Origin: an uncultured Candidatus Saccharibacteria bacterium
Lineage (GTDB): Bacteria; Patescibacteriota; Minisyncoccia; UBA6257; UBA9933
Assembly (NCBI GenBank): GCA_964642155.1
Contig: CAZXNT010000001.1
Span: 83 to 64,082, forward strand
Reading direction: 5' to 3'
DNA: 64,000 nucleotides
Shown here: positions 1 through 64,000 of the stretch, one piece after another
Numbering within the stretch: the first letter of the stretch is position 1
Layout of the letters: each line of letters opens with the position of its first letter
Notes under the pieces: generated by a model
The model's input: only the letters and a program-made list of their open reading frames with translations
What the model was told of the DNA's origin: nothing
Databases searched by the model: none
Made by a program: the position numbers and the translations under genes

Positions 1-1
1 A

Positions 2-859
2 GGATTTTTTCGTTGCGGAGAATGTGGCTGTTTCATTACTACCGAAACGCAAAAAGGGCATAACTATTTACGATGTACGAAACGGAAAAATCCTTGTTCG
101 CAAAGGTATGCAAGAGAGGACGCCATCACTTCTCAAATCAGAACGGAAATACAAAAAGTTTCTTTGTCTTCCGCTTGGGCAAATGCTTCAATCAATTTTT
201 TCGAAAACGAAAAAATTAAAACTGCCCAAGCGGAAAGCTCTTTCGCCCAAAAAGCGAGAGATGAGCTTGTAGAAATAGAAACAAAACTTGATCGCTTGCT
301 TGATTTACAACTGGACGGCAATTTGTCGCAAACGGAATACACTGCAAAAAAGTACAAGCTCGTTCTCGCTAAAAAAGATTTGGAAGAAAAAATCTCCGCT
401 TTTGGGCGAAAGAGCAATAATCGGTTCGAACTTGCCATTGCCTTTCTAAAAGAAGCCAACCAAGCCGAAAAATACGCTCAACAAGAAAATCCCGAAAGGA
501 TTCGGGATTTTCTCAAAAAGATTGGTTCGAACTTCCGCATTGCCGACCGCACTTTGGTTTTGGATTTCAAAAATGCCTTTAAAATTGCGGAAAAATACCA
601 TGCCGAGGCGCAACGCGCCGAGGCAACTTCTTACGATTTTTCTGAAAGTACAAATTGGCGGAGAGGGTGGGATTTGAACCCACGATACCGGTTAAGGTAT
701 GCCATCTTTCTCCCGCACATAGCGGAAAGGGCGAGATTCGAACTCGCGGTACCTTGCGGTACACAGTCTTTCCAGGACTGCCGTTTAAACCACTCACGCA
801 CCTTTCCGCTATGTGCGGGATTGCGGTTTATAACTAAAATTATACTAAATTTTAGATAA
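2..859 (+). CDS. Large serine recombinase, C-terminal part (5' end lies outside the window). Reading frame 2 is open from nt 2; zinc-ribbon then coiled-coil region; the ORF runs on through a tRNA remnant and tRNA-Ser with no stop until 859
   Basis: Frame 2 translation from nt 2 gives RCGECGCF...YLRCTKRKNPCSQRY (Cys4 zinc ribbon). It is followed by the LDRLLDLQLDGNLSQTEY coiled-coil typical of large serine recombinase C-termini. The ORF-track start at 164 is a TTG inside this same frame. Confidence 0.6.
   Translation, partial: GFFRCGECGCFITTETQKGHNYLRCTKRKNPCSQRYAREDAITSQIRTEIQKVSLSSAWANASINFFENEKIKTAQAESSFAQKARDELVEIETKLDRLLDLQLDGNLSQTEYTAKKYKLVLAKKDLEEKISAFGRKSNNRFELAIAFLKEANQAEKYAQQENPERIRDFLKKIGSNFRIADRTLVLDFKNAFKIAEKYHAEAQRAEATSYDFSESTNWRRGWDLNPRYRLRYAIFLPHIAERARFELAVPCGTQSFQDCRLNHSRTFPLCAGLRFITKIILNFR
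656..700 (-). pseudogene. tRNA 3'-half remnant (T-arm plus acceptor 3' strand plus CCA: GGGTTCAAATCCCACCCTCTCCGCCA) with no matching 5' acceptor strand; probable att-site duplication
   Basis: Reverse complement ends GTGGGTTCAAATCCCACCCTCTCCGCCA. No GGAGAGG-type 5' partner lies within 90 nt upstream, and the region overlaps the next tRNA. Confidence 0.4.
721..809 (-). tRNA. tRNA-Ser (anticodon GGA), class II with long variable arm
   Basis: Reverse complement GCGGAAAGGTGCGTGAGTGGTTTAAACGGCAGTCCTGGAAAGACTG...GCGAGTTCGAATCTCGCCCTTTCCGCT. Anticodon loop CTGGAAA, long variable arm, T-arm GTTCGAATC. Confidence 0.8.
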
Positions 860-923
860 ACCGAGAACAATATGGTACACTATGCCGCTATGCGACCCCT
901 CCATTTTAAGTAAAATTATTATT

Positions 924-1619
924 TTACAATTTATTACGTTCCGCTTTTTCTTTTTCTAAGACTTGTGAATAAGTTTTGACGCGATTTTTCCCCTCTCCTT
1001 TGGCTAAATACATCGCTTCATCTCCCCGTTTTATTAATTCTTCGAAGCCAACGCCGGACTCAAAAGAACTAATGCCGATGCTTAAAGAAACTTTTAAACT
1101 GGAATATTTCGGATTGTCTCTATATTTTTCCTCAATCTTCTCCTCAACCGCCTTTCTTAATTTCTCGGCTTTCTCCACCGCTTTTTTTTCATCGGCGCCC
1201 AATAAACTTATTACTATTTCTTCGCCTCCCCAACGACAAGCCGTATCGCTTTTCCTGATATTTTCTTTAATAATCCAAGCCACTTCTTTCAAAATTTTAT
1301 CTCCAAAATCATGCCCATAAATATCATTAACTTTTTTAAAATAATCAATGTCGCAGAATAAAAAACTGACAGATTTAAAACCTTCTTTTCTATTTTCAGT
1401 TTCTGTTTCCGGGGAAATAATACTAAACACATCTTGTTGCGATTTTTCCGTAAAAAACTTTCTTCCTTTTAAACCAGTCAATTCATCGTGCATTAAGTTT
1501 TCCACCTCATCTTTCAATTCTTTATTCTCCGCCCTTAATCTTTCAATTTTCTGCTTTAAAACTTCAACATTTTCTTCTTCATTATTAATTGAATTGTGCT
1601 TTTTTTCTATATTATTCAT
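924..1619 (-). CDS. GGDEF-domain protein (diguanylate cyclase-like) with N-terminal coiled coil; active-site motif reads GGEEI
   Basis: FLFCDIDYFKKVNDIYGHDFGDKIL...RWGGEEIVISL matches the GGDEF fold; the DxDxFKxxND and RxGG(D/E)EF blocks are present. Confidence 0.75.
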   Translation of the reverse strand: MNNIEKKHNSINNEEENVEVLKQKIERLRAENKELKDEVENLMHDELTGLKGRKFFTEKSQQDVFSIISPETETENRKEGFKSVSFLFCDIDYFKKVNDIYGHDFGDKILKEVAWIIKENIRKSDTACRWGGEEIVISLLGADEKKAVEKAEKLRKAVEEKIEEKYRDNPKYSSLKVSLSIGISSFESGVGFEELIKRGDEAMYLAKGEGKNRVKTYSQVLEKEKAERNKL

Positions 1620-2530
1620 ATTTTTAATCCTCTTAATGCTTTCAATCTTTCTTCAACCGGCGGGTGGGTCATAAAAAGTTTATGCAACCAATTAACTTTT
1701 TTACCTATTCCGATGCCGTGTGTAAACGGGTCGTCAAACCAAAGATGAGATGTTGTGTTTTTAGCAACCGGCAATGGCGTCGGGTCAGAAGCGATTTTCT
1801 CCAAAGCGCTCGCCAAGCCCTCGGGATAACGGGTTAAAAGCGCGCCCGAAGCATCCGCCAAAAATTCCCTTTTTCTAGAAATCGCCATTTGCATCAACAT
1901 AGCGGCGATGGGCGCCAAAATCGCCAAAACGATTCCGACAATCATCATAATCGCCTGCGCTTGTCCTCCACCTTCTCTGTTTCTACGTCCTCCCCCGAAA
2001 AATGTTGAACGCAAAAATATATCGGAAAGAATGGAAATAAACCCGACCAGAACAACCACGGCGGTTGATAAAAGCATATCACGGTTCCCAATGTGCGACA
2101 ATTCATGGGCAATTACGCCTTCCAATTCTGTTTTGTTTAACTTCCCCAAAAGCCCTTTTGTCACCGCCACAACCGCGTGTTCCGGATTTCTGCCTGTGGC
2201 AAAAGCGTTCGGCTGGACTTCATCAATAATATAAATCTTCGGCAAAGGCAAACCGGCGGTAATCGCCAGATTTTCAACAATATTATAAAGTTCAGGATTG
2301 TCCTTTTTTTCAATCGGTTGCGCCCGCGCCATTTTTAAAACAATTTTATCGGAAAACCAATAAGCGACAACGTTCATTACAATGCTGAAAAAAACGGCAA
2401 AATATAAAATTGACGAATTATTATAAACTCCGCCGAAAAACCAGCCAATACCGATAACAACAATTAAAAAAGCCGTAAAGAGCAGCCATGTTTTGCGAAT
2501 ATTAGAATCTTTTTGATTATATAGTGTCAT
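1616..2530 (-). CDS. htpX: Zinc metalloprotease HtpX (peptidase M48)
   Basis: TM helices and HELSHIGNRD (HExxH). Overall HtpX-like layout, with a glycine-rich insert. Confidence 0.85.
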   Translation of the reverse strand: MTLYNQKDSNIRKTWLLFTAFLIVVIGIGWFFGGVYNNSSILYFAVFFSIVMNVVAYWFSDKIVLKMARAQPIEKKDNPELYNIVENLAITAGLPLPKIYIIDEVQPNAFATGRNPEHAVVAVTKGLLGKLNKTELEGVIAHELSHIGNRDMLLSTAVVVLVGFISILSDIFLRSTFFGGGRRNREGGGQAQAIMMIVGIVLAILAPIAAMLMQMAISRKREFLADASGALLTRYPEGLASALEKIASDPTPLPVAKNTTSHLWFDDPFTHGIGIGKKVNWLHKLFMTHPPVEERLKALRGLKI

Positions 2531-3546
2531 AGTTTTACAATGTCTTTGATTGTAATCGCTATCATCAATAAAATTAACAAAGCAAGGCCGATACCGTTAG
2601 CCATTTTTTCAAATTTCGGATTCAGCGGCGAACCTTTTATTTTTTCAATCGCCAAAAAAAGCAATCTTCCGCCGTCCAACGCCGGAAAAGGCAAGATATT
2701 AATTACCGCCAAATTCAGAGAAATCATCACCAAAAGCTGAAGCAAATAAACAATTCCCAAGGTGCCGGCTTGCGCCGTAAGTTTAACAATGCCAACTGGT
2801 CCCGCGACTTGTTCCATACTCGCTTTACCGACAATTGCTTTGGCAATTAAATTAAAAATCGCGACAAAAATCATTTTTGTCATTTCAATGGAAGTTTTTA
2901 ATCCCTCCCAAAGACTTTCCCCTATATTTTTTTTAGGCAATCCAGCGCCAATCAAACCGATTCCCAAGGCGCCTTCGCCGTTAGGCGTATTTTCAATAAT
3001 TCTCGGAATAACTTTCAAATCTAAATCATCGCCGTTTCTCCCTATTTTTAAATTAATTTCTTTACCCCTATTTTCATTGATGTAATTGATAAATTCCTCA
3101 GTGGTGTTGTATCCGATAATTTTATCATTAGCTTGAAGCCTGATTTCAGCCGCCGGACTGTTCGCTTTAACATCGGTGATTATGACCGCTTGCGGAACGC
3201 CGATTGAAAAAACCAAAGAAATCACCAGCCAAGCGAGCAAAAAATTGAATAAAACGCCAGCCGAAATAATAATAGTCCGTTGCCAAATTTTCAAAGACGC
3301 GAAATTTCTTTCCATTGACGAATCCCCGCCGTCCTCGCCAAAAATCTTGACGAATCCGCCAAACGGCAAAGCATTCACGCTGTAAACCGTTTCCCCGATT
3401 TTTTTGCTCCAAATTTTTGGCGGGAAACCAAAACCGAATTCTTCAACCAATAAGCCAAATTTCTTGGCAGCTAAAAAATGTCCGGCTTCATGAACTAAAA
3501 TCAAAATTGATAAAAATATTATGACGAAAATGATTCCAATTAACAT
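2527..3546 (-). CDS. rseP: Site-2 protease RseP (peptidase M50) with PDZ domain
   Basis: N-terminal HEAGHFLAAKKFG (HExxH in a TM helix), a central PDZ-like region, and a C-terminal LDGG motif. Confidence 0.85.
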   Translation of the reverse strand: MLIGIIFVIIFLSILILVHEAGHFLAAKKFGLLVEEFGFGFPPKIWSKKIGETVYSVNALPFGGFVKIFGEDGGDSSMERNFASLKIWQRTIIISAGVLFNFLLAWLVISLVFSIGVPQAVIITDVKANSPAAEIRLQANDKIIGYNTTEEFINYINENRGKEINLKIGRNGDDLDLKVIPRIIENTPNGEGALGIGLIGAGLPKKNIGESLWEGLKTSIEMTKMIFVAIFNLIAKAIVGKASMEQVAGPVGIVKLTAQAGTLGIVYLLQLLVMISLNLAVINILPFPALDGGRLLFLAIEKIKGSPLNPKFEKMANGIGLALLILLMIAITIKDIVKL

Positions 3547-3548
3547 AT

Positions 3549-4091
3549 TTATTCCTCTATTTCTTTTATTTTTTTCTCCAACATCTCTCCAATATCTTTA
3601 TTCGCCTTGTCAATTGATTTTTGAATCTGTTCTTTCAATTTAAATTTTTGGTCTTCGGTAATTTCTCCTCTTTCTTCCTGCTGGCCGATTTTTTTATTCT
3701 CTTCATCGCGCAGATGCCTAATTTTAATTTTCGTTTCTTCAGATTCCTTTTTAACCACTTTTACCAATTCTTGCCGGCGTTCGGCTGACAACGGCGGTAA
3801 ATTAATTCTTATCAAATTACCGTCCGTATTGGCGCTCACATTTAAATTTGACGACTCAATCGCCTTGACAACAATAGAAACCGCTTGCTTATCCCAAATT
3901 GAAATTAAAATTTCTCGCGGTGGATTAATACTAATTGAACCCACTTGTTTAAGCGGCATTCTCTGCCCGAAATAATCAACTAAAATATCTTCCACCAATT
4001 TTGGCGAAGGCCGACCGCCGCGCACAACGGCAAACTGGCTTTTCAAATATTCCAAAGATTCTTTAATTTTTTGTTCCAAATTTTGAATCAT
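3549..4091 (-). CDS. frr: Ribosome recycling factor
   Basis: 180 aa. RRF signature AVVRGGRPSPKLVEDILVDYFG...LPPLSAERRQELVKVVKK. Confidence 0.9.
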   Translation of the reverse strand: MIQNLEQKIKESLEYLKSQFAVVRGGRPSPKLVEDILVDYFGQRMPLKQVGSISINPPREILISIWDKQAVSIVVKAIESSNLNVSANTDGNLIRINLPPLSAERRQELVKVVKKESEETKIKIRHLRDEENKKIGQQEERGEITEDQKFKLKEQIQKSIDKANKDIGEMLEKKIKEIEE

Positions 4092-4094
4092 ATT

Positions 4095-4241
4095 TTACTT
4101 AAAAACATCAATAATTGACGCCAGCAGATGTTGCGGTACGCTTAAAATCGTATAAATAATTCCCGGTACGTTTTTCAAATAACCCTTAAAAAAAGAAATG
4201 AGAAATCCTCCCCAAATTATTATTAAAACCGCGATAGGCAT
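4095..4241 (-). CDS. Possible small (49 aa) membrane protein; not in the ORF track
   Basis: ATG at ~4241 to TAA at ~4095. Translation MPIAVLIIIWGGFLISFFKGYLKNVPGIIYTILSVPQHLLASIIDVFK is hydrophobic. It overlaps the holB-like 3' end by ~18 nt. Confidence 0.25.
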   Translation of the reverse strand: MPIAVLIIIWGGFLISFFKGYLKNVPGIIYTILSVPQHLLASIIDVFK

Positions 4242-4924
4242 TTTAATTGTAATTTTTTATTCGTATTGAACCTTTTAATTAAAGTTAACCGCTTTAACGC
4301 CTCTTTTAATTGACTGATATTTTTCACCGGGTCTTTCCGCAGTTCAGCGATTAAACTTTTAAAATACTCATCTATTTTATCCTTTTCAATAATTTCTTCA
4401 AGCCCCATTTTTAATATTTTAATTTGCTCTTTTTTTTCCGCATCGGTCCGTGTCAAGTCCGTATTAGTCAGCGCTTGAGGGAAATAAATTTTCTGCAAAC
4501 GCGACGTCAAGGGAGGCAAAAGAGAACTTTCGTCTTTGGCAATAAAAATAATCAAACTGGCTTCCGGCGAATCTTCAACAATTTTAAGGACCGCGTTTTG
4601 CGCTTCGGGAGTCAAATTGTCGGCATCTTTGATTATTACCGTCCTTTTTGGAGATAAAACCGGTTTTTGATATAAAAAATTTCCGATTTTTTTTGATTCA
4701 TCAATTCCTATTATGCCTTTTTCATCAGGCGAAATAATAAAACATTCTCCCAAAATGTTTTTTTCCAACGGCTTGAATTCTTTATTTTCCAAATAATTAG
4801 CGAGCGATAAAGAAAAAATTATTTTCCCCCCGCCGGCTTCGCCAAAAAAAAGATAAGCATGGCTCAATTTATTGCTGTCAGCCAGTTTTTTAAATATTGT
4901 CAATAATTTTCCGTTACCAATCAT
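4223..4924 (-). CDS. holB: DNA polymerase III delta-prime-like AAA+ clamp-loader subunit (short)
   Basis: HAYLFFGEAGGGK Walker-A-like motif and clamp-loader layout; 233 aa. Confidence 0.5.
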   Translation of the reverse strand: MIGNGKLLTIFKKLADSNKLSHAYLFFGEAGGGKIIFSLSLANYLENKEFKPLEKNILGECFIISPDEKGIIGIDESKKIGNFLYQKPVLSPKRTVIIKDADNLTPEAQNAVLKIVEDSPEASLIIFIAKDESSLLPPLTSRLQKIYFPQALTNTDLTRTDAEKKEQIKILKMGLEEIIEKDKIDEYFKSLIAELRKDPVKNISQLKEALKRLTLIKRFNTNKKLQLKCLSRF

Positions 4925-5076
4925 AAAAATTAGAAATCAATTTTCAATTTGCAATTATCAATTTTCATTAAATTTACAATTTTACAATTTTCAAACTTAA
5001 TTTATGTTTAAGTAAAATATTGTAAATTGATTCATTAAAAATTTATTGGAAATTAGAAATTGAAAATTTGTTTAAA
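4925..5076. repeat. AT-rich intergenic repeat (family B) of CAATTTT/GAAAATT heptamers upstream of the holB-like gene; related copy at 63254-63351
   Basis: Shares ATTGTAAATTGATTCATT...AATTTATTGGAAATT and ...TTGAAAATTGTAAA...ATTGAAAATT blocks with 63254-63351, in the same orientation relative to the downstream minus-strand gene. Confidence 0.6.
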
Positions 5077-6084
5077 CTATCTTTTGTTCAACAACGCTCT
5101 CTTATATGTATCCAAATGAGTCAAAATTATGCCGGAACCGCGGGCAACGCAAAACAACGGCTCTTCGGCAACATAAGCATTAACGTTAAAAATTCTTTTA
5201 AAAAATTCTGCTAAATTCATAATTTGCGAACTGCCGCCGGATAAAATAATCCCCTTTTCCATCACATCGGCAACAAGCTCCGGAGGAGTTTCATTGAAAA
5301 CTTTTTTAATCGCCGCCGCGATTTCCATCAAATAAGGATTAATGGCTTCGGCAATTTCATTTGAATTAATAAGAACGTCTTTAGGCATTCCAGTGATTAA
5401 ATCCCTCCCCCTGACCTGACAGCTTAATTTATTTTTCATGGGCAATGCCGAACCGATTTCAATTTTAATATTCTCAGCGGTCTGTTCGCCAATCGCCAGC
5501 GAATGTTTCTTTTTCAAATAGTCGGCTATCGCTTGGTCAAATTTGTTGCCCGCTATCCTCACGCTTGCCCAGGAGACAATTCCGCCTAAAGAAATTATCG
5601 CCACCTCCGCCGTGCCACCGCCGATATTAACAATCATATTTCCAGAACGGGCGTTAATAGGAATACCCGCGCCCAAAGCCGCTAAAATCGGTTCTCTGAT
5701 AATATACGCTTCCTTGGCGCCGGCTTCTTTCGTCGCGTTGATAATCGCCCTTCTTTCCGTTTGAGTTATACCGGCCGGAGCGGAAACAACTACATCGGGC
5801 CTGATAATATTAAACTGACCGATTGCCGAAGAAATAAAATATTTCAACATTGCCCTAGTAATGTAATAGTCCGCGATAACGCCATCCCTGAGGGGCTGAT
5901 ACGGCTTAATATCGTCCGGCGTTCTGCCAATCATTTCTTTCGCTTCTCTGCCAACCGCCATAACTGAATTTTCCGGCATACTTAAAGCCACGATGGTTGG
6001 TTCGTTAATAATAAACCCGCGTCCCGGAACAAAAACAACTGTATTAGTCGTTCCCAAATCTATACCGATTTTTCTAATAAACAT
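5077..6084 (-). CDS. mreB: Rod-shape-determining actin homolog MreB
   Basis: IGIDLGTTNTVVFV...; actin/Hsp70 fold motifs; 335 aa. Confidence 0.9.
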   Translation of the reverse strand: MFIRKIGIDLGTTNTVVFVPGRGFIINEPTIVALSMPENSVMAVGREAKEMIGRTPDDIKPYQPLRDGVIADYYITRAMLKYFISSAIGQFNIIRPDVVVSAPAGITQTERRAIINATKEAGAKEAYIIREPILAALGAGIPINARSGNMIVNIGGGTAEVAIISLGGIVSWASVRIAGNKFDQAIADYLKKKHSLAIGEQTAENIKIEIGSALPMKNKLSCQVRGRDLITGMPKDVLINSNEIAEAINPYLMEIAAAIKKVFNETPPELVADVMEKGIILSGGSSQIMNLAEFFKRIFNVNAYVAEEPLFCVARGSGIILTHLDTYKRALLNKR

Positions 6085-6242
6085 CCCTCACCCTTCAAAG
6101 ATCTATTTTACTCTTGCTATCTTATAGGATAGCAAGAGTAAAATAAAATTCTTTAAATTATTATTTTATTAAAATTATTTGCCTATTCTTTAATCCTTCT
6201 CCTTTTAAATATTAATAATTTTTAATCTTTGAAGGGTGAGGG
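6085..6242. mobile_element. MITE-like palindromic element (family A), copy 1. 18-bp terminal inverted repeat CCCTCACCCTTCAAAGAT, internal 18-bp perfect hairpin, AT-rich core; flanked by AT on both sides
   Basis: Terminal inverted repeats at 6085-6102 and 6225-6242. Near-identical copy at 14307-14458. Inserted exactly between the mreB ATG (6084) and the murA stop (6244). Confidence 0.65.
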
Positions 6243-6243
6243 A

Positions 6244-7539
6244 TTAAATTCTTTTTATGCTTGCTCCCAACTTATTTAATCTTTCATCTACTTTTTCATA
6301 TCCCCTGTCAATTTCTTCCACGCCGTCTATTGTTGATTCGCCTTCGGCGATTAAAGTCGCAATCAAATGAGCCATTCCGGCGCGCAAATCCGGAACTTTT
6401 AAATTTCTCCCCCTCAACGGCGTTGGTCCGGAAATTACCGCGCTGTGCGGATGGTTCTCGCCGTTAAAACGGCAATTCAATTCTCCCAAACACTTTGAGA
6501 ATACTTTAATGTTTGCGCCCATAAAATTCAAGTCCTCAATGTAACCGAAACGATTTTCATAAACAGTTTCATGAATTACTGAAACGCCGTCCGCCTGCGT
6601 TAATAAAATAGTAAACGGCTGTTGCCAATCTGTCATAAATCCCGGGTGAGTATCTGTTTCCAATTCAATCGCCGAAAGGCCGTCGCCTCTCCAAAAAACA
6701 ATACCATCGTCTTCAACGCGATATTTCCCGCCAACTCGCCGCAAAGCGTTTAAAAACGTTATTAAATGTTCATGAATCGCTCCTTTAATTTTAATTTTAT
6801 TATTAACGCCAGCGACTCCCAAACAAGCGAAAGAAGCCGCTTCATTTCTATCCGTTATAATTTTATGCCTCACCCCTTTTAATTTTTTAACTCCTTCTAT
6901 ATAAATCATTCTGTCTGTTCCCAAGCCGATTATAGCTCCCATGTTTTGGAGCATTTTTATAAGGTCAATTATTTCCGGTTCAATCGCCGCATTTTTAATT
7001 GTAGTTTTTCCTTTGGCTAATACCGCCGCCAAAATCGTATTTTCAGTCGCGCCGACCGACGGATAACGAAGATGAATTTTCGCGCCCCTTAATCCATTGG
7101 GAACCGAAGCAATAAAAGAATTTTCCGAAACTTCAATTTCTGCCCCCAAAGATTTTAAAGCGCTTAAATGAATATCAACCGGCCGATGGCCGATTTTATC
7201 TCCTCCTAAAACCGGCACTTCGGCTCTCCCTTCGCGAGCCAATAACGGGCCAAGCGCTAAAATTGAAATTCTATTTTTTCGGCTTAAGGCCGAAGCCGTT
7301 GCGCTTTTAATGGAAGGAGTTTTAATTGACACCACCGAACCGCTTTGTTTTATTTCGCTACCAAAAGCGCGGCAAAGGTCAAACGTAATTTCCGCGTCCC
7401 CTATTTGCGGGAAATTTTCCAAAACGCATTCCTCATCAGTTAATAAAGAAGCGATTAGTGCTTTAGTCGCCGCGTTTTTTGAACCCTTAATTTCAATTTC
7501 GCCTTCTAATTTTTTATTGCCTTGAATAATGAACCTCAT
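6244..7539 (-). CDS. murA: UDP-N-acetylglucosamine 1-carboxyvinyltransferase
   Basis: 431 aa; EPSP-synthase-fold MurA motifs (KNAATKALIASLL, LRGAKIHL...). Confidence 0.9.
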   Translation of the reverse strand: MRFIIQGNKKLEGEIEIKGSKNAATKALIASLLTDEECVLENFPQIGDAEITFDLCRAFGSEIKQSGSVVSIKTPSIKSATASALSRKNRISILALGPLLAREGRAEVPVLGGDKIGHRPVDIHLSALKSLGAEIEVSENSFIASVPNGLRGAKIHLRYPSVGATENTILAAVLAKGKTTIKNAAIEPEIIDLIKMLQNMGAIIGLGTDRMIYIEGVKKLKGVRHKIITDRNEAASFACLGVAGVNNKIKIKGAIHEHLITFLNALRRVGGKYRVEDDGIVFWRGDGLSAIELETDTHPGFMTDWQQPFTILLTQADGVSVIHETVYENRFGYIEDLNFMGANIKVFSKCLGELNCRFNGENHPHSAVISGPTPLRGRNLKVPDLRAGMAHLIATLIAEGESTIDGVEEIDRGYEKVDERLNKLGASIKRI

Positions 7540-7631
7540 AATGATATTATTATTTAAAATTGGCTTTTACGCAATTGATTATTATGATATACTTAAAATC
7601 AAGGTCGGTTTAAAAATATGAAAATAAAAAA

Positions 7632-8126
7632 ATGGAAGAAACAAAAGGAAAATATATTTGGGGATTATTAAGAATAGGAATCGGCTGGATTTTTTTCTGG
7701 GCTTTTATTGATAAAGTTTTCGGACTTGGTTTCGCCACGATAGCGGGCAAAGGATGGATTGACGGCGTCTCGCCGACATTCGGATTTCTTAAATTCGCCG
7801 CCAAAGGACCGTTTATTAATTTTTATCAGGGATTAGCGGGAAACCCGATTATAGATTGGCTATTTATGGCGGGTTGCTTGGGCATCGGCATTTCGTTTTT
7901 ACTCGGCATTGGCATGAGAATCGCCACTTATTCCGGAATATTGATGTATGTCTTGATGTATACTGCCGGTTTTATTTTGCCGGAACATAATCCGTTTTTA
8001 GACGAACATATAATGTATCCTCTTCTTATGCTGGGTTTAATGAAGATAAAAGCGGGCCGATGGCTCGGCTTGAGCGAATGGTGGAGCAATACGGCTCTGG
8101 TGCGAAAATTTCGCATTTTGGAATAA
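7632..8126 (+). CDS. DoxX-family membrane protein
   Basis: Four TM helices with a DoxX-like pattern (GLLRIGIGWIFFWAF..., LGIGISFLLGIGMR). Confidence 0.6.
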   Translation: MEETKGKYIWGLLRIGIGWIFFWAFIDKVFGLGFATIAGKGWIDGVSPTFGFLKFAAKGPFINFYQGLAGNPIIDWLFMAGCLGIGISFLLGIGMRIATYSGILMYVLMYTAGFILPEHNPFLDEHIMYPLLMLGLMKIKAGRWLGLSEWWSNTALVRKFRILE

Positions 8127-8138
8127 AATAAATAGGCA

Positions 8139-8972
8139 ATGTTTTTAAAAATCAGAAAGTTCATAACTGAATACACATCCGGTTTGCCTCTTTTTCTATG
8201 GTCGGTCGCCGGAATCGGCATGGCGGCTTTTGCTTTTTTATTCAGAAATAACGAGTATATATATTTTGAAAAACTGAAATACATTTTTTTGATTTCAGCC
8301 ACATGGATAATCTTAAGCGATATTTCAAAAAAAAGAGGATTCCTGAATAAAACTGTCCATTTTATAATTGACAGCGTCGTTTATATTTTTCTCTATACGG
8401 GAATCGTCTATTTCAGCGGAGGAATTGCCGGCGGGCTTAGTTTTGTTTTTTTTCTTGGCGCGGTATCGGCCCCGTTTTTCGGCAATAATCTGCAAACCAC
8501 CGTTTTCTTGATTGCTCTTGGAATAGCCAGATTTTTTATCTATCGTTTTACCGCCACGGAAATAAATTTATACAACGATTTTTTAATATCCCTGGAAGTT
8601 TTGTTTTATTTCATTATGGCCGGAGTCATTAGATTTTCTTTGCTGGAAATAAATAGGGCTGAAACGGAAAAAAGATTGCTGGCAGAAAAATTTGTAAAAG
8701 AATGTGAAGAAGATGTGAGAGTAAAAACAATGAGTCTGAAAGAAACGCAAAAACAATTAAAAAATATGAATACGGAACTTGAAAAAAGAGTTGTTGAGAG
8801 AACGACCGAATTGGAAGGATTAAAAAGTAATTTGGAAAAAATGGTGGAAGGAAGAACAAAAGAGCTTAAAGAAAAAGTAAAAGAATTGGAAAGATTTCAA
8901 GGCCTGATGGTCGGCCGAGAAATGAAAATGATAGAATTAAAAAAAGAAATTGAAAAAATAAAGGCAAAATGA
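8139..8972 (+). CDS. Membrane protein with 5-6 TM sensor-like module and C-terminal coiled coil. N-terminal module is paralogous to the adjacent histidine kinase, but it lacks the kinase domains
   Basis: The TM region aligns with the N-terminus of the 8969..11515 protein (shared FI..YT.G.P..., ILSDI.KK, GG..GGL motifs). The C-terminus is charged coiled coil. Its stop overlaps the next start (ATGA). Confidence 0.55.
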   Translation: MFLKIRKFITEYTSGLPLFLWSVAGIGMAAFAFLFRNNEYIYFEKLKYIFLISATWIILSDISKKRGFLNKTVHFIIDSVVYIFLYTGIVYFSGGIAGGLSFVFFLGAVSAPFFGNNLQTTVFLIALGIARFFIYRFTATEINLYNDFLISLEVLFYFIMAGVIRFSLLEINRAETEKRLLAEKFVKECEEDVRVKTMSLKETQKQLKNMNTELEKRVVERTTELEGLKSNLEKMVEGRTKELKEKVKELERFQGLMVGREMKMIELKKEIEKIKAK

Positions 8973-11515
8973 TAAATTTTATAAAAAAATACACTACCGG
9001 AGTTCCTTTTATGATTTTTTTGGCGTCCGGCGCGCTCATGACCGCTTTTTTTATCATTCTTTACACCTTGAAAGTATATGGTCATATAGACATAGACAGA
9101 CTTATTCATGTTAATTTTGGAAAAATAAAGTATGTTATTATTTTGTCAACGATTTGGTTTATAATAAGCGATATTGCGAAAAAAAAGCAGTTGTTTCCCC
9201 AAATAATCCATTTTATTCTTGATAGCGCGTTCTATCTGACGGCATTCGGGCTTATTATTTATTTTACCAGCGGCCTGCATGGCGGATTATTCCCCATATT
9301 TTATCTTAGCGTCATAGGCACAGCTATGTTCAGCTCTATTGCCGAACTTACGGTTTTTTTAATTGTTTTAAGCGCCGAAACATATGTCATTTATTTTTTA
9401 ACCGAGAAAATTAACGATTTATATCATTTAGGAGTGATAACGGTTTATGTGCTGTTTTATTTTATTGTCGCGGCGACAATAAAATATTTTTACAAAGTTA
9501 TTTTGGAGGATAAGGAAAAATACAAAAAACTGCTTGAATTGACGAAAGAATCTGAAATAAAAGCCAAAATAAACGAAGAAAAATATTCTGAACTTATAGA
9601 AAGCACCCCTCTCTGTATCAAGGTTTTTGACGAAAACAGAAAAATGATTTTTTTGAACAAGGGCGGAAGAGAAGAACATTTTATTAAAGACACTGACGAT
9701 ATAAGCAAATGGGACTGGGTCGGAACGGTTAAAAAAGAATACCAAGCCGAGGCTATAGAAAAATTTAAAAACGCGTTTACGAAAGGAGAAAGTGGCACCT
9801 TAGAGTTTGAACACACGCCGGAGGGCTCCACACACGAGTGGTGTTCAAGCTTAATTTCTCCGATTAAGGATAAAGACGGCAAAGTGAAATCCGTTTTATT
9901 TTTGTCCAGCGATATCACCGCCCTAAAAAGAGCAGAGTTGGAAGCGAAACAAAATGAACAAATGTTTAAGACTCTTTTGGACGCCACCCCTCTCTGCATC
10001 AAATGGTTTGACAAAAACGGAAACTTAATATCAATAAACAAAGACGGCCGGGAAGAGCATTTTTTGGAAAAATTAAACGATGAAGAAATAAAAAAATGGG
10101 ATTATATGAGCTGTATTGACGCGGATTATCGCGACAAAGTTAAAGAAAAATTTGAAGCGGCGCTAAAAGGAATCAAAGAGAATATTTTAATGAAGCACAT
10201 TCCCGGAACGTCAAAAAGCACATGGTGCCAGAGCGAATTTATTCCGGTAAAAAATGAAAGGGGAGGGGTTGATTATATGTTATTCTTGTCCAAAGACGTT
10301 ACTCAAGAAAAATTAATAGAAGAAAAAAGAAAGAAAAGCCAAGAAAGAATGGAGGAGACAAAAATAGCTCTCTTTAACATCCTCGAAGACGTAAAAGAAT
10401 CTGAAAAAAATCTCAAAGAAGAGCGCGATAAATCACAAGCCATTATTTCATCAATCGGCGAAGGGTTATTGGTTATCAACACCAGATACGAAATTATTTT
10501 AATAAATAAAAAAGCCGAGGAACTGTTGGAAATAAAATCCGCGGAAGCTCTTAATAAAGACATCAGAAAAATTTTCACGATTTTTAAAAAAGACCAAGAG
10601 TTGGCATCGGAAGAATATCCAATAACAAAAACATTTAAGGATGAAGAAACAATCATGGTGAGGATTGAAGATGATTTTTATTACAAAAATTTATCAGGTA
10701 AAAAATATCCGATTGAAATGGTAATTACGCCGCTAAGAGGCAATGGCATTACAGCGGCAATAATTGTTTTCCAGGATATAAGCAGGGAAAAAGACCTTGA
10801 TGAAGCGAAAAGTAGTTTTATTTCAATCGCTTCGCACCAGTTAAGAACCCCCCTTACGTCAATACGCTGGTACACAGAAATGTTAAATTCTGAAGATGTC
10901 GGACCATTAAATGAAAATCAAAAAAGTTTTGTAAGCAGAGTTTACGGAAGCGCTTTAAAATTAAATGAGGTTATTAATTTACTTTTGTCTTTAGCAAGAA
11001 TTGAAAGCGGAAAAACAGGAAAAGAAATCAATAAAATAGAACTTATTGCTTTCACTAATGACATACTTAAAGAACTTGAGTCGCAGTTTAAACAAAAAAA
11101 CATTGATGTCAAACTTATTCCTCCGATAGAGATAATGGCGGATATAAATTATGACGTCTCAATGTTGCGGCAAATAGTGACAAATTTGCTTTCCAATAGT
11201 ATCCGCTACACTAATAACAACGGCAAAATAGAAATTAAAATAGAAAAAGATAAAGATAAAATAATTTATTCCGTCAAAGACGACGGTATCGGCATCCCCG
11301 CTAACCAACAAGATAAAATTTTCCAAAAATTTTATAGGGCGGATAACGCTTCCACCGCCGTGCCGGACGGCTCAGGGTTAGGCCTTTCGTTGGTTAAAGC
11401 GCTTATTGAAATGAATAAAGGGAGCGTTTGGTTTAAATCGCCGACTGTCTGGACCGACGAATCGGGCAAAGAAGAAAGCAAGGGGACAACCTTCTATTTT
11501 ACCTTGCCAATATAA
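8969..11515 (+). CDS. Sensor histidine kinase: N-terminal multi-TM sensor module, several PAS domains, HisKA and HATPase_c
   Basis: PAS-like repeats (TPLCIK.FD...DGREEHF twice). HisKA H-box SIASHQLRTPLTSIRWYTEML. HATPase N/G boxes (RYTNNNGKIEIK, DDGIGIP, GSGLGLSLVK). Confidence 0.85.
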   Translation: MINFIKKYTTGVPFMIFLASGALMTAFFIILYTLKVYGHIDIDRLIHVNFGKIKYVIILSTIWFIISDIAKKKQLFPQIIHFILDSAFYLTAFGLIIYFTSGLHGGLFPIFYLSVIGTAMFSSIAELTVFLIVLSAETYVIYFLTEKINDLYHLGVITVYVLFYFIVAATIKYFYKVILEDKEKYKKLLELTKESEIKAKINEEKYSELIESTPLCIKVFDENRKMIFLNKGGREEHFIKDTDDISKWDWVGTVKKEYQAEAIEKFKNAFTKGESGTLEFEHTPEGSTHEWCSSLISPIKDKDGKVKSVLFLSSDITALKRAELEAKQNEQMFKTLLDATPLCIKWFDKNGNLISINKDGREEHFLEKLNDEEIKKWDYMSCIDADYRDKVKEKFEAALKGIKENILMKHIPGTSKSTWCQSEFIPVKNERGGVDYMLFLSKDVTQEKLIEEKRKKSQERMEETKIALFNILEDVKESEKNLKEERDKSQAIISSIGEGLLVINTRYEIILINKKAEELLEIKSAEALNKDIRKIFTIFKKDQELASEEYPITKTFKDEETIMVRIEDDFYYKNLSGKKYPIEMVITPLRGNGITAAIIVFQDISREKDLDEAKSSFISIASHQLRTPLTSIRWYTEMLNSEDVGPLNENQKSFVSRVYGSALKLNEVINLLLSLARIESGKTGKEINKIELIAFTNDILKELESQFKQKNIDVKLIPPIEIMADINYDVSMLRQIVTNLLSNSIRYTNNNGKIEIKIEKDKDKIIYSVKDDGIGIPANQQDKIFQKFYRADNASTAVPDGSGLGLSLVKALIEMNKGSVWFKSPTVWTDESGKEESKGTTFYFTLPI

Positions 11516-11532
11516 AATGCTATAATTAAAAA

Positions 11533-11907
11533 ATGGAAATTAACAAGAGAATTTTAATAGTGGAAGATGATTTGCCGACAATCGAGGCACTGGCTTTTAA
11601 ATTAAGCCAAAGAGGCATTATCGTCGGCACCGCTTTGGACGGCGAAGAAGCTATAAAAAGGATTAAAAGGGAAAAATATGATTTGATTCTGCTTGATTTG
11701 CTTCTGCCGAAAAAAAGCGGCTTTGAAGTATTGCAAGAATTAAAAAATGACGGCCAATCAAAAAACGCCAAAGTAATCGTTCTTTCCAACATGGGGCAAG
11801 AAGATAATGTTAGAAAAGCAATGGAGCTCGGCGCCAGCGATTACATAGTTAAATCGGACATCAATATCAATAAACTGACAGAAAGAATTATTCGCGAATT
11901 GCAATGA
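11533..11907 (+). CDS. Stand-alone response-regulator receiver (CheY-like)
   Basis: ILIVEDD...DLILLDLLLPKKSGFEV...VIVLSNMGQ; 124 aa and no output domain. Confidence 0.85.
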   Translation: MEINKRILIVEDDLPTIEALAFKLSQRGIIVGTALDGEEAIKRIKREKYDLILLDLLLPKKSGFEVLQELKNDGQSKNAKVIVLSNMGQEDNVRKAMELGASDYIVKSDININKLTERIIRELQ

Positions 11908-13169
11908 CTTTAAAAACGCGCCGAATTATATTTTACGGACTTTTTTTTGTTTTTTTCCCCATAAGCATCGGGGTAATTTTTTATTCCCAGGGATGGCGAT
12001 TTGACTTTGAAAATTTCGGAATAAAAAAAACCGGCGCCGCATACATTGAAACAACACCTAAAAACGTTGTTATAAAATTAAACAATAAAATAATTCCCGA
12101 CCAATCAGGACTTATTAGAAGCGGCACGCTTATCCCCGATCTTCTGCCAAAAAATTATAAAATAGAAATTCAAAAAAACGGCTATTGGACATATCTCAAA
12201 AATATTAAAGTTGAGCCGTCAATGGTTTCCGAATTAATTGACACGATTTTAATTCCGCAAAAATTTGAAAAAATAACGGCAATTGAAAAAATAAAAGGCG
12301 GCGAAATTATTACTTTAAGCGCCAAAAAAATTATCGTTAAAAATCCGCAAAATAAAATATATTATCTTTATAAATTTAATGAACCGGCTACGGCGCTTAA
12401 TATCAACGCCTCTTTTAATAATTCGCTTAAAAAATCGGAAGTGATTGAAAATGTCGCGCTTCATCCGTTTAATGACGACCGCTTGCTTATAAAAAGCGTA
12501 AACGGGCTTTATATTTTTGACACGAGGAAACTTCAAATTGAAATTGTTTTCCAAAACGAAAAAAACAATAAAATCTTAGCGTGGTTCGCCAATAATTCAA
12601 GCATTTATATCGTGAAGTCAAAAATTCCAGCTGTTTATTCATATAATTTAATAACCAAAACTGAAAATGAACTGGCCGAATTGCCTGAAAATTTACCCGT
12701 GATTATTAAAACGGAGACTTCCGATTCCGGTTCTGAAATCGGCTTCCTGGGGAAATCCGGTGCCTTATCAATATTTAACATAAAAGACAAGAAATTCCGG
12801 CAAATAGCGGATAACGCGAAAAAATTTTCTTTTTCGCCGGATAGTAAAAAATTGTTTTTTATCGGCAATAACGGAAAAATAAGCGTTTATTTCATTGAAG
12901 AGTGGTATAAAAATGCTAAAAAGAAAACGGGGGATGTTGTAAATTTCAGTTTAAAAAATGAGGGATTGATTAAAAACGCTTATTGGTATAAAGATTCTTA
13001 TCATTTATTCATTAAATACGACGATAAGGTTGATTTTATGGAAATAGACGACCGCCCGCCGTTAAACCAATATCCTATTATCGCCGAATCGGAAAGCGAT
13101 TATTACAACACCAACGAAAATCTTTTATATTTTATTCAAAACAAAACTCTTTATTCCGTAAAAATATAA
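11904..13169 (+). CDS. Membrane-anchored protein with PEGA-like domain and TolB-like beta-propeller repeats
   Basis: N-terminal TM helix; PEGA-like IPDLLPKNYKIEIQKNGYWTY; repeats of the SPDSKKLFF type. Confidence 0.4.
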   Translation: MTLKTRRIIFYGLFFVFFPISIGVIFYSQGWRFDFENFGIKKTGAAYIETTPKNVVIKLNNKIIPDQSGLIRSGTLIPDLLPKNYKIEIQKNGYWTYLKNIKVEPSMVSELIDTILIPQKFEKITAIEKIKGGEIITLSAKKIIVKNPQNKIYYLYKFNEPATALNINASFNNSLKKSEVIENVALHPFNDDRLLIKSVNGLYIFDTRKLQIEIVFQNEKNNKILAWFANNSSIYIVKSKIPAVYSYNLITKTENELAELPENLPVIIKTETSDSGSEIGFLGKSGALSIFNIKDKKFRQIADNAKKFSFSPDSKKLFFIGNNGKISVYFIEEWYKNAKKKTGDVVNFSLKNEGLIKNAYWYKDSYHLFIKYDDKVDFMEIDDRPPLNQYPIIAESESDYYNTNENLLYFIQNKTLYSVKI

Positions 13170-13172
13170 ACT

Positions 13173-14306
13173 TTATATATCCCCTTTTCTTATTTTTTGC
13201 CTGATTTTTTCAACCAGCGAATTAAAAAAATAAAGATTATGGAAAGTCAAAAGCCGCAAAGCGGTAATTTCTTTAGCTTTTAAAAGATGAGTAATATAGT
13301 TTCTGCCATAATTTCGGCAAACATCACAGCCACATTTTTTATCCAAAGGATTCTTATCTTTTAGAAAAGCCGACTTATTCATATCCAATCTGCCCTTATC
13401 AATAAAAGCGATTCCGTGTCTGGCGTAATGAGTAGGCATAACGCAATCAAAAGTGTCTATACCTGATTTAATGATTTTTAAAATATCTTCCGGATGGCCT
13501 ATGCCCAAAAGATGGCGCGGTTTATTTTCCGGCAATTCTTTAATCACCCGATTAATCATCTTAATCATTAAATTTTTGCTGTCGCCGAATTCTCCGCCAA
13601 TGCCAAAGCCGTCAAACGGCAAATCGGCGATAAATTTCGCGCTTTCTGTTCTTAAATCCTTAAATTTTCCACCCTGAATAATTCCGAAAATGGCTTGCCG
13701 TGATTTTTTAATTTTTAAACATTCTATCGCCCACCTATGCGTTTTTTCCAAAGATTTTTTTGTATATTCATAATTTGCGTTCGGCGGAGTGCATTCGTCA
13801 AAAACAAAAATGATATCCGCGCCAAGCGCTTCTTGAATTTTTATTGATTCTTTCGGCCCGATAAATAATTTCTCGCCGTTAATCGGCGAACGAAACCAAA
13901 CTCCATTATCGGTAATTTTTATATTTTGAGGCTGCTGACCCAATAATACTTTTATCAACTCGTTTGTTTTTGATATCTTCCCGACTCCCAAATCTTTTCC
14001 AAACCCCAAACTGAAAACCTGAAAACCGCCCGAATCCGTCATTAAGGGCCTATTCCAATTCATAAATTTATGCAAACCTCCGGCTGATTTTACTAATTTT
14101 TCTCCTGGCTTTAAATGGAGATGAAAAGTATTGGAAATTAAAATCTGGCACTTAGCGGCTTTGGCTTCCTCGCTGGTTAAAGTTTTAACAACCGCTTGTG
14201 TGGCAACCGGGACAAAAAACGGCGTTTCAATTTCGCCGTGGGAAGTTTTCAAAATCCCCAATCGCGCCTTACTGCACTTCGATTTTTTTAAAATTTTAAA
14301 CTCCAT
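13173..14306 (-). CDS. tgt: Queuine tRNA-ribosyltransferase
   Basis: 377 aa. TIM-barrel Tgt motifs and C-terminal Zn site CGCDVCRNY...H. Confidence 0.9.
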   Translation of the reverse strand: MEFKILKKSKCSKARLGILKTSHGEIETPFFVPVATQAVVKTLTSEEAKAAKCQILISNTFHLHLKPGEKLVKSAGGLHKFMNWNRPLMTDSGGFQVFSLGFGKDLGVGKISKTNELIKVLLGQQPQNIKITDNGVWFRSPINGEKLFIGPKESIKIQEALGADIIFVFDECTPPNANYEYTKKSLEKTHRWAIECLKIKKSRQAIFGIIQGGKFKDLRTESAKFIADLPFDGFGIGGEFGDSKNLMIKMINRVIKELPENKPRHLLGIGHPEDILKIIKSGIDTFDCVMPTHYARHGIAFIDKGRLDMNKSAFLKDKNPLDKKCGCDVCRNYGRNYITHLLKAKEITALRLLTFHNLYFFNSLVEKIRQKIRKGDI

Positions 14307-14458
14307 CCCTCACCCTTCAAAGATCTATTTTATTCTTGCTATCTTATGGGATAGCAAGAATAAAATAAAATTCTTTAAATTATTATTTTTATTAAAATTC
14401 TATTATTTTACTCTTTAATCCTTCATCCTTTAATTTTTCAATCTTTGAAGGGTGAGGG
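14307..14458. mobile_element. MITE-like palindromic element (family A), copy 2
   Basis: Same termini as copy 1 (CCCTCACCCTTCAAAGATC ... ATCTTTGAAGGGTGAGGG). Inserted exactly between the tgt ATG (14306) and the stop of the histidine kinase (14460). Confidence 0.65.
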
Positions 14459-14459
14459 A

Positions 14460-15785
14460 TTATTCTTCCCCGTAAATAATTTCTTTCGGCGGAATCAATT
14501 TCGGGTCAGTCGGTAAAGTGAAATAAAAAATGCTACCGCGATTCAATTCCGACTCAACCCAAATTTTTCCGCCGTGCCTCCTAATAATATTTTGAGCGAT
14601 GTAAAGCCCAAGTCCGGAAGCCGTAGGAATCGTTTTAATGGCGTTATTCCCCCGAAAAAACTTGGTAAATAATTTATCAATATCTTCCTTGGAAATTCCC
14701 ATACCCGTATCTTTAATGGTGAATTGAATATAGGGCTTATCCGCAAATTTTTCAATAATTAAAATAATCTCTCCGTTTTTAACGTTATATTTAACGGCGT
14801 TGTCCAAAATATTCAATAACACAGTGCTTAATCTTTGAGAATCGACGTTAATTTCTATCGGCTCATCCGGTTTTTGAAAAATAAGTTTAAGTCCGAGTCC
14901 GACGCACACTTCCTTGGTTTTAGAAACTATTTTTTCAACCAATTCAATAATGTTTAATTTTTCAAAATTATAGCCAAAACGCCCTTCTTCTATCTGAAAA
15001 ACATCAAATAAATCATTAACGACTTTAAGCATATAAGAAGAAGCTTCCAACCCGACACCGACCATTTTTTTCTGCTCATCAGATAAAGAATCTTTTGCTA
15101 AATTTTCCAAAACCCAATTGATGCCTGTGAGAGGTGTTCTTAATTGATGGGTGGCAACGCCGATAAATTCGCTTTTTGAACGCAACACTTCAACTTCGCG
15201 CGTGCGGTCCCTGATTATTTTTACGAACCCCAAAAGGTTACCGGCTGGGTCAATGATTTTATTGGTAATCACTCGAAATTCCATTATTGGCTCTTTAAAA
15301 GAAATATCAATCACCTGCGGATAAGCGCCCGCTTCTGAACGTTTTGTTATTGACGGCGCTAAAGAAGGAAAAAGAATTTGGCTTAAAAGTTTGAATTGTA
15401 GCTCTTTTATCTGTTCCGGGGCAAAGCTGATATTAATAACGTTCTCATGCTTTAAATTAAAAATCTGCTCCGCGGCTTGATTAAAAATCAAAATTTTAAA
15501 ATCAGAATCATAAGCGATAACGCCGTCACGAAGAGTTGTGATAACGCTCGTCAATTCATTCCGTTCAATTTTTATTTCTAAATTTGACCTTGCCAGCCGA
15601 AGATTATTAACTAAAATTATTGCCACTAAAACAATAAAAAATCCGGCGGAAAACCAAAGCGCCAAAATCGGTAAATAAAAAATTTCAATCGCAAAAATAA
15701 CAAAAACTAACGGCAAGAAATACCAAAAAAGCCGCATCTCCGGAAGTTTGGCGTATAAAACAAGTTTTTGAAAAAAAATATTCAT
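14460..15785 (-). CDS. Sensor histidine kinase (2 TM, PAS, HisKA, HATPase_c)
   Basis: H-box VATHQLRTPLTGINWVLENL; N/G boxes NAVKYNVKNGEI, DTGMGIS, ASGLGLYIAQ. Confidence 0.85.
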   Translation of the reverse strand: MNIFFQKLVLYAKLPEMRLFWYFLPLVFVIFAIEIFYLPILALWFSAGFFIVLVAIILVNNLRLARSNLEIKIERNELTSVITTLRDGVIAYDSDFKILIFNQAAEQIFNLKHENVINISFAPEQIKELQFKLLSQILFPSLAPSITKRSEAGAYPQVIDISFKEPIMEFRVITNKIIDPAGNLLGFVKIIRDRTREVEVLRSKSEFIGVATHQLRTPLTGINWVLENLAKDSLSDEQKKMVGVGLEASSYMLKVVNDLFDVFQIEEGRFGYNFEKLNIIELVEKIVSKTKEVCVGLGLKLIFQKPDEPIEINVDSQRLSTVLLNILDNAVKYNVKNGEIILIIEKFADKPYIQFTIKDTGMGISKEDIDKLFTKFFRGNNAIKTIPTASGLGLYIAQNIIRRHGGKIWVESELNRGSIFYFTLPTDPKLIPPKEIIYGEE

Positions 15786-15786
15786 T

Positions 15787-17127
15787 TTATTCGCGGTTAT
15801 TTTTTAATGTTGACAACAAAATATCAATTCTATGCATATCCCTCGGGAAAAGCGTTGCTTCGCGGATATTATCCAAATTAAGCAATTTTTGCGTCAATCG
15901 CTCCAAGCCGATTGCCAATCCGCCCTCCGGCGGCATTCCGTATTTAAAAGCCTGTAAATAAAAACCGAAATGTTCGGGATTTAATCCCCATTTCTTAATA
16001 TTATCAACAAGTATTTGGTAATCGTGAACGCGTTGACCGCCGGTAGTTATTTCAATCCCCCTGAACAAAAGATCAAAGCTTCTGGTAAAATCCGGATTTG
16101 CCGAATCGGGAAAAGTATAAAAAGGTCGCTTTTCGGTCGGGTAATGAGTAATAAAAATAAAATCAGAATCAAAATTCTCTTTTGCGTACTGGCAAATCAT
16201 CCGTTCGCCTTGCGGGTCCAAATCGGGTTCTTTTAAACAATCCAAAGAATATTTTTCGCTTAAAATTTTCTGCGCATCTTTTAATTTTAAAGACGGAATC
16301 GCTTCGGGAATTTCAGGCAATTGAACTTTAAAAAATTCAAATTCTTTGGCGCAATTTTTTGCCAAGTGATTGATAATATAAATAAGCAATTCGTTTTCAA
16401 GCGCCATTATATCCGTATGGTCATTAATAAAGCCGAATTCCAAATCCAAGCTCGTATATTCATTTAAATGCCTAGTGGTGCTATGTTCTTCGGCGCGATA
16501 AACATTGCCGATTGTAAAAACCCGCTCAAAAACGCCAACCATAATTTGCTTATAAAATTGAGGGCTTTGGGCGAGATAAGCCTTATTGTCAAAATAATCA
16601 ATTTTAAAAACATTAGCCCCTCCCTCAGTGGCCTGAGCGACAATCTTAGGAACCTGTACTTCTATAAAATCTTTGCTTATCAAAAAATCCCTGAAAGCGC
16701 GGACAATTTCTGCTTGAATTTTAAAAATGTTCCTATTTTTTTCAGTTCGTAAAACGAACGGCTGCCAATCAAGGCAAGTTTCCAAAGAAATATCGCTTGC
16801 CGGGTCAAAAGGAATTTCTTCGGCGCGACTTAATATGGTTAATTCATCAACCACCACTTCAAATTCACCCGTTTCAATTTTGGGATTTTCCATCCCCTTC
16901 GGTCGGCGACTCACCTTACCGACTAATCTTATAACCCATTCCGAACGCAATTCTTTAGCAGTTTCGTAAGCCGCGCTGGACGGCAAAAAAACAACCTGAC
17001 ACATGCCGCTCCTGTCCCGTAAATCAATAAAAATCAGTTTGCCATGGTCGCGCCTTACATTAACCCATCCCTTTAATTCAACCAATTCACTTTCTTTATT
17101 TACAATTTCTTTAATTAAAATCCTCAT
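15787..17127 (-). CDS. aspS: Aspartate--tRNA ligase, archaeal/AsnRS-like class IIb type (probably non-discriminating)
   Basis: 446 aa. N-terminal OB fold. QSPQFYKQ...FRAEEHSTTRHLNE (archaeal AspRS signature). Motif 3 GGLAIGLERL. Confidence 0.75.
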   Translation of the reverse strand: MRILIKEIVNKESELVELKGWVNVRRDHGKLIFIDLRDRSGMCQVVFLPSSAAYETAKELRSEWVIRLVGKVSRRPKGMENPKIETGEFEVVVDELTILSRAEEIPFDPASDISLETCLDWQPFVLRTEKNRNIFKIQAEIVRAFRDFLISKDFIEVQVPKIVAQATEGGANVFKIDYFDNKAYLAQSPQFYKQIMVGVFERVFTIGNVYRAEEHSTTRHLNEYTSLDLEFGFINDHTDIMALENELLIYIINHLAKNCAKEFEFFKVQLPEIPEAIPSLKLKDAQKILSEKYSLDCLKEPDLDPQGERMICQYAKENFDSDFIFITHYPTEKRPFYTFPDSANPDFTRSFDLLFRGIEITTGGQRVHDYQILVDNIKKWGLNPEHFGFYLQAFKYGMPPEGGLAIGLERLTQKLLNLDNIREATLFPRDMHRIDILLSTLKNNRE

Positions 17128-17254
17128 TGTTAAATAAGTTTACCCCGTTAGAAATAAAACGTAAACATTATTATTTCTTTATAGAAAAACAATTATGATT
17201 ATTATAATACATAAATATAAAAAAAACAGCGTTAGTGATTTCTAACGGGGCTTA

Positions 17255-18136
17255 TCACCTTTTCTTGAAAATGTTAATTTCATTTCCGCTAATCGTTAAT
17301 TTTACAGCTCCGTTTTGGTCAGTACGGAAAATTTGGGAACCGACTGCCGCCAATCTATCCAAAACTTCTTTTGTGGGATGGCCATAAGAATTTTTTCCCA
17401 CTTCAATGACCGATATTTTTGGATTAACCGCTTTTAAAAAATAATCGCTTGAAGAATATTTTGAGCCGTGATGACCAACTTTTAAAATATTTGCCTTAAT
17501 ATCAAAATTATTAATCAGATATTTTTCGTTTTTCTCTCCTATATCGCCCGTGAATAAAATATTTATTTGCGCTTGCCTGTCGTTATTAACAAATTTTATC
17601 GCCAATGACGTATCATTCAATTCTTTGCTCCGTAAGAAATCCGCGTTCGGCAAAAGAATTTCAAAAAAATCGTCCTGATTTTTTATTTTATCTCCTTGCG
17701 CCAAAACAAAAACCGGTATTTTATTTTCTTCAACGATTTTCGCCAATTCTTTCCATGATTGCGCCGTGCCGGCGCGGCCGTTGTAAATAAAAGCGCCAAT
17801 TTGATAACGTTTTAAAACGTCAATAAAGCCGTTAAAATGATCTGTTTCCGAATGAGAAAGGATAAGTAAATCAATATAGCGGTCGGTTGGCCGCAAAACT
17901 GATTCCAATTCATTAACAACCTTACTATTCGGGCCGGCATCAATTAAAACTTTAATTCCGCCGGGCAAAATCACCAACTCACTGTCCCCTTGCCCGACAT
18001 CCAAAAAATAAATTTCCGTATCGCTATTTGGTTTGTTAAGAATTATTGATTTCCAGACAATAAAATCAAAAACCGCCAAAAAAATCAAAAAAAGAATAAG
18101 ATGGTTGCGATTAAGCATTTGATAATCTCGCGACAA
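17255..18136 (-). CDS. ComEC/Rec2-related metallo-beta-lactamase-fold protein with N-terminal TM anchor
   Basis: LDVGQGDSELVILPGG...IDAG and LSHSETDH (HxHxDH) match the ComEC C-terminal MBL domain. Confidence 0.65.
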   Translation of the reverse strand: MSRDYQMLNRNHLILFLIFLAVFDFIVWKSIILNKPNSDTEIYFLDVGQGDSELVILPGGIKVLIDAGPNSKVVNELESVLRPTDRYIDLLILSHSETDHFNGFIDVLKRYQIGAFIYNGRAGTAQSWKELAKIVEENKIPVFVLAQGDKIKNQDDFFEILLPNADFLRSKELNDTSLAIKFVNNDRQAQINILFTGDIGEKNEKYLINNFDIKANILKVGHHGSKYSSSDYFLKAVNPKISVIEVGKNSYGHPTKEVLDRLAAVGSQIFRTDQNGAVKLTISGNEINIFKKR

Positions 18137-18698
18137 CGATATCCCAATTAATCGCCTTTATAAACGCCTCAATATAATCGACGCGTTTAATACCATAATC
18201 AAGCATATAAGCGTGTTCAAAAACATCCATTACCAATAACGGAACGCATCCGGAAAAATGTCCCGTGTCATGTTCGTTCACCCAAACATTAAATAATCTG
18301 TCTGCCACCTTATCATAATATAAAATTATCCAGCCGATTCCCCTCATCACCCCCATTGCCCTAAAATCTTTTTCCCAAAATTCATAAGAACTGAATTCTT
18401 TTATAATAGCTTTTAATAAATCTGATTGCTCGTTAATTTTTTGCGGCTCTTTTGTTAAATTGCCGAAATAAAATTCATGCAAACGCATCCCGTTGAATTC
18501 CCAACTCAAACGCCTGTTCAATTCCGCAAACTCCGGAGTTCCATATTTTTCTTCTTTTTCCATCGTAACCAATATCTCATCAAGCTTGTTAAAATTATTA
18601 ACATAACCCTGATAAAGGGTGAAGTGATTTTCCAATAATTTATCGCTAAATCCGGCCAAACCCAAAAGATGATTAAATTTTTTCGTTTCGTATTGCAT
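18111..18698 (-). CDS. sodA: Fe/Mn superoxide dismutase
   Basis: H..H in the N-terminal helices and a C-terminal DVFEHAYMLDY motif (DxWEHAYY-type). Confidence 0.8.
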   Translation of the reverse strand: MQYETKKFNHLLGLAGFSDKLLENHFTLYQGYVNNFNKLDEILVTMEKEEKYGTPEFAELNRRLSWEFNGMRLHEFYFGNLTKEPQKINEQSDLLKAIIKEFSSYEFWEKDFRAMGVMRGIGWIILYYDKVADRLFNVWVNEHDTGHFSGCVPLLVMDVFEHAYMLDYGIKRVDYIEAFIKAINWDIVVARLSNA

Positions 18699-18851
18699 AT
18701 GATGCTATTTTAGCATAAATATGGTGGCTTCCAAAAGGAATTTCCTGCGCCAATAAAACAACATCGGGGATTTTGAAGCCAAAAGTTCAATAGTTTTAAT
18801 CGGCGAAAGATTAATATTTTTAGTGTGGGAGAACATTGTAAAAAAATCCAG

Positions 18852-18922
18852 CGGGAGCTGAAGGAATCGGACCTCCGACCGCGGTTTTGGAGACCGCTGT
18901 TATGCCACTTAACTAAGCTCCC
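18852..18922 (-). tRNA. tRNA-Trp (anticodon CCA)
   Basis: Reverse complement GGGAGCTTAGTTAAGTGGCATAACAGCGGTCTCCAAAACCGCGGTCGGAGGTCCGATTCCTTCAGCTCCCG; anticodon loop CTCCAAA. Confidence 0.8.
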
Positions 18923-18936
18923 AAGAAACCGAAGAA

Positions 18937-19107
18937 TTACCTCTTTGCTTCTTTATGCGCTGTTGATTTGCGGCACCAAGAACAAAATTTTTTCAATTCA
19001 AGTTTTTTTTCAATCTTCTTTTTATTCTTGCGAGTATAATAATTCACCCGCTTGCAAGTCGCGCATTTTAACTTTATTAAATTTTCGCTGAATTTTGATT
19101 TCGCCAT
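18937..19107 (-). CDS. rpmG: 50S ribosomal protein L33; missed by the ORF track, which shows an antisense ORF here instead
   Basis: Minus-strand translation MAKSKFSENLIKLKCATCKRVNYYTRKNKKKIEKKLELKKFCSWCRKSTAHKEAKR is the L33 CxxC...CxxC zinc ribbon, followed by tRNA-Trp as in many bacteria. Confidence 0.8.
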   Translation of the reverse strand: MAKSKFSENLIKLKCATCKRVNYYTRKNKKKIEKKLELKKFCSWCRKSTAHKEAKR

Positions 19108-19124
19108 ATATTTATAAATTTCTG

Positions 19125-19196
19125 AGCCGATGGGGAGAATTGAACTCCCGACCTACTCCTTACCATGGAGTTGCTCTGCCGCTGAGCTACATCGGC
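19125..19196 (-). tRNA. tRNA-Thr (anticodon GGU)
   Basis: Reverse complement GCCGATGTAGCTCAGCGGCAGAGCAACTCCATGGTAAGGAGTAGGTCGGGAGTTCAATTCTCCCCATCGGCT; anticodon loop ATGGTAA. Confidence 0.8.
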
Positions 19197-19350
19197 AAAC
19201 ATATTAATCATTTTAAACAGACATCTTGCAGTAAGCATCGGGCTATCGCCCTCTGCCGCTGAGCTACATCGGCAAACATATTAATCATTTTAAACAGACA
19301 TCTTGCAGTAAGCATCGGGCTATCGCCCTCTGCCGCTGAGCTACATCGGC
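19176..19350. repeat. Tandem direct repeat, period 77 bp, ~2.3 copies. Each unit is the 5' 21 nt of tRNA-Thr(GGU) plus a 56-nt spacer
   Basis: CTGCCGCTGAGCTACATCGGC recurs at 19176, 19253 and 19330. The 56-nt spacer AAACATATTAATCATTTTAAACAGACATCTTGCAGTAAGCATCGGGCTATCGCCCT is repeated identically. Confidence 0.85.
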
Positions 19351-19381
19351 AATGAGCCTACTATTGGCGACAATATTTATT

Positions 19382-19723
19382 CTAATCTTTTTTGTCCAAA
19401 AGTCCAGAGTCTGATTCTTTTTTTTCCCATCTATCCTTATCCCTTCCATAACATTTATCCATAACCGACTTAAATCCTCTATCAATATTTAAATCTAAGG
19501 AATTAGCAAGGCATATTAAAGTAAAAATAATATCTGCCATTTCTTCTTCTATGTCTTTTAAGTCTTCCGTCGACTTCTTCTTTTTTGGTCCAAATCGATG
19601 ATTGATTTCGCGCGCCAATTCACCTGTTTCTTCGGTAAGACGCGCCAAAATCTCCAATGGCTTAAAATATCCAATTTTATATTGCTTTATCCAATCATCT
19701 ACTTGTTTTTGATAATCTTTCAT
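19382..19723 (-). CDS. MazG-like nucleotide pyrophosphohydrolase (small)
   Basis: ELAREINHRFGPKK...EEEMADIIFTLICLAN matches the MazG EExxE/D helix pattern. Confidence 0.65.
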   Translation of the reverse strand: MKDYQKQVDDWIKQYKIGYFKPLEILARLTEETGELAREINHRFGPKKKKSTEDLKDIEEEMADIIFTLICLANSLDLNIDRGFKSVMDKCYGRDKDRWEKKESDSGLLDKKD

Positions 19724-19736
19724 AAATTTATATTTG

Positions 19737-19808
19737 AGCCACCTCCGAGATTTGAACTCGGGACCTTCACTTTACAAAAGTGCTGCTCTGCCGCTGAGCT
19801 AAGGTGGC
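19737..19808 (-). tRNA. tRNA-Thr (anticodon UGU)
   Basis: Reverse complement GCCACCTTAGCTCAGCGGCAGAGCAGCACTTTTGTAAAGTGAAGGTCCCGAGTTCAAATCTCGGAGGTGGCT; anticodon loop TTTGTAA. Confidence 0.75.
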
Positions 19809-19809
19809 A

Positions 19810-20964
19810 TTACTTTATCAACGCTTCCAATTCTTCCAACATTTTTTTTCCGTCGCCTTTTTCAAAATGCTCCCTTACTGGTTTTAATAATTCAATTAAA
19901 TAATCCGCTACGAATTTTTTCAAATCCTCGGGGTGGAGCTCTTTATTTTTTCCGCCCGAGGTGGATCCGCCTTTGGCGGAAAATATCTTTTTCAATTCGT
20001 CAATGCCGCGAATTTCCAAATTGCCGCCGTGTTCTGGCTTGCGCTCTATTATGATTTTTTCTTCTCGCGAGAAAATCAGATATTTTGCCCAATCAATAAT
20101 CGGATTGAATTCAATTTCGCCTTCCGGACAAAACGCTTTTTTGATTTTTCTTCTGATTTCCTCTTCGCTGTCATGAATAAAAACCGCGCTGTCCGGCTTG
20201 GACTTGCTCATTTTCATTGACGTCTGCAATTCTCCTTTATTAGAGCTCTCTAGTATCGGCCAAACTGCCGGCTTGTTCAAACCCGCAAGCAAATGTGTAT
20301 GCACTGCCACCGGTTTTATCGGCTTATTGTTAATTTTCAATTGGGAAATTTTCAATTGCAAAGCCGTATCACGAGCAATCACATTGGCTTTCCGCTGGTC
20401 AGTTCCAGCATGAGAAAAATGAAAACCACCTGCAAATATATCCGCCACCTGCATTGCCGGATACATCAATTTGGCAAAATCAACCTCCTCGCCTTCTTTT
20501 TTTCCCAAAATCGTGATGCTTCTTTTCATCCGCGCCAATGTCGTATTTTTGGCCACATCAAGAACCGTCAGCCAATAATCGTCGTTTTTACAATAAAATT
20601 CTGACGCTAAAATAAAATTCAAATCTTTCGGATTGCCACCAAGACATTTATAGGCCACAATCAATCCTTCTTTAAAATAATTAACCGCGATTTTTTTAAT
20701 AGATTCCAAATCGCCGCCGAGCTTATCGTTTATCCAAGCGTGGTAATCAGCTAAAAAAATATGAATTTTTACTCCGGCATCGGCAAAATCCTTAACCTTT
20801 TGCATACAAACCAAACCGGTGCCTAAATGAATTTTTCCGGAAATTTCAAAACCAATGTAATGCTTTAACGGCTCTCCACTTTTCAATAAAAACTCCAAAT
20901 CATCCGGAGTGAGAATTTCTTCCGTTCGACGGGAAATAAGTTTAATTTTTTCTTGTAAATTCAT
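19810..20964 (-). CDS. tyrS: Tyrosine--tRNA ligase, archaeal/eukaryotic type, with C-terminal extension
   Basis: HIGH-like IHLGT, KMSKS, YPAMQVADI and EIRRKIKKAFCPEGEIEFNPI closely match the archaeal TyrRS pattern (e.g. M. jannaschii). Confidence 0.8.
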   Translation of the reverse strand: MNLQEKIKLISRRTEEILTPDDLEFLLKSGEPLKHYIGFEISGKIHLGTGLVCMQKVKDFADAGVKIHIFLADYHAWINDKLGGDLESIKKIAVNYFKEGLIVAYKCLGGNPKDLNFILASEFYCKNDDYWLTVLDVAKNTTLARMKRSITILGKKEGEEVDFAKLMYPAMQVADIFAGGFHFSHAGTDQRKANVIARDTALQLKISQLKINNKPIKPVAVHTHLLAGLNKPAVWPILESSNKGELQTSMKMSKSKPDSAVFIHDSEEEIRRKIKKAFCPEGEIEFNPIIDWAKYLIFSREEKIIIERKPEHGGNLEIRGIDELKKIFSAKGGSTSGGKNKELHPEDLKKFVADYLIELLKPVREHFEKGDGKKMLEELEALIK

Positions 20965-21029
20965 TTACCAATAAAAATAACATAGAAATTCCACTTTTAA
21001 AAGCGGAATTTTTATTATATCCAAAAGTG

Positions 21030-21111
21030 TCCAGGGAGCAGGATTCGAACCTGCGAAGGCTGTGCCAGGGGTTTTACAGACCCCCCCCGTTGACCGCTTG
21101 GGTATCCCTGG
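21030..21111 (-). tRNA. tRNA-Tyr (anticodon GUA), long variable arm
   Basis: Reverse complement CCAGGGATACCCAAGCGGTCAACGGGGGGGGTCTGTAAAACCCC...GCAGGTTCGAATCCTGCTCCCTGGA; anticodon loop CTGTAAA. It lies immediately upstream of tyrS. Confidence 0.75.
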
Positions 21112-21113
21112 TA

Positions 21114-21470
21114 TTATTCTTCCTTTTTATTTTCGTCGGTTTCCGTCAATGAAGCGAATAAATTTTGTTTTTCTTCTTTTGCACCGCCATTACCGCTCTT
21201 TTTGAGCTTCCGAAGATGGCTTGTCAATAGATTATCCCACTTCATCAACAATAATTTAATTTTTCTCAATGTTTTTTCAAGACTAACGGTGAAAAAAACG
21301 TCCATCCTATCAAACGGCACTTTAGCTATCAATTTATCCAATCTTTGATGAAAAGTTTCTTTTTTAAAAGATTCTTCAATATCGCCCACGCGTGGCGCCG
21401 CCCGAGCGATTAAATAAATTATCGCCCCCAAGCTGAGCATTATAAGAATTTGAAGAATAAAGTTGTACAT
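21114..21470 (-). CDS. Hypothetical small membrane protein
   Basis: N-terminal TM helix; no recognisable domain. Confidence 0.4.
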   Translation of the reverse strand: MYNFILQILIMLSLGAIIYLIARAAPRVGDIEESFKKETFHQRLDKLIAKVPFDRMDVFFTVSLEKTLRKIKLLLMKWDNLLTSHLRKLKKSGNGGAKEEKQNLFASLTETDENKKEE

Positions 21471-21475
21471 CTAAA

Positions 21476-21916
21476 TTAAAGTTCGTATCGGCAGAATTTT
21501 TCCACCTTTATATTTTCTCCAAGTTTCGCGATAACGCTTTTAACTAAATTTTCAATAACCAAAGCGTCGTCTTTGACATAATTTTGCTTCATTAAATCAT
21601 CAACATCCGCCGGACTCATCGCCACGATATGCATCGCCAAATCATGCGCCAATTCTTTAAACATCGGATTTCTGGCGACAAAATCGGTTTCGCAGCGCAA
21701 TTCCAATAAAACTCCCACCCTTTCATTATGAATGTAAGAATGGAGCAATCCGGCGCCAGTTGTCCTTTCTCCTTTTTTCTCGGCTCTAATCAAGCCACGC
21801 TTGTGGATTAAAGACACCGCCTTATCAAAATCACCGCCAGCGTCTTCCAAAGCTTTCTTGCATTCCATTACTCCGGCATTGGTAATTCCACGAAGTTTTT
21901 GAATTTGATTAATCAT
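21476..21916 (-). CDS. tsf: Elongation factor Ts (short form)
   Basis: N-terminal UBA-like ITNAGVMECKKALEDAGGDFDKAV; dimerisation core RCETDFVARN; 146 aa. Confidence 0.85.
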   Translation of the reverse strand: MINQIQKLRGITNAGVMECKKALEDAGGDFDKAVSLIHKRGLIRAEKKGERTTGAGLLHSYIHNERVGVLLELRCETDFVARNPMFKELAHDLAMHIVAMSPADVDDLMKQNYVKDDALVIENLVKSVIAKLGENIKVEKFCRYEL

Positions 21917-21934
21917 AATAAAACTTTCAAACTC

Positions 21935-22696
21935 TTAAACTTTTAAACTTTCCATTATTCTATTAATTATCCAATTAACACTCATTTTTGCGTGGTCATT
22001 CGCCGGAATCGGATAATTTATAAAATCCGGATTGTCATCGCTATCAATAATCGCCATAATCGGGATATTCATTTTTCTAGCTTCCCGCACGGCAGTCATA
22101 TGCCCCTTTAAAGACGTATCTATTATAAACAACGCCTCAACCGGCCTTGTCAGATTTTCCAATCCGCCGAACATTCTCTTCATTCGAAAAATGTCTTTAT
22201 TAATCATCACCCTTTCTTTTTTCGTATATTTGTCAAATTCTCCTTTTTCAATTCCAGCCTGAATCTTTTTGAAGTGCTCTATGCGCCCTGAAATCACCTT
22301 AAAGTTTGTTAATAAGCCGCCAACCCAATGATTTTTTACTCGCGGCAAATTAAATTTTTCCGCCATCATTTCCAAAGCCGACTGACTGGCTGGTTGCAAT
22401 CCGACCAACAACACCATTTTTCCGGATTTTATCTGATTTTTTAAAAACTCGGACGCAACATCAATCATCGGTAAAGTTTTTATTAAATCAATAATCTCCA
22501 TTCCGTTGCGAGTGGTAAAAATATATTTTTTGAATTTCGGATTTGTTTTTGTCTTTTTGTGGCCATAAACAACGCCTGCTTTTATCATTTCTTTAATAAT
22601 CTCCGCGTCAATTTCCTTTTCATTGTTTTCACTACTAATAGTGGTTATTTCCTCCGCTAATTCCATATTTGGTTGTAATTGCGCGCCATTTATCAT
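21935..22696 (-). CDS. rpsB: 30S ribosomal protein S2
   Basis: S2-fold motifs (GVVYGHKKTKTNPKF, MVLLVG, IIDTSLKGHM, IPIMAIIDSD); rpsB-tsf gene order. Confidence 0.9.
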   Translation of the reverse strand: MINGAQLQPNMELAEEITTISSENNEKEIDAEIIKEMIKAGVVYGHKKTKTNPKFKKYIFTTRNGMEIIDLIKTLPMIDVASEFLKNQIKSGKMVLLVGLQPASQSALEMMAEKFNLPRVKNHWVGGLLTNFKVISGRIEHFKKIQAGIEKGEFDKYTKKERVMINKDIFRMKRMFGGLENLTRPVEALFIIDTSLKGHMTAVREARKMNIPIMAIIDSDDNPDFINYPIPANDHAKMSVNWIINRIMESLKV

Positions 22697-22873
22697 AACT
22701 TAAACATCTTACTAAAAAAATAACGCTGTTGTCAATGTGGTGATAAAAAAAATTCGGCGTCCCCGCTATGCGGGGGGTCGGATAAAATTATCGTATCAAC
22801 CCCTTTTTTGCCCATAAACAAAAAAGGGGTAAAGCCATAGTCAGAATTCACTACTGGGTCAAGATTTATAAAA

Positions 22874-23245
22874 TTGCTTATTCGTGGTAAAATTTCGGTA
22901 ATGAACCAAGAAAAAGACTATCTTCAAATTTTGAAAGAACGCGCGAAAAAATCGCGCGTGTATAAAAGCTACCAGTTTATCGGACTTACAATTTCCCAGC
23001 TTCTAAACGACGAAAAGCACAAATCGCTCTATATTAAACTGGCGAAAAAACATCCCGGAGACCATCTTTGGGCAATCGCCAAAGACGTTTCCGAAAGAAA
23101 AAACATAGCAAATAAAGGAGGGTATTTTATGAAAGTTTTGGAAAAAACATACCCGTATTTATTTAAAAATTCCAAGCCACAAATCGTCCCGCCTTTGGAT
23201 AAGACCCCGTCAATGGCAATGGCAAATGATAAAAAAACTAAATAG
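22874..23245 (+). CDS. Hypothetical protein (island cargo)
   Basis: ORF only. Confidence 0.35.
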   Translation: MLIRGKISVMNQEKDYLQILKERAKKSRVYKSYQFIGLTISQLLNDEKHKSLYIKLAKKHPGDHLWAIAKDVSERKNIANKGGYFMKVLEKTYPYLFKNSKPQIVPPLDKTPSMAMANDKKTK

Positions 23246-23459
23246 AGCGTTTTTCCAATTCTTCGTCAATCATCCGTTTCCGCAAAATTTCACGCGCCAT
23301 TGTTCTTCGTTCGTCGCCCCCAGACACGCCTTCCTTTTCCAAATCATTAGCTATTTCCACAAGCGCATCCCCATCTATATCCTCATCCTTAATTTTCACG
23401 TCTATTTCTTTTCCAATAATTTCCGCCAACTCTTGTTTTGTTATTTTTTCTTTATTCAT
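23238..23459 (-). CDS. Hypothetical small acidic protein
   Basis: ORF only. Confidence 0.3.
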   Translation of the reverse strand: MNKEKITKQELAEIIGKEIDVKIKDEDIDGDALVEIANDLEKEGVSGGDERRTMAREILRKRMIDEELEKRSI

Positions 23460-23498
23460 ATTTAAATAATATTTAAAAAATAAAAGTTGTCAATTACA

Positions 23499-23735
23499 TT
23501 ATTCTGAATATTTTTGTATAACATCCTCAAGTATTTTTTTTGCTGCTGAATCTTGAATTTTATCCAAAGCTCTTTTTGCCTCTCTAATATAGAAACCTCT
23601 TAGATTATTTCCATGCGAGTCTTCGCAGGGATTATTGATATGTTCAATCAGAAATAAAACTGATTCCATGTCCGTTGCTTTTTCTTTTTTTTCAAAATTT
23701 TTCATAATTAAGGCAAATTTATTTTCAGAAATCAA
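23499..23735 (-). CDS. Hypothetical protein
   Basis: ORF only. Confidence 0.3.
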   Translation of the reverse strand: MISENKFALIMKNFEKKEKATDMESVLFLIEHINNPCEDSHGNNLRGFYIREAKRALDKIQDSAAKKILEDVIQKYSE

Positions 23736-24387
23736 ATTTTTCTTCTTTTTTCAATTTTTCTGTTTCTTCCAATCTTTTTTTATATGCTTTTTGAGCATCT
23801 AAAATTTTTTGCAATTTTGGTTTTCTGATATAATAATTTAAACGATCTTTTACACATTCTTTAAAACGCTTTTCTAGTTCTATTTTGTCCACTCTACTAA
23901 GAGGATATCCCGCCTTACTATCATTATTAACATCCTTTTTTGCCCCTTCTTCCGCCTGTTTTAATTCTTCTTCGCTATGGGATTCATACCAGTTTTTAAA
24001 TCCAAGATTAAAAAGATTCTCCTTAATTATTTCTTTTTGTTTATCTATATTATATTCTTTACTTTTAATTATTTTTTCATTTAAATCAACGATGTCGTTT
24101 ATTAGCATATCTACGCGAGATAGATTGCCGTCTTTATCAATATATTCTAAAACATACTTTAATTTTTTATCGTTTTCGCCAGTCTCGTTTTCTTTTAACC
24201 AACCACGAGTCTCTAAATAAATAAACGACCCCTTATTGTCTAATAAATCTTTTTTTGTATTTTCATCAATAGCTTCATTATTAGGCAAGGTAATATTTTT
24301 ATGTAATTCTATATAAGTGCCTAAATCTGCCACTTCCCTTGATTCAAGTTTCCCCAATGATTCCCTTTTCTCCATGTTATTTTCCAT
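23725..24387 (-). CDS. Hypothetical charged/coiled-coil protein
   Basis: ORF only; K/E-rich. Confidence 0.35.
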   Translation of the reverse strand: MENNMEKRESLGKLESREVADLGTYIELHKNITLPNNEAIDENTKKDLLDNKGSFIYLETRGWLKENETGENDKKLKYVLEYIDKDGNLSRVDMLINDIVDLNEKIIKSKEYNIDKQKEIIKENLFNLGFKNWYESHSEEELKQAEEGAKKDVNNDSKAGYPLSRVDKIELEKRFKECVKDRLNYYIRKPKLQKILDAQKAYKKRLEETEKLKKEEKFDF

Positions 24388-24544
24388 AATTTTTTATTAT
24401 TTTAATGCTTTAATCACAATATGTCAATAATCTGACCATTTTATTGGCTAGTTTTTCCAGATATACATTGTTAGGCGATGTAATAATAAATTCTTTTTTG
24501 CTGATTAAGCAAAAATAAATCAGGGCAAATTTATTTTTTATTTT

Positions 24545-25372
24545 TCAATTTTTTAATCTTTTAATTTCTCTAATTTTCAAAAAATTATTTTTTGAAACTA
24601 TTGGTCGACCGATTCTTCTTTCTATTTGCTTTCTGGCCGTGCCGGCGACTTCGCCGCCAAGACGGGCATCATCTTTGAGCCGCGGTATTCCTTTTGAATC
24701 TTTAGTGCGGTGGATTTCGGTTGTTGTTCTTTCGCCAAGCATAGTTAAAATCAATTCAAAGTCGTCCATATGGTCGCGCAAATTTTCTCGTTTCAGTCCT
24801 TTTAGTTTCTTGTATTCATTCGGTTTTATTCCGAAAGCCGCTTGGGAAATTTCGGCGGTCAATATTTCGTAATCTCTATCATTTTCCGCGCCCCGTTTTT
24901 TCCATTCATCAGTCAGTTCTTCACGAATGGCAATACCTCGCATTCGCTTTTCAATCCAATCCTCGGGATAACCTTTGAGTTTGTAGAGTAATTTTGTTCT
25001 TTTTGTTGCTAGTTCGGGATTTTCAATTTCTTGTATGCGTTCGTAACCGACTTTTGCCAACCAACGTTTCAACGGTTCGGCCTTAGGCGAGGGAATTGAT
25101 TGGATTATGCGAAACATCCCTTCGGTATTGGCGCAATCAGTTTCGTATTTTTTCCCGTCAGAAGCCTCTAATTTCAGTTGTAAACAAACTGTTAACAACT
25201 GAAATTCTCGACTTTTTAGCACTCCCCAATACTGTCTTGGCGCCGGACTATCGGTTAGCGCTTTAATCACATCCACAACCGAAAAATACCATTCTTTATT
25301 AAAAATAGTTCTTCGAATTTTTTTGCCTTTGAAAATGGCGATATGATTGGTTAGATTCTGTGTTTTTTCCAT
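24545..25372 (-). CDS. Bro-N domain protein (DinD / phage antirepressor-like). Likely start is the internal Met MEKTQ... just downstream of an extended -10 promoter
   Basis: KKIRRTIFNKEWYFSVVDVIKAL...NTEGMFRIIQSIPSPKAEPLKRWLAKVG matches the Bro-N/DinD pattern. On the minus strand, TGCTATAAT lies 6 nt upstream of the ATG at ~25372. Confidence 0.55.
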   Translation of the reverse strand: MEKTQNLTNHIAIFKGKKIRRTIFNKEWYFSVVDVIKALTDSPAPRQYWGVLKSREFQLLTVCLQLKLEASDGKKYETDCANTEGMFRIIQSIPSPKAEPLKRWLAKVGYERIQEIENPELATKRTKLLYKLKGYPEDWIEKRMRGIAIREELTDEWKKRGAENDRDYEILTAEISQAAFGIKPNEYKKLKGLKRENLRDHMDDFELILTMLGERTTTEIHRTKDSKGIPRLKDDARLGGEVAGTARKQIERRIGRPIVSKNNFLKIREIKRLKN

Positions 25373-25430
25373 AAACACATTATAGCAAGTTTTTAGACTT
25401 GCTGAAAATGAAAGTAAATCGGGGCAAATT

Positions 25431-26195
25431 TCATTTTTTATTCCTTTTTTTCGCCACGATAGTCTTATACATTCCAACTTCTTTAATAATTTCAATGTTA
25501 TATTCTGCGCCTATATTCTCGACAATCTCATTTATATCCAATCTCTCACGTTCGTCGTATTCATAATGATCCAACCATTCTTTTTCTGCGTCATGTAAAC
25601 CATGTTTTTCGCCATAAACTTTTTTGATCGCACTAACTTCGCTATCATATAGTTGTTTATGTTTTTCCGGGTCAGGATCGGCAATTTTTTCAGCACTAAT
25701 AAATAAATCCGGAGACAATCTTAACAGCTCCTTCCAGAAAAGTTTGCGAGCTTCTTTGGGAATATTATGGATTGTAGCTCCGGTTACGATAATTGGAAAC
25801 TCGCCTGTGTTAAATCCCATTTTTGTTGCATCCATTTCAATTAGTTGTATTGAGTCTCCAAGTTTTTCTCTTGCCGCTTTTAGCATTTCTGGATTCAAAT
25901 CAATCCCAACAATTTTTTTACATCCCGCATTTACAAAGAATGCGCTTGTTTCTCCGTCTCCGATACCGATATCAAGAATCGGCATACGTTTAAAATTTGG
26001 TTGCAGTTTTCTTGCACTATCAAAAACCGATTCTTCAAATTGTTTGTAATCTAAACCTTGCTCAGCAAATACTTCAGTAAAAAATTCTCCGTAATTATTG
26101 GATAATTTTTTAAATCTGTCCGCATCATTCGACGTTGTTTCTGGTATTTTTGGCAGTGATTCTTTGTCCATATTATCAATCAATAAAAAATACAA
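25431..26195 (-). CDS. Class I SAM-dependent methyltransferase
   Basis: Motif I ILDIGIGDGETSAFF and motif II/post-I KIVGIDLNPEML. Confidence 0.7.
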   Translation of the reverse strand: MYFLLIDNMDKESLPKIPETTSNDADRFKKLSNNYGEFFTEVFAEQGLDYKQFEESVFDSARKLQPNFKRMPILDIGIGDGETSAFFVNAGCKKIVGIDLNPEMLKAAREKLGDSIQLIEMDATKMGFNTGEFPIIVTGATIHNIPKEARKLFWKELLRLSPDLFISAEKIADPDPEKHKQLYDSEVSAIKKVYGEKHGLHDAEKEWLDHYEYDERERLDINEIVENIGAEYNIEIIKEVGMYKTIVAKKRNKK

Positions 26196-26325
26196 TTTGC
26201 CCGAATAATTTTTATTCAGCAGAGCAAAAGAATTTATTTATTTCACTTAACGTTTCGGCATATCGGAAGTTACGTAGCAATTTGGGTGTAGCGTAGCGAA
26301 ACCAGATATGCCGTGTTAGGCGATA

Positions 26326-26862
26326 CTATTTTTTAGATTTATTTATATCTCCTTGTATCTTATCAACTATATTTGCTAGTATAGCATCTGATGTTTTAAA
26401 GTTTTTGTCATAGGGATAATAAAAATCGCCCCATTTCGCATCAACAAATTCCATTCCATTAAATAATCTGGGCTTAGAATATCGAGGAATAATATGCAAA
26501 TGCACATGTTTAATGAAATTACCCAAAGAGCCGTAATTAAAAAGATCGGGTTTGAAAATTTCAACAAGGGAATCTCTTGTACTTTTACTGATATTAAAAA
26601 GCTCTTCGGCTTCATCCTTGGTAATGTCAAACAGGTCTTCCGTGTGTCTTTTTAATATAACCAAACAACGACCAAGATAGGCTTGGTTATTACAAAGCTC
26701 TGAAGTCCAGTAATCATACTCTTTTATTACTAGATTTTTATTATCCCTATGACAAAATTTACATGTCATATAAATAAATCTAAAAAATTTTTCACTTAAC
26801 TCGTTTAAAGACGACGTGTTTTCGGATAATGTGCGTAAACGCATTTTATCCGAAGTCATCAT
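26326..26862 (-). CDS. HIT-family (histidine triad) hydrolase with N-terminal Cys cluster
   Basis: HVHLHIIPR histidine triad; CKFCHRD upstream. Confidence 0.65.
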   Translation of the reverse strand: MMTSDKMRLRTLSENTSSLNELSEKFFRFIYMTCKFCHRDNKNLVIKEYDYWTSELCNNQAYLGRCLVILKRHTEDLFDITKDEAEELFNISKSTRDSLVEIFKPDLFNYGSLGNFIKHVHLHIIPRYSKPRLFNGMEFVDAKWGDFYYPYDKNFKTSDAILANIVDKIQGDINKSKK

Positions 26863-26943
26863 AAAATTTAATTAATGTTATCGACTGATTAAATAATATC
26901 ATTGGAAAATATTTAAAACAAGTCGAAAACGAATTAAAATTGA

Positions 26944-27284
26944 GAAATTATAGCCCAAAGACCATTTAATCTTAAATTCGCGAAAACCGCCAGCAAATTA
27001 CCTGTTGTCCTTTCAAGAAGCGAAATTCATCTTATAATAGGCGGAGTCGCGAACGCGAAGCACCGGCTTTTAATTTCTCTCGCTTACGTTTCCGGACTGC
27101 GGGTAAGCGAAACGATAAATCTAAAAATAAAAGATATTGACTTGGAGGAACTGGCGATTCATCTGAAAGGCGCAAAAGGGAATAAAGACAGAATTACGAT
27201 TTTCCCGGAAAAAATAAAAAAGCGAGAAATTGGACATCTTCTCGCTTTTGAGTTATGCAGTTTTAAAACTTTTTCATAGATTTC
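26944..27284 (+). pseudogene. Tyrosine recombinase (XerC/D-type integrase) remnant. Only the box I region of the catalytic domain is present, followed by a degenerate tail
   Basis: Frame 1 translation ...LPVVLSRSEIHLIIGGVANAKHRLLISLAYVSGLRVSETINLKIKDIDLEELAIHLKGAKGNKDRITIFPEKI... fits the integrase box I region (conserved Arg in GLRVSE). There is no N-terminal core-binding domain, and boxes II/III are missing. Confidence 0.6.
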
Positions 27285-27676
27285 TCCCTCTAATCTTTTT
27301 GACTAGCATAAACACCTCCTTAATTTTAAAAATTAGAATTGGGCGGGAGTTGGGGCTCCAGCATTTTATTTACGTTACTGTTACTGATTGGCACTTTTTG
27401 CAAGTAATGTCTTTTTTTTCACCATTACCTCTTGCCACATAAATTCCCAAATCAGCTCCGCAGGCAGCAGTTATCAGCGTTTGTATGCTAGTAACCTTAT
27501 AAACAAGCTTATGAACGTATGGTTTTTTACTGAAAGCCATCTTACAAAGTTCCATAAATCCTCCTTTTCTGCTAGTTTTTGATAGCTCAATTCTGATTTT
27601 TTATTTTTAATTTTAGAGAACTGTACCTAATCTATGGATTTTAACGCTTATTTGCGTTAATATTATTATACATACA

Positions 27677-28207
27677 ATGAAAATTTTAACAATAGACAAT
27701 AAAAAAGAAGAGAAATTTTTGTGGCGGAAAACCGCGGATTTTGACTTCCAAATGTTTACTAAAAAAGAAATAAACGAATTGATTAAAAAGATGAAGGAAA
27801 TAATGCTCCAAGCTAACGGCATCGGACTTTCGGCAAATCAAGTCGGCTTGAATTTAAAAATGTTTGTCGCTTTAATTCCGAAAAAACCTTTGAAACGGGA
27901 CGAAAGAAATAAAATCATCATACCTTCTCCCGACGAAGCGAAATTCTACGCGATTTTCAATCCGGAAATAATAAAATTTTCCAAACAAACAGAAGTAATT
28001 GAAGAGGGTTGTTTAAGCGTTCCCGGAGTTCTCGGCGAAGTGGAGCGACCGAAAAAAATTACTATAATTGATTTTGACAAAAATGGCCGCAAAATAAAAA
28101 TCAAAGCCGACGGGCTGACTGCCAGAGTTTTCCAACACGAAACAGACCACCTTAATGGGATTTTATTTATTGATAAAGCAAAAAATATTAAGAAAATAGA
28201 AATATGA
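27677..28207 (+). CDS. def: Peptide deformylase
   Basis: GIGLSANQVG, EGCLSVPG and HETDHLNG motifs. Confidence 0.9.
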   Translation: MKILTIDNKKEEKFLWRKTADFDFQMFTKKEINELIKKMKEIMLQANGIGLSANQVGLNLKMFVALIPKKPLKRDERNKIIIPSPDEAKFYAIFNPEIIKFSKQTEVIEEGCLSVPGVLGEVERPKKITIIDFDKNGRKIKIKADGLTARVFQHETDHLNGILFIDKAKNIKKIEI

Positions 28208-29064
28208 AATTTGTATTTTTTGGAACACCGGAATTTGCGGCGATTATTTTAGAAAAACTTATCAAAGCCGGCTATATTCCCTCGACTGTTATTTGTAATC
28301 CCGACAAACCGGTTGGCAGGAAAAAAATAATCACGCCTCCGCCGGTAAAAACGAGAGTTATGAATTATGATTTAGGAATTAAGAATAAAATACAAATTTT
28401 ACAACCAGAAAATCTTAAATCATACATCTTAAATCTTAAATCTTTTAGGCCTGATTTTTTCGTAGTAGCGGCATATAGCCAAATAATCCCAAAAGAAATT
28501 TTGGAAATCCCGCGGTTTGGAACAATCGGCGTCCATCCCTCGCTTTTGCCCCGCTCGCGGGGCGCCACTCCTATTCAAACCGCAATCTTAAACGGCGATA
28601 AAATCACCGGAACAACGCTTTATTTAATGGACGAAAAAATTGACCACGGCGCTATTATAGCGAATTCAGAATTCAGAATTCAGAATTCAGAATGGAATTA
28701 TGAAACATTAATGCGGAAACTGGCGGAATTAAGCGCGGATTTACTAATTGAAACCCTGCCGGATATTGAAGAAAAAATAAAAAACGCGGCGGCGCAAAAC
28801 GAATCTCAATCCACTTACACCAAAAAATTCTCAACCGAAGACGCTTTTATAAAACCCGATGACTTAGAAGAAGCAAAAAATGAAGGCGGGAAAATCGCAC
28901 TTGAAATAGAAAGAAAAATCTGGGCCCTTAATCCAGAACCCGGAACTTTCACTTTTATGGATAATAAGCGTGTAAAACTTCTAGAAGCGAAAATCAGCAA
29001 TGGGAAATTAAAACTGACAAAAATCCAAGTTGAAGGCAAAAAACCAACAATATTACTATATTAA
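28204..29064 (+). CDS. fmt: Methionyl-tRNA formyltransferase (contains an in-frame GAATTCA x3 heptamer repeat)
   Basis: N-terminal FFGTPEFA; SLLPRSRGATPIQTAILNGD; 286 aa. Confidence 0.85.
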   Translation: MKFVFFGTPEFAAIILEKLIKAGYIPSTVICNPDKPVGRKKIITPPPVKTRVMNYDLGIKNKIQILQPENLKSYILNLKSFRPDFFVVAAYSQIIPKEILEIPRFGTIGVHPSLLPRSRGATPIQTAILNGDKITGTTLYLMDEKIDHGAIIANSEFRIQNSEWNYETLMRKLAELSADLLIETLPDIEEKIKNAAAQNESQSTYTKKFSTEDAFIKPDDLEEAKNEGGKIALEIERKIWALNPEPGTFTFMDNKRVKLLEAKISNGKLKLTKIQVEGKKPTILLY

Positions 29065-29106
29065 ACGCAAGAAAAAAATTTTTCTGAAACCTAAACGGAA
29101 GCGCAA

Positions 29107-29134
29107 CCCAGCACATAACAAGTTATGTGCTGGG
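29107..29134. terminator. Bidirectional intrinsic terminator hairpin between convergent fmt and rpoC, nested inside a longer inverted repeat (29066-29168)
   Basis: CCCAGCACATAAC AA GTTATGTGCTGGG is a perfect 13-bp stem. It is flanked by CGCAAGAAAAAAATTTTT / AAAAATTTTTTTCTTGCG. Confidence 0.6.
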
Positions 29135-29168
29135 TGTGAGCGGGTTGAAGAAAAATTTTTTTCTTGCG

Positions 29169-32100
29169 TTATATCTCTTTCTTTATCCCTGTTCCTGCCG
29201 GAATTAATCTGCCGATAATAACGTTTTCTTTTAAGCCTTTTAGTTTATCTTCCTTACTTTCACAGGCAGCGGCAACAAGCACGCGCGCCGTTTCCTGAAA
29301 AGACGCCGCTGATAAAAAGCTGGCAGTGGTGAGAGAGACTTTTGTAATTCCCATTAAAAGCTGTTTTGCCAAAGACGGATTCTTGCCTTTCTTTTTCATT
29401 TCTCTGTTGGCCTCCATTAAAAGGCCTTTTTCCACTATTTCGCCGGGAACAAAATTCGTGTCGCCGGATTCCTTAATCATCACACGCGAAAACATTTGCT
29501 TGACGATTATTTCAAGATGCTTATCGTTGATGGCGCTTCCCTCAGAAGCGTAAATCCTTTGCACTTCGTTAATAATATAACGCTCAGTCGTTTCTTTTCC
29601 TTTAAATTTAAAAAGCTCCTGCAAATCAACGCTTCCCTCGCAAAGCTGGTCGCCGATTGAAACACTGTCTTTCGGTTTGACGAAAATCATAGCCGCCGAT
29701 GCCACCGGATATTCAACAATCTTTGATTTTTTCTTTTTATCAACGATCTTCAATAAAATCACTTTAAGATTTTTGCGCTGTTCAATATCTTCAATCACGC
29801 CATCCGCTTCCGCCAAATAAGCTTTTCCTTTTGGGATACGGACTTCAAACAATTCCTGGATTCTTTGTAAACCGTGCGTAATGTCAACACCCGCCACGCC
29901 TCCGGTATGGAATGTCCTCAAAGTAAGCTGAGTTCCCGGTTCTCCAATTGATTGAGCCGCTACCACGCCGACTGCTTCGCCGATTTCAATTGGCCGAGTT
30001 TTTGATAAATCGTATCCGTAGCATTTTGAACAAATACCCGAAGCTGCTTTACATTCCATAGGAGACCTTACTTCCACTTGATCAATTGAAGAATTTTCAA
30101 CTGCTTGAGTGGCTTGCCGGCTTATAATTTCTCCTGACTTAATCAAAACTTTATTTCCAACCTTAATGTCATTGAAGCTGGTTCTCCCAAAAATTCTCTG
30201 GCTAAAAGAAACGCCATAATCATCGCCGTCTTTGCGAACAATAGTTCTGCCCTTCGTCGTTTTGCAATCTTCTTCCCTTATTATCAAATCCTGAGAAACA
30301 TCAACTAACCGCCTGGTTAGATATCCGGCCTGAGCGGTTTTCAATGCGGTGTCGGTTAATCCTTTTCTGGCGCCGTGCGTGTTAATAAAAAATTCCAAAA
30401 CGCTTAATCCTTCTTTATAAGACGACTTGATCGGCAATTCAATCGTTTCTCCTTGCGGGTTCGCCACTAATCCTTTCATACCCATCATTTGAATCGGCTG
30501 AGACCATGAACCGCGGCTTCCAGAATCAATAATTGAATAAACCGAGCCGTTAGGGTCAAGAGTTTTCGGCACCACCTTGGCGATTTCATCCTTAGCCTTA
30601 TCCCAAGCGCTGATAATTCTCACGTGTCGTTCAAAATCGGTTAAAAGGCCCTCTTCAAATTGCTCCTTTATATTATTTACTTCTTTTTCAGCCACGCTTA
30701 CAATTTTATTTTTTTCCAAAGGAACAATTAAATCATCCATCCCCCAACTAACGCCGGAATAAGCCGAATATTTAAACCCTAATTTCTTGATTTCATCCAA
30801 AATTTTCCAGATGTCTTCCAATCCGTATTTATCTATAAGTCCTGAAAGTAATTTCCCAAGCTCTTTTTTATCCATTGTTTTATTAACAAATCCAAAATCT
30901 TCCGGAACGATTTTGTTGAAAATCAATCTGCCGACACTGGTGACTGTCAATTCTTCCGTTTCCGGCAATCTCACTTTAATCAATTCATTAATTTTAACGC
31001 TGTTGAATTCGCAAGCCATAATCGCTTCTTCCGGGCCAAAAAAAGTTTTCATCTTTTTGGTTTCTTTCTCATTCTCATCTTTTATCTTCGTCAAAAAATA
31101 ACAGCCCAAAACAATGTCTTGCGTCGGCTGAGCAACCGGATCGCCGCTCGCCGGCTTTAAAATATTACGAGAGGCAAGCATTAATTCAGAAGCTTCTTTT
31201 TGCGCTTCTTCAGAAAGCGGCAAATGAACGGCCATTTGGTCGCCGTCGAAATCAGCATTAAACGCCGCGCAAACCATCGGCGGAATTCTAATCGCCAAAT
31301 CTTCGATTAAAACGACTTTAAACGCCTGAATACCCAAACGGTGCAAAGTGGGCGCCCTATTAAGCAAAACTTTTTTATCTTTTATAACTTCTTCTAAAAT
31401 TCCCCAAATTTCCGAAGTGGCGGCATCTATTAAACGATTGGCATTTCTAATATTATAAGCCATGCCTCTTTTGATTATTTCGCTGATAATAAACGGCTTA
31501 AAAAGTTCCAAAGCCATTTTTTTTGGTAAACCGCAAGTATCAAGCGGCAATTCCGGTCCGACAACAATAACCGAACGCCCCGAATAATCAACGCGCTTTC
31601 CAAGTAAATTTTGACGAAAACGACCTTCTTTTCCCTTAAGGATATCGGCTAAAGATTTAAGTGGCCGACGCTGAGACGACATTTGTTGCTGACTGCCAAA
31701 ACGAGCGGAATTGTCAATTAAAGAATCAACGGCTTCCTGCAACATTCTTTTTTCATTAGTAACAATAATTTCCGGCGCTTTGATTTCTAAAAGTTTTTTC
31801 AAACGATTATTACGATTTATCACTCTTCTATAAAGGTCATTGAGGTCGGAAGTAGCATATCGGCCGCCGTCAAGCGCCACCATCGGTCGAAGGTCCGGGG
31901 GCAAGATAGGCAAAATAGTAAATATCAACCATTCCGGCCGCATTTTATTTTTTATAAATGAATTGATTATCTTTGACTTATAAAGAAGTTTTTTCTGGCG
32001 AATTGAATCTCTGCCACTTTCTATTTCTTTCTCTATTTTTGCCGCTTCTTTTTCCAAATTTATTTTTTCCAAAATTTTTCTGATTGTTTCCGCGCCGCTT

Positions 32101-32714
32101 CCGGCTTCAAAAACTGTAGAGAATTTTTTTGACAAACTGAAATACTCTGCTTCGTTTAAAATTTTGCCAACCGAAATTGAAGCAAGCAGATCTTTGGTTT
32201 TTTTTGCTTCTTCTTCAAATTCTTTGCTTTTTTCTTTGACAATTGTCTTTTTTCTCGCCTTAAATTCCTTGTCTATTTCTTCAAGAATTTCTTTCTTATT
32301 ATCTTCATTAACCGACATTACGATGTAAGCGGCGTAATAAATGACTCTTGCCAATTTTTGAATAGGCGCATCAATAAACAAACCGATTCTTGACGGCACG
32401 CTTTTTAAAAACCAAATGTGGGACACCGGAGCCGCTAAAACAATATGTCCCATTCTTTCACGCCGTACGGACGACTTAATAACATCAACGCCGCATTTGT
32501 CGCATTTTATCCCTTTATAGCGGATTTTTTTATATTTGCCGCAATAACATTCGTAATCTTTAGTCGGACCAAAAATGCGCTCGGAAAAAAGTCCGTCGCG
32601 TTCCGGACGCTGGGTTCTATAATTAATGGTTTCCGGTTTTATCACCTCGCCGTGCGACCATGATAAAATTTTTTCCGGAGACGCTATTTGTATTTTTAAT
32701 GATTTAAAATCCAT
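29169..32714 (-). CDS. rpoC: DNA-directed RNA polymerase subunit beta-prime
   Basis: 1181 aa; NADFDGD active site; zinc-binding Cys motifs; full beta-prime architecture. Confidence 0.95.
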   Translation of the reverse strand: MDFKSLKIQIASPEKILSWSHGEVIKPETINYRTQRPERDGLFSERIFGPTKDYECYCGKYKKIRYKGIKCDKCGVDVIKSSVRRERMGHIVLAAPVSHIWFLKSVPSRIGLFIDAPIQKLARVIYYAAYIVMSVNEDNKKEILEEIDKEFKARKKTIVKEKSKEFEEEAKKTKDLLASISVGKILNEAEYFSLSKKFSTVFEAGSGAETIRKILEKINLEKEAAKIEKEIESGRDSIRQKKLLYKSKIINSFIKNKMRPEWLIFTILPILPPDLRPMVALDGGRYATSDLNDLYRRVINRNNRLKKLLEIKAPEIIVTNEKRMLQEAVDSLIDNSARFGSQQQMSSQRRPLKSLADILKGKEGRFRQNLLGKRVDYSGRSVIVVGPELPLDTCGLPKKMALELFKPFIISEIIKRGMAYNIRNANRLIDAATSEIWGILEEVIKDKKVLLNRAPTLHRLGIQAFKVVLIEDLAIRIPPMVCAAFNADFDGDQMAVHLPLSEEAQKEASELMLASRNILKPASGDPVAQPTQDIVLGCYFLTKIKDENEKETKKMKTFFGPEEAIMACEFNSVKINELIKVRLPETEELTVTSVGRLIFNKIVPEDFGFVNKTMDKKELGKLLSGLIDKYGLEDIWKILDEIKKLGFKYSAYSGVSWGMDDLIVPLEKNKIVSVAEKEVNNIKEQFEEGLLTDFERHVRIISAWDKAKDEIAKVVPKTLDPNGSVYSIIDSGSRGSWSQPIQMMGMKGLVANPQGETIELPIKSSYKEGLSVLEFFINTHGARKGLTDTALKTAQAGYLTRRLVDVSQDLIIREEDCKTTKGRTIVRKDGDDYGVSFSQRIFGRTSFNDIKVGNKVLIKSGEIISRQATQAVENSSIDQVEVRSPMECKAASGICSKCYGYDLSKTRPIEIGEAVGVVAAQSIGEPGTQLTLRTFHTGGVAGVDITHGLQRIQELFEVRIPKGKAYLAEADGVIEDIEQRKNLKVILLKIVDKKKKSKIVEYPVASAAMIFVKPKDSVSIGDQLCEGSVDLQELFKFKGKETTERYIINEVQRIYASEGSAINDKHLEIIVKQMFSRVMIKESGDTNFVPGEIVEKGLLMEANREMKKKGKNPSLAKQLLMGITKVSLTTASFLSAASFQETARVLVAAACESKEDKLKGLKENVIIGRLIPAGTGIKKEI

Positions 32715-32729
32715 AACTTTGAAACTTTT

Positions 32730-35700
32730 TTACTCCTTTGGTTCTATGTCCAACCCCAGCGCTTTAATTTCATTTAATAAAACATTAAAGGCTGAAGGAG
32801 TATTCGGATTTTTAATTTTTTCATTTCTGATTATCGCTTCAAAAGTGGCGGTTCTGCCCAATACGTCATCTGATTTGATCGTTAGAATTTCTTGAAGAGT
32901 ATAAGCCGCTCCGTATCCTTCTAATGCCCAAACTTCCATTTCTCCGAATCTCTGCCCTCCAAATTGGGCTTTTCCTCCGAGCGGCTGCTGAGTAATTAAA
33001 GAATAAGGGCCGATTGACCTCATGTGAATTTTATCTTCAACCAAATGGTTAAGCTTCATTATATAAATATAACCGACTGTTACCGGAACAGGAAAAGCGT
33101 CTCCCGTCCTACCGTCAATAACTTTTAATTTCCCGTCAGTCGGAAAACCGGCTTTTTTAAGCTCATCTTTTATTTCATCTTCCGTGGCGCCGCAGAAAAT
33201 CGGCGACACCGCGCGATAACCCAATTTGCCGGCCGCCAAACCCAAATGTGTTTCCAAAATCTGCCCCAAGTTCATTCTGGAAGCGACTCCGAGCGGATTC
33301 AAAATAATATCAACCGGCGTGCCATCTTCAAGATAAGGCATATCTTCCACCGGCCTGATTTGCGAAATAACGCCTTTATTGCCGTGCCGACCGGCCAATT
33401 TATCGCCGGCTCTCACTTTTCTCAATTGCGCCACTTCCACCTGGATTCTTTTAATGATTCCCGGCTCAAGTTTATCTCCATGGTCGCGCGAAAATATTTT
33501 TACTCCAACCACTCGTCCGGATTTTCCGTGCGGCATAACCAACGAAGTGTCTTTAATATCGCGGGCTTTTTCTCCAAAAATCGCTCTTAATAATTTTTCC
33601 TCCGAAGATACTTCCGCTTCTCCCTTGGGGGAAATTTTCCCCACTAAAATATCATTTGCTTTTACTTCAGCGCCAACTCTAATAATTCCTTCTTCATCAA
33701 GGTTTTTTAATTTTTCCTCAGAAACATTGGGAATGTCGGAACTGGTCATTTCCGCACCAAGTTTTGTCTCGCGAACATCGCAATAAAAATCTTCTATATG
33801 AATGGAAGTAAATAAGTCGTCCCTCACAACTCTTTCGGAAAGAATTATGGCATCCTCAAAATTGGCTCCTTCCCATGAGATAAAAGAAACAAGAAGATTT
33901 TGTCCTAAGGCCAGCGCGCCGTTATCAATGGAAGCGCCGTCCGCCAACACGTCCCCTTTTTTCACTTTCTGCCCTTTCTCCACCAACGGTTGCTGCGAAA
34001 TACAAGTGAAATAATTTGACCTCTTAAATTTATAAAAATTATAAATTTTTTTCTTTCCAGAAGAATCTTCAACAACAATTTTATTAGCGTCAACTTCAAC
34101 AACCGCGCCATCCGTCTGGCTGATAACCGCTCTTCCCGAATCAACGGCGGCTTTTTCTTCCATACCGGTTGAAACCAAAGGAACAGACGGCTTTATGGAA
34201 GGAACCGCTTGACGTTGCATGTTTGAACCCATAAGCGCTCTGTTGGCGTCGTCATGTTCCAAGAACGGAATCAAAGCAGTGGCCATACTAGTCATTTGGT
34301 TGGGCGCCACATCAATAAAATCAACCTCTTCTTTTTGGCAAACCGTCGGCTTTCCTTTATGACGTATTTCCACAACTTCGTCTTTTATTTTATTATTTTC
34401 TATTTTAGTGCTTCCTTGAGCGATTTTATATTTTTCTTCTTCAATGGCGTCAAACCAAACAATTTCATTCTGAATTTTGCCGTTTTTAACTCTGACGTAC
34501 GGCGTTTCCAAAAAACCGAGATTATTGATTTTGGCGAAATTTGACAACCGGTTTATTAAACCGATATTTTGGCCTTCCGGAGTTTGAATCGGACAAATTC
34601 TGCCATAATGGGAAATGTGAACGTCGCGCACTTCAAAACCGGCGCGCTCTCTTGTAAGGCCACCCGGCCCCATTGAAGAAAGCAAACGCTTATGTTCAAG
34701 CTCGGCCAAGGGATTTATCTGGTCCATAAATTGGGATAATTGAGAAGTGGTGAAAAATTCCCTGACAATCGCCACTAATGGCCTGGTATTGACTATTTGA
34801 ACCGGCGTTAAAGTATTAATATCCAACGTTGACATTCTATCGGTGGCAATTCTGCGCAAACGCGCAAAACCTATGCGTAATCGGCTTTGAAGAAGTTCCC
34901 CCACTGACTTAACGCGGCGATTTCCCAAATGGTCAATATCGTCCGGCTCAGCCGCGGGATTATTATTCAGACGAATTATTTCCTTAATGATTAAAATTAT
35001 GTCATCAACGTTAAGAACGGGTTCTTTCTTTTCCTTAATATCAAGACGTTGATTGAATTTAAAGCGTCCCGGGTCAGACAAATTATATCTGTCTTTTCTC
35101 TCAAACATCGCGTCTATTAAATTTTTGGCATTTTCAAAAGTCGCCAAATCACCGGGTCTTAATCTTTTATAAACCTCGGCGTAAGAATCCTGAATTATCT
35201 TACTGCCGCTTTTTTTAACGGTAGTCTCAATGAATTTAATCTGACCGTTGTCAATGTCGGAAAAGAATTTAATAACATCATCATTATTTTCAAATTTTTT
35301 CTGTTTGGCAATTGAAGCGAATACTTTCAATAAATCCGAAGCTGCGGCTTTACGATGGCGGTCTATTTTTACTCCGATAAAACCATCGGGGTCGGTTTCA
35401 AATTCAAGCCAGCTTCCGCGATCGGGAATGACCTTGGCGCCGAAAAGTTTACGACCGCGGTAATTTTTAGCGGTAAAATAAACTCCCGGCGAACGAATAA
35501 GCTGGGAAACAACCACTCTCTCAACTCCATTAATTATAAATGTTCCGCGGGAAGTTATTATCGGAAAATCTCCGATATAAATCTCTTGCTCCTTAGTTTC
35601 TTTGGTAAAATTATTGACTAATTTAACTTTGGCTCTTAGTGGCGCTTCAAATGTTAAATCCTTGGACCAAGCCGTTTCTTCATCATACTTCGGCTCGTCA

Positions 35701-35894
35701 AAATAATAATCCATGAAATAAAGTTCCAATTCTTTGCCACTTGGATCTTTAATCGGAGAAATTTCATTAAAAAGTTCTTTGATTCCTTTTTGAACAAGCC
35801 AATCCCACGAGGAATGTTGAATTTCCGCCAAAAACGGCTGTTTAATTAAAGCGCCCGGATGAGATGAAAAAATTTTAGTTTGCAATTTAGCCAT
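32730..35894 (-). CDS. rpoB: DNA-directed RNA polymerase subunit beta
   Basis: 1054 aa; conserved beta-subunit blocks (GDKLAGRHGNKGV, etc.). Confidence 0.95.
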   Translation of the reverse strand: MAKLQTKIFSSHPGALIKQPFLAEIQHSSWDWLVQKGIKELFNEISPIKDPSGKELELYFMDYYFDEPKYDEETAWSKDLTFEAPLRAKVKLVNNFTKETKEQEIYIGDFPIITSRGTFIINGVERVVVSQLIRSPGVYFTAKNYRGRKLFGAKVIPDRGSWLEFETDPDGFIGVKIDRHRKAAASDLLKVFASIAKQKKFENNDDVIKFFSDIDNGQIKFIETTVKKSGSKIIQDSYAEVYKRLRPGDLATFENAKNLIDAMFERKDRYNLSDPGRFKFNQRLDIKEKKEPVLNVDDIILIIKEIIRLNNNPAAEPDDIDHLGNRRVKSVGELLQSRLRIGFARLRRIATDRMSTLDINTLTPVQIVNTRPLVAIVREFFTTSQLSQFMDQINPLAELEHKRLLSSMGPGGLTRERAGFEVRDVHISHYGRICPIQTPEGQNIGLINRLSNFAKINNLGFLETPYVRVKNGKIQNEIVWFDAIEEEKYKIAQGSTKIENNKIKDEVVEIRHKGKPTVCQKEEVDFIDVAPNQMTSMATALIPFLEHDDANRALMGSNMQRQAVPSIKPSVPLVSTGMEEKAAVDSGRAVISQTDGAVVEVDANKIVVEDSSGKKKIYNFYKFKRSNYFTCISQQPLVEKGQKVKKGDVLADGASIDNGALALGQNLLVSFISWEGANFEDAIILSERVVRDDLFTSIHIEDFYCDVRETKLGAEMTSSDIPNVSEEKLKNLDEEGIIRVGAEVKANDILVGKISPKGEAEVSSEEKLLRAIFGEKARDIKDTSLVMPHGKSGRVVGVKIFSRDHGDKLEPGIIKRIQVEVAQLRKVRAGDKLAGRHGNKGVISQIRPVEDMPYLEDGTPVDIILNPLGVASRMNLGQILETHLGLAAGKLGYRAVSPIFCGATEDEIKDELKKAGFPTDGKLKVIDGRTGDAFPVPVTVGYIYIMKLNHLVEDKIHMRSIGPYSLITQQPLGGKAQFGGQRFGEMEVWALEGYGAAYTLQEILTIKSDDVLGRTATFEAIIRNEKIKNPNTPSAFNVLLNEIKALGLDIEPKE

Positions 35895-35941
35895 AAAAAT
35901 AAAAATCCCTCCCTTCTGGTTTCGCGGGAATATGTTTTAGA

Positions 35942-37012
35942 TTATTTGTTGTTTAACAAATATTTAGCACGATTTATATTATGTTTTTCCAAATTTTCCG
36001 AAAAAATAGTTTTTTTAGTTTTGGGGTCGGAAAGGTAAAACCAGTATCCGGAATCCTTTTTTTCAATCACCGCTTTTATGGCGTCCAAACTTGGATTGGC
36101 AATCGGCGTCGGAGTCAACCCCAATCTAGTATAAGTGTTGTACGGCGAATCTTTTTTAAAATCATTTTTCACGAGCAACGGACATCCTGAAAATCTTCCG
36201 AAACATTTATTATATAAAATAGTAGCGTCAATTTGAACGGGCATTCCGATTTTCAATCTTTTCTCAATAATTCCGACCACTATCCGACGGTCATTATTAT
36301 CGGGAACTTCCTTTTCCAGATAAGACGCAATAGTTATCAATCTTAACACACCGCTGTTTTTTTTGTCAACCCCCCACATAGTTTGACTAAGCAAAGCAGC
36401 TTCCGCGCTATTCCCGATAATTGACGATAAACGAATAACCGCCATTGCCTTATTTTCAAAATTATCCAAAAATTTTTCGATTACTGAATCAATATTTGAA
36501 TCCTGGCGGAAATTATAAGTATCCGGCAATAAAAATCCCTCCAACAAAATCGCTTCGGATAAAAAATCATAACGGTTTTTTAATTCTTCAAATTTTCCGT
36601 AATTTATCAAATCGCCATCTTTGATAATATTCTCTTGCGACAACTTATCGTCAATTTCTTTAAGAGTCATTCCCGGAAAAATCAGTACTGGAATATCCCT
36701 TGGGCCGATTTTTAAAATACTGACCAATCCCGGAATTGAAACCGGAGAATTGAATTTATACCTGCCGTTCTGCAAACGATGCGCGCTGGCGCTTAAAAGC
36801 GCATAAATCTTAAAAACGGTTTTTGACCGGATAAGCCCGGACGCGTAAAGTTCATCCGTTATTTCGCTAAAACCGTCCCCCTTGGCAATATTAATAATAA
36901 CCGGCGCTTTATCCGATTTTAACGCCGGTTGTAATCCAATTATAAAAAAATTGACGCCAACGCCAATCAAAACTGCTCCAACAATAAAAATACTTATTAA
37001 AAAAGTTTTCAT
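35942..37012 (-). CDS. mltG: Endolytic murein transglycosylase MltG (YceG-like)
   Basis: N-terminal TM; YceG-like domain with NPYNTYTRLGLTPTPIANPSLDAI. Confidence 0.7.
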   Translation of the reverse strand: MKTFLISIFIVGAVLIGVGVNFFIIGLQPALKSDKAPVIINIAKGDGFSEITDELYASGLIRSKTVFKIYALLSASAHRLQNGRYKFNSPVSIPGLVSILKIGPRDIPVLIFPGMTLKEIDDKLSQENIIKDGDLINYGKFEELKNRYDFLSEAILLEGFLLPDTYNFRQDSNIDSVIEKFLDNFENKAMAVIRLSSIIGNSAEAALLSQTMWGVDKKNSGVLRLITIASYLEKEVPDNNDRRIVVGIIEKRLKIGMPVQIDATILYNKCFGRFSGCPLLVKNDFKKDSPYNTYTRLGLTPTPIANPSLDAIKAVIEKKDSGYWFYLSDPKTKKTIFSENLEKHNINRAKYLLNNK

Positions 37013-37021
37013 AATAATAGC

Positions 37022-38089
37022 TTATTTGCGGACAACGATGGATTGAATAATGCCTAAAATAATCAAATTAGTCAATAAACTGGAACCGCCATAGCTCAAA
37101 AACGGAAAAGTGACCCCAATAACCGGCATAAAACCTAAATTAGAGCCGATGTTTAAAATAAACTGGGTAATAAAAAGAATGGCCGATCCCAAGCAAATAA
37201 ACCGATTAAAATTAATTTCCGAATCAACCCCAATTCTGATTATTCTGAATATTAAAATAGTAAAAGTCGCTATCGCCAAAAAACCGCTGATTAGCCCGAA
37301 TTCTTCAATTAACGCCGCGAATATGAAATCCGTCTGGGCTTCGGGTAAAAAACCCAATTGGACCTGCGTCCCCTGCCCAAAACCTTTGCCGAAAAATCCG
37401 GCGGAACCAATAGCAATTTTTGATTGGATAACGTTGTAATTTATTCCCAGCGCGTCTCTTTCGGGAAAAAATACGCCTACAATTCTTTCTTTTTGATAAT
37501 CTTTCAAAACACTGAACCACATCGCAGTCGCGACAACAAAAAAAATCAATAAAGAAATAATTATATGTTTCGGCCGCAAACCGGAAACCAAAAGAAATCC
37601 AAACCATATAAAAAATAAAATAATGGCTGTTCCGAAATCCGGCTGAATTGCCACGAGTAAAGCCGGAATAAAAAAATAAACGAATGAAACCAATAAATTT
37701 GAAACTCTCGCTATGGAAATATGTTTTTTCTTAAAAAATCCGGCAAAAACGATAATCAGCGCGAGCTTGGCGAATTCCGAAGCCTGAAACTGGAAAGAAC
37801 CGACCATAAGCCATCCTTTAACTCCACGGACAACCGGCGCGAAAAAATAAGTGACGATTAAAAGCGCTATTATAATAAAATAAAATCCCAAAGTAATGCC
37901 GCGATAATTAATTAATGACCGCCAATCAAAAGCAATTATTAAAAAAACAAACGCGATGCCGATAAGCCAGAATAAAAGTTGTTTATAAAATAAATCCGGC
38001 TTGGCGCTCGCTAAACTTGACAGTCCGACGGCTCCCAAAAACAAAACCGCGAAATTCAATTTCCAATCCTGTTGCTTGATAATATTCAT
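37022..38089 (-). CDS. SEDS-family peptidoglycan glycosyltransferase (RodA/FtsW)
   Basis: Ten predicted TM helices with a RodA/FtsW-like pattern (FQPSEFAKLALII, PDFGTA...). Confidence 0.75.
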   Translation of the reverse strand: MNIIKQQDWKLNFAVLFLGAVGLSSLASAKPDLFYKQLLFWLIGIAFVFLIIAFDWRSLINYRGITLGFYFIIIALLIVTYFFAPVVRGVKGWLMVGSFQFQASEFAKLALIIVFAGFFKKKHISIARVSNLLVSFVYFFIPALLVAIQPDFGTAIILFFIWFGFLLVSGLRPKHIIISLLIFFVVATAMWFSVLKDYQKERIVGVFFPERDALGINYNVIQSKIAIGSAGFFGKGFGQGTQVQLGFLPEAQTDFIFAALIEEFGLISGFLAIATFTILIFRIIRIGVDSEINFNRFICLGSAILFITQFILNIGSNLGFMPVIGVTFPFLSYGGSSLLTNLIILGIIQSIVVRK

Positions 38090-38092
38090 GTT

Positions 38093-39190
38093 CTATATGT
38101 TTAAATTCCCGTTAGCCGTTAATCGCCTGTTTTTCTTTCTTAAATAATTTATATATCCGGCAATGGCAATTATTACGGCGTTATCGGCGCAAAATTTTTT
38201 TTCTGGAACAAAAAGGTTAATTTTTAATCCTTCATTCTTAATTCTTAATTTCAAATTTTTCTTTAAAGAAAAATTTGATGCCACGCCCCCTGAAATCATA
38301 ATTGATTTAGCATTAAATTCTTTTGCGGCGCGTAAGGTCTTTTTTATTAAAACATCAAAGGTGGCTTGTTGAAAACTGGCGGCTACATTTTCAATTTTAA
38401 CATTTTTATTATCTCGCAAATAATAAAGAATGGAAGTTTTAAGGCCCGAGAAACTAAAATCATAATTTTTTTGGTTGAGCATCGGTCTCGGAAAATCTAT
38501 CGCGTTGGGATTTCCTTTTTTTGCGAGTTTCTCAATTTCCGGACCGCCGGGATAAGGCAAATTCAACAATCTTGCGACTTTATCAAACGCTTCGCCTGCG
38601 GCGTCATCGCGCGTTTCTCCTATTTTTTTATATTTTACTAACGAATTCATTTTAATTAAAATCGTATGCCCGCCGCTTATAATAAGCGCGATTGCCGGAA
38701 ATAAATTTTGAAAATTAGAAATTGAAAATTGAAAATTGACTCTTTTTTGCTCTAGTAAAAAAGAGTAGAGATGGCCCTCTAAATGATTAATGCCGATTAT
38801 ATTAGATTTGAGGTTTGAGATTTGAGATTTGAGATTTTTCGCGAAATTTATGCCGGTCCAAAGCGCCGGTTCAAGTCCGGGACCGACGGTAACGGCAATA
38901 ATATCAGGTTTTAGGTTTTGGGTTTTAGGTTTTAGGTTTTTAAAAAGTAATGGCAAGTTTTTAAGATGTTCGCGTTTGGCCAAATTCGGCACCACTCCGC
39001 CGAATGGCCGGTGAATTTTAATCTGCGACGCCACTAAAGAATTTAGAATATAGAATTTAGGATTTAGAAGTCCGCCTTTCGCTTCAACTAAAGCAATGGC
39101 GGTTTCGTCGCAAGATGTCTCAATAGCGAGAATTTTCATAAAATTATGATGAACTATAAACTTTTTCGCCACGCCCTCGCAGGAGGCCAA
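38093..39190 (-). CDS. tsaD: tRNA N6-threonylcarbamoyladenosine synthase TsaD (Kae1/Gcp family), carrying four in-frame heptanucleotide-repeat insertions
   Basis: ILAIETSCDETAIAL, NHLEGHLYS and ISGGHT motifs. Inserted low-complexity peptides LNPKFYILNSL, KNLKPKTQNLKPD, NLKSQISNLKSNI and NFQFSISNFQNLF. Confidence 0.8.
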   Translation of the reverse strand: MASCEGVAKKFIVHHNFMKILAIETSCDETAIALVEAKGGLLNPKFYILNSLVASQIKIHRPFGGVVPNLAKREHLKNLPLLFKNLKPKTQNLKPDIIAVTVGPGLEPALWTGINFAKNLKSQISNLKSNIIGINHLEGHLYSFLLEQKRVNFQFSISNFQNLFPAIALIISGGHTILIKMNSLVKYKKIGETRDDAAGEAFDKVARLLNLPYPGGPEIEKLAKKGNPNAIDFPRPMLNQKNYDFSFSGLKTSILYYLRDNKNVKIENVAASFQQATFDVLIKKTLRAAKEFNAKSIMISGGVASNFSLKKNLKLRIKNEGLKINLFVPEKKFCADNAVIIAIAGYINYLRKKNRRLTANGNLNI

Positions 39191-39217
39191 ATTTTCGCCC
39201 GCGAAGCGGACCGAATA

Positions 39218-39694
39218 CTATTTAGCAAATGACTTTCTCAACTTTTCGCGGATACGCGTCATCAAAGTTCGTTTCGGCACTAATGCCAATAATACATCGT
39301 TTTTGAGTTTTAAGCCAAAGAATCCGCGAAAAGTGCTCATATTTTCAATTTCCTCTTGTTCTTCAATTTCTGCTTTTAATTTAGCAACTTCATTGAAATA
39401 ATTTTCTCTCTTTCGAACTGTAATATCAATCTCTCGTTGTGTTTCAGCTTTGTCAAATTCTTCTATCTCAAACACCCTACCATACATTGCTGGGAGCGAG
39501 CCCATTTTTTCTTCGAATGCCGCCTCTTCGTTTCTTTCTAGTTTTTCTAATTCCTCTTGAGCGATTTTTCTATTTTTTCTTGCGGCAAGTCGTCTAAGCC
39601 TTCGGTTTTCAAAATAAAGATAGGGGGCTACAAGTAATGTAAAGAGTCCCCCAATTTGACCTGTAATTTGTAAAATTTGTAGTAATTTATCCAT
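39218..39694 (-). CDS. Hypothetical membrane-anchored coiled-coil protein
   Basis: N-terminal TM helix, then a charged coiled coil. Confidence 0.4.
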   Translation of the reverse strand: MDKLLQILQITGQIGGLFTLLVAPYLYFENRRLRRLAARKNRKIAQEELEKLERNEEAAFEEKMGSLPAMYGRVFEIEEFDKAETQREIDITVRKRENYFNEVAKLKAEIEEQEEIENMSTFRGFFGLKLKNDVLLALVPKRTLMTRIREKLRKSFAK

Positions 39695-39734
39695 CTGTCG
39701 GGATTTCTTATCTTAGTTGCATTTTTTCCATATT

Positions 39735-39980
39735 TTAATATTTAAATTTATACTTAAATGGATCTACCGTTCCTTTTTTACCGGTGAATGGATTGTAATT
39801 ATATTTTGAGGAATAATTATCAAATTTAGTTTTATTGGGTGAGGTTTTATAGTATGGCTGGACATAAGTGCCATTGCTTTTAAAATATCCTCTCGCCCTT
39901 GTTGTTTTAGCTTCTGCAAACACTGGTAATGCCAAGATTAGAATAATTGCTACAAAAATTATTATTGTGATTTTTTTCAT
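39735..39980 (-). CDS. Small secreted protein (signal peptide, Y/K-rich)
   Basis: Signal peptide MKKITIIIFVAIILILALPVFAEA. Confidence 0.4.
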   Translation of the reverse strand: MKKITIIIFVAIILILALPVFAEAKTTRARGYFKSNGTYVQPYYKTSPNKTKFDNYSSKYNYNPFTGKKGTVDPFKYKFKY

Positions 39981-39981
39981 A

Positions 39982-41154
39982 TTATTGTATTGAATTTATT
40001 TTATTAAGATATTGAATTCTTAAGGATTCTTGCTCAAGTTGCAAAAGTTCTATTTGCCGATTTGCTTCTCGTGCTAACTCAATTTTTCTGCCTGCTATAC
40101 CAGAAGCTGATATACCTTCCTGTCTAAGATTTTCTGTGTCTTTATAGTATTTCTGATTGACAGCTAGTATCTGTGCGTCAATTTCATTTATTTTTTGTTG
40201 ATATTCAGCGAGCAGTGAATTAACCTGATTTGTTTTATTCTGTTCTTTCTGTAGCATCTGTAATTCGGCTTGGCGAGCCGCTTCTTCTTGCTGTTGATTT
40301 TGTGTGGAATTATCTTGATTGTTTTGGTTAAAAACATTGTCTATGAGGCACTGGGCGTCTCCGGTCGAGGGGCAATAAAATCTTTGTCCTGCCGGACAAG
40401 GTGTCCAATATTTACCATTACATGAAATAGTATTTGGTGGCGCGATATTTGCTGACGGAGATATAGTTGTTTTTTGATGTTCTACATTATTTGTCGCGGC
40501 TGGTGGCAGGGATTGTTTTTGCTGATTTTGAGGTTGGGCTGGTTTCTTTTTTAATTCACTAACTTCATTTTGTAGTTTTTCTATTTCGGATGCCTGCTGA
40601 TTATCTTTTTCCTGCTTTAGCTCCGCTACTTCATTTTTCAACTTTTCAATTTCACCTTTCAGTTCGGCGATTTGTTTCGTGGCTTCTTCTTGGCCTTTTC
40701 TGCTTGCTTCGATTGCCTGCGTGATCGCCTCCTTCGCTTCTTCGGGGACTTTAATTAAAATGGCGGCTAACACCTCTTGATTTCTTGAGTTGTTGTCTAC
40801 AATCGAGTTGAGCAAAGTTTCCGCTTGCCCTTTGTCTTTAACTTCTTTTGATTTTTCCGTCGCCAAAGCAACATTGCTTTCATAGTTGGCGATAGCTGTT
40901 TTAACTGCGTTCGGATTTTTTTCTTCCGCAACGGATTCTATTTCGGCCAAACGCTCGTCAGCGTACTCCAGCGCTTTTTGGGCTTTTTGTTCTGGGTTGA
41001 AAGTAAAGAAAAGACTTATATTTTCAAAAGTGGTATCAAAGAAATAGAAAAAGCTTCCGGGTTTAATTCCGGCACTTGTTACGGCTGAAGCAGGAGCGGG
41101 TAAAGAAAAAACAACTACTAACAACAATACTAATATTGGAAATGATTTTTTCAT
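39982..41154 (-). CDS. Secreted coiled-coil, Q-rich protein with C-terminal Cys motif
   Basis: Signal peptide; long EK/Q-rich coiled coil; CNGKYWTPCPAGQRFYCPSTGDAQC. Confidence 0.4.
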   Translation of the reverse strand: MKKSFPILVLLLVVVFSLPAPASAVTSAGIKPGSFFYFFDTTFENISLFFTFNPEQKAQKALEYADERLAEIESVAEEKNPNAVKTAIANYESNVALATEKSKEVKDKGQAETLLNSIVDNNSRNQEVLAAILIKVPEEAKEAITQAIEASRKGQEEATKQIAELKGEIEKLKNEVAELKQEKDNQQASEIEKLQNEVSELKKKPAQPQNQQKQSLPPAATNNVEHQKTTISPSANIAPPNTISCNGKYWTPCPAGQRFYCPSTGDAQCLIDNVFNQNNQDNSTQNQQQEEAARQAELQMLQKEQNKTNQVNSLLAEYQQKINEIDAQILAVNQKYYKDTENLRQEGISASGIAGRKIELAREANRQIELLQLEQESLRIQYLNKINSIQ

Positions 41155-41170
41155 ATTTTCAGACGCATTA

Positions 41171-41410
41171 TTAATTTTTTATCCATTCTTTTTGTGGGAT
41201 TCCCGACTGTTGGATAATACCCTTTAATGTTCTTGGTTTTAAAACTCTTTTACCATGAAAAGGAATGCATACTTGTCTAGATTGACCACTATAATTGCCA
41301 AAATAGAACATATGACTGCCCTTAGTGTACGTATGAAAGAAATTATATTCTTTTAAAAATCTTACTGCGTCTTCTGCTGTCCAATTGAAAAATCCTCTCG
41401 TCATAATCAA
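41171..41410 (-). CDS. hicA: HicA-like mRNA interferase toxin (YcfA family)
   Basis: 79 aa; KGSH motif in ...HTYTKGSHMFYFG...; size and position downstream of a HicB-like gene. Confidence 0.6.
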   Translation of the reverse strand: MIMTRGFFNWTAEDAVRFLKEYNFFHTYTKGSHMFYFGNYSGQSRQVCIPFHGKRVLKPRTLKGIIQQSGIPQKEWIKN

Positions 41411-41423
41411 TAAAAATTCGCGT

Positions 41424-41765
41424 TTAATACGCTGGCGCTGAAAGTCCTTGTAAAATTTGCTTCATATTGAGAATCCCCGAAGAAAAAACATTGTTTGTTT
41501 GTTTTTTGTTTTCCTGGCTATTTTGCCACATTTCTTCGTATTCGCTATTAGTCGCTTGATTTAAAATGCTGGGTCGAGATTTTATTTTTTTAGCCGCTTC
41601 AACATAGCCGGAAAACGCTTCAAATAACAATAAAATCGCTTCTTGAGGAGTATCGCCCGATTCCACTATATTAAATTCAAGACCAACCGCGTACCAAACA
41701 TTACCTTCTTTAAAAACAAGGTAGCGAACTGACCCTTTTTGTAAAGTATTTTTATATTTTTTCAT
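41424..41765 (-). CDS. hicB: HicB-like antitoxin (UPF0150)
   Basis: VFKEGNVWYAVGLEFNIVESGDTPQEAILLLFEAFSGYVEAAKK fits the HicB N-terminal fold. A palindromic operator lies at 41768-41788. Confidence 0.6.
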   Translation of the reverse strand: MKKYKNTLQKGSVRYLVFKEGNVWYAVGLEFNIVESGDTPQEAILLLFEAFSGYVEAAKKIKSRPSILNQATNSEYEEMWQNSQENKKQTNNVFSSGILNMKQILQGLSAPAY

Positions 41766-41817
41766 ATAATCAATATATAATATATTGATCTAAAAAACAA
41801 TCGGTAAATTAACCTTC

Positions 41818-41892
41818 GTAGTCCCAACGGGATTTGAACCCGTGTTTTCAGGATGAAAACCTGATGTCCTGGACCGAACTAGACGATAGGAC
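41818..41892 (-). tRNA. tRNA-Glu (anticodon UUC)
   Basis: Reverse complement GGTCCTATCGTCTAGTTCGGTCCAGGACATCAGGTTTTCATCCTGAAAACACGGGTTCAAATCCCGTTGGGACTA. The D-arm TCGTCTAG...CCAGGAC is typical of tRNA-Glu; anticodon loop TTTTCAT. Confidence 0.7.
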
Positions 41893-41908
41893 CAAATTAC
41901 ATCTTATT

Positions 41909-43063
41909 TTATCTAAGCTGCGCGTTAAACTGATTTGCTGTTTGATGGTAAATTTTTTTCTGAATTTCGTCAACTTCCAACGAGGTCAAAGTCTTGTCAT
42001 TACTTTGATAAACTATGCGATAAGTATAACTGATTTTATTTTTTCCTCCGAATTTTTCAGCATTTTCATATTTATCAATTAATTTCACTTCCTCCACTAA
42101 ATTTCCGCCGATATCCCTTATTAAATCAAAATAATTATTAGGAATAAAATTATTATCAACCACAAAAGAAATATCTCTTGTTATTGAAGGATATTTACTT
42201 ATCGAAACATATTTATTCCCCAACTGAAGCTGTTTTTTTATTTTTGGATTATTGGACCAAAGTAAGCGGATATCGGGCAAACTCATGCTTATTATCGCCA
42301 GTCTTTCCAAGCCAAAACCAAAAGCCCAGCCATTGTATTCATTTGGGTCAACTCCTAAATTTCTAAGAACATCAGGGTGGACAATGCCAGAACCTAAAAC
42401 TTCCACCCATCGGCCTCCTACTTCTATTTCCATTTCGCAACTTGGATCAGTATACGGAAATTTATCAATGTTAAATCTAAATTTTATTTCTTTACTGAAA
42501 ATAGCCCGAGCAATTTCAGTTAAAACCGATTTCAAATTATTAATGGTAATAATCTCTTTAGATTTCGGAGAAAGATACCAGCCGTCAATCTGATGAAAAA
42601 CATTCATGTGATTTCTATCTATTTCGTCTTTGCGATAAACTTTCCCATAAGAAAGCGCGCCCATTGAAAGTTTATTTTTAATTCTTTCTTTGACTATTTT
42701 TGAATTTAAATAGTAATACCACATTATCGTTGTATGAGTTCGTAAAATATGTTTGTCATCAACATAATATGTATCTGAACGATTTCTTGCCGGGTGGTCA
42801 GCCGGGAAATTAAATAAATCAAAACAAATATCCGCCGAAACTATTTCCGGAGTTTTAATTTCATCAAAATCAGAAAAATGGCTGATATTTTTAATGCGCC
42901 TTACAAGTTCAGACAAAGGGTTTGATTCATCGCGCGTTAAATCAGAATAATTTAAAAAACGAACCATTCTTTGGGCCTCTGAATCGTCTCTTTTTTCTAA
43001 ATCTTTTTTAAATTTACCCTCTTCCTGAGACTTAATTTCAATATATTGTTTTTCCGTACTCAT
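41909..43063 (-). CDS. pheS: Phenylalanine--tRNA ligase, single-chain mitochondrial-like form: PheS class II core fused to a C-terminal FDX-ACB anticodon-binding domain
   Basis: FPADHPARNRSDTYY (motif 2 region), GFGLERLAIISM (motif 3), then KYPSITRDISFVVDNNF...TYRIVYQSNDKTLTSLEVDEI (FDX-ACB fold). Confidence 0.65.
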   Translation of the reverse strand: MSTEKQYIEIKSQEEGKFKKDLEKRDDSEAQRMVRFLNYSDLTRDESNPLSELVRRIKNISHFSDFDEIKTPEIVSADICFDLFNFPADHPARNRSDTYYVDDKHILRTHTTIMWYYYLNSKIVKERIKNKLSMGALSYGKVYRKDEIDRNHMNVFHQIDGWYLSPKSKEIITINNLKSVLTEIARAIFSKEIKFRFNIDKFPYTDPSCEMEIEVGGRWVEVLGSGIVHPDVLRNLGVDPNEYNGWAFGFGLERLAIISMSLPDIRLLWSNNPKIKKQLQLGNKYVSISKYPSITRDISFVVDNNFIPNNYFDLIRDIGGNLVEEVKLIDKYENAEKFGGKNKISYTYRIVYQSNDKTLTSLEVDEIQKKIYHQTANQFNAQLR

Positions 43064-43159
43064 TTTATTAAATTAATATGCCTAAAAGATATATCTTTAA
43101 TAATTTAAATAAATATTATATAATATTTAAGAATAAATACAAACCCCGCGCTAAAAATA

Positions 43160-44857
43160 ATGGAAAATATCAAAGACATCACCGTATTCGCCAAAACAAA
43201 CTTCCGCAATAAGGACCGCTCTTTTGGCATCAAAACCGTTGACCGCCGCCAGCATATGTACGTCATCGGAAAAACCGGCACCGGTAAAACCACTATGCTT
43301 TTTAACGTGGCTCTTCAAGACATTATTAATGGCCGGGGAGTTTGCATTGTGGACCCGCACGGCGAATTCGTTGAAACAGTTATGAAAAGAATTCCCAAAG
43401 AACGGCTTAAGGATGTTGTTTATTTCAACCCGATAGACGCCGAACATCCGATAGGATTTAACGTATTGGAAGTCTCTGACCCGAAATACAAACACTTGGT
43501 GTCTTCGGATTTAATGGCGATTTTCACCAAAATCTGGGCGAATGTCTGGTCAGCCAGAATGGAGTACATTTTAAGTAACTGTGTTTTAGCTTTAATAGAT
43601 ACGCCCGGCACCACGCTTTTGGGCATACCGAGAATTCTTGTTGATAAAGATTATCGCCAGCGAATTATCGCCAATATTAAAGACCCGGTGGTAAAATCAT
43701 TCTGGATAAATGAATACGAAACATGGCGCGACCAATTCCGAAATGAAGCCATTGTCCCTATTCAAAACAAAGTCGGGCAATTTCTTTCAACTTCACTCAT
43801 CAGAAATATAGTCGGTCAGCCGAAAAGCACTATCAATATTCCCGAAATAATGAATAACGAAAAAATCCTTTTGGTTAATCTTTCAAAAGGAAGAATTGGA
43901 GAAGACAACGCCGCGCTTCTGGGAGCGATGATTATCACAAAAATCCAATTGGCGGCAATGGAAAGAGTAAGAATCCCGGAATCCGAAAGAAAAGATTTTT
44001 ATCTTTATGTTGACGAATTCCAAAATTTCGTTACCGACTCATTCGCCAATATCCTTTCTGAGGCAAGAAAATATCGGTTAAATTTGATTATTGCACACCA
44101 ATACATCGGTCAACTGGCGACTAAAGATTCAACTGTTGTACGAGACGCCATTTTCGGCAACGTCGGAACAATGATAATTTTTCGCATCGGCGCCACGGAC
44201 GCGGATTTTCTGGAAAAAGAACTGGAACCGGAATTTACCATTGAAGACGTTGTTAATCTGCCCAATCGCCAGATTTATTTAAAACTTATGGTTGATGGCG
44301 TTACCAGCCGGCCATTCTCTGCCAACACGCTACCACCTCTTGCCGTAACGACGCTCGACAATAATCACGAAGAGGTTATTGAAATGTCGCGTAAATTGTA
44401 CTCTAAGCCAAAACGCGAGGTTGAAGAAGAAATTTCCAGATGGAGCGGATTAGCAACAGAAAGACCAATAATAGAAAGAAAATTCGGTGGCGAAAAAAAT
44501 GAAGGGCGGGAAATTAGAGGAACCAGACCGGCTTTTGGAAGAGAGGGTTTTAAAAAATTTACGCATGCCGGGCATTTGGGAGAAATCGGCATAGAATTTG
44601 AACCGCCACGGCGAAAAACTTTTGGAGAGGTTAAAGCGCCATTAAAAAAAGAAATTTCTTTGGAAGAATTGAAAAAACCTGATTTGGTAAACCCCGTTAG
44701 AAATAGTCCCGCTCAGCGGGACGCGATTTCTAACGGGGTAAAAAAATCGCCGGAACAAAAAGAACCGGCAATAAAAGAATTCGCCAAAAAATCAATAAAC
44801 GAAAATCAAATAGAAGAATTAAAAGATGCCATTAAGAAAGCGATAGAAGGAGCTTAA
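43160..44857 (+). CDS. Soluble VirD4/TraD/TraG-like (type IV coupling protein / FtsK-HerA superfamily) ATPase, paralog A
   Basis: Walker A GKTGTGKT, DPHGE, Walker B YLYVDEFQNF, IAHQYIGQL; no N-terminal TM helices. Confidence 0.6.
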   Translation: MENIKDITVFAKTNFRNKDRSFGIKTVDRRQHMYVIGKTGTGKTTMLFNVALQDIINGRGVCIVDPHGEFVETVMKRIPKERLKDVVYFNPIDAEHPIGFNVLEVSDPKYKHLVSSDLMAIFTKIWANVWSARMEYILSNCVLALIDTPGTTLLGIPRILVDKDYRQRIIANIKDPVVKSFWINEYETWRDQFRNEAIVPIQNKVGQFLSTSLIRNIVGQPKSTINIPEIMNNEKILLVNLSKGRIGEDNAALLGAMIITKIQLAAMERVRIPESERKDFYLYVDEFQNFVTDSFANILSEARKYRLNLIIAHQYIGQLATKDSTVVRDAIFGNVGTMIIFRIGATDADFLEKELEPEFTIEDVVNLPNRQIYLKLMVDGVTSRPFSANTLPPLAVTTLDNNHEEVIEMSRKLYSKPKREVEEEISRWSGLATERPIIERKFGGEKNEGREIRGTRPAFGREGFKKFTHAGHLGEIGIEFEPPRRKTFGEVKAPLKKEISLEELKKPDLVNPVRNSPAQRDAISNGVKKSPEQKEPAIKEFAKKSINENQIEELKDAIKKAIEGA

Positions 44858-45192
44858 AATTTAGGCCTAATTTGCGGAGGAATATTCGGCTTATCGCTTA
44901 TCGGCCTGATTAAAATCAGGCGTAAAAGTTTTAATATCACCAACACTAAAATAAAATATCCCGCCATTGCCGAAAGAGTTGTAAAATCAATTATTCCCTT
45001 CTCAAGATAAACATTTGGAAATATGAATTTAAACGGCGCCGCTATAAAATCGGTTATTTTATAAAGCAATTCCACGATAAGCGCTTTTGAGCTGGCTGCT
45101 AAAAATTTCAAAACTACTCTAACGCCCAAAACAATTTCTAACAAACCGGTCAGATATTTAATTATCGCGGAAATATAATAATATTTTTCCAT
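44854..45192 (-). CDS. Hypothetical small membrane protein (2 TM)
   Basis: ORF; hydrophobic. Confidence 0.35.
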   Translation of the reverse strand: MEKYYYISAIIKYLTGLLEIVLGVRVVLKFLAASSKALIVELLYKITDFIAAPFKFIFPNVYLEKGIIDFTTLSAMAGYFILVLVILKLLRLILIRPISDKPNIPPQIRPKF

Positions 45193-45220
45193 TTAATAAA
45201 TAATAATATATTCTTAAATT

Positions 45221-47086
45221 TTACGCAACCTCCGCTTGATAACACTTCTCGCAGTATACTATCTCTTTTCTCTCGGGTGCATAGGTAGTTTCAAACTCAT
45301 TGCGACAGGGTTCTGTTCCGTGAGTATGAGTAATGGTGTTTTGATAAACTCCGTTGTCTGATTTAGTGCCATTACATTGGCACTTTCTTTTCCATAATTT
45401 GAAAGGGTTTCTTTGTTTGATTCTCTGATAATGACGGCAGTTGGGACATAATCTGGGCAAGGGAAGATTCATTTTACGGTAAAATTCCAGTTCTTGGGGG
45501 ATGATTTTGAAGGCAGTTGTGCACCCCGACGCATCTTGGTCGGGGCTCCGACCCCTTTGGGCGTCGGAGTTGTTCGCGCATTGAATAACTTGGTTTAATA
45601 TATCATCTTTAACATCCTTTATATGATCAGGGAGTTGATCTGATTTTATAGTTATTGGTATGTTCCTTTCTTCCGGGTCTTTCCAGCTATATCCTTGTTC
45701 TATGGCTTGTTCTTTGGTCAAGGGGAAATATTCTTGGGCTATGGTTTCATTATACGCAAACGGACTTAATTCCGGCGGGAAAAATTCTCCATATTTGTAT
45801 ATCCTACCTTTTTTGTCCACATACGGCATAGAATTCATATGTTCTATGATTTGAGTCCTGAGCTTGTCGAAGGATTCCTTGGTATATTGTTTGTTGAGAA
45901 TGCAGTATTTACCTTTTCGCACCATACTGCATCCAAACATATAATCAGATGAAACGACTGTATCGCAATATTGTAAATAATCACCTATCCATGAACCAAA
46001 AGAAAATTTTGTATTGCTAATATTTTCTCCACAATTAATTGATTCATACATTAAAGAAGCATTATTTCCCCAATCGCCATAATCATAACAATCTTTACTA
46101 ATCGGCATATGCGCCTGAAAACAATATTTTAAATTTTCTCCTCCAACAATATCAAATGAATAAAAAATATTTTTACTATTAGAAATATAATCGCCGGAAA
46201 CATTTAAATTTAAGAGTCCATTAGTATTGGGCTTATTTATAGAATTTAACCAAAAATCTTCTGACTTTTTTTTATATTCTCTAATTATTTTAAAAGACTT
46301 AAAATTTAAATTTTCAATAAATTTAGAATATTCTTCTTTTGAATATGGCTTATTAAAAATATGATAATTTTTATGCCTTAAATTTGTACAACTAAAACAA
46401 TTTTGACAGTTTTTAAGATTTTTTGAGAAATAAACATCAATACAATCCAAACAATTCATTGAGAAAGAACACTTATAACAATTTTCGCAATTAAAAAGCT
46501 CATAAGATTTTTGTGTATTAAAAACCCTATAGCAATCCATGGAATCCTGAGATCCCACTATAATTGACGAGTAAGAGCAATTTTCGTTATCTTCGGCTTG
46601 TATTACTAAATAACAATTTTTTAACGGACCGGTATAATTAGTGTATTCGCTATTTATACTGCGTAAATAATCTATTAATAAACTTATCCTTGGAATTTTA
46701 TTTAATAATTCTCTAAATTGTTCAAAAAACGGCTTAGAAAAATCATAATCCCTGCCATAATCTAAAGCATTCCATTTATCCGACAACCAACAAGACGGAC
46801 AATAAACAGGAAAAGAAGTATTCTGGGGATAAACAGCTATTATTAATTTATCACATAAATCGCATTTCCTTTTATAAAAAGTTCTTTCATTTTTGAAGGT
46901 CATTCTTCGTATCAACCTGCACTCCGGACAAAAAGTCGGCGCCGGCACTTGCAGTTTTTTATACATCTCAATATCTTCAATAAAGATATCAAAATTAACA
47001 CTGCATTGTTTGCAAGTTTTACTGTGGGGTTGAAGATTATCTAAAATCTCACCCAACGCTTTATCAAATTGTGGGGTTTTGGACAT
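45221..47086 (-). CDS. Large Cys-rich protein, paralog 1. N- and C-terminal zinc-ribbon-like modules (CxxC...CPxCR...RKC), internally duplicated Cys-cluster / LRNKxYxIxNKQYSKEEY modules
   Basis: See findings. About 50 Cys; conserved termini shared with 48901..50697 and 50722..52371. Confidence 0.6.
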   Translation of the reverse strand: MSKTPQFDKALGEILDNLQPHSKTCKQCSVNFDIFIEDIEMYKKLQVPAPTFCPECRLIRRMTFKNERTFYKRKCDLCDKLIIAVYPQNTSFPVYCPSCWLSDKWNALDYGRDYDFSKPFFEQFRELLNKIPRISLLIDYLRSINSEYTNYTGPLKNCYLVIQAEDNENCSYSSIIVGSQDSMDCYRVFNTQKSYELFNCENCYKCSFSMNCLDCIDVYFSKNLKNCQNCFSCTNLRHKNYHIFNKPYSKEEYSKFIENLNFKSFKIIREYKKKSEDFWLNSINKPNTNGLLNLNVSGDYISNSKNIFYSFDIVGGENLKYCFQAHMPISKDCYDYGDWGNNASLMYESINCGENISNTKFSFGSWIGDYLQYCDTVVSSDYMFGCSMVRKGKYCILNKQYTKESFDKLRTQIIEHMNSMPYVDKKGRIYKYGEFFPPELSPFAYNETIAQEYFPLTKEQAIEQGYSWKDPEERNIPITIKSDQLPDHIKDVKDDILNQVIQCANNSDAQRGRSPDQDASGCTTAFKIIPQELEFYRKMNLPLPRLCPNCRHYQRIKQRNPFKLWKRKCQCNGTKSDNGVYQNTITHTHGTEPCRNEFETTYAPERKEIVYCEKCYQAEVA

Positions 47087-47104
47087 AAAAATTATTCGGA
47101 TATT

Positions 47105-47413
47105 TTATTTAATACACGTCTGCAACCACTCCTTGTATTCCTTATTAACTCTAAAAATATTGATTACGGCTATGCAAGGAAGTATTTTTTGATGATTTTG
47201 TTCGTGAATTAAATTTTCAATCTCCTGCACTTTGGCTTCTACGGTTTTTATTAAAACAGTTATGCCCGGCTGGCTGACCACCCCTTCATCTCCCTGATAT
47301 AAAAAATTTACTCTTGATAAATCAACCGTGCCTGCCAATCCTTTTTCAAGAATAAGTTTGCTTACTTTTTTTGCTTCTTCTTCATCGGAATATGTAACGT
47401 GGATAAATACCAT
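47105..47413 (-). CDS. cutA: Divalent-cation tolerance protein CutA-like
   Basis: 102 aa. MVFIHVTYSDEEEAKK...GLAGTVDL...YKEWL matches the CutA1 fold pattern. Confidence 0.55.
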   Translation of the reverse strand: MVFIHVTYSDEEEAKKVSKLILEKGLAGTVDLSRVNFLYQGDEGVVSQPGITVLIKTVEAKVQEIENLIHEQNHQKILPCIAVINIFRVNKEYKEWLQTCIK

Positions 47414-47417
47414 ATTA

Positions 47418-48875
47418 TTACACTATTGGCTCTTCCGACGGCAATGAAATTTCCGTGGAAGATTTATTTTCGACCTTTGAAATTGGAGCATCGGAGTTTC
47501 CGGCGGAGGACGGCTTTGTAGCCAATCCCTCTTCTTCCGCAATTTTTCTTTTTACTTCTTCAATTGACGAACAATAAATTTGACGATTGTATTCAATGAT
47601 TTTATCTTTATAAGACGGATGCGTTGGCGGTAAAATTTTTAAAGTTTCAGCGGAAAACGGGTCAGCAGTGCCGCCGTCAATGGTCATTTTAATGTAAAAT
47701 TCCTGCATTCCCAGATTTATCATGTCTTTTGCCTTGAAAACCGGCGTCATTTCTTTTTCAAAAACAAGCGCGTCATCGCCGCCAAGCCGAAAAATTACCA
47801 TTGTCGCCACATTGCCCAAAAAAGTCGCCATTATTTGCGGCTGAAGCTGAGCGCGATACTGATGCGCCACTATTAAAGCCAAGCCGTATTTTCTCGCCTC
47901 AGTAAGAATATTGATAAAAGTATCCGTTACCACGTTGTAAAATTCATCAACATAAAAATAAAAATCTTTTCTTTCTCTTTCTTTAATTGCCGACCTTGCC
48001 GTGCCGGCTTGATAAATTTTTGTCACAAACATTGAGCCAAAAAAACTGGAATTTTCTTCTCCTAATTTCCCTTTTGATAAATTTATAAGCAGAATTTTCT
48101 GCTCATTCATTATTTTTTCAAGGTCAACTTTATTTTCTTTTTGACCGAAGATATAACGCAATAATGGATTGGATAAAAACTGACCAAGTTTATTAACTAA
48201 GGGAATAATGGCTTCGGTGTCAAATTTTTCCGACCAATCGGCAAATTCAATCGCCCAAAATCTTTTAACCATTTCGTCTTGGATATATTCCACAACTTTT
48301 TGGCGATAATTTCTATCATTAAGCAATTTCAACATTCCATGCATAGTTGCGTCTGGATAATCAAGTAACGCCAAACAAGTAAATCTAAAAACGTGCTCCA
48401 ATCGCGGCGTCCAATTAGCGCCAAATTGTTTTTTTAAAACTTCAATTAACCCTTGCGTTACTTGATGTTTCATTTCCGGCTCCACATTTTGCAAAGGATT
48501 AAATGAAACCGGCCAATTTGTGTCAGACGGGTCAATTAAAACAACATCCTTTATTCTGTTTTCCGGAATAAAATTAAGAATATCTTCTATAATATCGCCG
48601 TGCGGGTCCATTAAACATAATCCATGGCCATAATTAATATCTTGCCTAATCATTAATTCAAGCATTTTTGACTTCCCCACTCCGGATTTCCCAATAATGT
48701 AGAAATGGCGTCTGCGGTCATTCCTTTTAATTCCAAAAACATATCTTTTGCTTTCAAATTCTGATTCGTAGTTGGTGCGACCGAAAAAACAAACCTCTTG
48801 AGGGTCAACTTGTCCGTAAATCGGCAAATCCGAAGGCGGCGATGCGTATTTAATTATTTTAACTTTATCTGTCAT
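47418..48875 (-). CDS. Soluble VirD4/TraD/TraG-like ATPase, paralog B
   Basis: Walker A GKSGVGKS, DPHGD, Walker B FYVDEFYNV, VAHQYRAQL. Confidence 0.6.
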   Translation of the reverse strand: MTDKVKIIKYASPPSDLPIYGQVDPQEVCFFGRTNYESEFESKRYVFGIKRNDRRRHFYIIGKSGVGKSKMLELMIRQDINYGHGLCLMDPHGDIIEDILNFIPENRIKDVVLIDPSDTNWPVSFNPLQNVEPEMKHQVTQGLIEVLKKQFGANWTPRLEHVFRFTCLALLDYPDATMHGMLKLLNDRNYRQKVVEYIQDEMVKRFWAIEFADWSEKFDTEAIIPLVNKLGQFLSNPLLRYIFGQKENKVDLEKIMNEQKILLINLSKGKLGEENSSFFGSMFVTKIYQAGTARSAIKERERKDFYFYVDEFYNVVTDTFINILTEARKYGLALIVAHQYRAQLQPQIMATFLGNVATMVIFRLGGDDALVFEKEMTPVFKAKDMINLGMQEFYIKMTIDGGTADPFSAETLKILPPTHPSYKDKIIEYNRQIYCSSIEEVKRKIAEEEGLATKPSSAGNSDAPISKVENKSSTEISLPSEEPIV

Positions 48876-48900
48876 TTACTTTTTATTATAGCACTTTACC

Positions 48901-50697
48901 TCAAACAACCTCCTGTTGATAGCATTGTTCGCAATACACAATTTCTTGTCTATCTGGGCTGTAAGTGGTTTCAAATTCATTGAGGCAGGGTTCTGTTCCG
49001 TGAGTATGGGTAATGGTGTTTTGATAGATATTGTTTTCTGATTTTTCTCCAGCGCATTGGCATTTTCTTTTCCATAATTTTAAAGGATTTCTCTGTTTGA
49101 TTCTCTGGTAATGGCGACAATTGGGGCACAATCTAGGTAAAGGAAGATTCATTTTACGGTAGAATTCCAGTTCCTGAGGAATGATTTTGAAGGCTTCTGT
49201 ACACTGCTCGTTGCAAGTTCCTTTATGCTGACATTCTATAATTTGATTAAAAATATCGTCTTTGACATCTTTAATATTGTCGGGTAATTGAGAATTTAAA
49301 ATTGAAAATTGAAAATTTCTAACCTCCGGGTCTTTCCAGTTATAGCCCTGTTCTATTGCCTGTTCTTTAGTCAGAGGGAAATATTCTTGAGCTATTGTTT
49401 CGTTATACGCAAACGGACTTAATTCCGGAGGAAAGAATTCACCGTATTTGTAAACTACTTGTCCTGAGCTTGTCGAAGGATGCCTTTTTGAGATATAGGG
49501 CATATCATTCATATGCTTGATAATTTTCGGCACCAATTTTTCGTATTCTTCTTTACTATATTGTTTATTCAAGATGCAGTATTGCTTGTTGCGAAGGCCG
49601 ATGCAGCCAAAGAGGTTAGAGGAATTGTGACAATTATAAGAGTAATAGACATCCTGTCCTCCCCATATAACAACACCAAACATTAATCGTGAAGCCTGAA
49701 CTCCTGTATCAATAACTTCATATAACATTTCTCCATTTACTCCAACGCCATAACCATCATAGCTATCTCGTAAATCCAACGCGTTCATAACAAATTTACA
49801 ATCCCTCACATTTCCCACAACATCAAAACAATTCAAGCAATTAAAACTATTGTTAACCGCATCACCTGTAATTTTTTGAGAATGTGAAATATTCGCCGAT
49901 TTTCTTAATGCTTTTAATTTTAATTCATTAAATTTATTTTTAATTTCTTTTAAAAATTTAAAATGACCTATATTAAATTGTTCCAATTTATTAAAATATT
50001 CTTCTTTTAAATAGGGTTCGTTAAAAATATGGTATTGCTTATTTCTCAAACCCACTGATCCAAAAACATTTGAACAGCCTTTGCAATCATAAATAAACGA
50101 ACAATTGTTGCAATTTTCGGAATCTTGAGCAAAAAAGGTTGAATATAATTTCGCGGAACTTATATCCTCATAACAAAGCTCACAATTAATAACCGCAAAA
50201 TTATCCGCTGAATCTTTTGATTGGTTACATCTGGATGAATACATTATATTCTCCCCATCCCACGACGCGGAAACTAAATAACCGTTTTTAAAATCTCCTA
50301 TATGATTGCAAAAATTGCTGTTTATTGATCTCCCGTTAAACAAAGCTGGCATTGGCACATGAAGCATTAAATCTTTAAATTGCTTTAAAAAAGTGTTTTT
50401 AAAATCCAATTCTATACCGAAATTCAAAGCGTCCCAATCATCAGACCACCAAATATCTCTATTATAAACCACAATTCCAGATTGTGGAGAAAAACATGAA
50501 ATAAGATCTTTTCCTGTTTTAGCGCACTTATTCCTATAAAAACTTCTTTCGTTTCTATATGTAAATCTCCTCTGTATCCTGCACTCCGGACAAAAAGTCG
50601 GCGGAGGAACCTTTATTTTGGCGTAGAATTCAAAATCTTCGAACTCAATTGTAAAATCATTTTTACAGTTTTGGCATTTTTTTATTTCTTGATTCAT
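48901..50697 (-). CDS. Large Cys-rich protein, paralog 2
   Basis: Same architecture as paralog 1. The C-terminal ~200 aa is ~90% identical to paralog 1. Confidence 0.6.
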   Translation of the reverse strand: MNQEIKKCQNCKNDFTIEFEDFEFYAKIKVPPPTFCPECRIQRRFTYRNERSFYRNKCAKTGKDLISCFSPQSGIVVYNRDIWWSDDWDALNFGIELDFKNTFLKQFKDLMLHVPMPALFNGRSINSNFCNHIGDFKNGYLVSASWDGENIMYSSRCNQSKDSADNFAVINCELCYEDISSAKLYSTFFAQDSENCNNCSFIYDCKGCSNVFGSVGLRNKQYHIFNEPYLKEEYFNKLEQFNIGHFKFLKEIKNKFNELKLKALRKSANISHSQKITGDAVNNSFNCLNCFDVVGNVRDCKFVMNALDLRDSYDGYGVGVNGEMLYEVIDTGVQASRLMFGVVIWGGQDVYYSYNCHNSSNLFGCIGLRNKQYCILNKQYSKEEYEKLVPKIIKHMNDMPYISKRHPSTSSGQVVYKYGEFFPPELSPFAYNETIAQEYFPLTKEQAIEQGYNWKDPEVRNFQFSILNSQLPDNIKDVKDDIFNQIIECQHKGTCNEQCTEAFKIIPQELEFYRKMNLPLPRLCPNCRHYQRIKQRNPLKLWKRKCQCAGEKSENNIYQNTITHTHGTEPCLNEFETTYSPDRQEIVYCEQCYQQEVV

Positions 50698-50721
50698 AAT
50701 TTTTTATTCATAATCCATAAA

Positions 50722-52371
50722 TTATACCACTTCTCTTAAATAACACTCTTCACAAACAATTTTTTTATATCCCCATTCTTTTGGATAATAGGAAACAATA
50801 TTTTTTTGACAAAACGCGCATTTGGCCTCAACCGGATTGATGCAGAACAAATTTTTTATTCTGCTTTTGGTGCGCACATCAGGATAGTGATGAGGCAAGG
50901 GAATGGAATGTTTTTTGTAAAATTCAACTTCTTCCCGCCTTAAATTAAACGGTCTGCCTGTTTCTTCGCACAAAAAAACCCTACCAGCCATTTCATCACC
51001 CACAGTGCTTATATCATCTATAAATGGATTTATGGTTAAGTTAGAAACATCAGCATCTTCAAGCTCTTCCCAATTTCCTTCCGATTTAACAACTTCTTCT
51101 TTTACCTTGGGGAAAAATATTCCGGCTAAAGAAAGATTATATCCTCCGTGCGCCATTTTATAAGGAAAAAATTCGCCATAAGAACCATCATTTTCCATCG
51201 CCTGCTTGATTTTAGCCACCAAATCATAATAATCTTCTTTGGAATACTGCTTATTTAAAATGGAATAGCTTTTATTTTTCAACCCAACGCACCCGAAACA
51301 ATTTTCGCACCCGACACAGGAATCAAGATATTCACTGTCACGGCAATTTATACAATAATTAGAGTGCTTCATATTGTATATCTCAGTCATTTGATTTACG
51401 TCATACGCCAATTCTCCTTTATAAACCCCAGTCGAGTCATTTACGTCCTTATTCATCGCTCCTCTGAAATAATAAGAACAATCCTCCGATTTTTCCAAAA
51501 AATAAGAATTTTTACATTTTTTACACTCGCTTAAATAATTACCGCTTGAATTAACGGTTTTGGTATTGAAATTATTTTTATGAACCGCTTCTTCCTTAAT
51601 TTTTTTCTCAAAAGTTTTCTTTAAAAATTGAATCGTATTCCAAGAATTTAAATTATATTCCTTCAATTTCTGAAAATATTCTTCCTTGGAATACGGCTGG
51701 TTTAAAATATAATATTCTTTATTGCGCAAATTCCAACACATAAAGCAATTTCTCATGTTGTGGCAGTCATACAAAAACGAGGCGTCAAAACTGTCTCGCG
51801 TATCAAAAGCGTATTTTACATTATAAAGCTTAAAACAATAGGAGCAGTCGTAGGATAGTTCAGAATCATAACAATAAGTTAGATCATATGAATCGCGACA
51901 ATTTAAGGTTCTGTATGAATATAAAAGATTTTCGCAATTTGCCAAAGACCGACAAAGATAGCAATTTTTTGAATCCCACACATCATCGCAATAATCGCAA
52001 TTTTGATTATTAGAGCCGAATTGGTGCGGTTTGGGCGCTTTTGTTTGCAATTCATAAAGCTGGTCAAAAAAAGTTTTGGAAAAGTCGTATTCTAAAAAAG
52101 GCGGTTCCCAAGCATCCGAATACCAATGACTCGATTTATATACCGGAAAGTGCACGTTTGACGGAAAAATAGAAATTATGCTTTCTCCGCTCAAATCGCA
52201 TTTTCTTTTGTTAAATTTGGCAAACGGCCAAAAAGCCAGCCGTTTTTGTTGACGACAACTTGAACACATTCTCGGCGCCGGGACTTTTATTTTAGCGTAA
52301 AACTCAAAATCCTCCGGCTCAATGGTAAACTGGTTTTTACAGTTTTGGCACTGTTTGGTTTCGGAAATCAT
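50722..52371 (-). CDS. Large Cys-rich protein, paralog 3 (more divergent)
   Basis: N-terminal CQNCKNQFTIEPEDFEFYAKIKVPAPRMCSSCRQQKR, internal duplicated modules, and a C-terminal Cys ribbon. Confidence 0.55.
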   Translation of the reverse strand: MISETKQCQNCKNQFTIEPEDFEFYAKIKVPAPRMCSSCRQQKRLAFWPFAKFNKRKCDLSGESIISIFPSNVHFPVYKSSHWYSDAWEPPFLEYDFSKTFFDQLYELQTKAPKPHQFGSNNQNCDYCDDVWDSKNCYLCRSLANCENLLYSYRTLNCRDSYDLTYCYDSELSYDCSYCFKLYNVKYAFDTRDSFDASFLYDCHNMRNCFMCWNLRNKEYYILNQPYSKEEYFQKLKEYNLNSWNTIQFLKKTFEKKIKEEAVHKNNFNTKTVNSSGNYLSECKKCKNSYFLEKSEDCSYYFRGAMNKDVNDSTGVYKGELAYDVNQMTEIYNMKHSNYCINCRDSEYLDSCVGCENCFGCVGLKNKSYSILNKQYSKEDYYDLVAKIKQAMENDGSYGEFFPYKMAHGGYNLSLAGIFFPKVKEEVVKSEGNWEELEDADVSNLTINPFIDDISTVGDEMAGRVFLCEETGRPFNLRREEVEFYKKHSIPLPHHYPDVRTKSRIKNLFCINPVEAKCAFCQKNIVSYYPKEWGYKKIVCEECYLREVV

Positions 52372-52880
52372 ATCAATTCCAATTCAATATTTAAAAGTTC
52401 TTCCATTGTTTTATGATAAATTTCGATTATTCTTTTAGCTTCTCCTATCGGCAAATGAAAATCGGCTTCGTGGGCAAGCCTATTCCTAACTTTATGCGCT
52501 TCCCATAATTCATTTATGTTTTTAAATTCGCTCGGATGAATTGATTTTAATCGCTCTCCCATATCTTGGCCCGGATGGCCGTGTTCTTTTAAAATTTCGT
52601 CAACCAAACTGTCGGCTTCAATAATCGCCAAACGCAAATCGCGCTCATCGCCGGATTTTATTCTTTCTAATAATTTACTCCATTTTTTATGAATTAATTC
52701 TCTATGCTTGATTATCTGCCTATATTTACCGTCAGTTACTTTCAAACCCTTAAGAAGATTAAGAGTTTCCGAAGGATTCAATTTTTGCCTGAATGCCGAA
52801 GATTTTACCATCAGCCAAATAATGGCGATGACTAACGCCAGTATTAGAATAATTAAAATAATTTGCAAAGTTAATATCAT
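52368..52880 (-). CDS. Membrane-anchored protein with C-terminal HEPN-like Rx4H motif (RNRLAHE)
   Basis: N-terminal TM helix; C-terminal ELWEAHKVRNRLAHEADFHLPIGEAKRIIEIYH (R-x4-H in a helix). Confidence 0.4.
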   Translation of the reverse strand: MILTLQIILIILILALVIAIIWLMVKSSAFRQKLNPSETLNLLKGLKVTDGKYRQIIKHRELIHKKWSKLLERIKSGDERDLRLAIIEADSLVDEILKEHGHPGQDMGERLKSIHPSEFKNINELWEAHKVRNRLAHEADFHLPIGEAKRIIEIYHKTMEELLNIELELI

Positions 52881-52885
52881 AAAAT

Positions 52886-54232
52886 TTACTCTTCTTCAAA
52901 TATCGGTAAACCCGCCGGCGGACCCATTTTCTTGCTTTCTGTCCGTTCAATATGCGGAGATGTCAAAACTTGTTCAGCCGGGATATGATAAATAGTCGCG
53001 AGTTCAGAAGTGACAAAAATTGAAGTTTTTGATTTATTATTAAAATCAAAAATATACGATGTCATAAATCTGCCAAAGAACAATTTTTCCGGAAATAATC
53101 TATTCTTGAAATTATATAATAATCGTTGTTTTCTCGCTTCAACTCTTTGGTCAATAAAAACATGAGGAGAATAAATCCATCTTGATCTAGTCTCAACCAA
53201 GGGATTATTCTTAAAAAAATTTAAAGAAGAAGCATATTGGTTAAAAGCGCCCAAAATGCCCTTTCTCGCAAAATTTGTATTATAAATAGAATTTGGAGCA
53301 ATATAAAGAAAACGAATTAAGCTTTCAAAACCGTGCTTGGAAAGTTTATTTTCAATTTCTTTCATGGCTTCGTAGTCGCTGATATTTGCCGGCTCTTTTT
53401 TTGCCGGTTCTTTCGGTTCAGACCAAACGGGATATTCCGTCGGCGCCCATAAAAAATTTTTCGCCCATTCATATATAATTTGATTAAACCCTCCTTTTTT
53501 CCCTTCTTCTTTGCCGAGTTTTTTATTTACAAAATCTCTTCCCTCATTTTTCCAATCATCATTAAGCGGAGCGATTAAAATTTGGATAAAAACGTTTTCT
53601 TCTTTATGAATCCCAGCCAAAACTTCAATGAGTGCTGAGAGAGGATCAACTATTACTTGTTTTTGGTCATCAAGTTTTGCAGGTTGATTAAAAAAATGGT
53701 CGTAAGTAATAATAGGATAAAAATCCTGTTTGCCTAAATTAAACTCACTGCCAAAAATATTCTCATTACTCTCATAAAATTCTTTTGTAGAATTAGGTAA
53801 TTTGTTAAGATAATCTTCGGCCTCAATAATTTCAATATTGGGATATTGCGCGTGCATTCCCGCTTCAAACATTTTTTGATTTTTTTTCGGCGTTCTGATA
53901 TAAAAATGGATTTTGCCGCCAAGACTCGCTATTTCCAGACTCCACCATAAAGTCACCTCGCCATCAGTATATTTTTCTAAAAAATTTCCGGGTTCATTCT
54001 TTAAGCTATGCAAATTTATAAAAAATTGCTCCATTGCCTTCGGCGTTTTCAAAACTTCACGAGGAATTTTTAATTCCAAAACCGCCCATTTAATAGTTTT
54101 TTTATAGAGTGACTGCTTATAAAAAAGCCATGCCTGCTCAAATATTTTAAAAAGCGCTATTACCAACGCTAAAAGTCCCAATAAGAATAAAATTGAGTAA
54201 ATTAAAGATTGATTTGACTCAAAAAAAGCCAT
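52886..54232 (-). CDS. Hypothetical membrane-anchored protein (448 aa)
   Basis: N-terminal TM helix; no recognised domain. Confidence 0.4.
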   Translation of the reverse strand: MAFFESNQSLIYSILFLLGLLALVIALFKIFEQAWLFYKQSLYKKTIKWAVLELKIPREVLKTPKAMEQFFINLHSLKNEPGNFLEKYTDGEVTLWWSLEIASLGGKIHFYIRTPKKNQKMFEAGMHAQYPNIEIIEAEDYLNKLPNSTKEFYESNENIFGSEFNLGKQDFYPIITYDHFFNQPAKLDDQKQVIVDPLSALIEVLAGIHKEENVFIQILIAPLNDDWKNEGRDFVNKKLGKEEGKKGGFNQIIYEWAKNFLWAPTEYPVWSEPKEPAKKEPANISDYEAMKEIENKLSKHGFESLIRFLYIAPNSIYNTNFARKGILGAFNQYASSLNFFKNNPLVETRSRWIYSPHVFIDQRVEARKQRLLYNFKNRLFPEKLFFGRFMTSYIFDFNNKSKTSIFVTSELATIYHIPAEQVLTSPHIERTESKKMGPPAGLPIFEEE

Positions 54233-55261
54233 TTATTTAACACTATATTTGCCGTCCGGCATTCTTTTAAAATGCCTTCTGTTTTGGAGATTGAGCAAAA
54301 TAGTATTGTCTTTAAGGAACCTTTCCTGCTTTACCAAATCAACAACTTCTTCTTTATGAAGCGGCCCCTTTGTTTTCAAAATCCGCATAATAACGTCTTT
54401 GGCGATACCCGGTTTCAAACCGAATTCCGAAAGCCCGTACATGCCCCGTCCAACCAAAACAAAACGCGGGTCTTTTATCAATTCATTATGAATGGTTTGA
54501 TAAAGGGCGTGGCGCTTATTAAGTTTAAGTTCGTTTATTTTTTTCGCGATTTCTTTGAAATGCAACGGAGCGCTGTGCTTTTTTAAAATCAAATAAGCTC
54601 TCGCCCGGGCGGTTTTGGGAGTTATTTCTTCCCAATGCGTCAAACCAAAATCGCCAAAAGGACTCACTCCGAATTTTTTTGAAATTGAAGCGTAATTCAA
54701 AGCGATAAAATCTTTAACATTATGGGATTTGACGACTTGCGCAAAAAGTTCATCAAATTTTTTATGAGTGATAAGTTCTTCTTTTTTATCGGCAATAAAT
54801 TTTTCGAGCTTATTAATAAAATCAACGGCAAGCTTCTGTGATTCCTTATTTAAATACCAAAAGCTGTAAAAATTCTTTTCTTCAATTTGATGAAGAGGAG
54901 TTTTAAAAACTTCAAAAATAAATTTTAATTGTTCGCCGGTGATTGTGTTAGTTTTAAATAATCCCCTTAATTCATTAAGAAAAACATTTTCTCTCATCAC
55001 GCCGCCGACTTTTTTAAGGTGGTTGATAGCATCTTCAATTATTCTGCCGGCTGCCTGATTTTTTTTAAGTTTTTCGCTTATTGATTTCAAGCTGGCACTT
55101 TCAATTTGCCTCACCCTCTCGCGAGTTAAGCTGTATTTTTTGCCAACCGTAGCCAAAGTGCGCTTTTTGCCGTTCAAACCAAATCTTTGTTCAATAATAT
55201 CTTTTTGGCGCGGAGAAAGTCCAGAAATTAAATCGTTGATTATATTATTTATATTTTCCAT
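54233..55261 (-). CDS. Sigma-70 region-4-like HTH protein with ~250 aa C-terminal winged-helix-like extension
   Basis: LSPRQKDIIEQRFGL...KRTLATVGKKYSLTRERVRQIESASLKSI matches the sigma region 4 helix-turn-helix. Confidence 0.5.
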   Translation of the reverse strand: MENINNIINDLISGLSPRQKDIIEQRFGLNGKKRTLATVGKKYSLTRERVRQIESASLKSISEKLKKNQAAGRIIEDAINHLKKVGGVMRENVFLNELRGLFKTNTITGEQLKFIFEVFKTPLHQIEEKNFYSFWYLNKESQKLAVDFINKLEKFIADKKEELITHKKFDELFAQVVKSHNVKDFIALNYASISKKFGVSPFGDFGLTHWEEITPKTARARAYLILKKHSAPLHFKEIAKKINELKLNKRHALYQTIHNELIKDPRFVLVGRGMYGLSEFGLKPGIAKDVIMRILKTKGPLHKEEVVDLVKQERFLKDNTILLNLQNRRHFKRMPDGKYSVK

Positions 55262-55269
55262 TTTTATAT

Positions 55270-55299
55270 ATTATAAAGACAACACGGTTAATATGTCAA
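55270..55299 (-). promoter_or_regulatory. Consensus sigma70-type promoter (TTGACA-N18-TATAAT) driving a leaderless transcript for the 54233..55261 gene
   Basis: Minus-strand reading: GTTGACATATTAACCGTGTTGTCTTTATAATATATAAAA ATG. Only 8 nt separate the -10 hexamer from the ATG. Confidence 0.6.
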
Positions 55300-55342
55300 C
55301 CCCCCACATAAATTTATGTGAGGGTTAAGTGTTTTAACGATG

Positions 55343-55414
55343 TGGGCGCAAGAAGGATCGAACTTCTGACCTTTCCGATGTGAACGGAACGCTCTACCAC
55401 TGAGCTATGCGCCC
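55343..55414 (-). tRNA. tRNA-Val (anticodon CAC)
   Basis: Reverse complement GGGCGCATAGCTCAGTGGTAGAGCGTTCCGTTCACATCGGAAAGGTCAGAAGTTCGATCCTTCTTGCGCCCA; anticodon loop TTCACAT. Confidence 0.8.
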
Positions 55415-55490
55415 GATATTTTTAATTTAAAACAAAAAGACGCTCTTATCAAGCGTCTTCTTTATTCATAATTCATACTTCTTAATTCCA

Positions 55491-55859
55491 TTACTTCAAT
55501 TCCACCATTGCTCCTACCCCCTCTAGCTTTTTCTTAAGCTCTTCAGCTTCTTCTTTTTTAAGTCCGATTTTTACCGGCTTTGGAGCGCCTTCAACTAAAT
55601 CTTTGGATTCTTTTAAGCCAAGCCCGGTCGCTTCTTTAACGGCTTTAATAACGTTAATTTTTTGATCGCCGACTGATTTCAAAATAACATCAAAAGAAGT
55701 TTTTTCCGCCACTTCTTCACTTCCCGTCGCCACTCCTCCGCCAACAGCCATTGCGGAAGCTGAAACGCCGAATTTTTCTTCCAATGTTTTAACCAATTCC
55801 GCCAATTCAACAACCGTTAATTTTTCAATTTTTTCAATTATATCTTTAAATTTTTCCAT
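55491..55859 (-). CDS. rplL: 50S ribosomal protein L7/L12
   Basis: 122 aa; C-terminal domain [25 protein letters not shown]. Confidence 0.9.
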
Positions 55860-55936
55860 AAAATTTTAGCATCTTATTTATTTTCGACCATTTTGTCCTT
55901 CGGTTTAACTCAGGACAACCTCTTCGAGCCTGAGCC

Positions 55937-56452
55937 TCAGAGCCGAAGGCCTGAGCCTGTCGAATGGGTTGATTTCTCATTTAACACATACAAAAACATT
56001 CTCATTGGCGCAACTAACATTCCAACCAATTGCCCCAATAATACTTCTCTCGACGGCAATTGGCCAATTCGTGTTACCATCGCGCCGTCAAATGAATTCT
56101 TTTCCGCCAAATCATAACCACCCAAAATTTTAAAATTCTTGTTTTTTATTTCTTTGGAAAATTTATAAATCAAACCGGCGATTTCGGAAATATCTCCTTG
56201 CGTGGAAATAGTCCCAACCTGCAAATCAAATTGCTCCGGGTCAAAATCAAAACCGCTGTCTTTCAAAGCGATTCTTAAAAGTTTCTTTTTAAAAACTTTT
56301 AATTTCGCTCCAACGGAACTTAATAAACGGCGCAATTTTTTTATATCCTCAACCTTCGTTCCGCTAAAATCAATAAAAGCTAAAGTTCGGCTTTGTTTAA
56401 GCATACTCTTACTTTCTTCTATTTGCTGTAATTTTTGAGATTTAGTAAGCAT
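55937..56452 (-). CDS. rplJ: 50S ribosomal protein L10. Start placed at the internal Met MLTKSQK; the ORF-track start at 56527 is probably a spurious extension
   Basis: LAFIDFSGTKVEDIKKLRRLL...LKVFKKKLLRIAL fits L10; rplJ-rplL gene order. Confidence 0.75.
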   Translation of the reverse strand: MLTKSQKLQQIEESKSMLKQSRTLAFIDFSGTKVEDIKKLRRLLSSVGAKLKVFKKKLLRIALKDSGFDFDPEQFDLQVGTISTQGDISEIAGLIYKFSKEIKNKNFKILGGYDLAEKNSFDGAMVTRIGQLPSREVLLGQLVGMLVAPMRMFLYVLNEKSTHSTGSGLRL

Positions 56453-56623
56453 TTTAAATAAAAAACGGCTTTTAAAGCCGCAGACAAAAAATACGTTATC
56501 CTCGAGAGGTCTTACTGCGCCCTCCATAGCTTTAGCGAAGGAGGGTTGTGCGCCTCTTGTCTGCGGAATTTATATTATATTAGCAAATAGAATTTTAATG
56601 TCAATAACCTTAATGGCTAATAG

Positions 56624-57220
56624 CTATTCCAATATCCCGTCCAGATTCACGTCATACAAAATCTTTTCGGAAACAAGTTTGTATTTTATTATTTCTTCCG
56701 GCTTAAACCACAAATTGATTTCTTTCCCCGCATCTTCAATTGAACCCGAAGCGTGAATCAAATTACGAATCGCCCTGTTATCAGCATCCGACAATTGGTA
56801 AGAATCCAAAACAAAATCGCCGCGAATAGTGCCGACATCGGAAGTAAATGGCTCCGTGCCGCCGACTAATTTCCTCGTTAATTTAACAGCGTGAACTCCC
56901 TGCCAAACCATGGCAATCACCGGTCCGGAACACATAAATTTTTTCAAATTGTTTAAAATAATTTCCGTAATTTTATAAGGGTCATCGTGCGGCGGCTCCA
57001 ATCCCTTATCGCGATAACTTTTAATTGTTTTTTCGCCGGTTATCCGCCACCATTCCGGGTCAATTGTATAATGCTTTTCAATAAAATCATTATCCGGAAC
57101 AACCATTTTTACTGCAACTAATTTCAAACCAACCCTTTCCAGGCGTTTTATAATTTCCCCGACCAAAGACCTCTGAATCCCGTCCGGTTTTATTATTACT
57201 AATGTTTTTTCGTTTTTCAT
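56624..57220 (-). CDS. ndk: Nucleoside diphosphate kinase with ~50 aa C-terminal extension
   Basis: TLVIIKPDG; NLIHASGSIEDAGKEINLWF (active-site His). Confidence 0.85.
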   Translation of the reverse strand: MKNEKTLVIIKPDGIQRSLVGEIIKRLERVGLKLVAVKMVVPDNDFIEKHYTIDPEWWRITGEKTIKSYRDKGLEPPHDDPYKITEIILNNLKKFMCSGPVIAMVWQGVHAVKLTRKLVGGTEPFTSDVGTIRGDFVLDSYQLSDADNRAIRNLIHASGSIEDAGKEINLWFKPEEIIKYKLVSEKILYDVNLDGILE

Positions 57221-58458
57221 AATGCCAAACTATAAACTTTGTTATCATATCTATTCACAAACAGCAATTGGTTGTCAAACGGCGTAAAATGTTCGGCATC
57301 CAAAGCCGGTTCAGCTTCGCCGTAAAGCCCGCTAAAAGTATTTTGATTAATGTCAATTTCGTAAATCGCGTCCGTTGAATAAGCCGCTCTTTTAAGGTAT
57401 TCGTCCGGCAATTTCGGCTCCTGAAAACTGGTATACGATTGCGGAATAGCGCAGTAAATTTTCGCCAGCCCGATTGAACATTTATTCGGCAACGTGGAAA
57501 ATCCCATATTGGCGCGATTTGTTCCATTCTTATCAATTAAATTTAATTTCCCGTTGGCGCCTTTGCTGTCACTTTCAAACTTCAAGCCGAATTCACCGTT
57601 ATCTTTCGCCCAATTCAGCATTAAACCATTACCGGAGATAAATGGGCTTATAGTTTTATTTTTAACGTCAATCGCGAAAAATTCACTATTGTATAAATAT
57701 GACGGCTTTTGAAACAAAATTATTTTATCATTATTAAACCAGTTTAAATCAAAATCCTTCTGCGTCAAAGAAAAAATTTTTAATGTTTGTTTTTTCTTGC
57801 CGACTAAATCTCTAATCATTAAATTGCTTGTTATTTTCGCTCCGGCTTCAAGATAGGCGATTTTTGTTCCATCCGGAGAAAATGTCGCAGCTGAAACTTT
57901 TTCCAACGGCTGCCACATTTTTGAAATCAAACTAAAAAGTTCAAGTTGCGGCGAAGTCAAATTTCCATAACGGACAATCACCATTAAACCGTCATTGTTG
58001 GCTTCTATTTTTTGCAAATTTTCAAAAGTCCGGTCGCTTATCATCTCATCTTCGCCTTCTTTTGCCCTAAAAATTTGTCCGCTTTGATTAAAATAAAAAA
58101 CTTGCTTTTCCAGATTTTTAAGAGTTGAAGTTGCTGAAGACGCGGAAGAAGTGGAAGTAGCGGCTGTGGAAGTGGCGACAGTTTTCGCAACAACCGAAAC
58201 AGTCTTGGATGTCTGGTCTTGTATAAAAACTAACGGTCCGCCGGTTGCCCAATAATCAAAAACCGGCTGGTCGCTGATAATTTGCAATTTTTTCTTTTCG
58301 CCGGTTCCGGACGCGATTCCGAATTCTCCCACTTGTTCAACTCCGGCGCCGGGAGTTAAAATTTCTTTGGATTTTTTATAAGCAAAATACGCGCCGATTC
58401 CAATGGCGATAATTCCCAAAACAACGCCAATTATGATAAATATTTTTTTCTTGGTCAT
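57217..58458 (-). CDS. Membrane-anchored TolB-like beta-propeller protein with S/T-rich linker
   Basis: N-terminal TM; TSTAATSTSSASSATST linker; FSPDGTKIAYLEAG-type repeats. Confidence 0.4.
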   Translation of the reverse strand: MTKKKIFIIIGVVLGIIAIGIGAYFAYKKSKEILTPGAGVEQVGEFGIASGTGEKKKLQIISDQPVFDYWATGGPLVFIQDQTSKTVSVVAKTVATSTAATSTSSASSATSTLKNLEKQVFYFNQSGQIFRAKEGEDEMISDRTFENLQKIEANNDGLMVIVRYGNLTSPQLELFSLISKMWQPLEKVSAATFSPDGTKIAYLEAGAKITSNLMIRDLVGKKKQTLKIFSLTQKDFDLNWFNNDKIILFQKPSYLYNSEFFAIDVKNKTISPFISGNGLMLNWAKDNGEFGLKFESDSKGANGKLNLIDKNGTNRANMGFSTLPNKCSIGLAKIYCAIPQSYTSFQEPKLPDEYLKRAAYSTDAIYEIDINQNTFSGLYGEAEPALDAEHFTPFDNQLLFVNRYDNKVYSLAL

Positions 58459-58535
58459 TTTTTATTTAAAATTTAATCCAATAACTTTATTAACGATTAT
58501 TATATCATTTTAAAACGATGAAATACATGACTAAA

Positions 58536-59198
58536 TTATCGCAATAATTGGCAATTAAAATTTTTCCCAACGCTATCATTACATCCATTTAATGGACATT
58601 GACAACTTTGTTGACATTTTTCTAAATTAGGATAACTACTCATTGTGTGAGTACTAGTTATCCCAATCGCATTCGTGGTTTGATATTTACACTCATATCC
58701 TACGTTATATCGAATCGGTTCTTCTTTTTTCGATTCTTGCTTTTTTACCTCAACCGGCACTAACTTTTCCATTTCCAAATTCACCAATCTTGTGCCGCCT
58801 ATTGTCCGCAAAAGCAAATTTGCGCCCAATAACAGAACCAAGCCCCAGACAGCGCCGGTAATCCAGGAAATGGCGTCTGCTTGCCCTGATGGATTCCCCG
58901 CGGAAACCGTGTATTTTATGCCGCCAAAAATTATAGCTCCCAAAGCCGCTACTCCGACTGCGGCTAAGGCGTAATTATAAAAATTTCTTACCAAACCAGC
59001 GATGTCGCCGACCTTACCCTTACACCAAGGATATTGCTGATCGCAAGAAATATTAGATTTAGCAGTTTGATTTTCTATACATTCTTCATATTCTCCTGCC
59101 AGAAACTTTAAATCTTCACTACACGCCGCCAATGCCAAAACCGGCGCTGTTAAAATTAGAATTACAAAAAATATTAAAAAAAACTTATAAAAATTCAT
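58536..59198 (-). CDS. Secreted Cys-rich protein with VirB2/TrbC pilin-like two-helix hydrophobic core, paralog 1
   Basis: Signal peptide; FYNYALAAVGVAALGAIIFGGIKYTVSAGNPSGQADAISWITGAVWGLVLLLGANLLLRTI is two hydrophobic helices joined by a short polar loop. Confidence 0.45.
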   Translation of the reverse strand: MNFYKFFLIFFVILILTAPVLALAACSEDLKFLAGEYEECIENQTAKSNISCDQQYPWCKGKVGDIAGLVRNFYNYALAAVGVAALGAIIFGGIKYTVSAGNPSGQADAISWITGAVWGLVLLLGANLLLRTIGGTRLVNLEMEKLVPVEVKKQESKKEEPIRYNVGYECKYQTTNAIGITSTHTMSSYPNLEKCQQSCQCPLNGCNDSVGKNFNCQLLR

Positions 59199-59199
59199 A

Positions 59200-60324
59200 T
59201 TATCTTACGCCACCGCCCCCTGTATAAGGAGTCACTTTAATATTACCAATCCCTCTTTTTGCCGCTGCTTCATTTGTATAAAAACTCGTATGAGCAGAAG
59301 TAGCATAACTTACATTAAGACTATTACTCGTTCCCGTATTTTCATTTACAAGTGCCACACCATATTCATTTTTATTTGAATTTACAAAATCATAGTAAGC
59401 CTTGTTATAAGTTATATCCAAAGACGGATATCCAAACCCTTGTTCTTTGTGTTTAGCTGCTGATTCGGTGCCGCCAGTTGCTTGAATTTTTGCCACTTCA
59501 GTTGGGTTTATTTTACGAAAATCTTCCACTGTCCTTATATATAAATCTATCGTATCTCTTGGCATACCGTTGAGACTTGTTTTACATTGAGAACTACTTT
59601 GATCAGCACAAACTCCGCTCACACCGGCACTACTAGTAACTTTAATACCCGCTGTATTTAATTTTGCTATTGCTTCATCATGATTATAAAGTTTTTTCTT
59701 TTGATCTTCTGTCCAATTACTCTTATCGGTTTTTTTATTAAAAAGTTCCGGATTAGTATCATAATATCCTCCAAAATAACCTATCGCTAACTTACTTTCT
59801 CCAATCACTGTGCTCCCTTGTTTTAGCGCCTCCACTTGTACCTCCTTTAATTTCTCCAATTCTAAATTAGTCAACTTCGGGTTTATGGTCCGCAAAAGCA
59901 AATTTGCGCCCAATAACAGAACCAAGCCCCAGACAGCGCCGGTAATCCAGGAAATGGCGTCTGCTTGCCCTGATGGATTCCCCGCGGAAACCGTGTATTT
60001 TATGCCGCCAAAAATTATAGCTCCCAAAGCCGCTACTCCGACTGCGGCTAAGGCGTAATTGTAAAATTTCCTCACTAAATCAGCTATATCACTAGGCTTA
60101 TCATCACACCAAGGATATTTATATTTTTCAAGCGCGCCTCCGCAACCTACGGTAGATTGCGCTTGTGATTTTTCAGCTTGTATACACTCTTCATATACCC
60201 CTACTCCTTGAGATTCTAAGTCTTCTTTGTTGCACGCCGCCAACGCCAAAACCGGCGATATCAAAAACAAAACCGCGAACATAACGAATATAAATATAAA
60301 AAAAAAATGGTAATTATTTAACAT
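59200..60324 (-). CDS. Secreted Cys-rich protein with pilin-like core, paralog 2 (longer C-terminal domain)
   Basis: Identical 57-aa hydrophobic core. A 172-bp block is DNA-identical to paralog 1. Confidence 0.45.
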   Translation of the reverse strand: MLNNYHFFFIFIFVMFAVLFLISPVLALAACNKEDLESQGVGVYEECIQAEKSQAQSTVGCGGALEKYKYPWCDDKPSDIADLVRKFYNYALAAVGVAALGAIIFGGIKYTVSAGNPSGQADAISWITGAVWGLVLLLGANLLLRTINPKLTNLELEKLKEVQVEALKQGSTVIGESKLAIGYFGGYYDTNPELFNKKTDKSNWTEDQKKKLYNHDEAIAKLNTAGIKVTSSAGVSGVCADQSSSQCKTSLNGMPRDTIDLYIRTVEDFRKINPTEVAKIQATGGTESAAKHKEQGFGYPSLDITYNKAYYDFVNSNKNEYGVALVNENTGTSNSLNVSYATSAHTSFYTNEAAAKRGIGNIKVTPYTGGGGVR

Positions 60325-61024
60325 CTAATTTTATTTGACTGCTCGCGAATTCCATTTCATCGGCAAGATTTTTAATTATTGCCTGGATGTTAATACCGAA
60401 TCCCGAAGGCGCCAAATTATCTATGTTTAATTTTAATATGTCTGCGCTTCCAGAAGCGCTTTCCGCCGATTGGCCGTTAACCGTCCAATCAAAAGACAAT
60501 TTACTCAAATCATCAATATTAAAGAAAAAAGGATAAACATTGAATATATTGGTTCCGTTCGGCAGTTGACGGTTGGAATACGGCGCGCCAATAACAGTCT
60601 CCGGACTTGCCAAAGGAATTATAATCGTTTCGCCGATTTGTTCTCCCGCGTAATCAACAATAACAATACGCACGTTAATATCGTCATTCGCGTAATTATC
60701 AACGCCGAAATAAAAATTTTTTATCCCCAAGCCGTCGTCTTCATTTCTTTTTAATTTGTCATTCACATACCAGCGAACTTTATTTTTTGACAAATCAACA
60801 ATCCTGCCGTTTTCAATCAAATCAAAAGAAACATACATCCAGCTTCCTTTGGTCGCCAAAATCTTGCCCTGATACCACGACGGCGCGTAATTTTGCGACC
60901 GCCAAGTGGTTAAAAATCGTGGCTGTGAAACAGTTTGCGCGCTTCCTGTTTGGCTTATAAAGCCTATTAGACTTATCAGAATAATAAGTCCTATTAATCT
61001 CATGTGTCCTATTTGTTTTTTCAT
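60314..61024 (-). CDS. Hypothetical secreted protein
   Basis: Signal peptide MKKQIGHMRLIGLIILISLIGFISQTGSA. Confidence 0.4.
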   Translation of the reverse strand: MKKQIGHMRLIGLIILISLIGFISQTGSAQTVSQPRFLTTWRSQNYAPSWYQGKILATKGSWMYVSFDLIENGRIVDLSKNKVRWYVNDKLKRNEDDGLGIKNFYFGVDNYANDDINVRIVIVDYAGEQIGETIIIPLASPETVIGAPYSNRQLPNGTNIFNVYPFFFNIDDLSKLSFDWTVNGQSAESASGSADILKLNIDNLAPSGFGINIQAIIKNLADEMEFASSQIKLDVK

Positions 61025-61045
61025 TTATTTTAAAAAATTATAACA

Positions 61046-61489
61046 TTATTTTAAATTTCCTAAAAGCTTTAAAATTTTATCCCTCTGTTGTTCCGTCAAT
61101 TTATTGTTAAGCCAAATAACGATACCCAAAGTAATTGTTCGTATGGGCAAAAATCCTCCAGTGAAAGAATCAGCGGTAAAACCCACAATCAATGGCACTA
61201 TTTTTCTTTTAACTATTTGTTTGACAACAAAACCGCCGCTTACGTCTCTAAAAATTGACCAAAACAAAGTAATACTGGATACAAAAAAACCATATAGTAA
61301 AGCCATGATCCATATTATTTGTCCAATCACTGGGACGCCGAAAACAAAAGCGGAAAATAATTCAAAAGCGTCGGAGGAACCAGCGAGTATCATAAAAATG
61401 ATAATTTCCGGCAAAGAAATTTTCGCTTTTTCAGAATTTTCGAGTTCTAACTCCAATTCATCTTTTTTATTTAATTTCTCTAATTCCAT
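61046..61489 (-). CDS. Hypothetical polytopic small membrane protein
   Basis: 3-4 TM helices. Confidence 0.4.
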   Translation of the reverse strand: MELEKLNKKDELELELENSEKAKISLPEIIIFMILAGSSDAFELFSAFVFGVPVIGQIIWIMALLYGFFVSSITLFWSIFRDVSGGFVVKQIVKRKIVPLIVGFTADSFTGGFLPIRTITLGIVIWLNNKLTEQQRDKILKLLGNLK

Positions 61490-61513
61490 AATAAATTGTT
61501 ATGAATACCCTAT

Positions 61514-63253
61514 TTACTCTCCCATCTCTAAAAGTTCTTCCGGCTTGGTGGTAATTATTTTATTTTCAAAATACGACGCCAAAACCGCGATTGCCACGTG
61601 ATTCAAACCGGCAAAAAACAAACCCTCGCCGACATTGGCTTCCACGAGTAAATTTCTTTCCGCGTCGGACAAAGCGAAAGTTTTTTGCAAAACATCCATT
61701 GACGACGGAGCTTGTTTCAATAAAAGCTGAATTGAAGAGTTGGTGATAATCGGCCGTCCGTAAGGCGAATCCAAAAAATCTTCCACGTTTTGCGTGATGG
61801 TCGTAACACCCAAAAAATATTTACGGCAGCGTTTTACCAATCCGAAAAGGAAAGACGCGCTGTCCTGATATTTCATCAACCACCACGCCTCGTCAATAAT
61901 CATAATCCGTTTTTTAAATTCCGCCCGAATAAGATTCCAGACAAAATTAAGCACGATATAAATGGCGATGGGCCGCAATTCTTCTTCAAGGTCGCGAACC
62001 GAAAAAACAATCAACCTGTTTTTAATGTCAACGTTAGTTGGACGATTGGTAAATCCGGCGTAAGTGCCTTTGGTAAATTTATAAAGCCGGTCAGCCATTC
62101 CCCGTCCGCCTTCCATATTGCCGAGAATTGTTTCCAAATCTTCCAAAAGTGGCGGCTGAATGTCTGAAAAATCTTTTGTTTCAACGGTAATCCCGCGCGA
62201 AGCGTATGTTTCCGTTATCGCCCTATCTAAAATAGCGTCTTCTTCAGATGTAATTTTTCCAAACATTAATTTTAATAAACCGACTAAATTTAAAATATGG
62301 GATTTAAAAACATCCCCCGGCTCTTCGCCCTTAGGAATGATGGGAATTTCAAACGGATTAATAGTGCTTTCGGATGTTAGAGAAATTTTAAAAAAACTTC
62401 CCGCCACGGTATTGGCAAGTCGTTCGTATTCGTTTTCCGGGTCAATTATCAAAACATCCGTGCCCATTGCCAAGGAACGCAAAATTTCAAGTTTCACGGC
62501 ATAAGATTTTCCGGCGCCAGCCTTAGCAAAAACAACCGAATTGGCGTTTTCCAAAGAAAAACGGTCAAAAACAATTAAAGTGTTGTTGTGACGGTTAATG
62601 CCGTATAAAATTCCTTCATCAGAAGTAAGATTTGTTGAAACAAACGGAAAAATGGAAGAGGCCGGCCCGGAATTAAGCGGCGTCCATGTTGTAAGCTTAT
62701 CCAATCCCAACGGCAAAACCGAAGTAAATCCTTCAATCTGCTGAAAAACCGTCGGCTTGGCGTAAATCAACTGGCTTTCAAAAAGAGCGTTTATTTTCTC
62801 TTCAATCCTAAAAAGCTCGTCTAAAGAATCCGCCTGCAAAGTCATATAAACTCCCACATTAAACATTTTTTCCCTGCCTTGCTGAAGAGTATCGCGCAAA
62901 GTTTCAATATCCTGGAAAGCGGTTTCCAACATCGGGTCCCTGATAAGCCCTTTTTCTTCGCGCTCCATAAGCTGAGCTTCAATTTGTGAAGTTTTTTTAC
63001 GCAAACTTTTCATCGCCGCAACGGTATTAACCGGATGGGCAAAAATAGAAATATCCATCAATTCCGGAAGATTGACAATTTTATTAAACCATCCGGAAGA
63101 CAAATAACGCGGATAAGTGAAAAGAAATATAGTCTTCACGAATTTGTCGCCAAGCTTAAGATATGCCGGAAAATTTTCAATCGCCGCCGGCGCAATGACG
63201 TTTTTAATATCTTTCTCGGACGGCGTATATGATTGTGGGATTTTTATATTCAT
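61514..63253 (-). CDS. VirB4/TrbE/CagE-like ATPase, middle plus C-terminal ATPase portion
   Basis: Walker A AKAGAGKS; Walker B IMIIDEAWW; the VirB4 middle region comes before them. Confidence 0.75.
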   Translation of the reverse strand: MNIKIPQSYTPSEKDIKNVIAPAAIENFPAYLKLGDKFVKTIFLFTYPRYLSSGWFNKIVNLPELMDISIFAHPVNTVAAMKSLRKKTSQIEAQLMEREEKGLIRDPMLETAFQDIETLRDTLQQGREKMFNVGVYMTLQADSLDELFRIEEKINALFESQLIYAKPTVFQQIEGFTSVLPLGLDKLTTWTPLNSGPASSIFPFVSTNLTSDEGILYGINRHNNTLIVFDRFSLENANSVVFAKAGAGKSYAVKLEILRSLAMGTDVLIIDPENEYERLANTVAGSFFKISLTSESTINPFEIPIIPKGEEPGDVFKSHILNLVGLLKLMFGKITSEEDAILDRAITETYASRGITVETKDFSDIQPPLLEDLETILGNMEGGRGMADRLYKFTKGTYAGFTNRPTNVDIKNRLIVFSVRDLEEELRPIAIYIVLNFVWNLIRAEFKKRIMIIDEAWWLMKYQDSASFLFGLVKRCRKYFLGVTTITQNVEDFLDSPYGRPIITNSSIQLLLKQAPSSMDVLQKTFALSDAERNLLVEANVGEGLFFAGLNHVAIAVLASYFENKIITTKPEELLEMGE

Positions 63254-63351
63254 ATATTAATTTTCAATTTACAATTTTCAAGCATTTAATTTAAACATTG
63301 TAAATTGATTCATTGTAAATTTATTGGAAATTGATAATTAAAAATTGTAAA
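63254..63351. repeat. Family B AT-rich heptamer repeat, copy 2, interrupting the VirB4-like gene
   Basis: Shares blocks with 4925-5076 (see above). Confidence 0.6.
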
Positions 63352-64000
63352 TTATTGTTCTTTAGCTATTTTTAATTCCTTCCTCTCCACTTTTGCCGGA
63401 TTGTAATAATTATAAAACAATTCTATCAGCTCTTCATTGTTTAAGGCGACTGCCCGAAGCCCGATTTGATTTAAGCCGTCTATCACCTGTTCGGTTCTTT
63501 GGTTTAATTGAATTGTTTTTTGCTCCTCGCCTTCGTCTTTTTTATTTTTATCTTTTTTCTTTTCCCAAAATTTCAAACCGAAAAGCAAATCTGAAGTGGC
63601 TCCGGAAATCTGAATCGGGTCGTAAGGCACAACCGCGAAAAAAGTTTTTGCCATTACCGCGTTTTGTTCAACAAACGATTTGATAAATTCCATGTATTCT
63701 GAAATTTGATTTCTTAAAAGCTCGTTTTCTTCCTGCTCTCCCCTTTTTTTAAGATTTTCAATATAAGCGTCTATGTTCATTTTGCGGGAATGAATGACAA
63801 ACTGCATTGAAAAATCCAGCATGTTTAAAAAATTCTGGAAGGCGTAAAGAATAATATTTTGTTCTTCTTCCGATTTAAGGTCAAAATTTATTCCGGAAAC
63901 CATCAAAACGCGACGCAATCCGCCGTTTTTCAAAATAACTATTCCGTTTTTAATTTCCGCGATATCAACAAATTGTTGAGTCGCAACACTTTGTTCCTTT
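63352..64000 (-). CDS. VirB4-like N-terminal domain. The ORF is open to the window edge; the ORF-track start at 63933 is a TTG inside a longer frame
   Basis: The frame stays open upstream of 63933 (..FVDIAEIKNGIVILKNGGLRRVLMVSGINFDLKSEEEQNIILYAFQNFLNMLD...). This is the typical VirB4 N-terminal layout. Confidence 0.6.
   Translation of the reverse strand, partial: KEQSVATQQFVDIAEIKNGIVILKNGGLRRVLMVSGINFDLKSEEEQNIILYAFQNFLNMLDFSMQFVIHSRKMNIDAYIENLKKRGEQEENELLRNQISEYMEFIKSFVEQNAVMAKTFFAVVPYDPIQISGATSDLLFGLKFWEKKKDKNKKDEGEEQKTIQLNQRTEQVIDGLNQIGLRAVALNNEELIELFYNYYNPAKVERKELKIAKEQ

Follow-up and report, generated by a model that had tools for sequence, protein, structure and literature searches.

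Short inverted-repeat elements at start codons of Patescibacteria probably belong to a mobile family associated with a GIY-YIG nuclease

The two copies of a short inverted-repeat element in the window (the whole 64-kb stretch of DNA analysed here) are probably non-autonomous, MITE-type members of a mobile family that is associated with a GIY-YIG nuclease. Insertion occurs exactly at the stop/start junction, and both codons are rebuilt by a 2-bp duplication. CPR/Patescibacteria genomes are tiny and gene-dense, and to our knowledge little repeat or IS content has been reported from them; the family represents a strategy by which selfish DNA can persist in genomes with hardly any non-coding space.

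Results

Copy 1 (158 bp; 6085–6242, minus strand) makes up the whole spacer between a murA-type gene upstream (6244–7539, minus strand; Pfam EPSP_synthase) and mreB downstream (5077–6084, minus strand; Pfam MreB), except for one T. Copy 2 (152 bp; 14307–14458, minus strand) runs from the stop of a histidine kinase gene (14460–15785, minus strand; Pfam PAS/HisKA/HATPase) to the start of tgt (13173–14306, minus strand; Pfam TGT). The 18-mer CCCTCACCCTTCAAAGAT matches the window four times, as two inverted pairs at 6085–6102(+) and 6225–6242(−) and at 14307–14324(+) and 14441–14458(−), against 0.03 matches expected from shuffled sequences. In the sense of the genes, the stop-proximal or 5′ arm of copy 1 (6225–6242, minus strand) reads CCCTCACCCTTCAAAGAT, and the ATG-proximal arm (6085–6102, minus strand) reads ATCTTTGAAGGGTGAGGG and directly adjoins the mreB ATG; the corresponding arms of copy 2 lie at 14441–14458 and 14307–14324 on the minus strand. 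The terminal inverted repeat (TIR) of both copies is perfect over 18 nt, or 20 nt with the flanking AT counted, and on the minus strand both read TAA-T-[element]-ATG with AT at either side. For copy 2, one AT belongs to the tgt start codon (14305–14306, minus strand; the empty allele of relatives is TAATG) and the duplicate lies on the kinase side (14459–14460, minus strand). For copy 1, the AT of the mreB start codon (6083–6084, minus strand) is assigned as one copy of the duplication by analogy with copy 2 and with an rpsB site described below, the other copy being formed by the final A of the murA TAA and the spacer T (6243–6244, minus strand). The two copies are 94% identical across the 93-nt ATG-proximal part and diverge in the AT-rich core by a 9-nt indel and substitutions; no ORF fills either of them.

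These data bear out a first-pass annotation of the same DNA, which had described two copies of about 155 bp with an 18-bp TIR, AT on both sides, an internal perfect 18-bp hairpin and equally precise stop-to-ATG placement between murA and mreB and between a histidine kinase gene and tgt. Its further claim that the element forms the entire 5′ leader of mreB and tgt stands insofar as the element is the entire intergenic spacer; leader status cannot be asserted without transcript data.

The RNA of copy 1 is predicted to fold at −64.4 kcal/mol, against a shuffle mean of −27.1 (z = −10.7), with an outer stem of 21 bp and a perfect inner 18-bp stem. The inner hairpin lies at 6104–6145 (minus strand) in copy 1, 1 nt from the ATG-proximal arm, and at 14326–14367 (minus strand) in copy 2. 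In this model the outer stem extends to the final A of the stop and the spacer U on one side and to the A and U of the start codon on the other, which would pair stop and start with each other. Paired, structure-preserving changes between the two inner hairpins had been noted earlier and read as a sign of selection on a folded RNA or DNA structure, or of arm-to-arm conversion. The changes are real: copy 2 carries a compensated C-G to T-A replacement relative to copy 1, and across four hairpin sequences (the window copies and two subfamily members from other contigs) three pairs are altered on both sides, a level reached by 6 of 500 shuffles. Their cause remains ambiguous, as folded-RNA selection and DNA-level palindrome correction are not separable. 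Two of the three compensated pairs come from the subfamily members on other contigs. An Rfam E-value scan of the element returned only sub-threshold, hairpin-like miRNA matches, and a scan of the whole window at the gathering threshold returned tRNAs only; a known RNA family was rejected for the element, nothing having reached that threshold. An internal promoter or terminator was also rejected, the consensus-scan counts not exceeding shuffled expectation.

An exact-match scan for the 18-mer in a collection of one genome per species (596 Gb) identified 61 loci, about 50 of them in Patescibacteria MAGs; the hosts are Jorgensen-, Wolfe-, Lipton-, Brenner- and Harrisonbacteria, Paceibacterota and TPA MAGs labelled Saccharibacteria. 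Ten matches in other phyla were all unpaired and lacked AT flanks; by a rough estimate, chance alone would give about this number for an 18-mer in 596 Gb. The same exact 18-mer retrieved at least 120 stretches from metagenomes, and the matches listed came mainly from groundwater, most of them in Patescibacteria contigs. A scan of viral contigs gave one unpaired 18-mer match and none for the right end of the nuclease-type elements described below; carriage by phage was rejected, the family being essentially absent from viral contigs. Judged by the distribution of these matches, the family is specific to Paceibacteria/CPR bacteria. The collection scans required the exact 18-mer, and an autonomous element with diverged arms would escape them.

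Pooled, the scans held at least 175 paired elements, at least 119 of which are unique counting flanks. The unique copies listed have a family range of 95–175 bp and mostly measure 120–175 bp. Precise stop-to-start placement is a rule across the family: among the matches listed, 107 of the 119 unique copies directly adjoin the ATG of an ORF that is 50 codons or longer, in 65 of the 119 the left arm also lies 1–2 nt from the stop of an upstream ORF of that minimum length, and 71 of the 119 read NTAAT-[element]-ATG. At least 75 gene families are represented downstream of the copies. One MAG carries at least 16 copies, Jorgensenbacteria LCPF01 at least 11 and this window two. Interiors are alike within a genome and unlike between genomes, even at one gene junction; the arms are identical throughout, including in lineages whose flanking genes have diverged. 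The MITE-like reading of the first-pass annotation would have been refuted had only the two copies existed and the sequence been absent elsewhere, which is clearly not the case. That reading is supported by short, non-coding elements with perfect TIRs, many copies in many genomes and empty sites with an AT duplication. The window copies meet every generic MITE criterion except a transposase-encoding partner, which the exact-18-mer scans did not reveal.

Empty sites in syntenic relatives, which had been suggested as a check, were found and are exact at kinase/tgt and at rpsB. At the first junction, three related loci (L068, L069 and L071) read GAATAATGGA where the window reads GAATAAT-[element]-ATGGA; in relatives with 92% and 88% identical Tgt, kinase and tgt overlap as ...GAAGAGTAATGGAATTT and ...GAAGAATAATGGAATTT, and the window has ...GAAGAATAAT-[element]-ATGGAGTTT. 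At rpsB the window itself holds the empty allele, GTTATGATA (in context TTGACA-17-TAAGATgtttaagttATGata), with the unoccupied target GTTATG at the start codon (22694–22699, minus strand). In locus L052, a relative whose S2 protein is 81% identical, a 150-bp family member fills this target (GTTAT-[element]-ATGATA, in context ...TAAGATatttaagttAT-[element]-ATGata); there is no upstream ORF, and the element constitutes the 5′ UTR. Both are exact insertions, TAATG becoming TAAT-[element]-ATG and GTTATG becoming GTTAT-[element]-ATG, and this comparison of alleles shows a target-site duplication of the 2-bp AT at the start codon. Duplication of TA was rejected, as no boundary shift yields TA on both sides of the observed junctions. 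The left AT is sometimes mutated (GT, AC), which fits a duplicated flank and not a constrained end. A mobile unit that includes the TAAT was rejected, since left flanks such as TTAT, GAAT, GTTAT, TCGAT and others occur.

Not every site follows this simple pattern. The closest relatives at murA/mreB (MreB 98% identical in amino acids and 90% in nucleotides) lack the element and read TAA-AATT-ATG. Many more empty junctions emerged when the fetched loci were searched systematically, and four of the closer comparisons yielded inexact pairs, with empty spacers of AATT, AAAT, AT or 16 nt and a filled counterpart that is in each case exactly TAA-T-element-ATG. Simple cut-and-paste with AT duplication thus does not cover every site; either insertion occurs preferentially in lineages with a pre-existing TAATG or the spacer was lost upon insertion, and the choice between the two remains unexplained. 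Related sites are polymorphic and may be filled or empty, with a MITE, a nuclease-bearing element or a solo arm.

The preference for start codons far exceeds neutral expectation. The non-coding DNA of the window contains 589 AT dinucleotides and 149 ATG/CAT trinucleotides, and the window has 59 start codons. Under neutral retention, the start-codon share would be 9% if any tolerated AT served as target and 28% if any tolerated ATG did; the share observed among the copies listed is 90% (P ~5e-45). The AT target most often lies within a TAATG stop/start overlap. Copies nested inside other elements, a setting in which no gene is at stake, read AT-[element]-ATG twice and AT-[element]-ATA twice. 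The G thus seems not to be mechanistically required, which points, in this small sample, to selection. Orientation is biased as well: the A-rich strand is sense to the downstream gene in 99 of 104 copies, and a hairpin of variable sequence lies 0–5 nt before the ATG-proximal arm in 95 of 104, its sequence not being conserved between subfamilies. Symmetric arms and a symmetric AT leave this orientation bias unaccounted for.

Arm-sharing relatives of the MITEs encode a nuclease. Elements of 290–292 bp in L157 and L173 have arms reading CCCTCACCCTT[C/A]AAGCAT and a single ORF; nuclease-bearing relatives were seen in L157, L173, L192–211 and L213–215, and the four that were measured are all 289–292 bp long. 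Nuclease elements and MITEs have in common the outer arms CCCTCACCCTT, the TAAT-[element]-ATG signature and the orientation. The sole ORF of the nuclease elements is an intact 85–88-aa GIY-YIG nuclease of the Slx1/UPF0213 type (Pfam PF01541, E = 2e-15), whose nearest solved structures are UPF0213 (1zg2, 1ywl) and SLX1 (7cq2); the catalytic Y, Y, R, H and E are invariant in 18 sequences. A protein search identified 80 homologue clusters, nearly all of 85–88 aa and many on contigs shorter than 2 kb. In about 20 of these clusters the nuclease stop codon and the last 4–6 codons lie inside the right arm ATGCTTGAAGGGTGA, which encodes the C-termini SLMLEG, SLMLQG and SLML, each directly followed by the stop; over-extended N-terminal gene calls read the left arm as PSPF or PSPL. 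Fetched contexts read TAAT-CCCTCACCCTTTAGAGCATTA..ATG...TAATGCTCTAAGGGTGAGGG-ATG, TAGT-CCCTCACCCTTGCGGCAG...CTACCGCAAGGGTGAGGG-ATG and TAAT-CCCTCACCCTTCAAGCATCT ATG...ATGCTTGAAGGGTGAGGG-ATG. The outer 11 nt of the arms are constant, and the inner part varies with changes matched on both sides. The nuclease ATG follows the upstream stop by 21–24 nt, and the downstream ATG follows the nuclease stop by 3 nt (TGA) or 9 nt (TAA).

At three unrelated junctions (L157, a T4SS-like cluster in L213 and asnB/GT4 glycosyltransferase in L214), all reading TAAT-[element]-ATG, the nucleases are 88–100% identical and the arms identical. Comparison of these loci at the sequence level shows movement of nuclease elements between junctions; neither experiment nor read-level data shows movement. 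Nuclease elements and MITEs also occur together: Wolfebacteria GCA_016214005.1 holds the nuclease element L213, the exact-arm MITEs L028 and L045 and an mreB locus related to that of the window (L064), and the L157 contig carries its nuclease element alongside exact-arm MITEs. In lineages whose PilT is about 80% identical, the pilT/pilC junction is occupied by one or other of two different nuclease elements, by a genome-specific MITE or by a solo arm.

No GIY-YIG gene is present in the 64-kb window, and beyond the arms no significant similarity was found between MITE interiors and nuclease elements; derivation of the MITE interiors from the nuclease gene by deletion was rejected on that account. 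Among about 190 loci there was no transposase-sized copy with these arms and no arm pair 0.3–4 kb apart, and unpaired arms had neither partner cores nearby nor an adjoining transposase-like ORF. The unpaired matches are accounted for by chance in other phyla, by contig ends or by solo arms. As for an autonomous partner, none of the copies found carried a transposase, and the GIY-YIG nuclease is all that the arm-sharing 290-bp elements encode. Another GIY-YIG gene, with the same kind of placement (TGAAT-[element]-ATG), is flanked by a second arm family (CCCCCACATAACTTGCAA; CCCCCACATAACTTG); its locus was not one that the search pattern had selected. This second family has its own 26-nt solo hairpin.

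Discussion

We lean towards the GIY-YIG nuclease as the mobility enzyme, acting in trans on the arms with a 2-nt stagger and AT joining; this is inferred, and cleavage has not been demonstrated. GIY-YIG enzymes such as I-TevI and Eco29kI leave a 2-nt 3′ stagger. The element nuclease would act on the arms, possibly on the hairpin or cruciform that they form, which would be in keeping with its kinship to SLX1, and would make a cut of the same 2-nt 3′ kind. Excised elements would then have AT overhangs compatible with those of the cut AT targets, and their joining by host repair would produce the AT duplication. Under the same scheme, an element that already occupies a site could be replaced by another. 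Evidence that the nuclease cuts either the arms or AT targets is lacking, and the protein is an 85-aa nuclease domain without joining activity or a DNA-binding domain.

How such insertions are tolerated is a matter for more tentative inference. Preserved translational coupling is one possibility, which we put forward with considerable reserve. In the mRNA, the 18–21-bp stem would pair the upstream stop region with the downstream AUG; a ribosome that terminates at the UAA would open the foot of the stem and could start again at the adjacent AUG, and insertion into a coupled gene pair would then be non-polar. The nuclease version could reach the same outcome through serial coupling, from the upstream stop to the nuclease ORF and on to the downstream ATG. 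Selection for this arrangement would explain both the start-codon restriction and the fixed orientation. Coupling through ribosome termination cannot operate at the L052-type rpsB insertion, which has no upstream ORF. The right-arm GGGUGA (GGGTGA in DNA) could pair with the 16S tail at suitable spacing; the right arm as a Shine-Dalgarno sequence was not adopted as the main mechanism, as an SD-like motif precedes only 5 of the 59 window genes, two of these motifs being supplied by the elements, and many genes look leaderless. With a host that hardly uses SD sequences, the motif may be irrelevant.

A further reading, which we consider possible but short of probable, takes the 289–292-bp units as autonomous elements whose sole protein is the Slx1-like nuclease, with the 155-bp copies as their MITEs. 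In gene-dense CPR genomes they would survive by landing at start codons and staying non-polar through the stop-to-start stem or serial translational coupling. Such units would be far smaller than any autonomous cellular transposon known to us, and would form a mobility class separate from the DDE, HUH, serine/tyrosine-recombinase and Cas1 classes.

Perfect TIRs with a 2-bp duplication are also the classic DDE signature, and the copies could be ordinary MITEs mobilized in trans by an undetected transposase, for example of the IS630, IS5 or IS30 type, with the GIY-YIG gene as cargo or as a separate selfish gene. MITE interiors unrelated to the nuclease elements would fit this explanation, and exact-18-mer scans could have missed diverged autonomous copies. 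We regard it as unlikely without dismissing it: the roughly 190 loci include no long copy and no transposase-adjacent unpaired arm, AT is duplicated where IS630/Tc1 elements duplicate TA, the nuclease ORF is built into the arms down to its stop and last codons, the nuclease elements keep a constant size, and they are themselves found at different junctions with the same signature. Movement as single-stranded DNA by an HUH enzyme (RAYT or TnpA), as for REP/REPIN or IS200/IS605 PATE elements, would draw on the hairpin-forming ends, the subterminal hairpin and the orientation-specific placement beside a short conserved left flank, T[A/T]AT. It is very improbable given that the arms are non-palindromic and lack a GTAG-type head, that long perfect TIRs and dinucleotide duplication are foreign to those families, and that the subterminal hairpin varies in sequence between subfamilies; no HUH gene was seen in the loci, where only a few ORFs were screened.

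Two explanations dispense with mobility. The very stable fold that pairs the start codon, the compensated hairpin changes and the fixed orientation to the gene could suggest an immobile, vertically inherited cis-regulatory RNA, a translational operator or attenuator sequestering the start codons of particular genes. As an origin this is contradicted by the empty sites of close relatives, which differ only by the element and AT, and it is hard to credit in view of the 75 or more unrelated downstream gene families, identical arms across lineages with diverged flanking genes, interiors that track the genome and not the locus, and the lack of an Rfam family match. Regulation acquired after insertion is not excluded, but would be secondary. 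Repeated intrinsic terminators or attenuators between genes can be given almost no weight. The consensus scan does flag the inner hairpin with a T-rich tail, but this sole terminator-like call is antisense to the genes; the sense strand has no U-tract after the hairpin, the elements lie within co-directional gene pairs directly before start codons, and terminator-like counts do not exceed those of shuffled sequence.

The preferred reading, a nuclease-associated mobile family with non-coding MITE-type members, has parallels in several known systems. Correia elements of Neisseria, ERIC/IRU of enterobacteria and RUP are bacterial MITEs of 100–160 bp that are non-coding, TIR-bounded, multicopy, intergenic or intra-operon, form long mRNA hairpins and show polymorphism with 2-bp duplications. 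The window family likewise consists of short non-coding TIR elements, present in multiple copies between genes, that fold into long hairpins and are polymorphic for insertion. It differs in duplicating AT and not TA, and on that count fails the test for an IS630/Tc1-mariner-derived MITE; in lying at the start codon itself in about 90% of cases with almost fixed orientation, in CPR hosts; and in having coding relatives that carry a GIY-YIG nuclease instead of a DDE transposase. The IS200/IS605 PATE and REP/REPIN-RAYT systems are similar in combining small, structured, non-coding extragenic repeats with one small nuclease-type partner, but have no long TIRs or target duplications and rely on HUH enzymes acting on ssDNA. 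The family fails the REP/REPIN test (palindromic repeat with head tetranucleotide) by its non-palindromic arm, and the PATE test by its perfect TIRs, AT duplication and single hairpin of varying sequence.

Free-standing GIY-YIG homing endonuclease genes, such as those of the phage T4 Seg proteins and the I-TevI family, resemble the nuclease elements in that the gene is placed precisely between host genes, which stay intact, and has a selfish-looking distribution; the 2-bp duplication also accords with the 2-nt staggered cut that is typical of the superfamily. The 290-bp relatives pass the test of a GIY-YIG catalytic domain, which is not applicable to the window copies, and fail that of a C-terminal DNA-binding module with one cognate site, having an 85–88-aa domain only and occupying several unrelated junctions. 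Homing GIY-YIG proteins of the free-standing kind are about 200–250 aa long with DNA-binding modules, and their genes enter one cognate locus by recombination, without inverted-repeat ends or non-coding derivatives. The element unit is instead a bare 85-aa domain of the Slx1/UPF0213 branch, bounded by TIRs and found at many junctions. The closest relatives of its nuclease are eukaryotic SLX1 and bacterial UPF0213 (PDB 7cq2, 1zg2, 1ywl); SLX1 cuts branched and hairpin DNA in a structure-specific manner, which fits a paired-arm substrate, activity on the arms being inferred. A 2006 survey of the superfamily treated the Slx1/UPF0213 branch as repair-type and not selfish (PMC1564403). In contrast to the element nuclease, no mobile-element association has been described for SLX1/UPF0213. 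For the proposed coupling, ribosome shunting in the CaMV 35S leader and stop/start termination-reinitiation are similar in placing an ORF stop at one foot of a stem and the next start at the other; this is an analogy only, and the occupied rpsB site departs from it in having no upstream ORF.

Our literature search found no report of MITEs in CPR, and none of TIR-flanked or selfish Slx1-type GIY-YIG genes. If movement is driven by the nuclease, the family would be a new, minimal class of mobile element, and the stand-alone Slx1/UPF0213 GIY-YIG proteins, which are widespread in bacteria and uncharacterised, would gain a first biological role. Should the stem prove to preserve translation, bacteria would offer a natural example of reinitiation across a hairpin. 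A structure of about −60 kcal/mol ahead of essential genes (mreB, tgt, rpsB, pilC) matters for annotation and for expression models. CPR assemblies are probably fragmented by these repeats, as judged from the many nuclease homologues that lie on contigs of less than 2 kb.

Translation signals and leaders of the window genes

An SD-like motif at positions -18 to -4 precedes only 5 of the 59 long ORFs in the window, and in two of these five genes it is supplied by the main MITE-like inverted-repeat element. Several window genes carry TGCTATAAT or TGCTAAAAT 5-12 nt upstream of the ATG, which suggests that leaderless or very short-leader mRNAs are widespread.

Divergent and reduced copies of the element

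In a Wolfebacteria relative (locus L065, 4843-5066), the copy upstream of frr has both arms (the terminal inverted repeats) altered, to CCCCCACCC/GGGTGGGGG, and harbors a nested second element with CCCCCACTCTTCAAG arms. At two further loci, L038 (5894-5916) and L093 (9461-9483), a solo left arm lies upstream of pilC in the arrangement TAAT-CCCTCACCCTTCAAAGAT-AG-ATG; it is apparently an element remnant, and full elements occupy the same pilC junction in related lineages. Mini-elements of 28-65 bp consist of hardly more than the two arms (L037, 3226-3253; L046, ~1033-1060; L108, 262-326). Two mini-elements are nested within larger copies, one of them placed at TAAT|..|ATG inside the non-coding interior.

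The arms CCCCCACATAACTTGCAA define a second element family, which encloses a different GIY-YIG gene of 83 aa and is placed at TGAAT|..|ATG. It was found at L131 (~4400-4790, reverse strand), L104 (1-300) and L189. A solo hairpin of 26 nt with arms of the same family immediately adjoins the CCCCCACATAACTTGCAA-arm GIY-YIG element.

Other inserts and repeats

The kinase|tgt junction, the site of the second window copy, holds a 319-nt insert unrelated to the main element in a relative whose Tgt is 90% identical (L070, 2682-3000). This insert contains long inverted repeats and GC-rich hairpins and has its own TGCTAAAAT immediately upstream of the ATG.

The window also contains a second family of AT-rich intergenic repeats, present in both orientations and built from heptamers of the AATTGAAAATT / TTTCTAATTT type (4937-5075, 38698-38740, 49261-49317 and 63250-63353). 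Similar spacers, comprising repeat and hairpin, fill 'empty' junctions in the relatives L066, L088 and L153. The region 45226-52372 holds several direct repeats, 100-300 nt long and diverged to 77-85% identity, at a spacing of ~3.7 kb; this pattern indicates a series of paralogous genes. At tRNA-Thr(GGT) (19174-19352, minus strand), a 77-nt unit made up of 54 nt of upstream sequence and the first 23 nt of the tRNA gene is repeated in 2.3 copies with 100% identity; the repeat may have arisen by tandem duplication, be the scar of an integration event or be an artefact of the assembly.

Follow-up and report, generated by a model that had tools for sequence, protein, structure and literature searches.

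A conserved Paceibacteria module joining paired T4CP-like ATPases, a DUF8128 membrane protein and cysteine-rich proteins

Type IV coupling proteins (T4CPs) and the FtsK-HerA ATPases are classic DNA pumps. In Patescibacteria, 5,713 T4CP homologues were counted in 2,918 genomes, about two per genome and in nearly every genome; 148 of the 5,713 lie near virB4, and relaxases are rare (PMC12102498). Of their role, the survey says only that exaptation "cannot be ruled out". Citing Wang et al. 2023, it also notes that in Ca. Southlakia epibionticum the T4CP homologue was non-essential. The ATPases described here are "T4CP homologues" as counted in that survey. Together with its relatives, the present locus supplies these orphan, T4SS-unlinked proteins with a genomic context and defined partners: a candidate VirB4-like anchor in trans, a membrane HEPN-like protein, a dedicated HTH protein, CutA and arrays of Cys-rich proteins.

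We checked the locus within the window, the 64-kb stretch of DNA that was analyzed. All ten ORFs were recovered with the coordinates and strands given in the initial annotation (Table 1), and its genes, gene order, overlaps and promoter position held, as did its domain calls; profile searches gave Sigma70_r4 plus HARE-HTH, two TrwB/TraG-D_C/DUF87 ATPases, CutA1 and YGGT. Its junctions were likewise correct: 54233/54232 abut, 52886/52880 leave a 5-nt gap and 52371/52368 form an ATGA overlap. The remaining intergenic gaps measure 4 to 28 nt, and the stop codon of the YGGT gene overlaps that of ATPase A.

Table 1. Features of the locus and its upstream flank (positions in the window)
Feature	Position	Strand	Description or basis
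ATPase A, 565 aa, second T4CP-like paralogue, convergent with the operon	43160..44857	+	profile matches
YGGT-family small membrane protein, 112 aa, 2 TM, last minus-strand gene	44854..45192	-	profile match
Cys-rich protein 1, 621 aa, 34 Cys	45221..47086	-	Cys count
CutA1 family protein, 102 aa	47105..47413	-	Pfam match
ATPase B, 485 aa, T4CP/VirD4-like FtsK-HerA P-loop, core-module type	47418..48875	-	profile matches
Cys-rich protein 2, 598 aa, 30 Cys	48901..50697	-	paralogue chosen for structure modelling
Cys-rich protein 3, 549 aa, 32 Cys	50722..52371	-	zinc-ribbon module, two beta-solenoids, zinc-ribbon module
TM-HEPN-like protein (TM170), 170 aa	52368..52880	-	N-terminal TM helix and cytoplasmic HEPN-like domain
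DUF8128 (PF26449) protein, 448 aa	52886..54232	-	one N-terminal TM helix and cytoplasmic VirB4-like alpha/beta domain
Sigma-R4/HARE-HTH DNA-binding protein, 342 aa, first gene of the unit	54233..55261	-	profile matches
Sigma-70 consensus promoter TTGACA-N18-TATAAT	55270..55299	-	sequence match
tRNA-Val	55342-55414		flanked by the rplL terminator and the promoter
T4SS pilin paralogues	58536-60324		upstream of the module
VirB4-like ATPase	61514-63253		upstream of the module

Across the Paceibacteria (Parcubacteria-type CPR), which are ultra-small Patescibacteria, the same chromosomal module is tightly conserved, and this locus is one instance of it. Order statistics were taken from 80 DUF8128-seeded metagenome loci, with testable loci as denominators. 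The order sigmaR4/HARE-HTH, DUF8128, TM-HEPN-like, ATPase B, (CutA), Cys-rich array, ATPase A was kept in 80 to 93% of testable cases, and 403 of 405 module genes were co-directional. An ATPase lay downstream of DUF8128 in 43 of 50 loci, a Cys-rich gene in 15 of the 22 with at least 6 kb there, and SecDF upstream in 20 of 33. When loci were seeded with Cys-rich genes instead, 29 of 82 had an ATPase, which shared the strand of the seed everywhere but in L018; by our own rough estimate, chance would account for about 5%, taking two genes and a genome size of about 0.8 Mb. DnaK, ATPase, Cys-rich, ATPase, DnaJ was a recurring order, and SecDF and DnaK/DnaJ were the recurrent neighbors of the module. 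More than 560 loci were confirmed in each of two locus sets, and presence was not patchy. The gene set thus co-occurs across relatives, so the refutation test attached to the initial annotation does not refute it. The label "accessory" had to be dropped since the GC content of the locus resembles that of its surroundings and the module is conserved across Paceibacteria.

The nine co-directional genes are driven from a strong promoter that leaves them almost no leader or none. The promoter's hexamers and spacing are the sole perfect match in the 64-kb window (0.05 expected from shuffles), and the close relative L085 keeps the two hexamers, the spacer and the ATG distance alike, which upholds the consensus promoter proposed earlier. 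TTGAC-type promoters also recurred near the start codon of the HTH gene in other loci. The first-gene ATG lies 8 nt past the -10 box and has no Shine-Dalgarno sequence; a start so close to the promoter implies an mRNA that is leaderless or nearly so. The first protein is basic (pI 9.9), with a Sigma-70 region 4 HTH at residues 12 to 61 and HARE-HTH at residues 221 to 280. Profile searches found no sigma region 2 in it, the rest being a helical region and the HARE-HTH. We therefore rejected it as a sigma-70 family sigma factor, as it has region 4 only. In 56 of 60 testable loci, DUF8128 follows it directly, and it probably autoregulates the unit.

Both ATPases matched T4CP models. ATPase A scored 57 bits against TrwB_AAD_bind, 30 bits against T4SS-DNA_transf and 29.7 bits against TraG-D_C, all above the gathering scores, and the scores of ATPase B were similar. 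TrwB was the best PDB sequence match, and the Walker A and B motifs are intact. Neither reached an NCBIfam equivalog cutoff (conju_CD1115 and TraD families; best 57.8 bits versus 250). Hydropathy revealed no TM segment in either protein (maximum over 19 residues, 1.28 in A and 1.44 in B), in agreement with the earlier description of VirD4-like ATPases without an N-terminal TM anchor. At its C-terminus, ATPase A extends into a basic, low-complexity tail of about 130 aa. The two are 44% identical to each other and represent two ancient paralogues that are kept together. The B type followed TM170 or DUF8128 in 41 of 45 cases and the A type was the second ATPase in 14 of 15; each type forms an orthologous group, 63 to 72% identical across lineages. 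ATPase B orthologues are 70 to 80% identical across Wolfe-, Azam-, Giovannoni- and Niyogibacteria. In at least 14 loci, the Cys-rich genes are bracketed by A and B. The P-loop motor domain is shared with T4CPs (VirD4/TrwB/TraG/TraD). Unlike them, the ATPases have no N-terminal TM domain, occur as two paralogues per locus and show housekeeping-level conservation; nor are they consistently linked to virB4, pilins or a relaxase, both by our own count (below) and in PMC12102498.

The missing anchor may be encoded by the neighboring gene. Assignment of the second protein to PF26449 comes from a precomputed match on a 93%-identical homologue and from nearly all listed matches; the protein itself returned no family at E values up to 0.1 from our local Pfam copy, which presumably does not include PF26449. 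The N-part of the phrog_5156 profile (824 positions) matched DUF8128 and its C-part matched both ATPases. In gp156 of Bacillus phage G (825 aa), residues 29 to 256 aligned with the DUF8128 profile (hhalign probability 96.9%, E 1.9e-10) and approximately residues 381 to 758 with ATPase B residues 60 to 424 (E 1e-35). Judged by these alignments, gp156 unites in one chain what the module encodes as two halves, the DUF8128 protein and the TM-less T4CP-like ATPase, so the "soluble" ATPase is most likely tethered to the membrane in trans. We propose that the DUF8128 protein is the membrane anchor and N-domain of the ATPase, and that the latter has no TM anchor because its neighbor acts as the split-off N-terminal anchor domain. 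The phage proteins (gp156/PHROG 5156, also SPO1 gp27.4-like proteins) resemble the pair in combining a DUF8128-like N-part with an ATPase in one 825-aa protein, and differ in being fused, in belonging to Firmicutes phages and in having no Cys-rich genes adjacent. In phage G, the gp156 gene comes after a VirB-like gene. Compared with VirB4 (TrwK of plasmid R388, PDB 7o42), the present protein is split over two genes, its ATPase half is nearer to T4CP than to VirB4 by sequence, and DUF8128 carries its own TM helix. Against the VirB4-like protein of the window, the ATPase half had no similarity beyond the P-loop and the DUF8128 profile had no sequence similarity.

The T4SS-type cluster of this window lies 3 to 8 kb upstream of the module, with VirB4 about 6 kb away, as the mention of T4SS-like parts nearby had indicated. 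Nevertheless, no VirB4 or pilin homologue occurred within 10 kb of the module in any of 163 other loci, so the suggestion that the locus rides on a T4SS finds no conserved synteny, in line with the 148 of 5,713 T4CPs near virB4 in PMC12102498. On the same count, we rejected genetic coupling of the ATPases to a T4SS channel or relaxase. The Patescibacteria T4SS (VirB4/TrsD/VirB3/VirB6/VirB8 and VirB2-like pilin arrays) occurs in the same organisms and is represented by such a cluster in this window, but the adjacency is not conserved and the module has its own promoter and partners. Type VII secretion (an EccC/EssC FtsK-like ATPase, EccE, substrates encoded alongside) differs as well: neither WXG100 nor LXG proteins occur here, the module lacks membrane components of the EccB, EccD and EsaA types, and the candidate clients are 550- to 620-aa metal-binding proteins.

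A single N-terminal TM segment is found in each of the DUF8128 and TM170 proteins. The latter contains the motif WEAHKxRNxxAH; among 40 homologues, H129, R132 and N133 never vary and H137 is conserved in at least 90%, and the previously noted Rx4H motif is thus family-wide. The HEPN-like call gains support from the motif and from matches to four HEPN Pfam families, all of them sub-threshold (HEPN_Swt1 in 15 of 40 members, best E 0.0013; Hypoth_Ymh in 11; RiboL-PSP in 5; Cthe_2314 in 4). The PDB HEPN toxin match had E 0.26. TM170 lay downstream of DUF8128 in 51 of 64 loci. CutA1 matched its Pfam model over profile positions 2 to 98 of 99 (55.8 bits versus a cutoff of 22.4) and stayed below the NCBIfam equivalog cutoff (57.5 versus 120); among the 22 loci that offer at least 6 kb past DUF8128, 12 carry the gene there, and its usual place is just behind ATPase B. 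The membrane-tethered HEPN-like protein and CutA are regular module members. The YGGT gene occupies the same position in relatives L018, L089, L093, L094 and L099.

The three Cys-rich proteins contain 5.0 to 5.8% Cys, that is, 30 to 34 residues by count and not the roughly 50 first reported. Pfam, PDB-sequence and Foldseek searches gave no match for the family, consistent with the initial impression that it is unrecognised; it counts at least 7,940 members, none of them named. The zinc-ribbon modules at either end are duplicates of each other and enclose two beta-solenoids, and the C8/C11/C36/C39 quartet is at least 99% conserved. Cys3 matched phrog_15341 weakly, and zf_Tbcl (PF13451) aligned with its end module at residues 5 to 44 only (E 0.026, 14.9 bits versus a cutoff of 24). 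No signal peptide or TM segment was detected. The pI is near neutral (6.1 to 7.9) and the terminal modules have a net charge of +1 to +6. Paralogues differ mainly in the solenoids, with ends 70 to 94% and cores 25 to 45% identical; between lineages, identity is 50 to 64%. "Diversifying", the term used initially, fits the paralogue turnover: repertoires of close relatives differ by one swapped slot and one missing copy, amid flanking genes 87 to 96% identical. It does not fit the orthologue sequences. The dN/dS of orthologous pairs is 0.08 to 0.16, among them Cys3 and its relative's orthologue (87% identical, dN/dS 0.08) and Cys1 and the relative's r594 (74%, dN/dS 0.16); the full range of 0.06 to 0.16 indicates purifying selection. 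A good many Cys-rich genes stand alone, lacking any ATPase within 10 kb.

Our tentative reading, with a probability of about 0.45, is a housekeeping membrane translocation motor that has, we infer, the Cys-rich proteins as clients. ATPases A and B with DUF8128 would form a membrane-bound hexameric motor of the FtsK/VirD4 type. The Cys-rich proteins would most likely be cargo, handed over via their constant terminal modules, and the variable solenoids would give them functional diversity. The split-ATPase match, the conserved order, the A/B bracketing, the conservation of ATPase B and the low dN/dS support such a motor. Constant ends with variable cores, and the lack of signal peptides and TM segments in the Cys-rich proteins, fit the client role too, and SecDF and DnaK/DnaJ as neighbors point to protein handling rather than conjugation. 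On the other side, the module has no polytopic channel protein, and the non-essential Ca. Southlakia epibionticum homologue mentioned above speaks against this reading. The pattern of conserved CxxC and His residues points to metal sites that are stable and cytoplasmic; these and the predicted folded C-terminus, unlike typical T4SS/T7SS cargo signals, argue against cargo, as does the between-lineage identity, unlike that of most effectors. The solitary Cys-rich genes weaken the client step and would instead suit a functional core of four genes (HTH, DUF8128, TM-HEPN-like, ATPase or ATPases), with the Cys-rich, CutA and YGGT genes as inherited synteny serving an unrelated cytoplasmic role such as metal handling or redox. 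Of the 22 DUF8128 loci with 6 kb or more downstream, 7 have no Cys-rich gene; this, the 30 to 34 Cys with conserved His beside CutA (a divalent-ion tolerance family), and other small metabolic genes interspersed in the arrays (CTP_transf_like, APH) agree with such a core. We consider it unlikely, given that the Cys-rich genes sit between both ATPase paralogues in at least 14 loci, even where gene order otherwise differs (SecDF versus DnaK/DnaJ context) and that their co-directional arrangement with tiny gaps or overlaps suggests co-translation.

The ATPases could alternatively pump DNA or RNA, in uptake, segregation or export, with the HTH and zinc-ribbon proteins as binders and the membrane-tethered HEPN-like protein cleaving RNA at the membrane. 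The TrwB_AAD_bind matches (a T4CP DNA-binding-domain model), the NCBI orthologue name "DNA-binding domain-containing", the basic HTH protein, the invariant HEPN-like RNxxxH motif, a ComEC gene adjoining the second ATPase in L002, and the absence of de novo nucleotide synthesis in CPR bacteria (general knowledge; PMC12857230) are compatible with this. It is nonetheless doubtful: the Cys-rich proteins are not strongly basic, even at their ends, genes for a nuclease, relaxase or channel are missing from the module, its recurrent neighbors are not DNA-metabolism genes, and relaxases are rare in the phylum. An anti-phage or conflict system, with the solenoids as sensors, HerA/mad8-like ATPases as transducers and the HEPN protein as an abortive-infection RNase, is far less probable still. 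PADLOC returned partial matches (mad8, E 1e-16, and HerA for the ATPases; the MzaA C-terminal HTH for the HTH protein), and the HEPN-like motif, paralogue turnover and variable repeat cores would suit defense, but these matches are isolated and no complete known system emerged. The defense option raised initially is unlikely because the core is conserved, ATPase B at a housekeeping level across candidate phyla, and because the neighbors are housekeeping genes in a fixed chromosomal context (secDF, dnaK/dnaJ, rplJL). Purifying selection and the wide, non-patchy presence also oppose it.

Returning to the motor with Cys-rich clients, a stronger version is improbable: that the split VirB4/VirD4-like ATPase pair, DUF8128 and the membrane HEPN-like protein constitute an unrecognised, T4SS-independent translocation pathway specific to Paceibacteria. 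Its dedicated cargo would be the Cys-rich family, which would reach the cell surface or enter host cells with no signal peptide, and turnover of the repertoire would tune the interaction with the host. Should the Cys-rich proteins prove to be cargo, CPR bacteria would have a new export route at the center of their lifestyle. The uncharacterised family occupies a notable share of these tiny genomes, and the orphan-ATPase question becomes specific: DUF8128 tethering, movement of the Cys-rich proteins and the metal that they bind. As a minor point, the initial annotation overlooked the tRNA-Val gene just upstream of the promoter.

The ten genes at 43160-55261 form a conserved, promoter-headed module, of which the literature we searched contains no description. 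An ORF listing recovered every gene claimed in the initial annotation. The reported promoter (TTGACA-N18-TATAAT, 55299-55270) lies with its -10 box 8 nt ahead of the SigHTH ATG and with no Shine-Dalgarno sequence before that codon. It is the window's sole perfect match to the consensus, against 0.05 expected in the 64 kb, and both the promoter and its spacing to the ATG are kept in a close relative. Neighbouring genes on the minus strand either abut or overlap by 4 nt, or leave gaps of 4 to 28 nt.

Genes of the module, from the ORF listing (window coordinates)
Gene	Position	Strand	Product
SigHTH	54233-55261	-	342 aa
DUF8128	52886-54232	-	448 aa
TM170	52368-52880	-	170 aa
Cys3	50722-52371	-	549 aa
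Cys2	48901-50697	-	598 aa
ATPase B	47418-48875	-	485 aa
CutA	47105-47413	-	102 aa
Cys1	45221-47086	-	621 aa
YGGT	44854-45192	-	112 aa
ATPase A	43160-44857	+	565 aa

Many of the 60-nt regions upstream of SigHTH genes from 56 loci, for which start codons were assigned heuristically, carry a G-run and then TTGAC (GGGGGTTGAC...), and many have an extended -10-like TGnTA motif near the start codon. The pattern points to a promoter architecture conserved for this gene, possibly recognized by the sigma-R4 domain of SigHTH itself. At the other end, the YGGT and ATPase A stop codons overlap (44854-44857). Of the terminator-like hairpins in the region, the strongest, GTCCCGCTGAGCGGGAC (6 GC pairs; 44706-44722, minus strand), is located about 130 nt beyond the YGGT stop. 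It falls within the 3' portion of the convergent ATPase A reading frame and may terminate the nine-gene unit.

Pfam and NCBIfam upheld the two VirD4/TraD-like ATPases (TrwB_AAD_bind/T4SS-DNA_transf/TraG-D_C/DUF87), CutA1, YGGT and the sigma-R4 HTH protein. ATPases A and B, a pair of ancient paralogues, are 44% identical to each other, only distantly alike to TrwB (PDB), and unlike the window's VirB4 outside the P-loop. A hydropathy scan detected no transmembrane (TM) segment in either of them, as had been claimed, or in the Cys-rich proteins. In DUF8128 and TM170, the same scan revealed one N-terminal TM helix each, followed by basic residues; from this predicted topology, their domains should be cytoplasmic. 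The 448-aa protein belongs to PF26449/DUF8128, which has hundreds of homologues in Patescibacteria, all unnamed, and a conserved ...KKMGPPAGLPIF tail in its C-terminal region. Our literature search found no paper that mentions the family, and its profile matched neither PDB sequences nor the window's VirB4-like protein. The N-terminal part of the PHROG 5156 profile (824 positions) matches DUF8128 and the C-terminal part matches both ATPases. Similarly, in the 825-aa gp156 of Bacillus phage G, whose gene adjoins a VirB-like gene, residues 29 to 256 align to the DUF8128 profile (hhalign probability, 96.9%) and the C-terminal half aligns to ATPase B (E 1e-35). These matches indicate that DUF8128 and the soluble VirD4-like ATPase would together represent one VirB4-architecture protein that has been split. 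The split VirB4/T4CP-like ATPase most likely has its anchor in trans.

SigHTH combines Sigma70_r4 and HARE-HTH domains. Since sigma region 2 was absent in both Pfam and NCBIfam searches, we rejected a role as a sigma factor. An exhaustive homologue search placed TM170 in a family of 2,607 cluster representatives. An alignment of 40 homologues, with the shared motif WEAHKxRNxxAH, shows no variation at D90, D94, G104, H129, R132 or N133 and almost none at H137. Members gave sub-threshold matches to four HEPN Pfam families, and the motif region matched a PDB HEPN toxin weakly. The HEPN-like label given to TM170 is therefore reasonable but unproven; within the module, TM170 is the membrane HEPN-like partner.

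The three Cys-rich proteins belong to a huge, novel family that synteny links to the ATPases. They contain 30, 34 and 32 cysteines (family median, 32) instead of the roughly 50 initially counted. The homologues of Cys2 number at least 7,940, all "hypothetical" and without Pfam domains; among the matches listed, these come from Paceibacteria lineages at 52 to 64% identity. In agreement with the claim that the proteins match no recognized family, Pfam, NCBIfam, PADLOC and PHROGs offered nothing informative, apart from one weak zf_Tbcl match and weak matches to phrog_15341, a PHROG of unknown function. Searches of the PDB with the sequences (phmmer) and the family profile gave no match, Foldseek of the model against the PDB returned nothing with E <3.8, and 50,697 phage records held no homologue. 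In the model of Cys2 (pLDDT 78.5), a treble-clef/zinc-ribbon module is followed by a pair of beta-solenoids, both capped by helices, then by an alpha/beta region and another zinc-ribbon module. Cross-matches between paralogues (E 2e-9 to 2e-6) identify the two terminal modules as copies of one another. The conserved Cys/His positions cluster in them, and a CxxCxxCxxC run lies within solenoid 1. Paralogues are 70 to 94% identical at their ends and 25 to 45% in the solenoids. The C-terminal parts of Cys1 and Cys2 are nearly identical, but recent gene conversion between them was rejected, because their DNA is only 81 to 85% identical and the region is nearly invariant across the whole family; their likeness reflects constraint. 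A basic, nucleic-acid-binding character was also rejected (pI 6.1 to 7.9).

We surveyed loci seeded with Cys-rich homologues (80 genome loci and three others) or with DUF8128 (80 metagenome loci), and the gene set co-occurred in both. ATPase genes were present in 29 of 82 Cys-seeded loci and, with L018 as the one exception, shared the seed gene's strand; the full gene order was present wherever the contig extended far enough. A second arrangement also recurred: DnaK, ATPase, Cys-rich, ATPase, DnaJ, Cys-rich. Among the DUF8128-seeded loci testable for each gene, SigHTH lay directly upstream in 56/60 and SecDF upstream in 20/33; downstream were TM170 (51/64), an ATPase (43/50), a Cys-rich gene (15/22) and CutA (12/22). 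Module members were co-directional in 403 of 405 cases. The ATPase following TM170 or DUF8128 was of the B type in 41/45, and the second ATPase was of the A type in 14/15. Each type is 63 to 72% identical across lineages, and the two flank Cys-rich genes in at least 14 loci; ATPase B orthologues from Wolfe-, Azam-, Giovannoni- and Niyogibacteria share 70 to 80% identity.

In a relative from Hainich groundwater, where near-identical contigs occur, the same operon includes four Cys-rich genes, one of which is missing from the window. The flanking genes are 86 to 96% identical, Cys3 87% and Cys1 74%, while the Cys2 slot holds a paralogue of only 51% identity. dN/dS was 0.06 to 0.16 throughout, so that selection is purifying; positive or diversifying selection on the orthologues was rejected (0.08 to 0.16). 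Of the earlier description of these proteins as diversifying, turnover of the repertoire held and diversification of orthologue sequence did not. In this comparison, change lies in the Cys-rich repertoire and not in the orthologue sequences.

The initial observation was essentially right and its interpretation partly so: the locus is a real module, but neither accessory nor tied to a T4SS. Its base composition is unremarkable and its synteny is kept, and a horizontally acquired island was rejected on these grounds. T4SS-like parts do lie beside it in the window, where the flank of rplL, rplJ and ndk continues into two T4SS-pilin paralogues and a VirB4-like ATPase. However, none of the 163 other loci had a VirB4 or pilin homologue within 10 kb of the module, which agrees with the published finding that 148 of 5,713 T4CPs are near virB4 (PMC12102498).

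We infer that the module would serve a housekeeping function as a membrane translocation motor, and that the Cys-rich proteins would be its clients or cargo. The latter reading draws on the motor family, which translocates substrates, and on SecDF and DnaK/DnaJ as recurrent neighbours. It also draws on the Cys-rich proteins themselves, which lack signal peptides, occur in arrays of paralogues whose ends are constant and whose cores vary, and turn over in repertoire between close relatives. Against it, no gene of the module codes for a channel protein, the Cys-rich proteins probably bind metal at stable sites and are folded at their C-termini, many of their genes stand alone, and the family is strongly conserved. 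A nucleic-acid translocation or processing machine is a rival to the motor with protein cargo. Alternatively, the Cys-rich genes may be unrelated syntenic neighbours, whose role is perhaps metal-related given the presence of CutA. A defence system is the least likely explanation because of the conservation pattern. Our literature search found no paper linking Cys-rich proteins to CPR T4CPs.

Several Cys-rich arrays hold other genes. A 142-aa CTP_transf_like (cytidylyltransferase-type) gene recurs within those of loci L001, L002, L003, L034, L047, L156, L163 and L165, and L001 also contains an APH-type kinase gene. In Nomurabacteria-type loci (L014, L025, L043, L052, L060, L062, L068, L069 and L076), cysteinyl-tRNA synthetase and AI-2E-like permease genes are convergent just past the ATPase, DnaJ, Cys-rich block; a cysteinyl-tRNA synthetase is a curious neighbour for proteins of 5 to 6% Cys, but this may be plain synteny.

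Both flanks of the locus are of housekeeping type, and the one opposite rplL comprises pheS, hicAB, tsaD, ftsW, mltG and rpoBC. The rplJ-rplL and rpoB-rpoC pairs are usually neighbours in bacteria; here, rpoB-rpoC (29169-35894) and rplJ-rplL (55491-56527) are about 20 kb apart, and the stretch between them holds the module, pheS, hicAB, tsaD, ftsW and mltG. The HicA toxin (79 aa, Pfam HicA_toxin) is encoded at 41171-41765 (minus strand) together with an upstream partner of 113 aa, which has no Pfam hit but is probably a HicB-like antitoxin. The pair is flanked by tRNA-Glu/pheS and by the gene of a DUF5667 coiled-coil protein. A protein with a BRO-N domain, which is typical of phages, is encoded at 24545-25495 (minus), and two PAS-domain histidine kinases at 8969-11515 (plus) and 14460-15785 (minus).

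An Rfam scan of the window returned tRNAs only. The rplL terminator and a tRNA-Val gene, the latter unmentioned in the initial annotation, lie upstream of the promoter. In the Hainich relative (L085:940-1075), the orthologue of this tRNA-Val(CAC) (55342-55414) is interrupted in the D-loop by about 120 nt of inserted sequence, edged by the inverted repeat CCCCCACACCAAAAATTT / AAATTTTGGTGTGGGGG. The insertion carries a complete, different tRNA-Val(CAC), and ARAGORN calls the inner tRNA only. A related palindrome is present in the window at 55282-55343, just downstream of the intact tRNA-Val.

Follow-up and report, generated by a model that had tools for sequence, protein, structure and literature searches.

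Three genes of a Candidatus Saccharibacteria contig, designated p1, p2 and p3, encode members of a large unnamed protein family in which double zinc-finger modules at both ends enclose two beta-solenoids, and whose genes are frequently found directly beside genes for ATPases resembling the type IV coupling proteins (T4CPs) VirD4 and TraD. This genomic context is the strongest lead on function. We propose, with a probability of roughly 0.4, that the family may provide non-enzymatic adaptor or recognition subunits of an ATPase machine that is independent of type IV secretion systems (T4SS). Positions refer to the window, i.e. the whole stretch of 64,000 nucleotides that was analysed.

Domain architecture of the three paralogues

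The ORFs of p1 (45221-47086, 621 aa), p2 (48901-50697, 598 aa) and p3 (50722-52371, 549 aa, a member of a 549-aa subfamily) all lie on the minus strand. They had been described in the initial annotation as tandem paralogues; they are co-directional, but p1 is separated from p2 by genes for an ATPase (47418-48875) and for CutA1 (47105-47413). The p1 protein is 52% identical to p2 and 34% identical to p3, and cysteine content is 5.0–5.8%. The repeats reported earlier, a module shared by both termini and an internal duplication in all three paralogues, are real, and the peptide strings quoted for them are found in the ORFs. Local alignment of the N-terminal with the C-terminal module gave z-scores of 16.4, 14.4 and 9.1, with 0/500 shuffles reaching the observed score, and profile-profile comparison with HHalign gave 99.5% probability (E 2.5e-23, 75 columns). 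For the two copies of the internal module of about 140 residues the values were z = 8.7, 16.6 and 17.4, and 99.9% probability (E 3.4e-37, 118 columns). These scores rule out a low-complexity artefact. The N-terminal pattern ascribed to all three proteins occurs literally only in p2, since p1 has E-MY for (E/D)-FY, and in p3 the sequence reads C-SS-CR and the NE is missing.

The order of parts is a double finger of treble-clef type followed by a helix, a solenoid with cap, a second solenoid with cap, an acidic linker, and again a double finger. No catalytic fold is present in this architecture. Neither signal peptide nor transmembrane (TM) segment was found in this family, and p1, p2 and p3 are best explained as soluble cytoplasmic proteins, as far as can be predicted from their sequences.

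Terminal zinc-finger modules

In p2 the N-terminal module (residues 1–118; 50344-50697, minus strand) comprises site A (C8/C11/C36/C39), a degenerate site B, a tryptophan-rich segment and a helix, and the C-terminal module (residues 486–598; 48904-49242, minus strand) comprises sites A' (C489/C499/C524/C527) and B' (C546/C571/C589/C592, with an insert). Only p1 of the three keeps an intact N-terminal site B (C75-x2-C78-x17-C96-x2-C99). At its C-terminus p3 has a canonical CxxC-x18-CxxC, and the cysteine ligands of site A in the first half of that module are gone (HHYPDVR). The N-terminal site A cysteines are 98–99% conserved in the family, and the terminal sites are all-or-none, their ligands being gained or lost jointly (phi 0.98–1.0). 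This pattern supports the earlier suggestion of zinc-binding modules repeated at both termini, and the predicted sites are presumably occupied by zinc. The fold had been expected to be a zinc ribbon or rubredoxin; structure models instead suggest a treble clef, in which a beta-hairpin knuckle carries the first ligand pair and the N-terminal end of a helix carries the second. Since the site A fingers are basic (net charge +3.7 and +6.9), the proposed nucleic-acid-binding function of this zinc protein family is plausible.

Two known domains resemble these fingers. Both site A modules share with PF13451 (zf_Tbcl, 'probable treble clef domain') the elements CxxC, F-x-[IF], E-xx-FY-x-K and P-x-P-xx-C-x-x-CR, and matches below threshold were obtained for 20/51 members (best E 2.3e-4; p3 E 0.026). 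However, no family member reaches the gathering score of 24 bits, and the family finger always precedes a second finger, the pair being present twice per protein of about 600 residues. No papers on PF13451 were found in the literature search, and membership would therefore add no mechanism. Site B resembles the CxxC-x17-CxxC domain (TIGR04272; PF23477, zf_Tbcl_2), which it matches in p1 (x17) and at the p3 C-terminus (x18); 24% of N-terminal modules across the family have site B in this form, and profile-profile comparison with the tails of neighbouring ATPases shows one terminal sub-site to be homologous to the domain. In contrast, a direct HMM match was found in only 1/51 members (E 0.029), most N-terminal modules are degenerate at site B with all ligands lost jointly, and the C-terminal site of the p1/p2 type bears a His-rich insert of about 22 residues. 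[quoted passage not shown]

Beta-solenoids

The middle of p2 is modelled as two beta-solenoids, each closed by a hairpin/helix cap: solenoid 1 with the cap GLRNKxYxIFNxPYxKEEY (residues 119–262; 49912-50343, minus strand) and solenoid 2 with the cap GLRNKQYCILNKQYSKEEY (residues 263–400; 49498-49911, minus strand). The AlphaFold2 (AF2) model of p2 has a pLDDT of 80.6 and a pTM of 0.81, the models of the family reach pTM 0.81 and 0.90, and solenoid 1 is modelled less confidently (pLDDT 62–91). The closest known narrow beta-solenoids are those of the Tenebrio molitor antifreeze protein (1EZG), the ryegrass ice-binding protein (3ULT) and curli CsgA (8C50). Both solenoids and the linker are acidic, and the linker is conserved.

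The cysteines of this region keep a period-3 register across about 90 residues, with spacings of period 3, 9 and 12, and are substituted by Ser, Val, Ala, Thr, Ile or Leu. Most of their columns are only 20–70% Cys, and loss is not correlated (phi <=0.65, driven by subfamily). Those of the last solenoid coil are well kept (columns 205/208/211/214, 84–96%; columns 356/365/374, 79–96%), and in the first CxxCxxCxxC run of p2 two of the four are missing. What had been taken for internal cysteine-cluster modules is thus solenoid core and not a set of conserved metal clusters: the middle cysteines form an inward-facing core ladder and are not metal ligands.

Gene cluster in the window

The three genes belong to a co-directional run on the minus strand with intergenic gaps of 0–28 bp behind a candidate promoter, a perfect TTGACA-18-TATAAT (55270-55299, minus strand; 12/12 consensus matches) directly 5' of the first gene. 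A short distance upstream of it are a tRNA-Val gene (55342-55414) and a hairpin resembling a terminator (55434-55462). The conserved cluster is headed by S (54233-55261, minus strand; 342 aa), which encodes a protein with sigma-70 region 4 (Pfam Sigma70_r4, 4.7e-14) and a HARE-HTH domain (1.9e-10), and has homologues in 13 sources including the window, usually right before D. Gene D (52886-54232, minus strand; 448 aa) encodes a DUF8128-like protein with one N-terminal hydrophobic TM helix and a Lys-rich stretch after it. This protein corresponds to the N-terminal part (52–308) of profile phrog_5156, the C-terminal part of which is matched by the ATPases, and fusions of DUF8128 with the ATPase occur in loci L001, L068 and L086; D is predicted to be the detached membrane-anchor or N-domain of a T4CP-like ATPase. 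The next gene, t (52368-52880, minus strand; 170 aa), encodes an N-terminal TM helix, had no family match in profile searches, and shares 4 nt with p3, its stop overlapping the start of that gene. Homologues of t were found in four sources including the window; the gene maps place them in L022, L034 and L053, and in L022 and L053 the gene stands where it does in the window.

The ATPase gene A (47418-48875, minus strand; 485 aa), between p2 and p1, encodes a short-form VirD4/TraD-like protein matching Pfam TrwB_AAD_bind (3.2e-11), TraG-D_C and DUF87. The VirD4-like and TraD models of NCBIfam were matched far below their cut-offs, and among solved structures TrwB is the best match (E 0.007). A second T4CP-like ATPase, A2 (43160-44857, plus strand; 565 aa; TrwB_AAD_bind 2.1e-15, phrog_5156 7.8e-60), is transcribed convergently to the operon; the 'LGEIGIEF' motif is retained in its tail without the zinc finger, and a convergent ATPase is found at the equivalent position in L022, a close relative. 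The CutA1 homologue (47105-47413, minus strand; 102 aa; Pfam CutA1 4e-15) is probably a passenger in the operon, as such genes lie near family genes in only four sources including the window, and L022 has a fourth family paralogue in its place. The last gene of the run, encoding a YGGT-family membrane protein (44854-45192, minus strand; 112 aa; Pfam YGGT 9.5e-7), occurs near the family in two sources including the window and is probably also a passenger. A VirB4-like ATPase and VirB2-like pilins are encoded 2–8 kb upstream in the window, and none of the other 84 loci has homologues of them.

Linkage to orphan coupling-protein-like ATPases

Across loci, the T4CP-like ATPase/DUF8128 cluster is the commonest neighbour of the family (37/85 sources; no other neighbour is present in more than 14). 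ATPase genes accounted for 33/230 within 500 bp of a family gene and for 6/710 beyond 2 kb (odds ratio 19.7, Fisher p 8e-16, a value that overstates independence because the loci are phylogenetically related). They are co-directional with the family gene in 56/58 cases, many with gaps below 100 bp, and the gene order S-D-(t)-A-F(n), F(n) being the family genes, recurs across loci, including a 'Peregrinibacteria' contig that has seven paralogues and in which the ATPase is of the fused type. In 48/85 sources, many of them short contigs, neither an ATPase nor a DUF8128-type gene was found; a single family copy with no ATPase within 10 kb is seen both in locus L087 (Gracilibacteria) and in contig L085 (1.37 Mb). 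The linkage is frequent, not universal, which speaks against an adaptor role.

The relation extends to the ATPases themselves. Tails of the long form match zf_Tbcl_2 and TIGR04272 above threshold and align with family residues 44–114 (98.7% probability, E 2.4e-16, 70 columns), so that, by sequence comparison, these ATPases carry the zinc-finger-plus-helix domain of the family. This common domain points to a shared partner rather than to chance synteny.

The neighbouring ATPases resemble type IV coupling proteins (VirD4/TraD/TrwB) in their TrwB_AAD_bind, TraG-D_C and DUF87 domains, in their matches to VirD4/TraD NCBIfam models, and, as in classical T4CPs, in having a membrane anchor and a long C-terminal tail. 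They differ in that they score far below the equivalog cut-offs and that their anchor is a DUF8128-type domain, often encoded by a separate gene; moreover, no relaxase was noticed, and the other loci lack homologues of the T4SS genes of the window. To our knowledge, the zinc-finger/beta-solenoid architecture occurs in no known T4CP partner, and known adaptors of T4CP systems look unlike this family. In classical T4CPs the tail serves to recruit partners, TraM among them (Pfam TraG-D_C description), and it is with the tail of the neighbouring ATPases that the family has a domain in common. A survey of 2,918 Patescibacteria genomes counted 5,713 VirD4-like T4CPs, of which only 148 have virB4 nearby; its authors allow that these proteins may have been exapted to another function (PMC12102498).

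Extent, age and constraint of the family

Grouped at 50% identity, the family forms at least 4,800 clusters, and all named or fetched matches are from Patescibacteria (CPR). It has no match in Pfam, NCBIfam or PDB, and no literature on it was found. Loci contain from one to nine or more copies; nine or more is many for adaptors, which is a point against that role. The nearest relative of 97.6% of the members is in another genome, and the paralogues are therefore ancient. Comparison with a close relative gave dN/dS of 0.077 overall and 0.014–0.054 for the solenoids (0.014 for solenoid 2), indicating purifying selection. In the p3 orthologue group the solenoids (0.63 and 0.50) are conserved at least as well as the termini (0.51 and 0.44). 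Between paralogues solenoid conservation falls to 0.31/0.28, whereas finger A and cap 2 remain at about 0.5 both within orthologues and between paralogues. Conservation is among the highest at the C-terminus, whose extreme end (...CExCYxxEVV) is nearly invariant. The C-terminal thirds of p1 and p2 share 80–88% amino-acid identity with third codon positions only about 50% identical, and their likeness is therefore kept by selection and not by gene conversion. The family is strongly conserved rather than diversifying.

Possible functions

We propose that the family genes would be co-transcribed with membrane-anchored VirD4/TraD-like ATPases outside any T4SS, the ATPase being anchored by a DUF8128-type domain, either fused or separately encoded. 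The constant basic zinc-finger ends may dock on nucleic acid and/or the ATPase complex, and the solenoid faces, paralogue-specific and conserved among orthologues, could each bind a different conserved partner, which would be presented to, or organised by, the hexameric motor. The analysis itself shows the architecture, the ligand pattern of the zinc sites, the age and constraint of the paralogues, the operon linkage and the domain common to family and ATPase tail; zinc occupancy, physical contact with the ATPase, binding of nucleic acid and the nature of what is moved are inferred.

A cargo role would be equally possible for such proteins, which is a further argument against the adaptor reading: the family proteins might be substrates that the T4CP-like ATPases recognise and either export or inject into a host cell, perhaps via a patescibacterial T4SS, the nearly invariant C-terminus then serving as translocation signal. 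Operon linkage fits this, as do the absence of a Sec signal, as in T4SS and T7SS substrates, and the VirB4-like and pilin genes close by in the window. The arrays of paralogues beside a motor fit as well, since substrates of other secretion loci are likewise encoded in multiple copies next to their motor. However, secreted effectors that interact with a host are expected to evolve faster than these ancient, highly conserved paralogues (dN/dS 0.08), and export would require unfolding of about four zinc sites and tightly packed solenoids. Moreover, homologues of the window VirB4 and pilin genes occur in 0/84 other loci, most patescibacterial T4CPs are away from virB4, and a single-TM anchor alone would not be able to form a channel; on balance we consider export unlikely. 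An equally doubtful alternative is that the proteins bind nucleic acid independently of the ATPase, e.g. in transcription, RNA metabolism or handling of incoming DNA, adjacency reflecting operon hitch-hiking in one lineage. Basic treble-clef fingers at both ends would suit such a role, HTH neighbours are frequent (sigma r4/HARE-HTH in the 13 sources including the window; TrmB-like in L086 and L087), single-copy loci without ATPase exist, and transcription was the role suggested for the CxxC-x17-CxxC small proteins (PMC12704099). Against it, the adjacency is tight, co-directional and recurrent over many named candidate groups and gene orders, the ATPase tail has the same zinc-finger-plus-helix domain, and solenoids and linker are acidic.

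Other explanations are far less probable. Conserved termini around a variable Cys-rich middle had suggested a rapidly diversifying, polymorphic effector- or toxin-like family, with which the co-directional multi-copy arrays, uneven conservation (solenoids are family-wide the least conserved blocks, 0.37–0.46 vs 0.7–0.8) and array content varying among related genomes agree; compared with the window, L022 carries an additional paralogue, and the one in its 'p2 slot' shares just 53% identity. This reading is largely refuted, and unsupported because the paralogues are ancient and selection is purifying: 97.6% of members have their nearest relative in another genome, solenoids are kept within orthologue groups at low dN/dS, and the C-terminus, unlike that of polymorphic toxins, is conserved. 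In addition, no toxin, immunity or secretion/trafficking domains were found in the family, PADLOC gave no match, and no homologues were found in phage/viral collections. Redox, Fe-S or metal-storage proteins, with iron-sulfur clusters or multiple metal ions bound by the middle CxxCxxCxxC runs, could be imagined from the 5–6% Cys, the well-conserved last coil and the hint at metal homeostasis that CutA1 in the window operon would give. Such a function is very improbable, as most middle columns lose Cys independently in a strict structural register, p2 lacks half of its first run, ladders of Cys at i, i+9 and i+18 would not be expected to form a tetrahedral metal site, and CutA1 is rarely near the family. 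Equally improbable is a bactofilin- or curli-like cytoskeletal or fibre protein whose solenoids stack into multi-paralogue heteropolymers. Sequence similarity to bactofilin or curlin is absent, the pTM of 0.90 suggests a compact monomer, and the strongly conserved caps and flanking globular zinc modules would be expected to block open-ended stacking.

The adaptor reading thus remains the one we prefer. For the 'orphan' VirD4/TraD-like ATPases of Patescibacteria, the analysis identifies a frequent operon neighbour, a large unnamed zinc-finger/beta-solenoid family.

Repeat architecture of three Cys-rich paralogues

The paralogues are encoded on the minus strand at 45221-47086 (p1, 621 aa), 48901-50697 (p2, 598 aa) and 50722-52371 (p3, 549 aa), and 5.0–5.8% of their residues are Cys. 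Identity amounts to 52% between p1 and p2, and to 34% between p1 and p3. These large Cys-rich open reading frames lie where the initial annotation had placed them, and contain the peptide strings quoted there. They had been described as tandem, which holds for their common direction, but genes for a VirD4/TraD-like ATPase (A; 47418-48875, minus strand) and for CutA1 (47105-47413, minus strand; between A and p1) separate p1 from p2. The proposed recurrence of one module at both termini could be confirmed, as the N- and C-terminal modules of p1, p2 and p3 resemble each other with z = 16.4, 14.4 and 9.1, respectively (local alignment; observed score reached by none of 500 shuffles), and in profile-profile comparison with 99.5% probability (E 2.5e-23). 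The internal duplication was found as well: a middle module of about 140 residues occurs in two copies per protein (z = 8.7 to 17.4; profile comparison 99.9%, E 3.4e-37). The shuffle z-scores and profile comparisons rule out a low-complexity artefact. The N-terminal pattern said to be common to all three proteins is found literally in p2, but p1 and p3 deviate from it, and in the C-terminal module of p3 the first half has no Cys ligands.

Searches of Pfam, NCBIfam, PADLOC and PHROGs gave no family assignment for p1-p3, except for a sub-threshold match to zf_Tbcl and a match of the p3 solenoid to phrog_15341, of unknown function (E 1.2e-6). Against the PDB, a single-sequence search gave only a chance-level match (E 0.11) and a 51-sequence profile none, while a Foldseek search with the first structure model found nothing at E < 4.

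Terminal modules with predicted treble-clef fingers

AlphaFold2 models were obtained for p2 (51 sequences; pLDDT 80.6, pTM 0.81) and p3 (125 sequences; pLDDT 90.9, pTM 0.90). Each terminal module is predicted to contain two consecutive zinc sites, here called A and B at the N-terminus, and A' and B' at the C-terminus. Site A has the pattern CxxC-x24-CxxC (C8/C11/C36/C39 in p2), and its four Cys residues are 98–99% conserved. According to DSSP, strands 4-7 and 14-17 flank C8/C11 in both models, and a helix (37-45) begins at C36/C39. Site A is therefore modelled as a treble clef, with the first Cys pair on a beta-hairpin knuckle and the second at the N-terminus of a basic helix; a rubredoxin or classical zinc-ribbon fold, as had been considered for the terminal modules, appears in neither model. 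The fingers of site A type are basic (net charge +3.7 and +6.9), and the solenoids and linker are acidic (-5.6, -3.7 and -6.0).

Site B is a CxxC-x17-CxxC finger, which is intact at the N-terminus of p1 (C75-x2-C78-x17-C96-x2-C99; ...YPQNTSFPVYCPSC) and at the C-terminus of p3 (C518-x2-C521-x18-C540-x2-C543). Among 284 family members, the N-terminal site B is present in 24%, its ligands being kept or lost jointly (phi 1.0), and the C-terminal site A' in 69% (phi 0.98–1.0 among ligands). Such all-or-none ligand sets are what real tetrahedral sites would be expected to show, and for site B this co-occurrence is the one sign within the family of putative zinc binding. In small proteins of Methanosarcina mazei, zinc binding by a domain of the CxxC-x17-CxxC type has been demonstrated by ICP-MS (PMC12704099).

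The knuckle pair and helix-start pair of modelled site A are also those of the treble-clef family zf_Tbcl (PF13451). The match of p3 to this Pfam model (14.9 bits, E 0.026) is below the gathering threshold of 24 bits, and p1 and p2 have no match; sub-threshold matches were found in 20 of 51 homologues (best E 2.3e-4). By these profile scores the family is consistently similar to zf_Tbcl, yet formally outside it. Site B shares with zf_Tbcl_2 (TIGR04272/PF23477) two CxxC pairs, a spacing of about 17 residues and a consensus of the VPF-x-P...RP-VYC-xx-C type. A direct match to the PF23477 model was obtained for only one of 51 members (E 0.029), and to TIGR04272 for none of p1-p3.

Middle modules read as capped beta-solenoids

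The Cys residues of the middle modules, originally described as Cys clusters, behave differently. They keep a single register modulo 3 over about 90 residues, with autocorrelation peaks at each multiple of 3 up to lag 27. Most of their alignment columns contain 20–70% Cys (range 20–90%), in free exchange with Ser, Val, Ala, Thr, Ile and Leu, and their co-occurrence is weak and subfamily-driven (phi at most 0.65). The best conserved of them form i, i+9, i+18 ladders beside a cap. In the coil of the Tenebrio antifreeze protein (1EZG), every third residue likewise faces inward. Taken together, register, free substitution, weak co-occurrence and this structural parallel lead us to read the clusters as the ladder that forms the core of two narrow beta-solenoids. 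A highly conserved hairpin/helix motif at each solenoid, GLRNKxYxI(L/F)NxxYxKEEY, would then be the cap that closes it.

On the substitution and covariation patterns, metal clusters in the middle modules were rejected. That the proteins are Fe-S or metal-storage proteins, as a high Cys content might suggest, is very unlikely: Fe-S and rubredoxin-type metalloproteins keep or lose an invariant Cys ligand set (e.g. CxxCxxCxxxC) jointly, in contrast to the period-3 columns found here, in which Ser, Val, Ala or Leu takes the place of Cys, and no Fe-S family of Pfam matched p1-p3 or the 51 members. The narrow parallel fold is shared with insect and plant antifreeze proteins and with curli-type solenoids, but there is no sequence homology to these, nor secretion, the disulfide-bonded core of TmAFP or the amyloid-forming Q/N repeats of CsgA. 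Polymer formation by the family is equally improbable. Signal peptides and transmembrane segments are absent from p1-p3, the former because the first zinc knuckle begins at residue 8. The architecture shows neither an enzyme fold nor a catalytic constellation.

Ancient and constrained paralogues

For 97.6% of the members with a paralogue at the same locus, the nearest relative is found in another genome, the mean best identity being 45% within loci versus 60% between genomes. The paralogues are ancient. Within the p3 orthologue group, conservation is 0.63 and 0.50 in the solenoids versus 0.51 and 0.44 in the termini; between paralogues, the solenoids fall to about 0.3, and finger A and cap 2 remain at about 0.5. 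For p3 and its orthologue in the closely related locus L022, dN/dS is 0.077 (0.054 in solenoid 1 and 0.014 in solenoid 2; one orthologue pair), and for p1 and its counterpart in L022 it is 0.16. The C-terminal thirds of p1 and p2 share 80–88% of their amino acids; since third codon positions are only about 50% identical, this likeness is attributed to selection, and gene conversion can be ruled out.

Old paralogues, conserved solenoids and low dN/dS leave the earlier suggestion of a diversifying, polymorphic effector family without support. Polymorphic toxins combine a conserved trafficking region with a variable, rapidly diversifying and typically C-terminal domain and adjacent immunity genes, but in p1-p3 few parts are as conserved as the C-terminal third. 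There were no matches to toxin, immunity or defence families, the neighbours being ATPases, HTH proteins and housekeeping genes, and neither a lineage-specific expansion nor dN/dS near or above 1 was found. What such effectors would have in common with this family is a shift in array content between close relatives, as seen for a single genome pair: between the window (45221-52371) and L022 (2671-11785) the ATPase is 96% identical in amino acids, the anchor protein D 93%, p3 87% and p1 75%, but the slot of p2 is occupied by another paralogue, 53% identical, and CutA1 is replaced by a fourth one. We regard diversifying effectors as highly improbable. In the same single pair, values of dS along p3 lie between 0.46 and 3.0, a hint of mosaic recombination within arrays.

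Size and spread of the family

Relatives of p2 form at least 7,940 clusters at 90% identity, and those of p3 3,711. At 50% identity the family comprises 4,813 representatives, 2,085 of them with E at most 1e-30, and at least 560 relatives were found in species-representative genomes. Throughout, the database name of the members is 'hypothetical protein'. All named sources are Patescibacteria (Lipton-, Giovannoni-, Nomura-, Jorgensen-, Staskawicz-, Sung-, Kaiser-, Wolfe-, Kuenen-, Peregrini- and Gracilibacteria). Labels from outside this radiation were seen for L067 (Burkholderiales), L069 (Gammaproteobacteria) and the homologue P0373 (Oligoflexia). L067 and L069 have the same gene content as Patescibacteria contigs; L067, with five family paralogues and two T4CP (type IV coupling protein)-like ATPases, is probably misbinned. 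A 1.37-Mb contig (L085) with genes for PLP synthase and shikimate dehydrogenase may come from a carrier whose genome is genuinely larger. A phage origin was rejected, as tblastn against INPHARED gave no match and a scan of IMG/VR no relative.

Family genes usually come in multi-copy arrays: in 48 of the 85 sources (84 fetched loci and the window), the 10 kb on either side contain at least two copies, with a maximum of nine in one source. One 808-kb chromosome probably carries 10 copies or more, split between two separate arrays with 30–46% identity among their members, and in some genomes of about 0.8 Mb at least 1% of the genes encode family proteins.

An operon with T4CP-like ATPases

The window is a patescibacterial chromosome segment with rpoB, L10, L7/L12, NDK, PheS and TsaD; rpoC is assigned next to rpoB by size and position. 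It also encodes MreB (5077-6084), TGT (13173-14306) and two PAS-domain histidine kinases (8969-11515, plus strand, 848 aa; 14460-15785, minus strand, 441 aa). The family genes are part of a tight co-directional run with intergenic gaps of 0–28 bp, preceded by a promoter-like site with a perfect TTGACA-18-TATAAT (55299-55270, minus strand). At its head stands S, a protein with sigma-70 region 4 and a HARE-HTH domain, followed by D, a DUF8128-like protein with one transmembrane segment, t, a 170-aa transmembrane protein (52368-52880, minus strand), and then p3, p2, A, CutA1, p1 and YGGT. A second ATPase gene (43160-44857, 565 aa) is convergent with the run. The t protein contains HKVRNRLAHE, with an R-x4-H motif of the HEPN-domain kind, but had no library match; its homologues occur in four sources, window included.

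Open reading frames were called and clustered in the 84 fetched loci. The ATPase/DUF8128 cluster is the commonest neighbour of the family, in 37 of the 85 sources, the next (including DnaK, ABC ATPase and DnaJ) occurring in at most 14. Such ATPases account for 33 of the 230 genes that lie within 500 bp of the nearest family gene versus 6 of the 710 at more than 2 kb (odds ratio 19.7, p 8e-16, for loci that are phylogenetically non-independent), and 56 of 58 are co-directional with the family genes, many with gaps below 100 bp. The order S-D-(t)-A-F(n), F being the family genes, recurs in seven loci (L013, L022, L029, L031, L036, L053 and L076), often with a second, longer ATPase. On a 'Peregrinibacteria' contig, a fused DUF8128-ATPase is surrounded by seven paralogues. 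As D and A form one polypeptide in L001, L068, L086 and phrog_5156, the D protein of the window represents the ATPase's anchor domain in detached form. Not every family gene has such an ATPase as neighbour: one Gracilibacteria locus and the 1.37-Mb contig each have a single family copy and no ATPase nearby.

Other genes recur within 10 kb of the family, such as DnaK (14 loci) and DnaJ (13 loci), with examples at L035:707-2596 and L025:6675-7763, as well as ABC ATPase, AI-2E transporter, CysRS and a PaaX_M-domain protein. DnaK, DnaJ, ABC ATPase, AI-2E transporter and CysRS, each in 10–14 loci, are neither adjacent to the family genes nor ordered relative to them, and were therefore taken as lineage synteny. 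TrmB-like HTH genes adjoin family genes in 'Peregrinibacteria' (L086:14808-15572 and 17347-18108) and Gracilibacteria (L087:9150-9908); in loci of the Paceibacteria type, the sigma-r4/HARE-HTH protein heads the cluster instead.

The family also shares a domain with the ATPases. The form of about 700 aa has a C-terminal CxxC-x17-CxxC finger that scores above the curated Pfam and TIGRFAM cut-offs (42.2 bits versus 27; 43.7 versus 36). Together with a ...YDETKFFKPLADLGIEF segment, this finger aligns over 70 columns to family residues 44-114 (HHalign, 98.7%, E 2.4e-16), which comprise site B, a W-rich segment and a helix, ...YDFSKPFFEQFxEL. Long ATPases of this kind (L017:4104-6263 and 15 similar open reading frames, e.g. 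L028:4566-6752 and L029:4333-6405) have low-complexity tails of about 250 aa with the zinc finger and a conserved LADLGIEF motif, and most of those inspected end in (E/K)(V/I)PEDVL(R/K)K(I/V)L(E/N). The 565-aa ATPase of the window keeps LGEIGIEF and has no finger.

A T4SS-like gene set lies upstream of the cluster in the window (57217-63253, minus strand), with NDK, L10, L7/L12 and tRNA-Val in between. It consists of a VirB4-like ATPase (61514-63253, minus strand; P-loop_TraG 2e-24), a VirB2-like pilin (59200-60324, minus strand; T4SS_pilin 3e-7), a second, paralogous pilin with the same hydrophobic core (58536-59198, minus strand), small membrane open reading frames and a 413-aa open reading frame without Pfam match. 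The VirB4-like and pilin genes are 2–8 kb from the cluster. No homologues of these T4SS-like genes occur in the other 84 loci, so T4SS proximity is not a property of the family, and a general T4SS linkage was ruled out.

A possible T4CP-derived machine

Four treble-clef fingers and two capped solenoids, non-enzymatic in architecture, are thus found in ancient, strongly constrained paralogues that differ mainly on the solenoids, and that are linked in operons to membrane-anchored T4CP-like ATPases. We propose, with a probability of about 0.4, that the family members are adaptor or recognition subunits of an ATPase machine. The basic fingers, which are constant, would serve for docking on nucleic acid, on the ATPase complex or on both, and each paralogue would use its own solenoid faces to bind a distinct, conserved partner.

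The same linkage could be expected if the family proteins were the cargo of the ATPase; a T4SS substrate, though, would have the channel (VirB4, VirB6, VirB8 and so on) linked to the same locus, and outside the window none of the 84 loci has a homologue of the VirB4-like or pilin genes. We consider the cargo reading to be unlikely. Basic fingers would equally suit nucleic-acid-binding proteins that act independently of the ATPase, as the initial annotation had partly envisaged, and to this we give a similarly low probability, given the operon structure and the common domain. A T4CP partner would be encoded with a coupling protein and would depend on it; genomic linkage to T4CP-like ATPases is strong here, and these ATPases are only distant VirD4/TraD/TrwB relatives, far below equivalog cut-offs. 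A 2025 survey counted 5,713 VirD4-like T4CPs in 2,918 Patescibacteria genomes, about two per genome, of which only 148 are near virB4; its authors leave open exaptation of the orphan T4CPs to another function (PMC12102498).

Tentatively, Patescibacteria of the Paceibacteria type may run a T4SS-independent machine not described before, with exapted, DUF8128-anchored VirD4/TraD-like ATPases and several paralogous zinc-finger/beta-solenoid proteins as cargo receptors or cargo. It is conceivable, albeit doubtful, that the set represents a new type of T4CP-derived system. The kinds of component (treble-clef fingers, beta-solenoid, T4CP-like ATPase) are known; neither the whole family nor its architecture nor the S-D-A-F gene cluster is described in the literature searched, which contained nothing on DUF8128, PF13451, PF23477 or DUF87 in Patescibacteria, or on cysteine-rich Parcubacteria paralogues.

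A major uncultivated radiation thus contains an abundant, conserved family that has neither a name nor a Pfam model, and no literature on it was found. The tempting picture of Cys clusters in arms-race effectors gives way to that of solenoid cores in a conserved family. Patescibacterial genomes are tiny, yet many keep three to 10 or more copies of a protein of about 600 residues under strong purifying selection. The tight operon link and the common zinc-finger/helix domain provide a concrete candidate partner for the orphan ATPases, which makes the question testable. If the proposal is true, the thousands of orphan T4CPs in Patescibacteria would have a function, and a new kind of system that translocates or sorts DNA or proteins would be defined, one of relevance to the symbiotic lifestyle of these bacteria.
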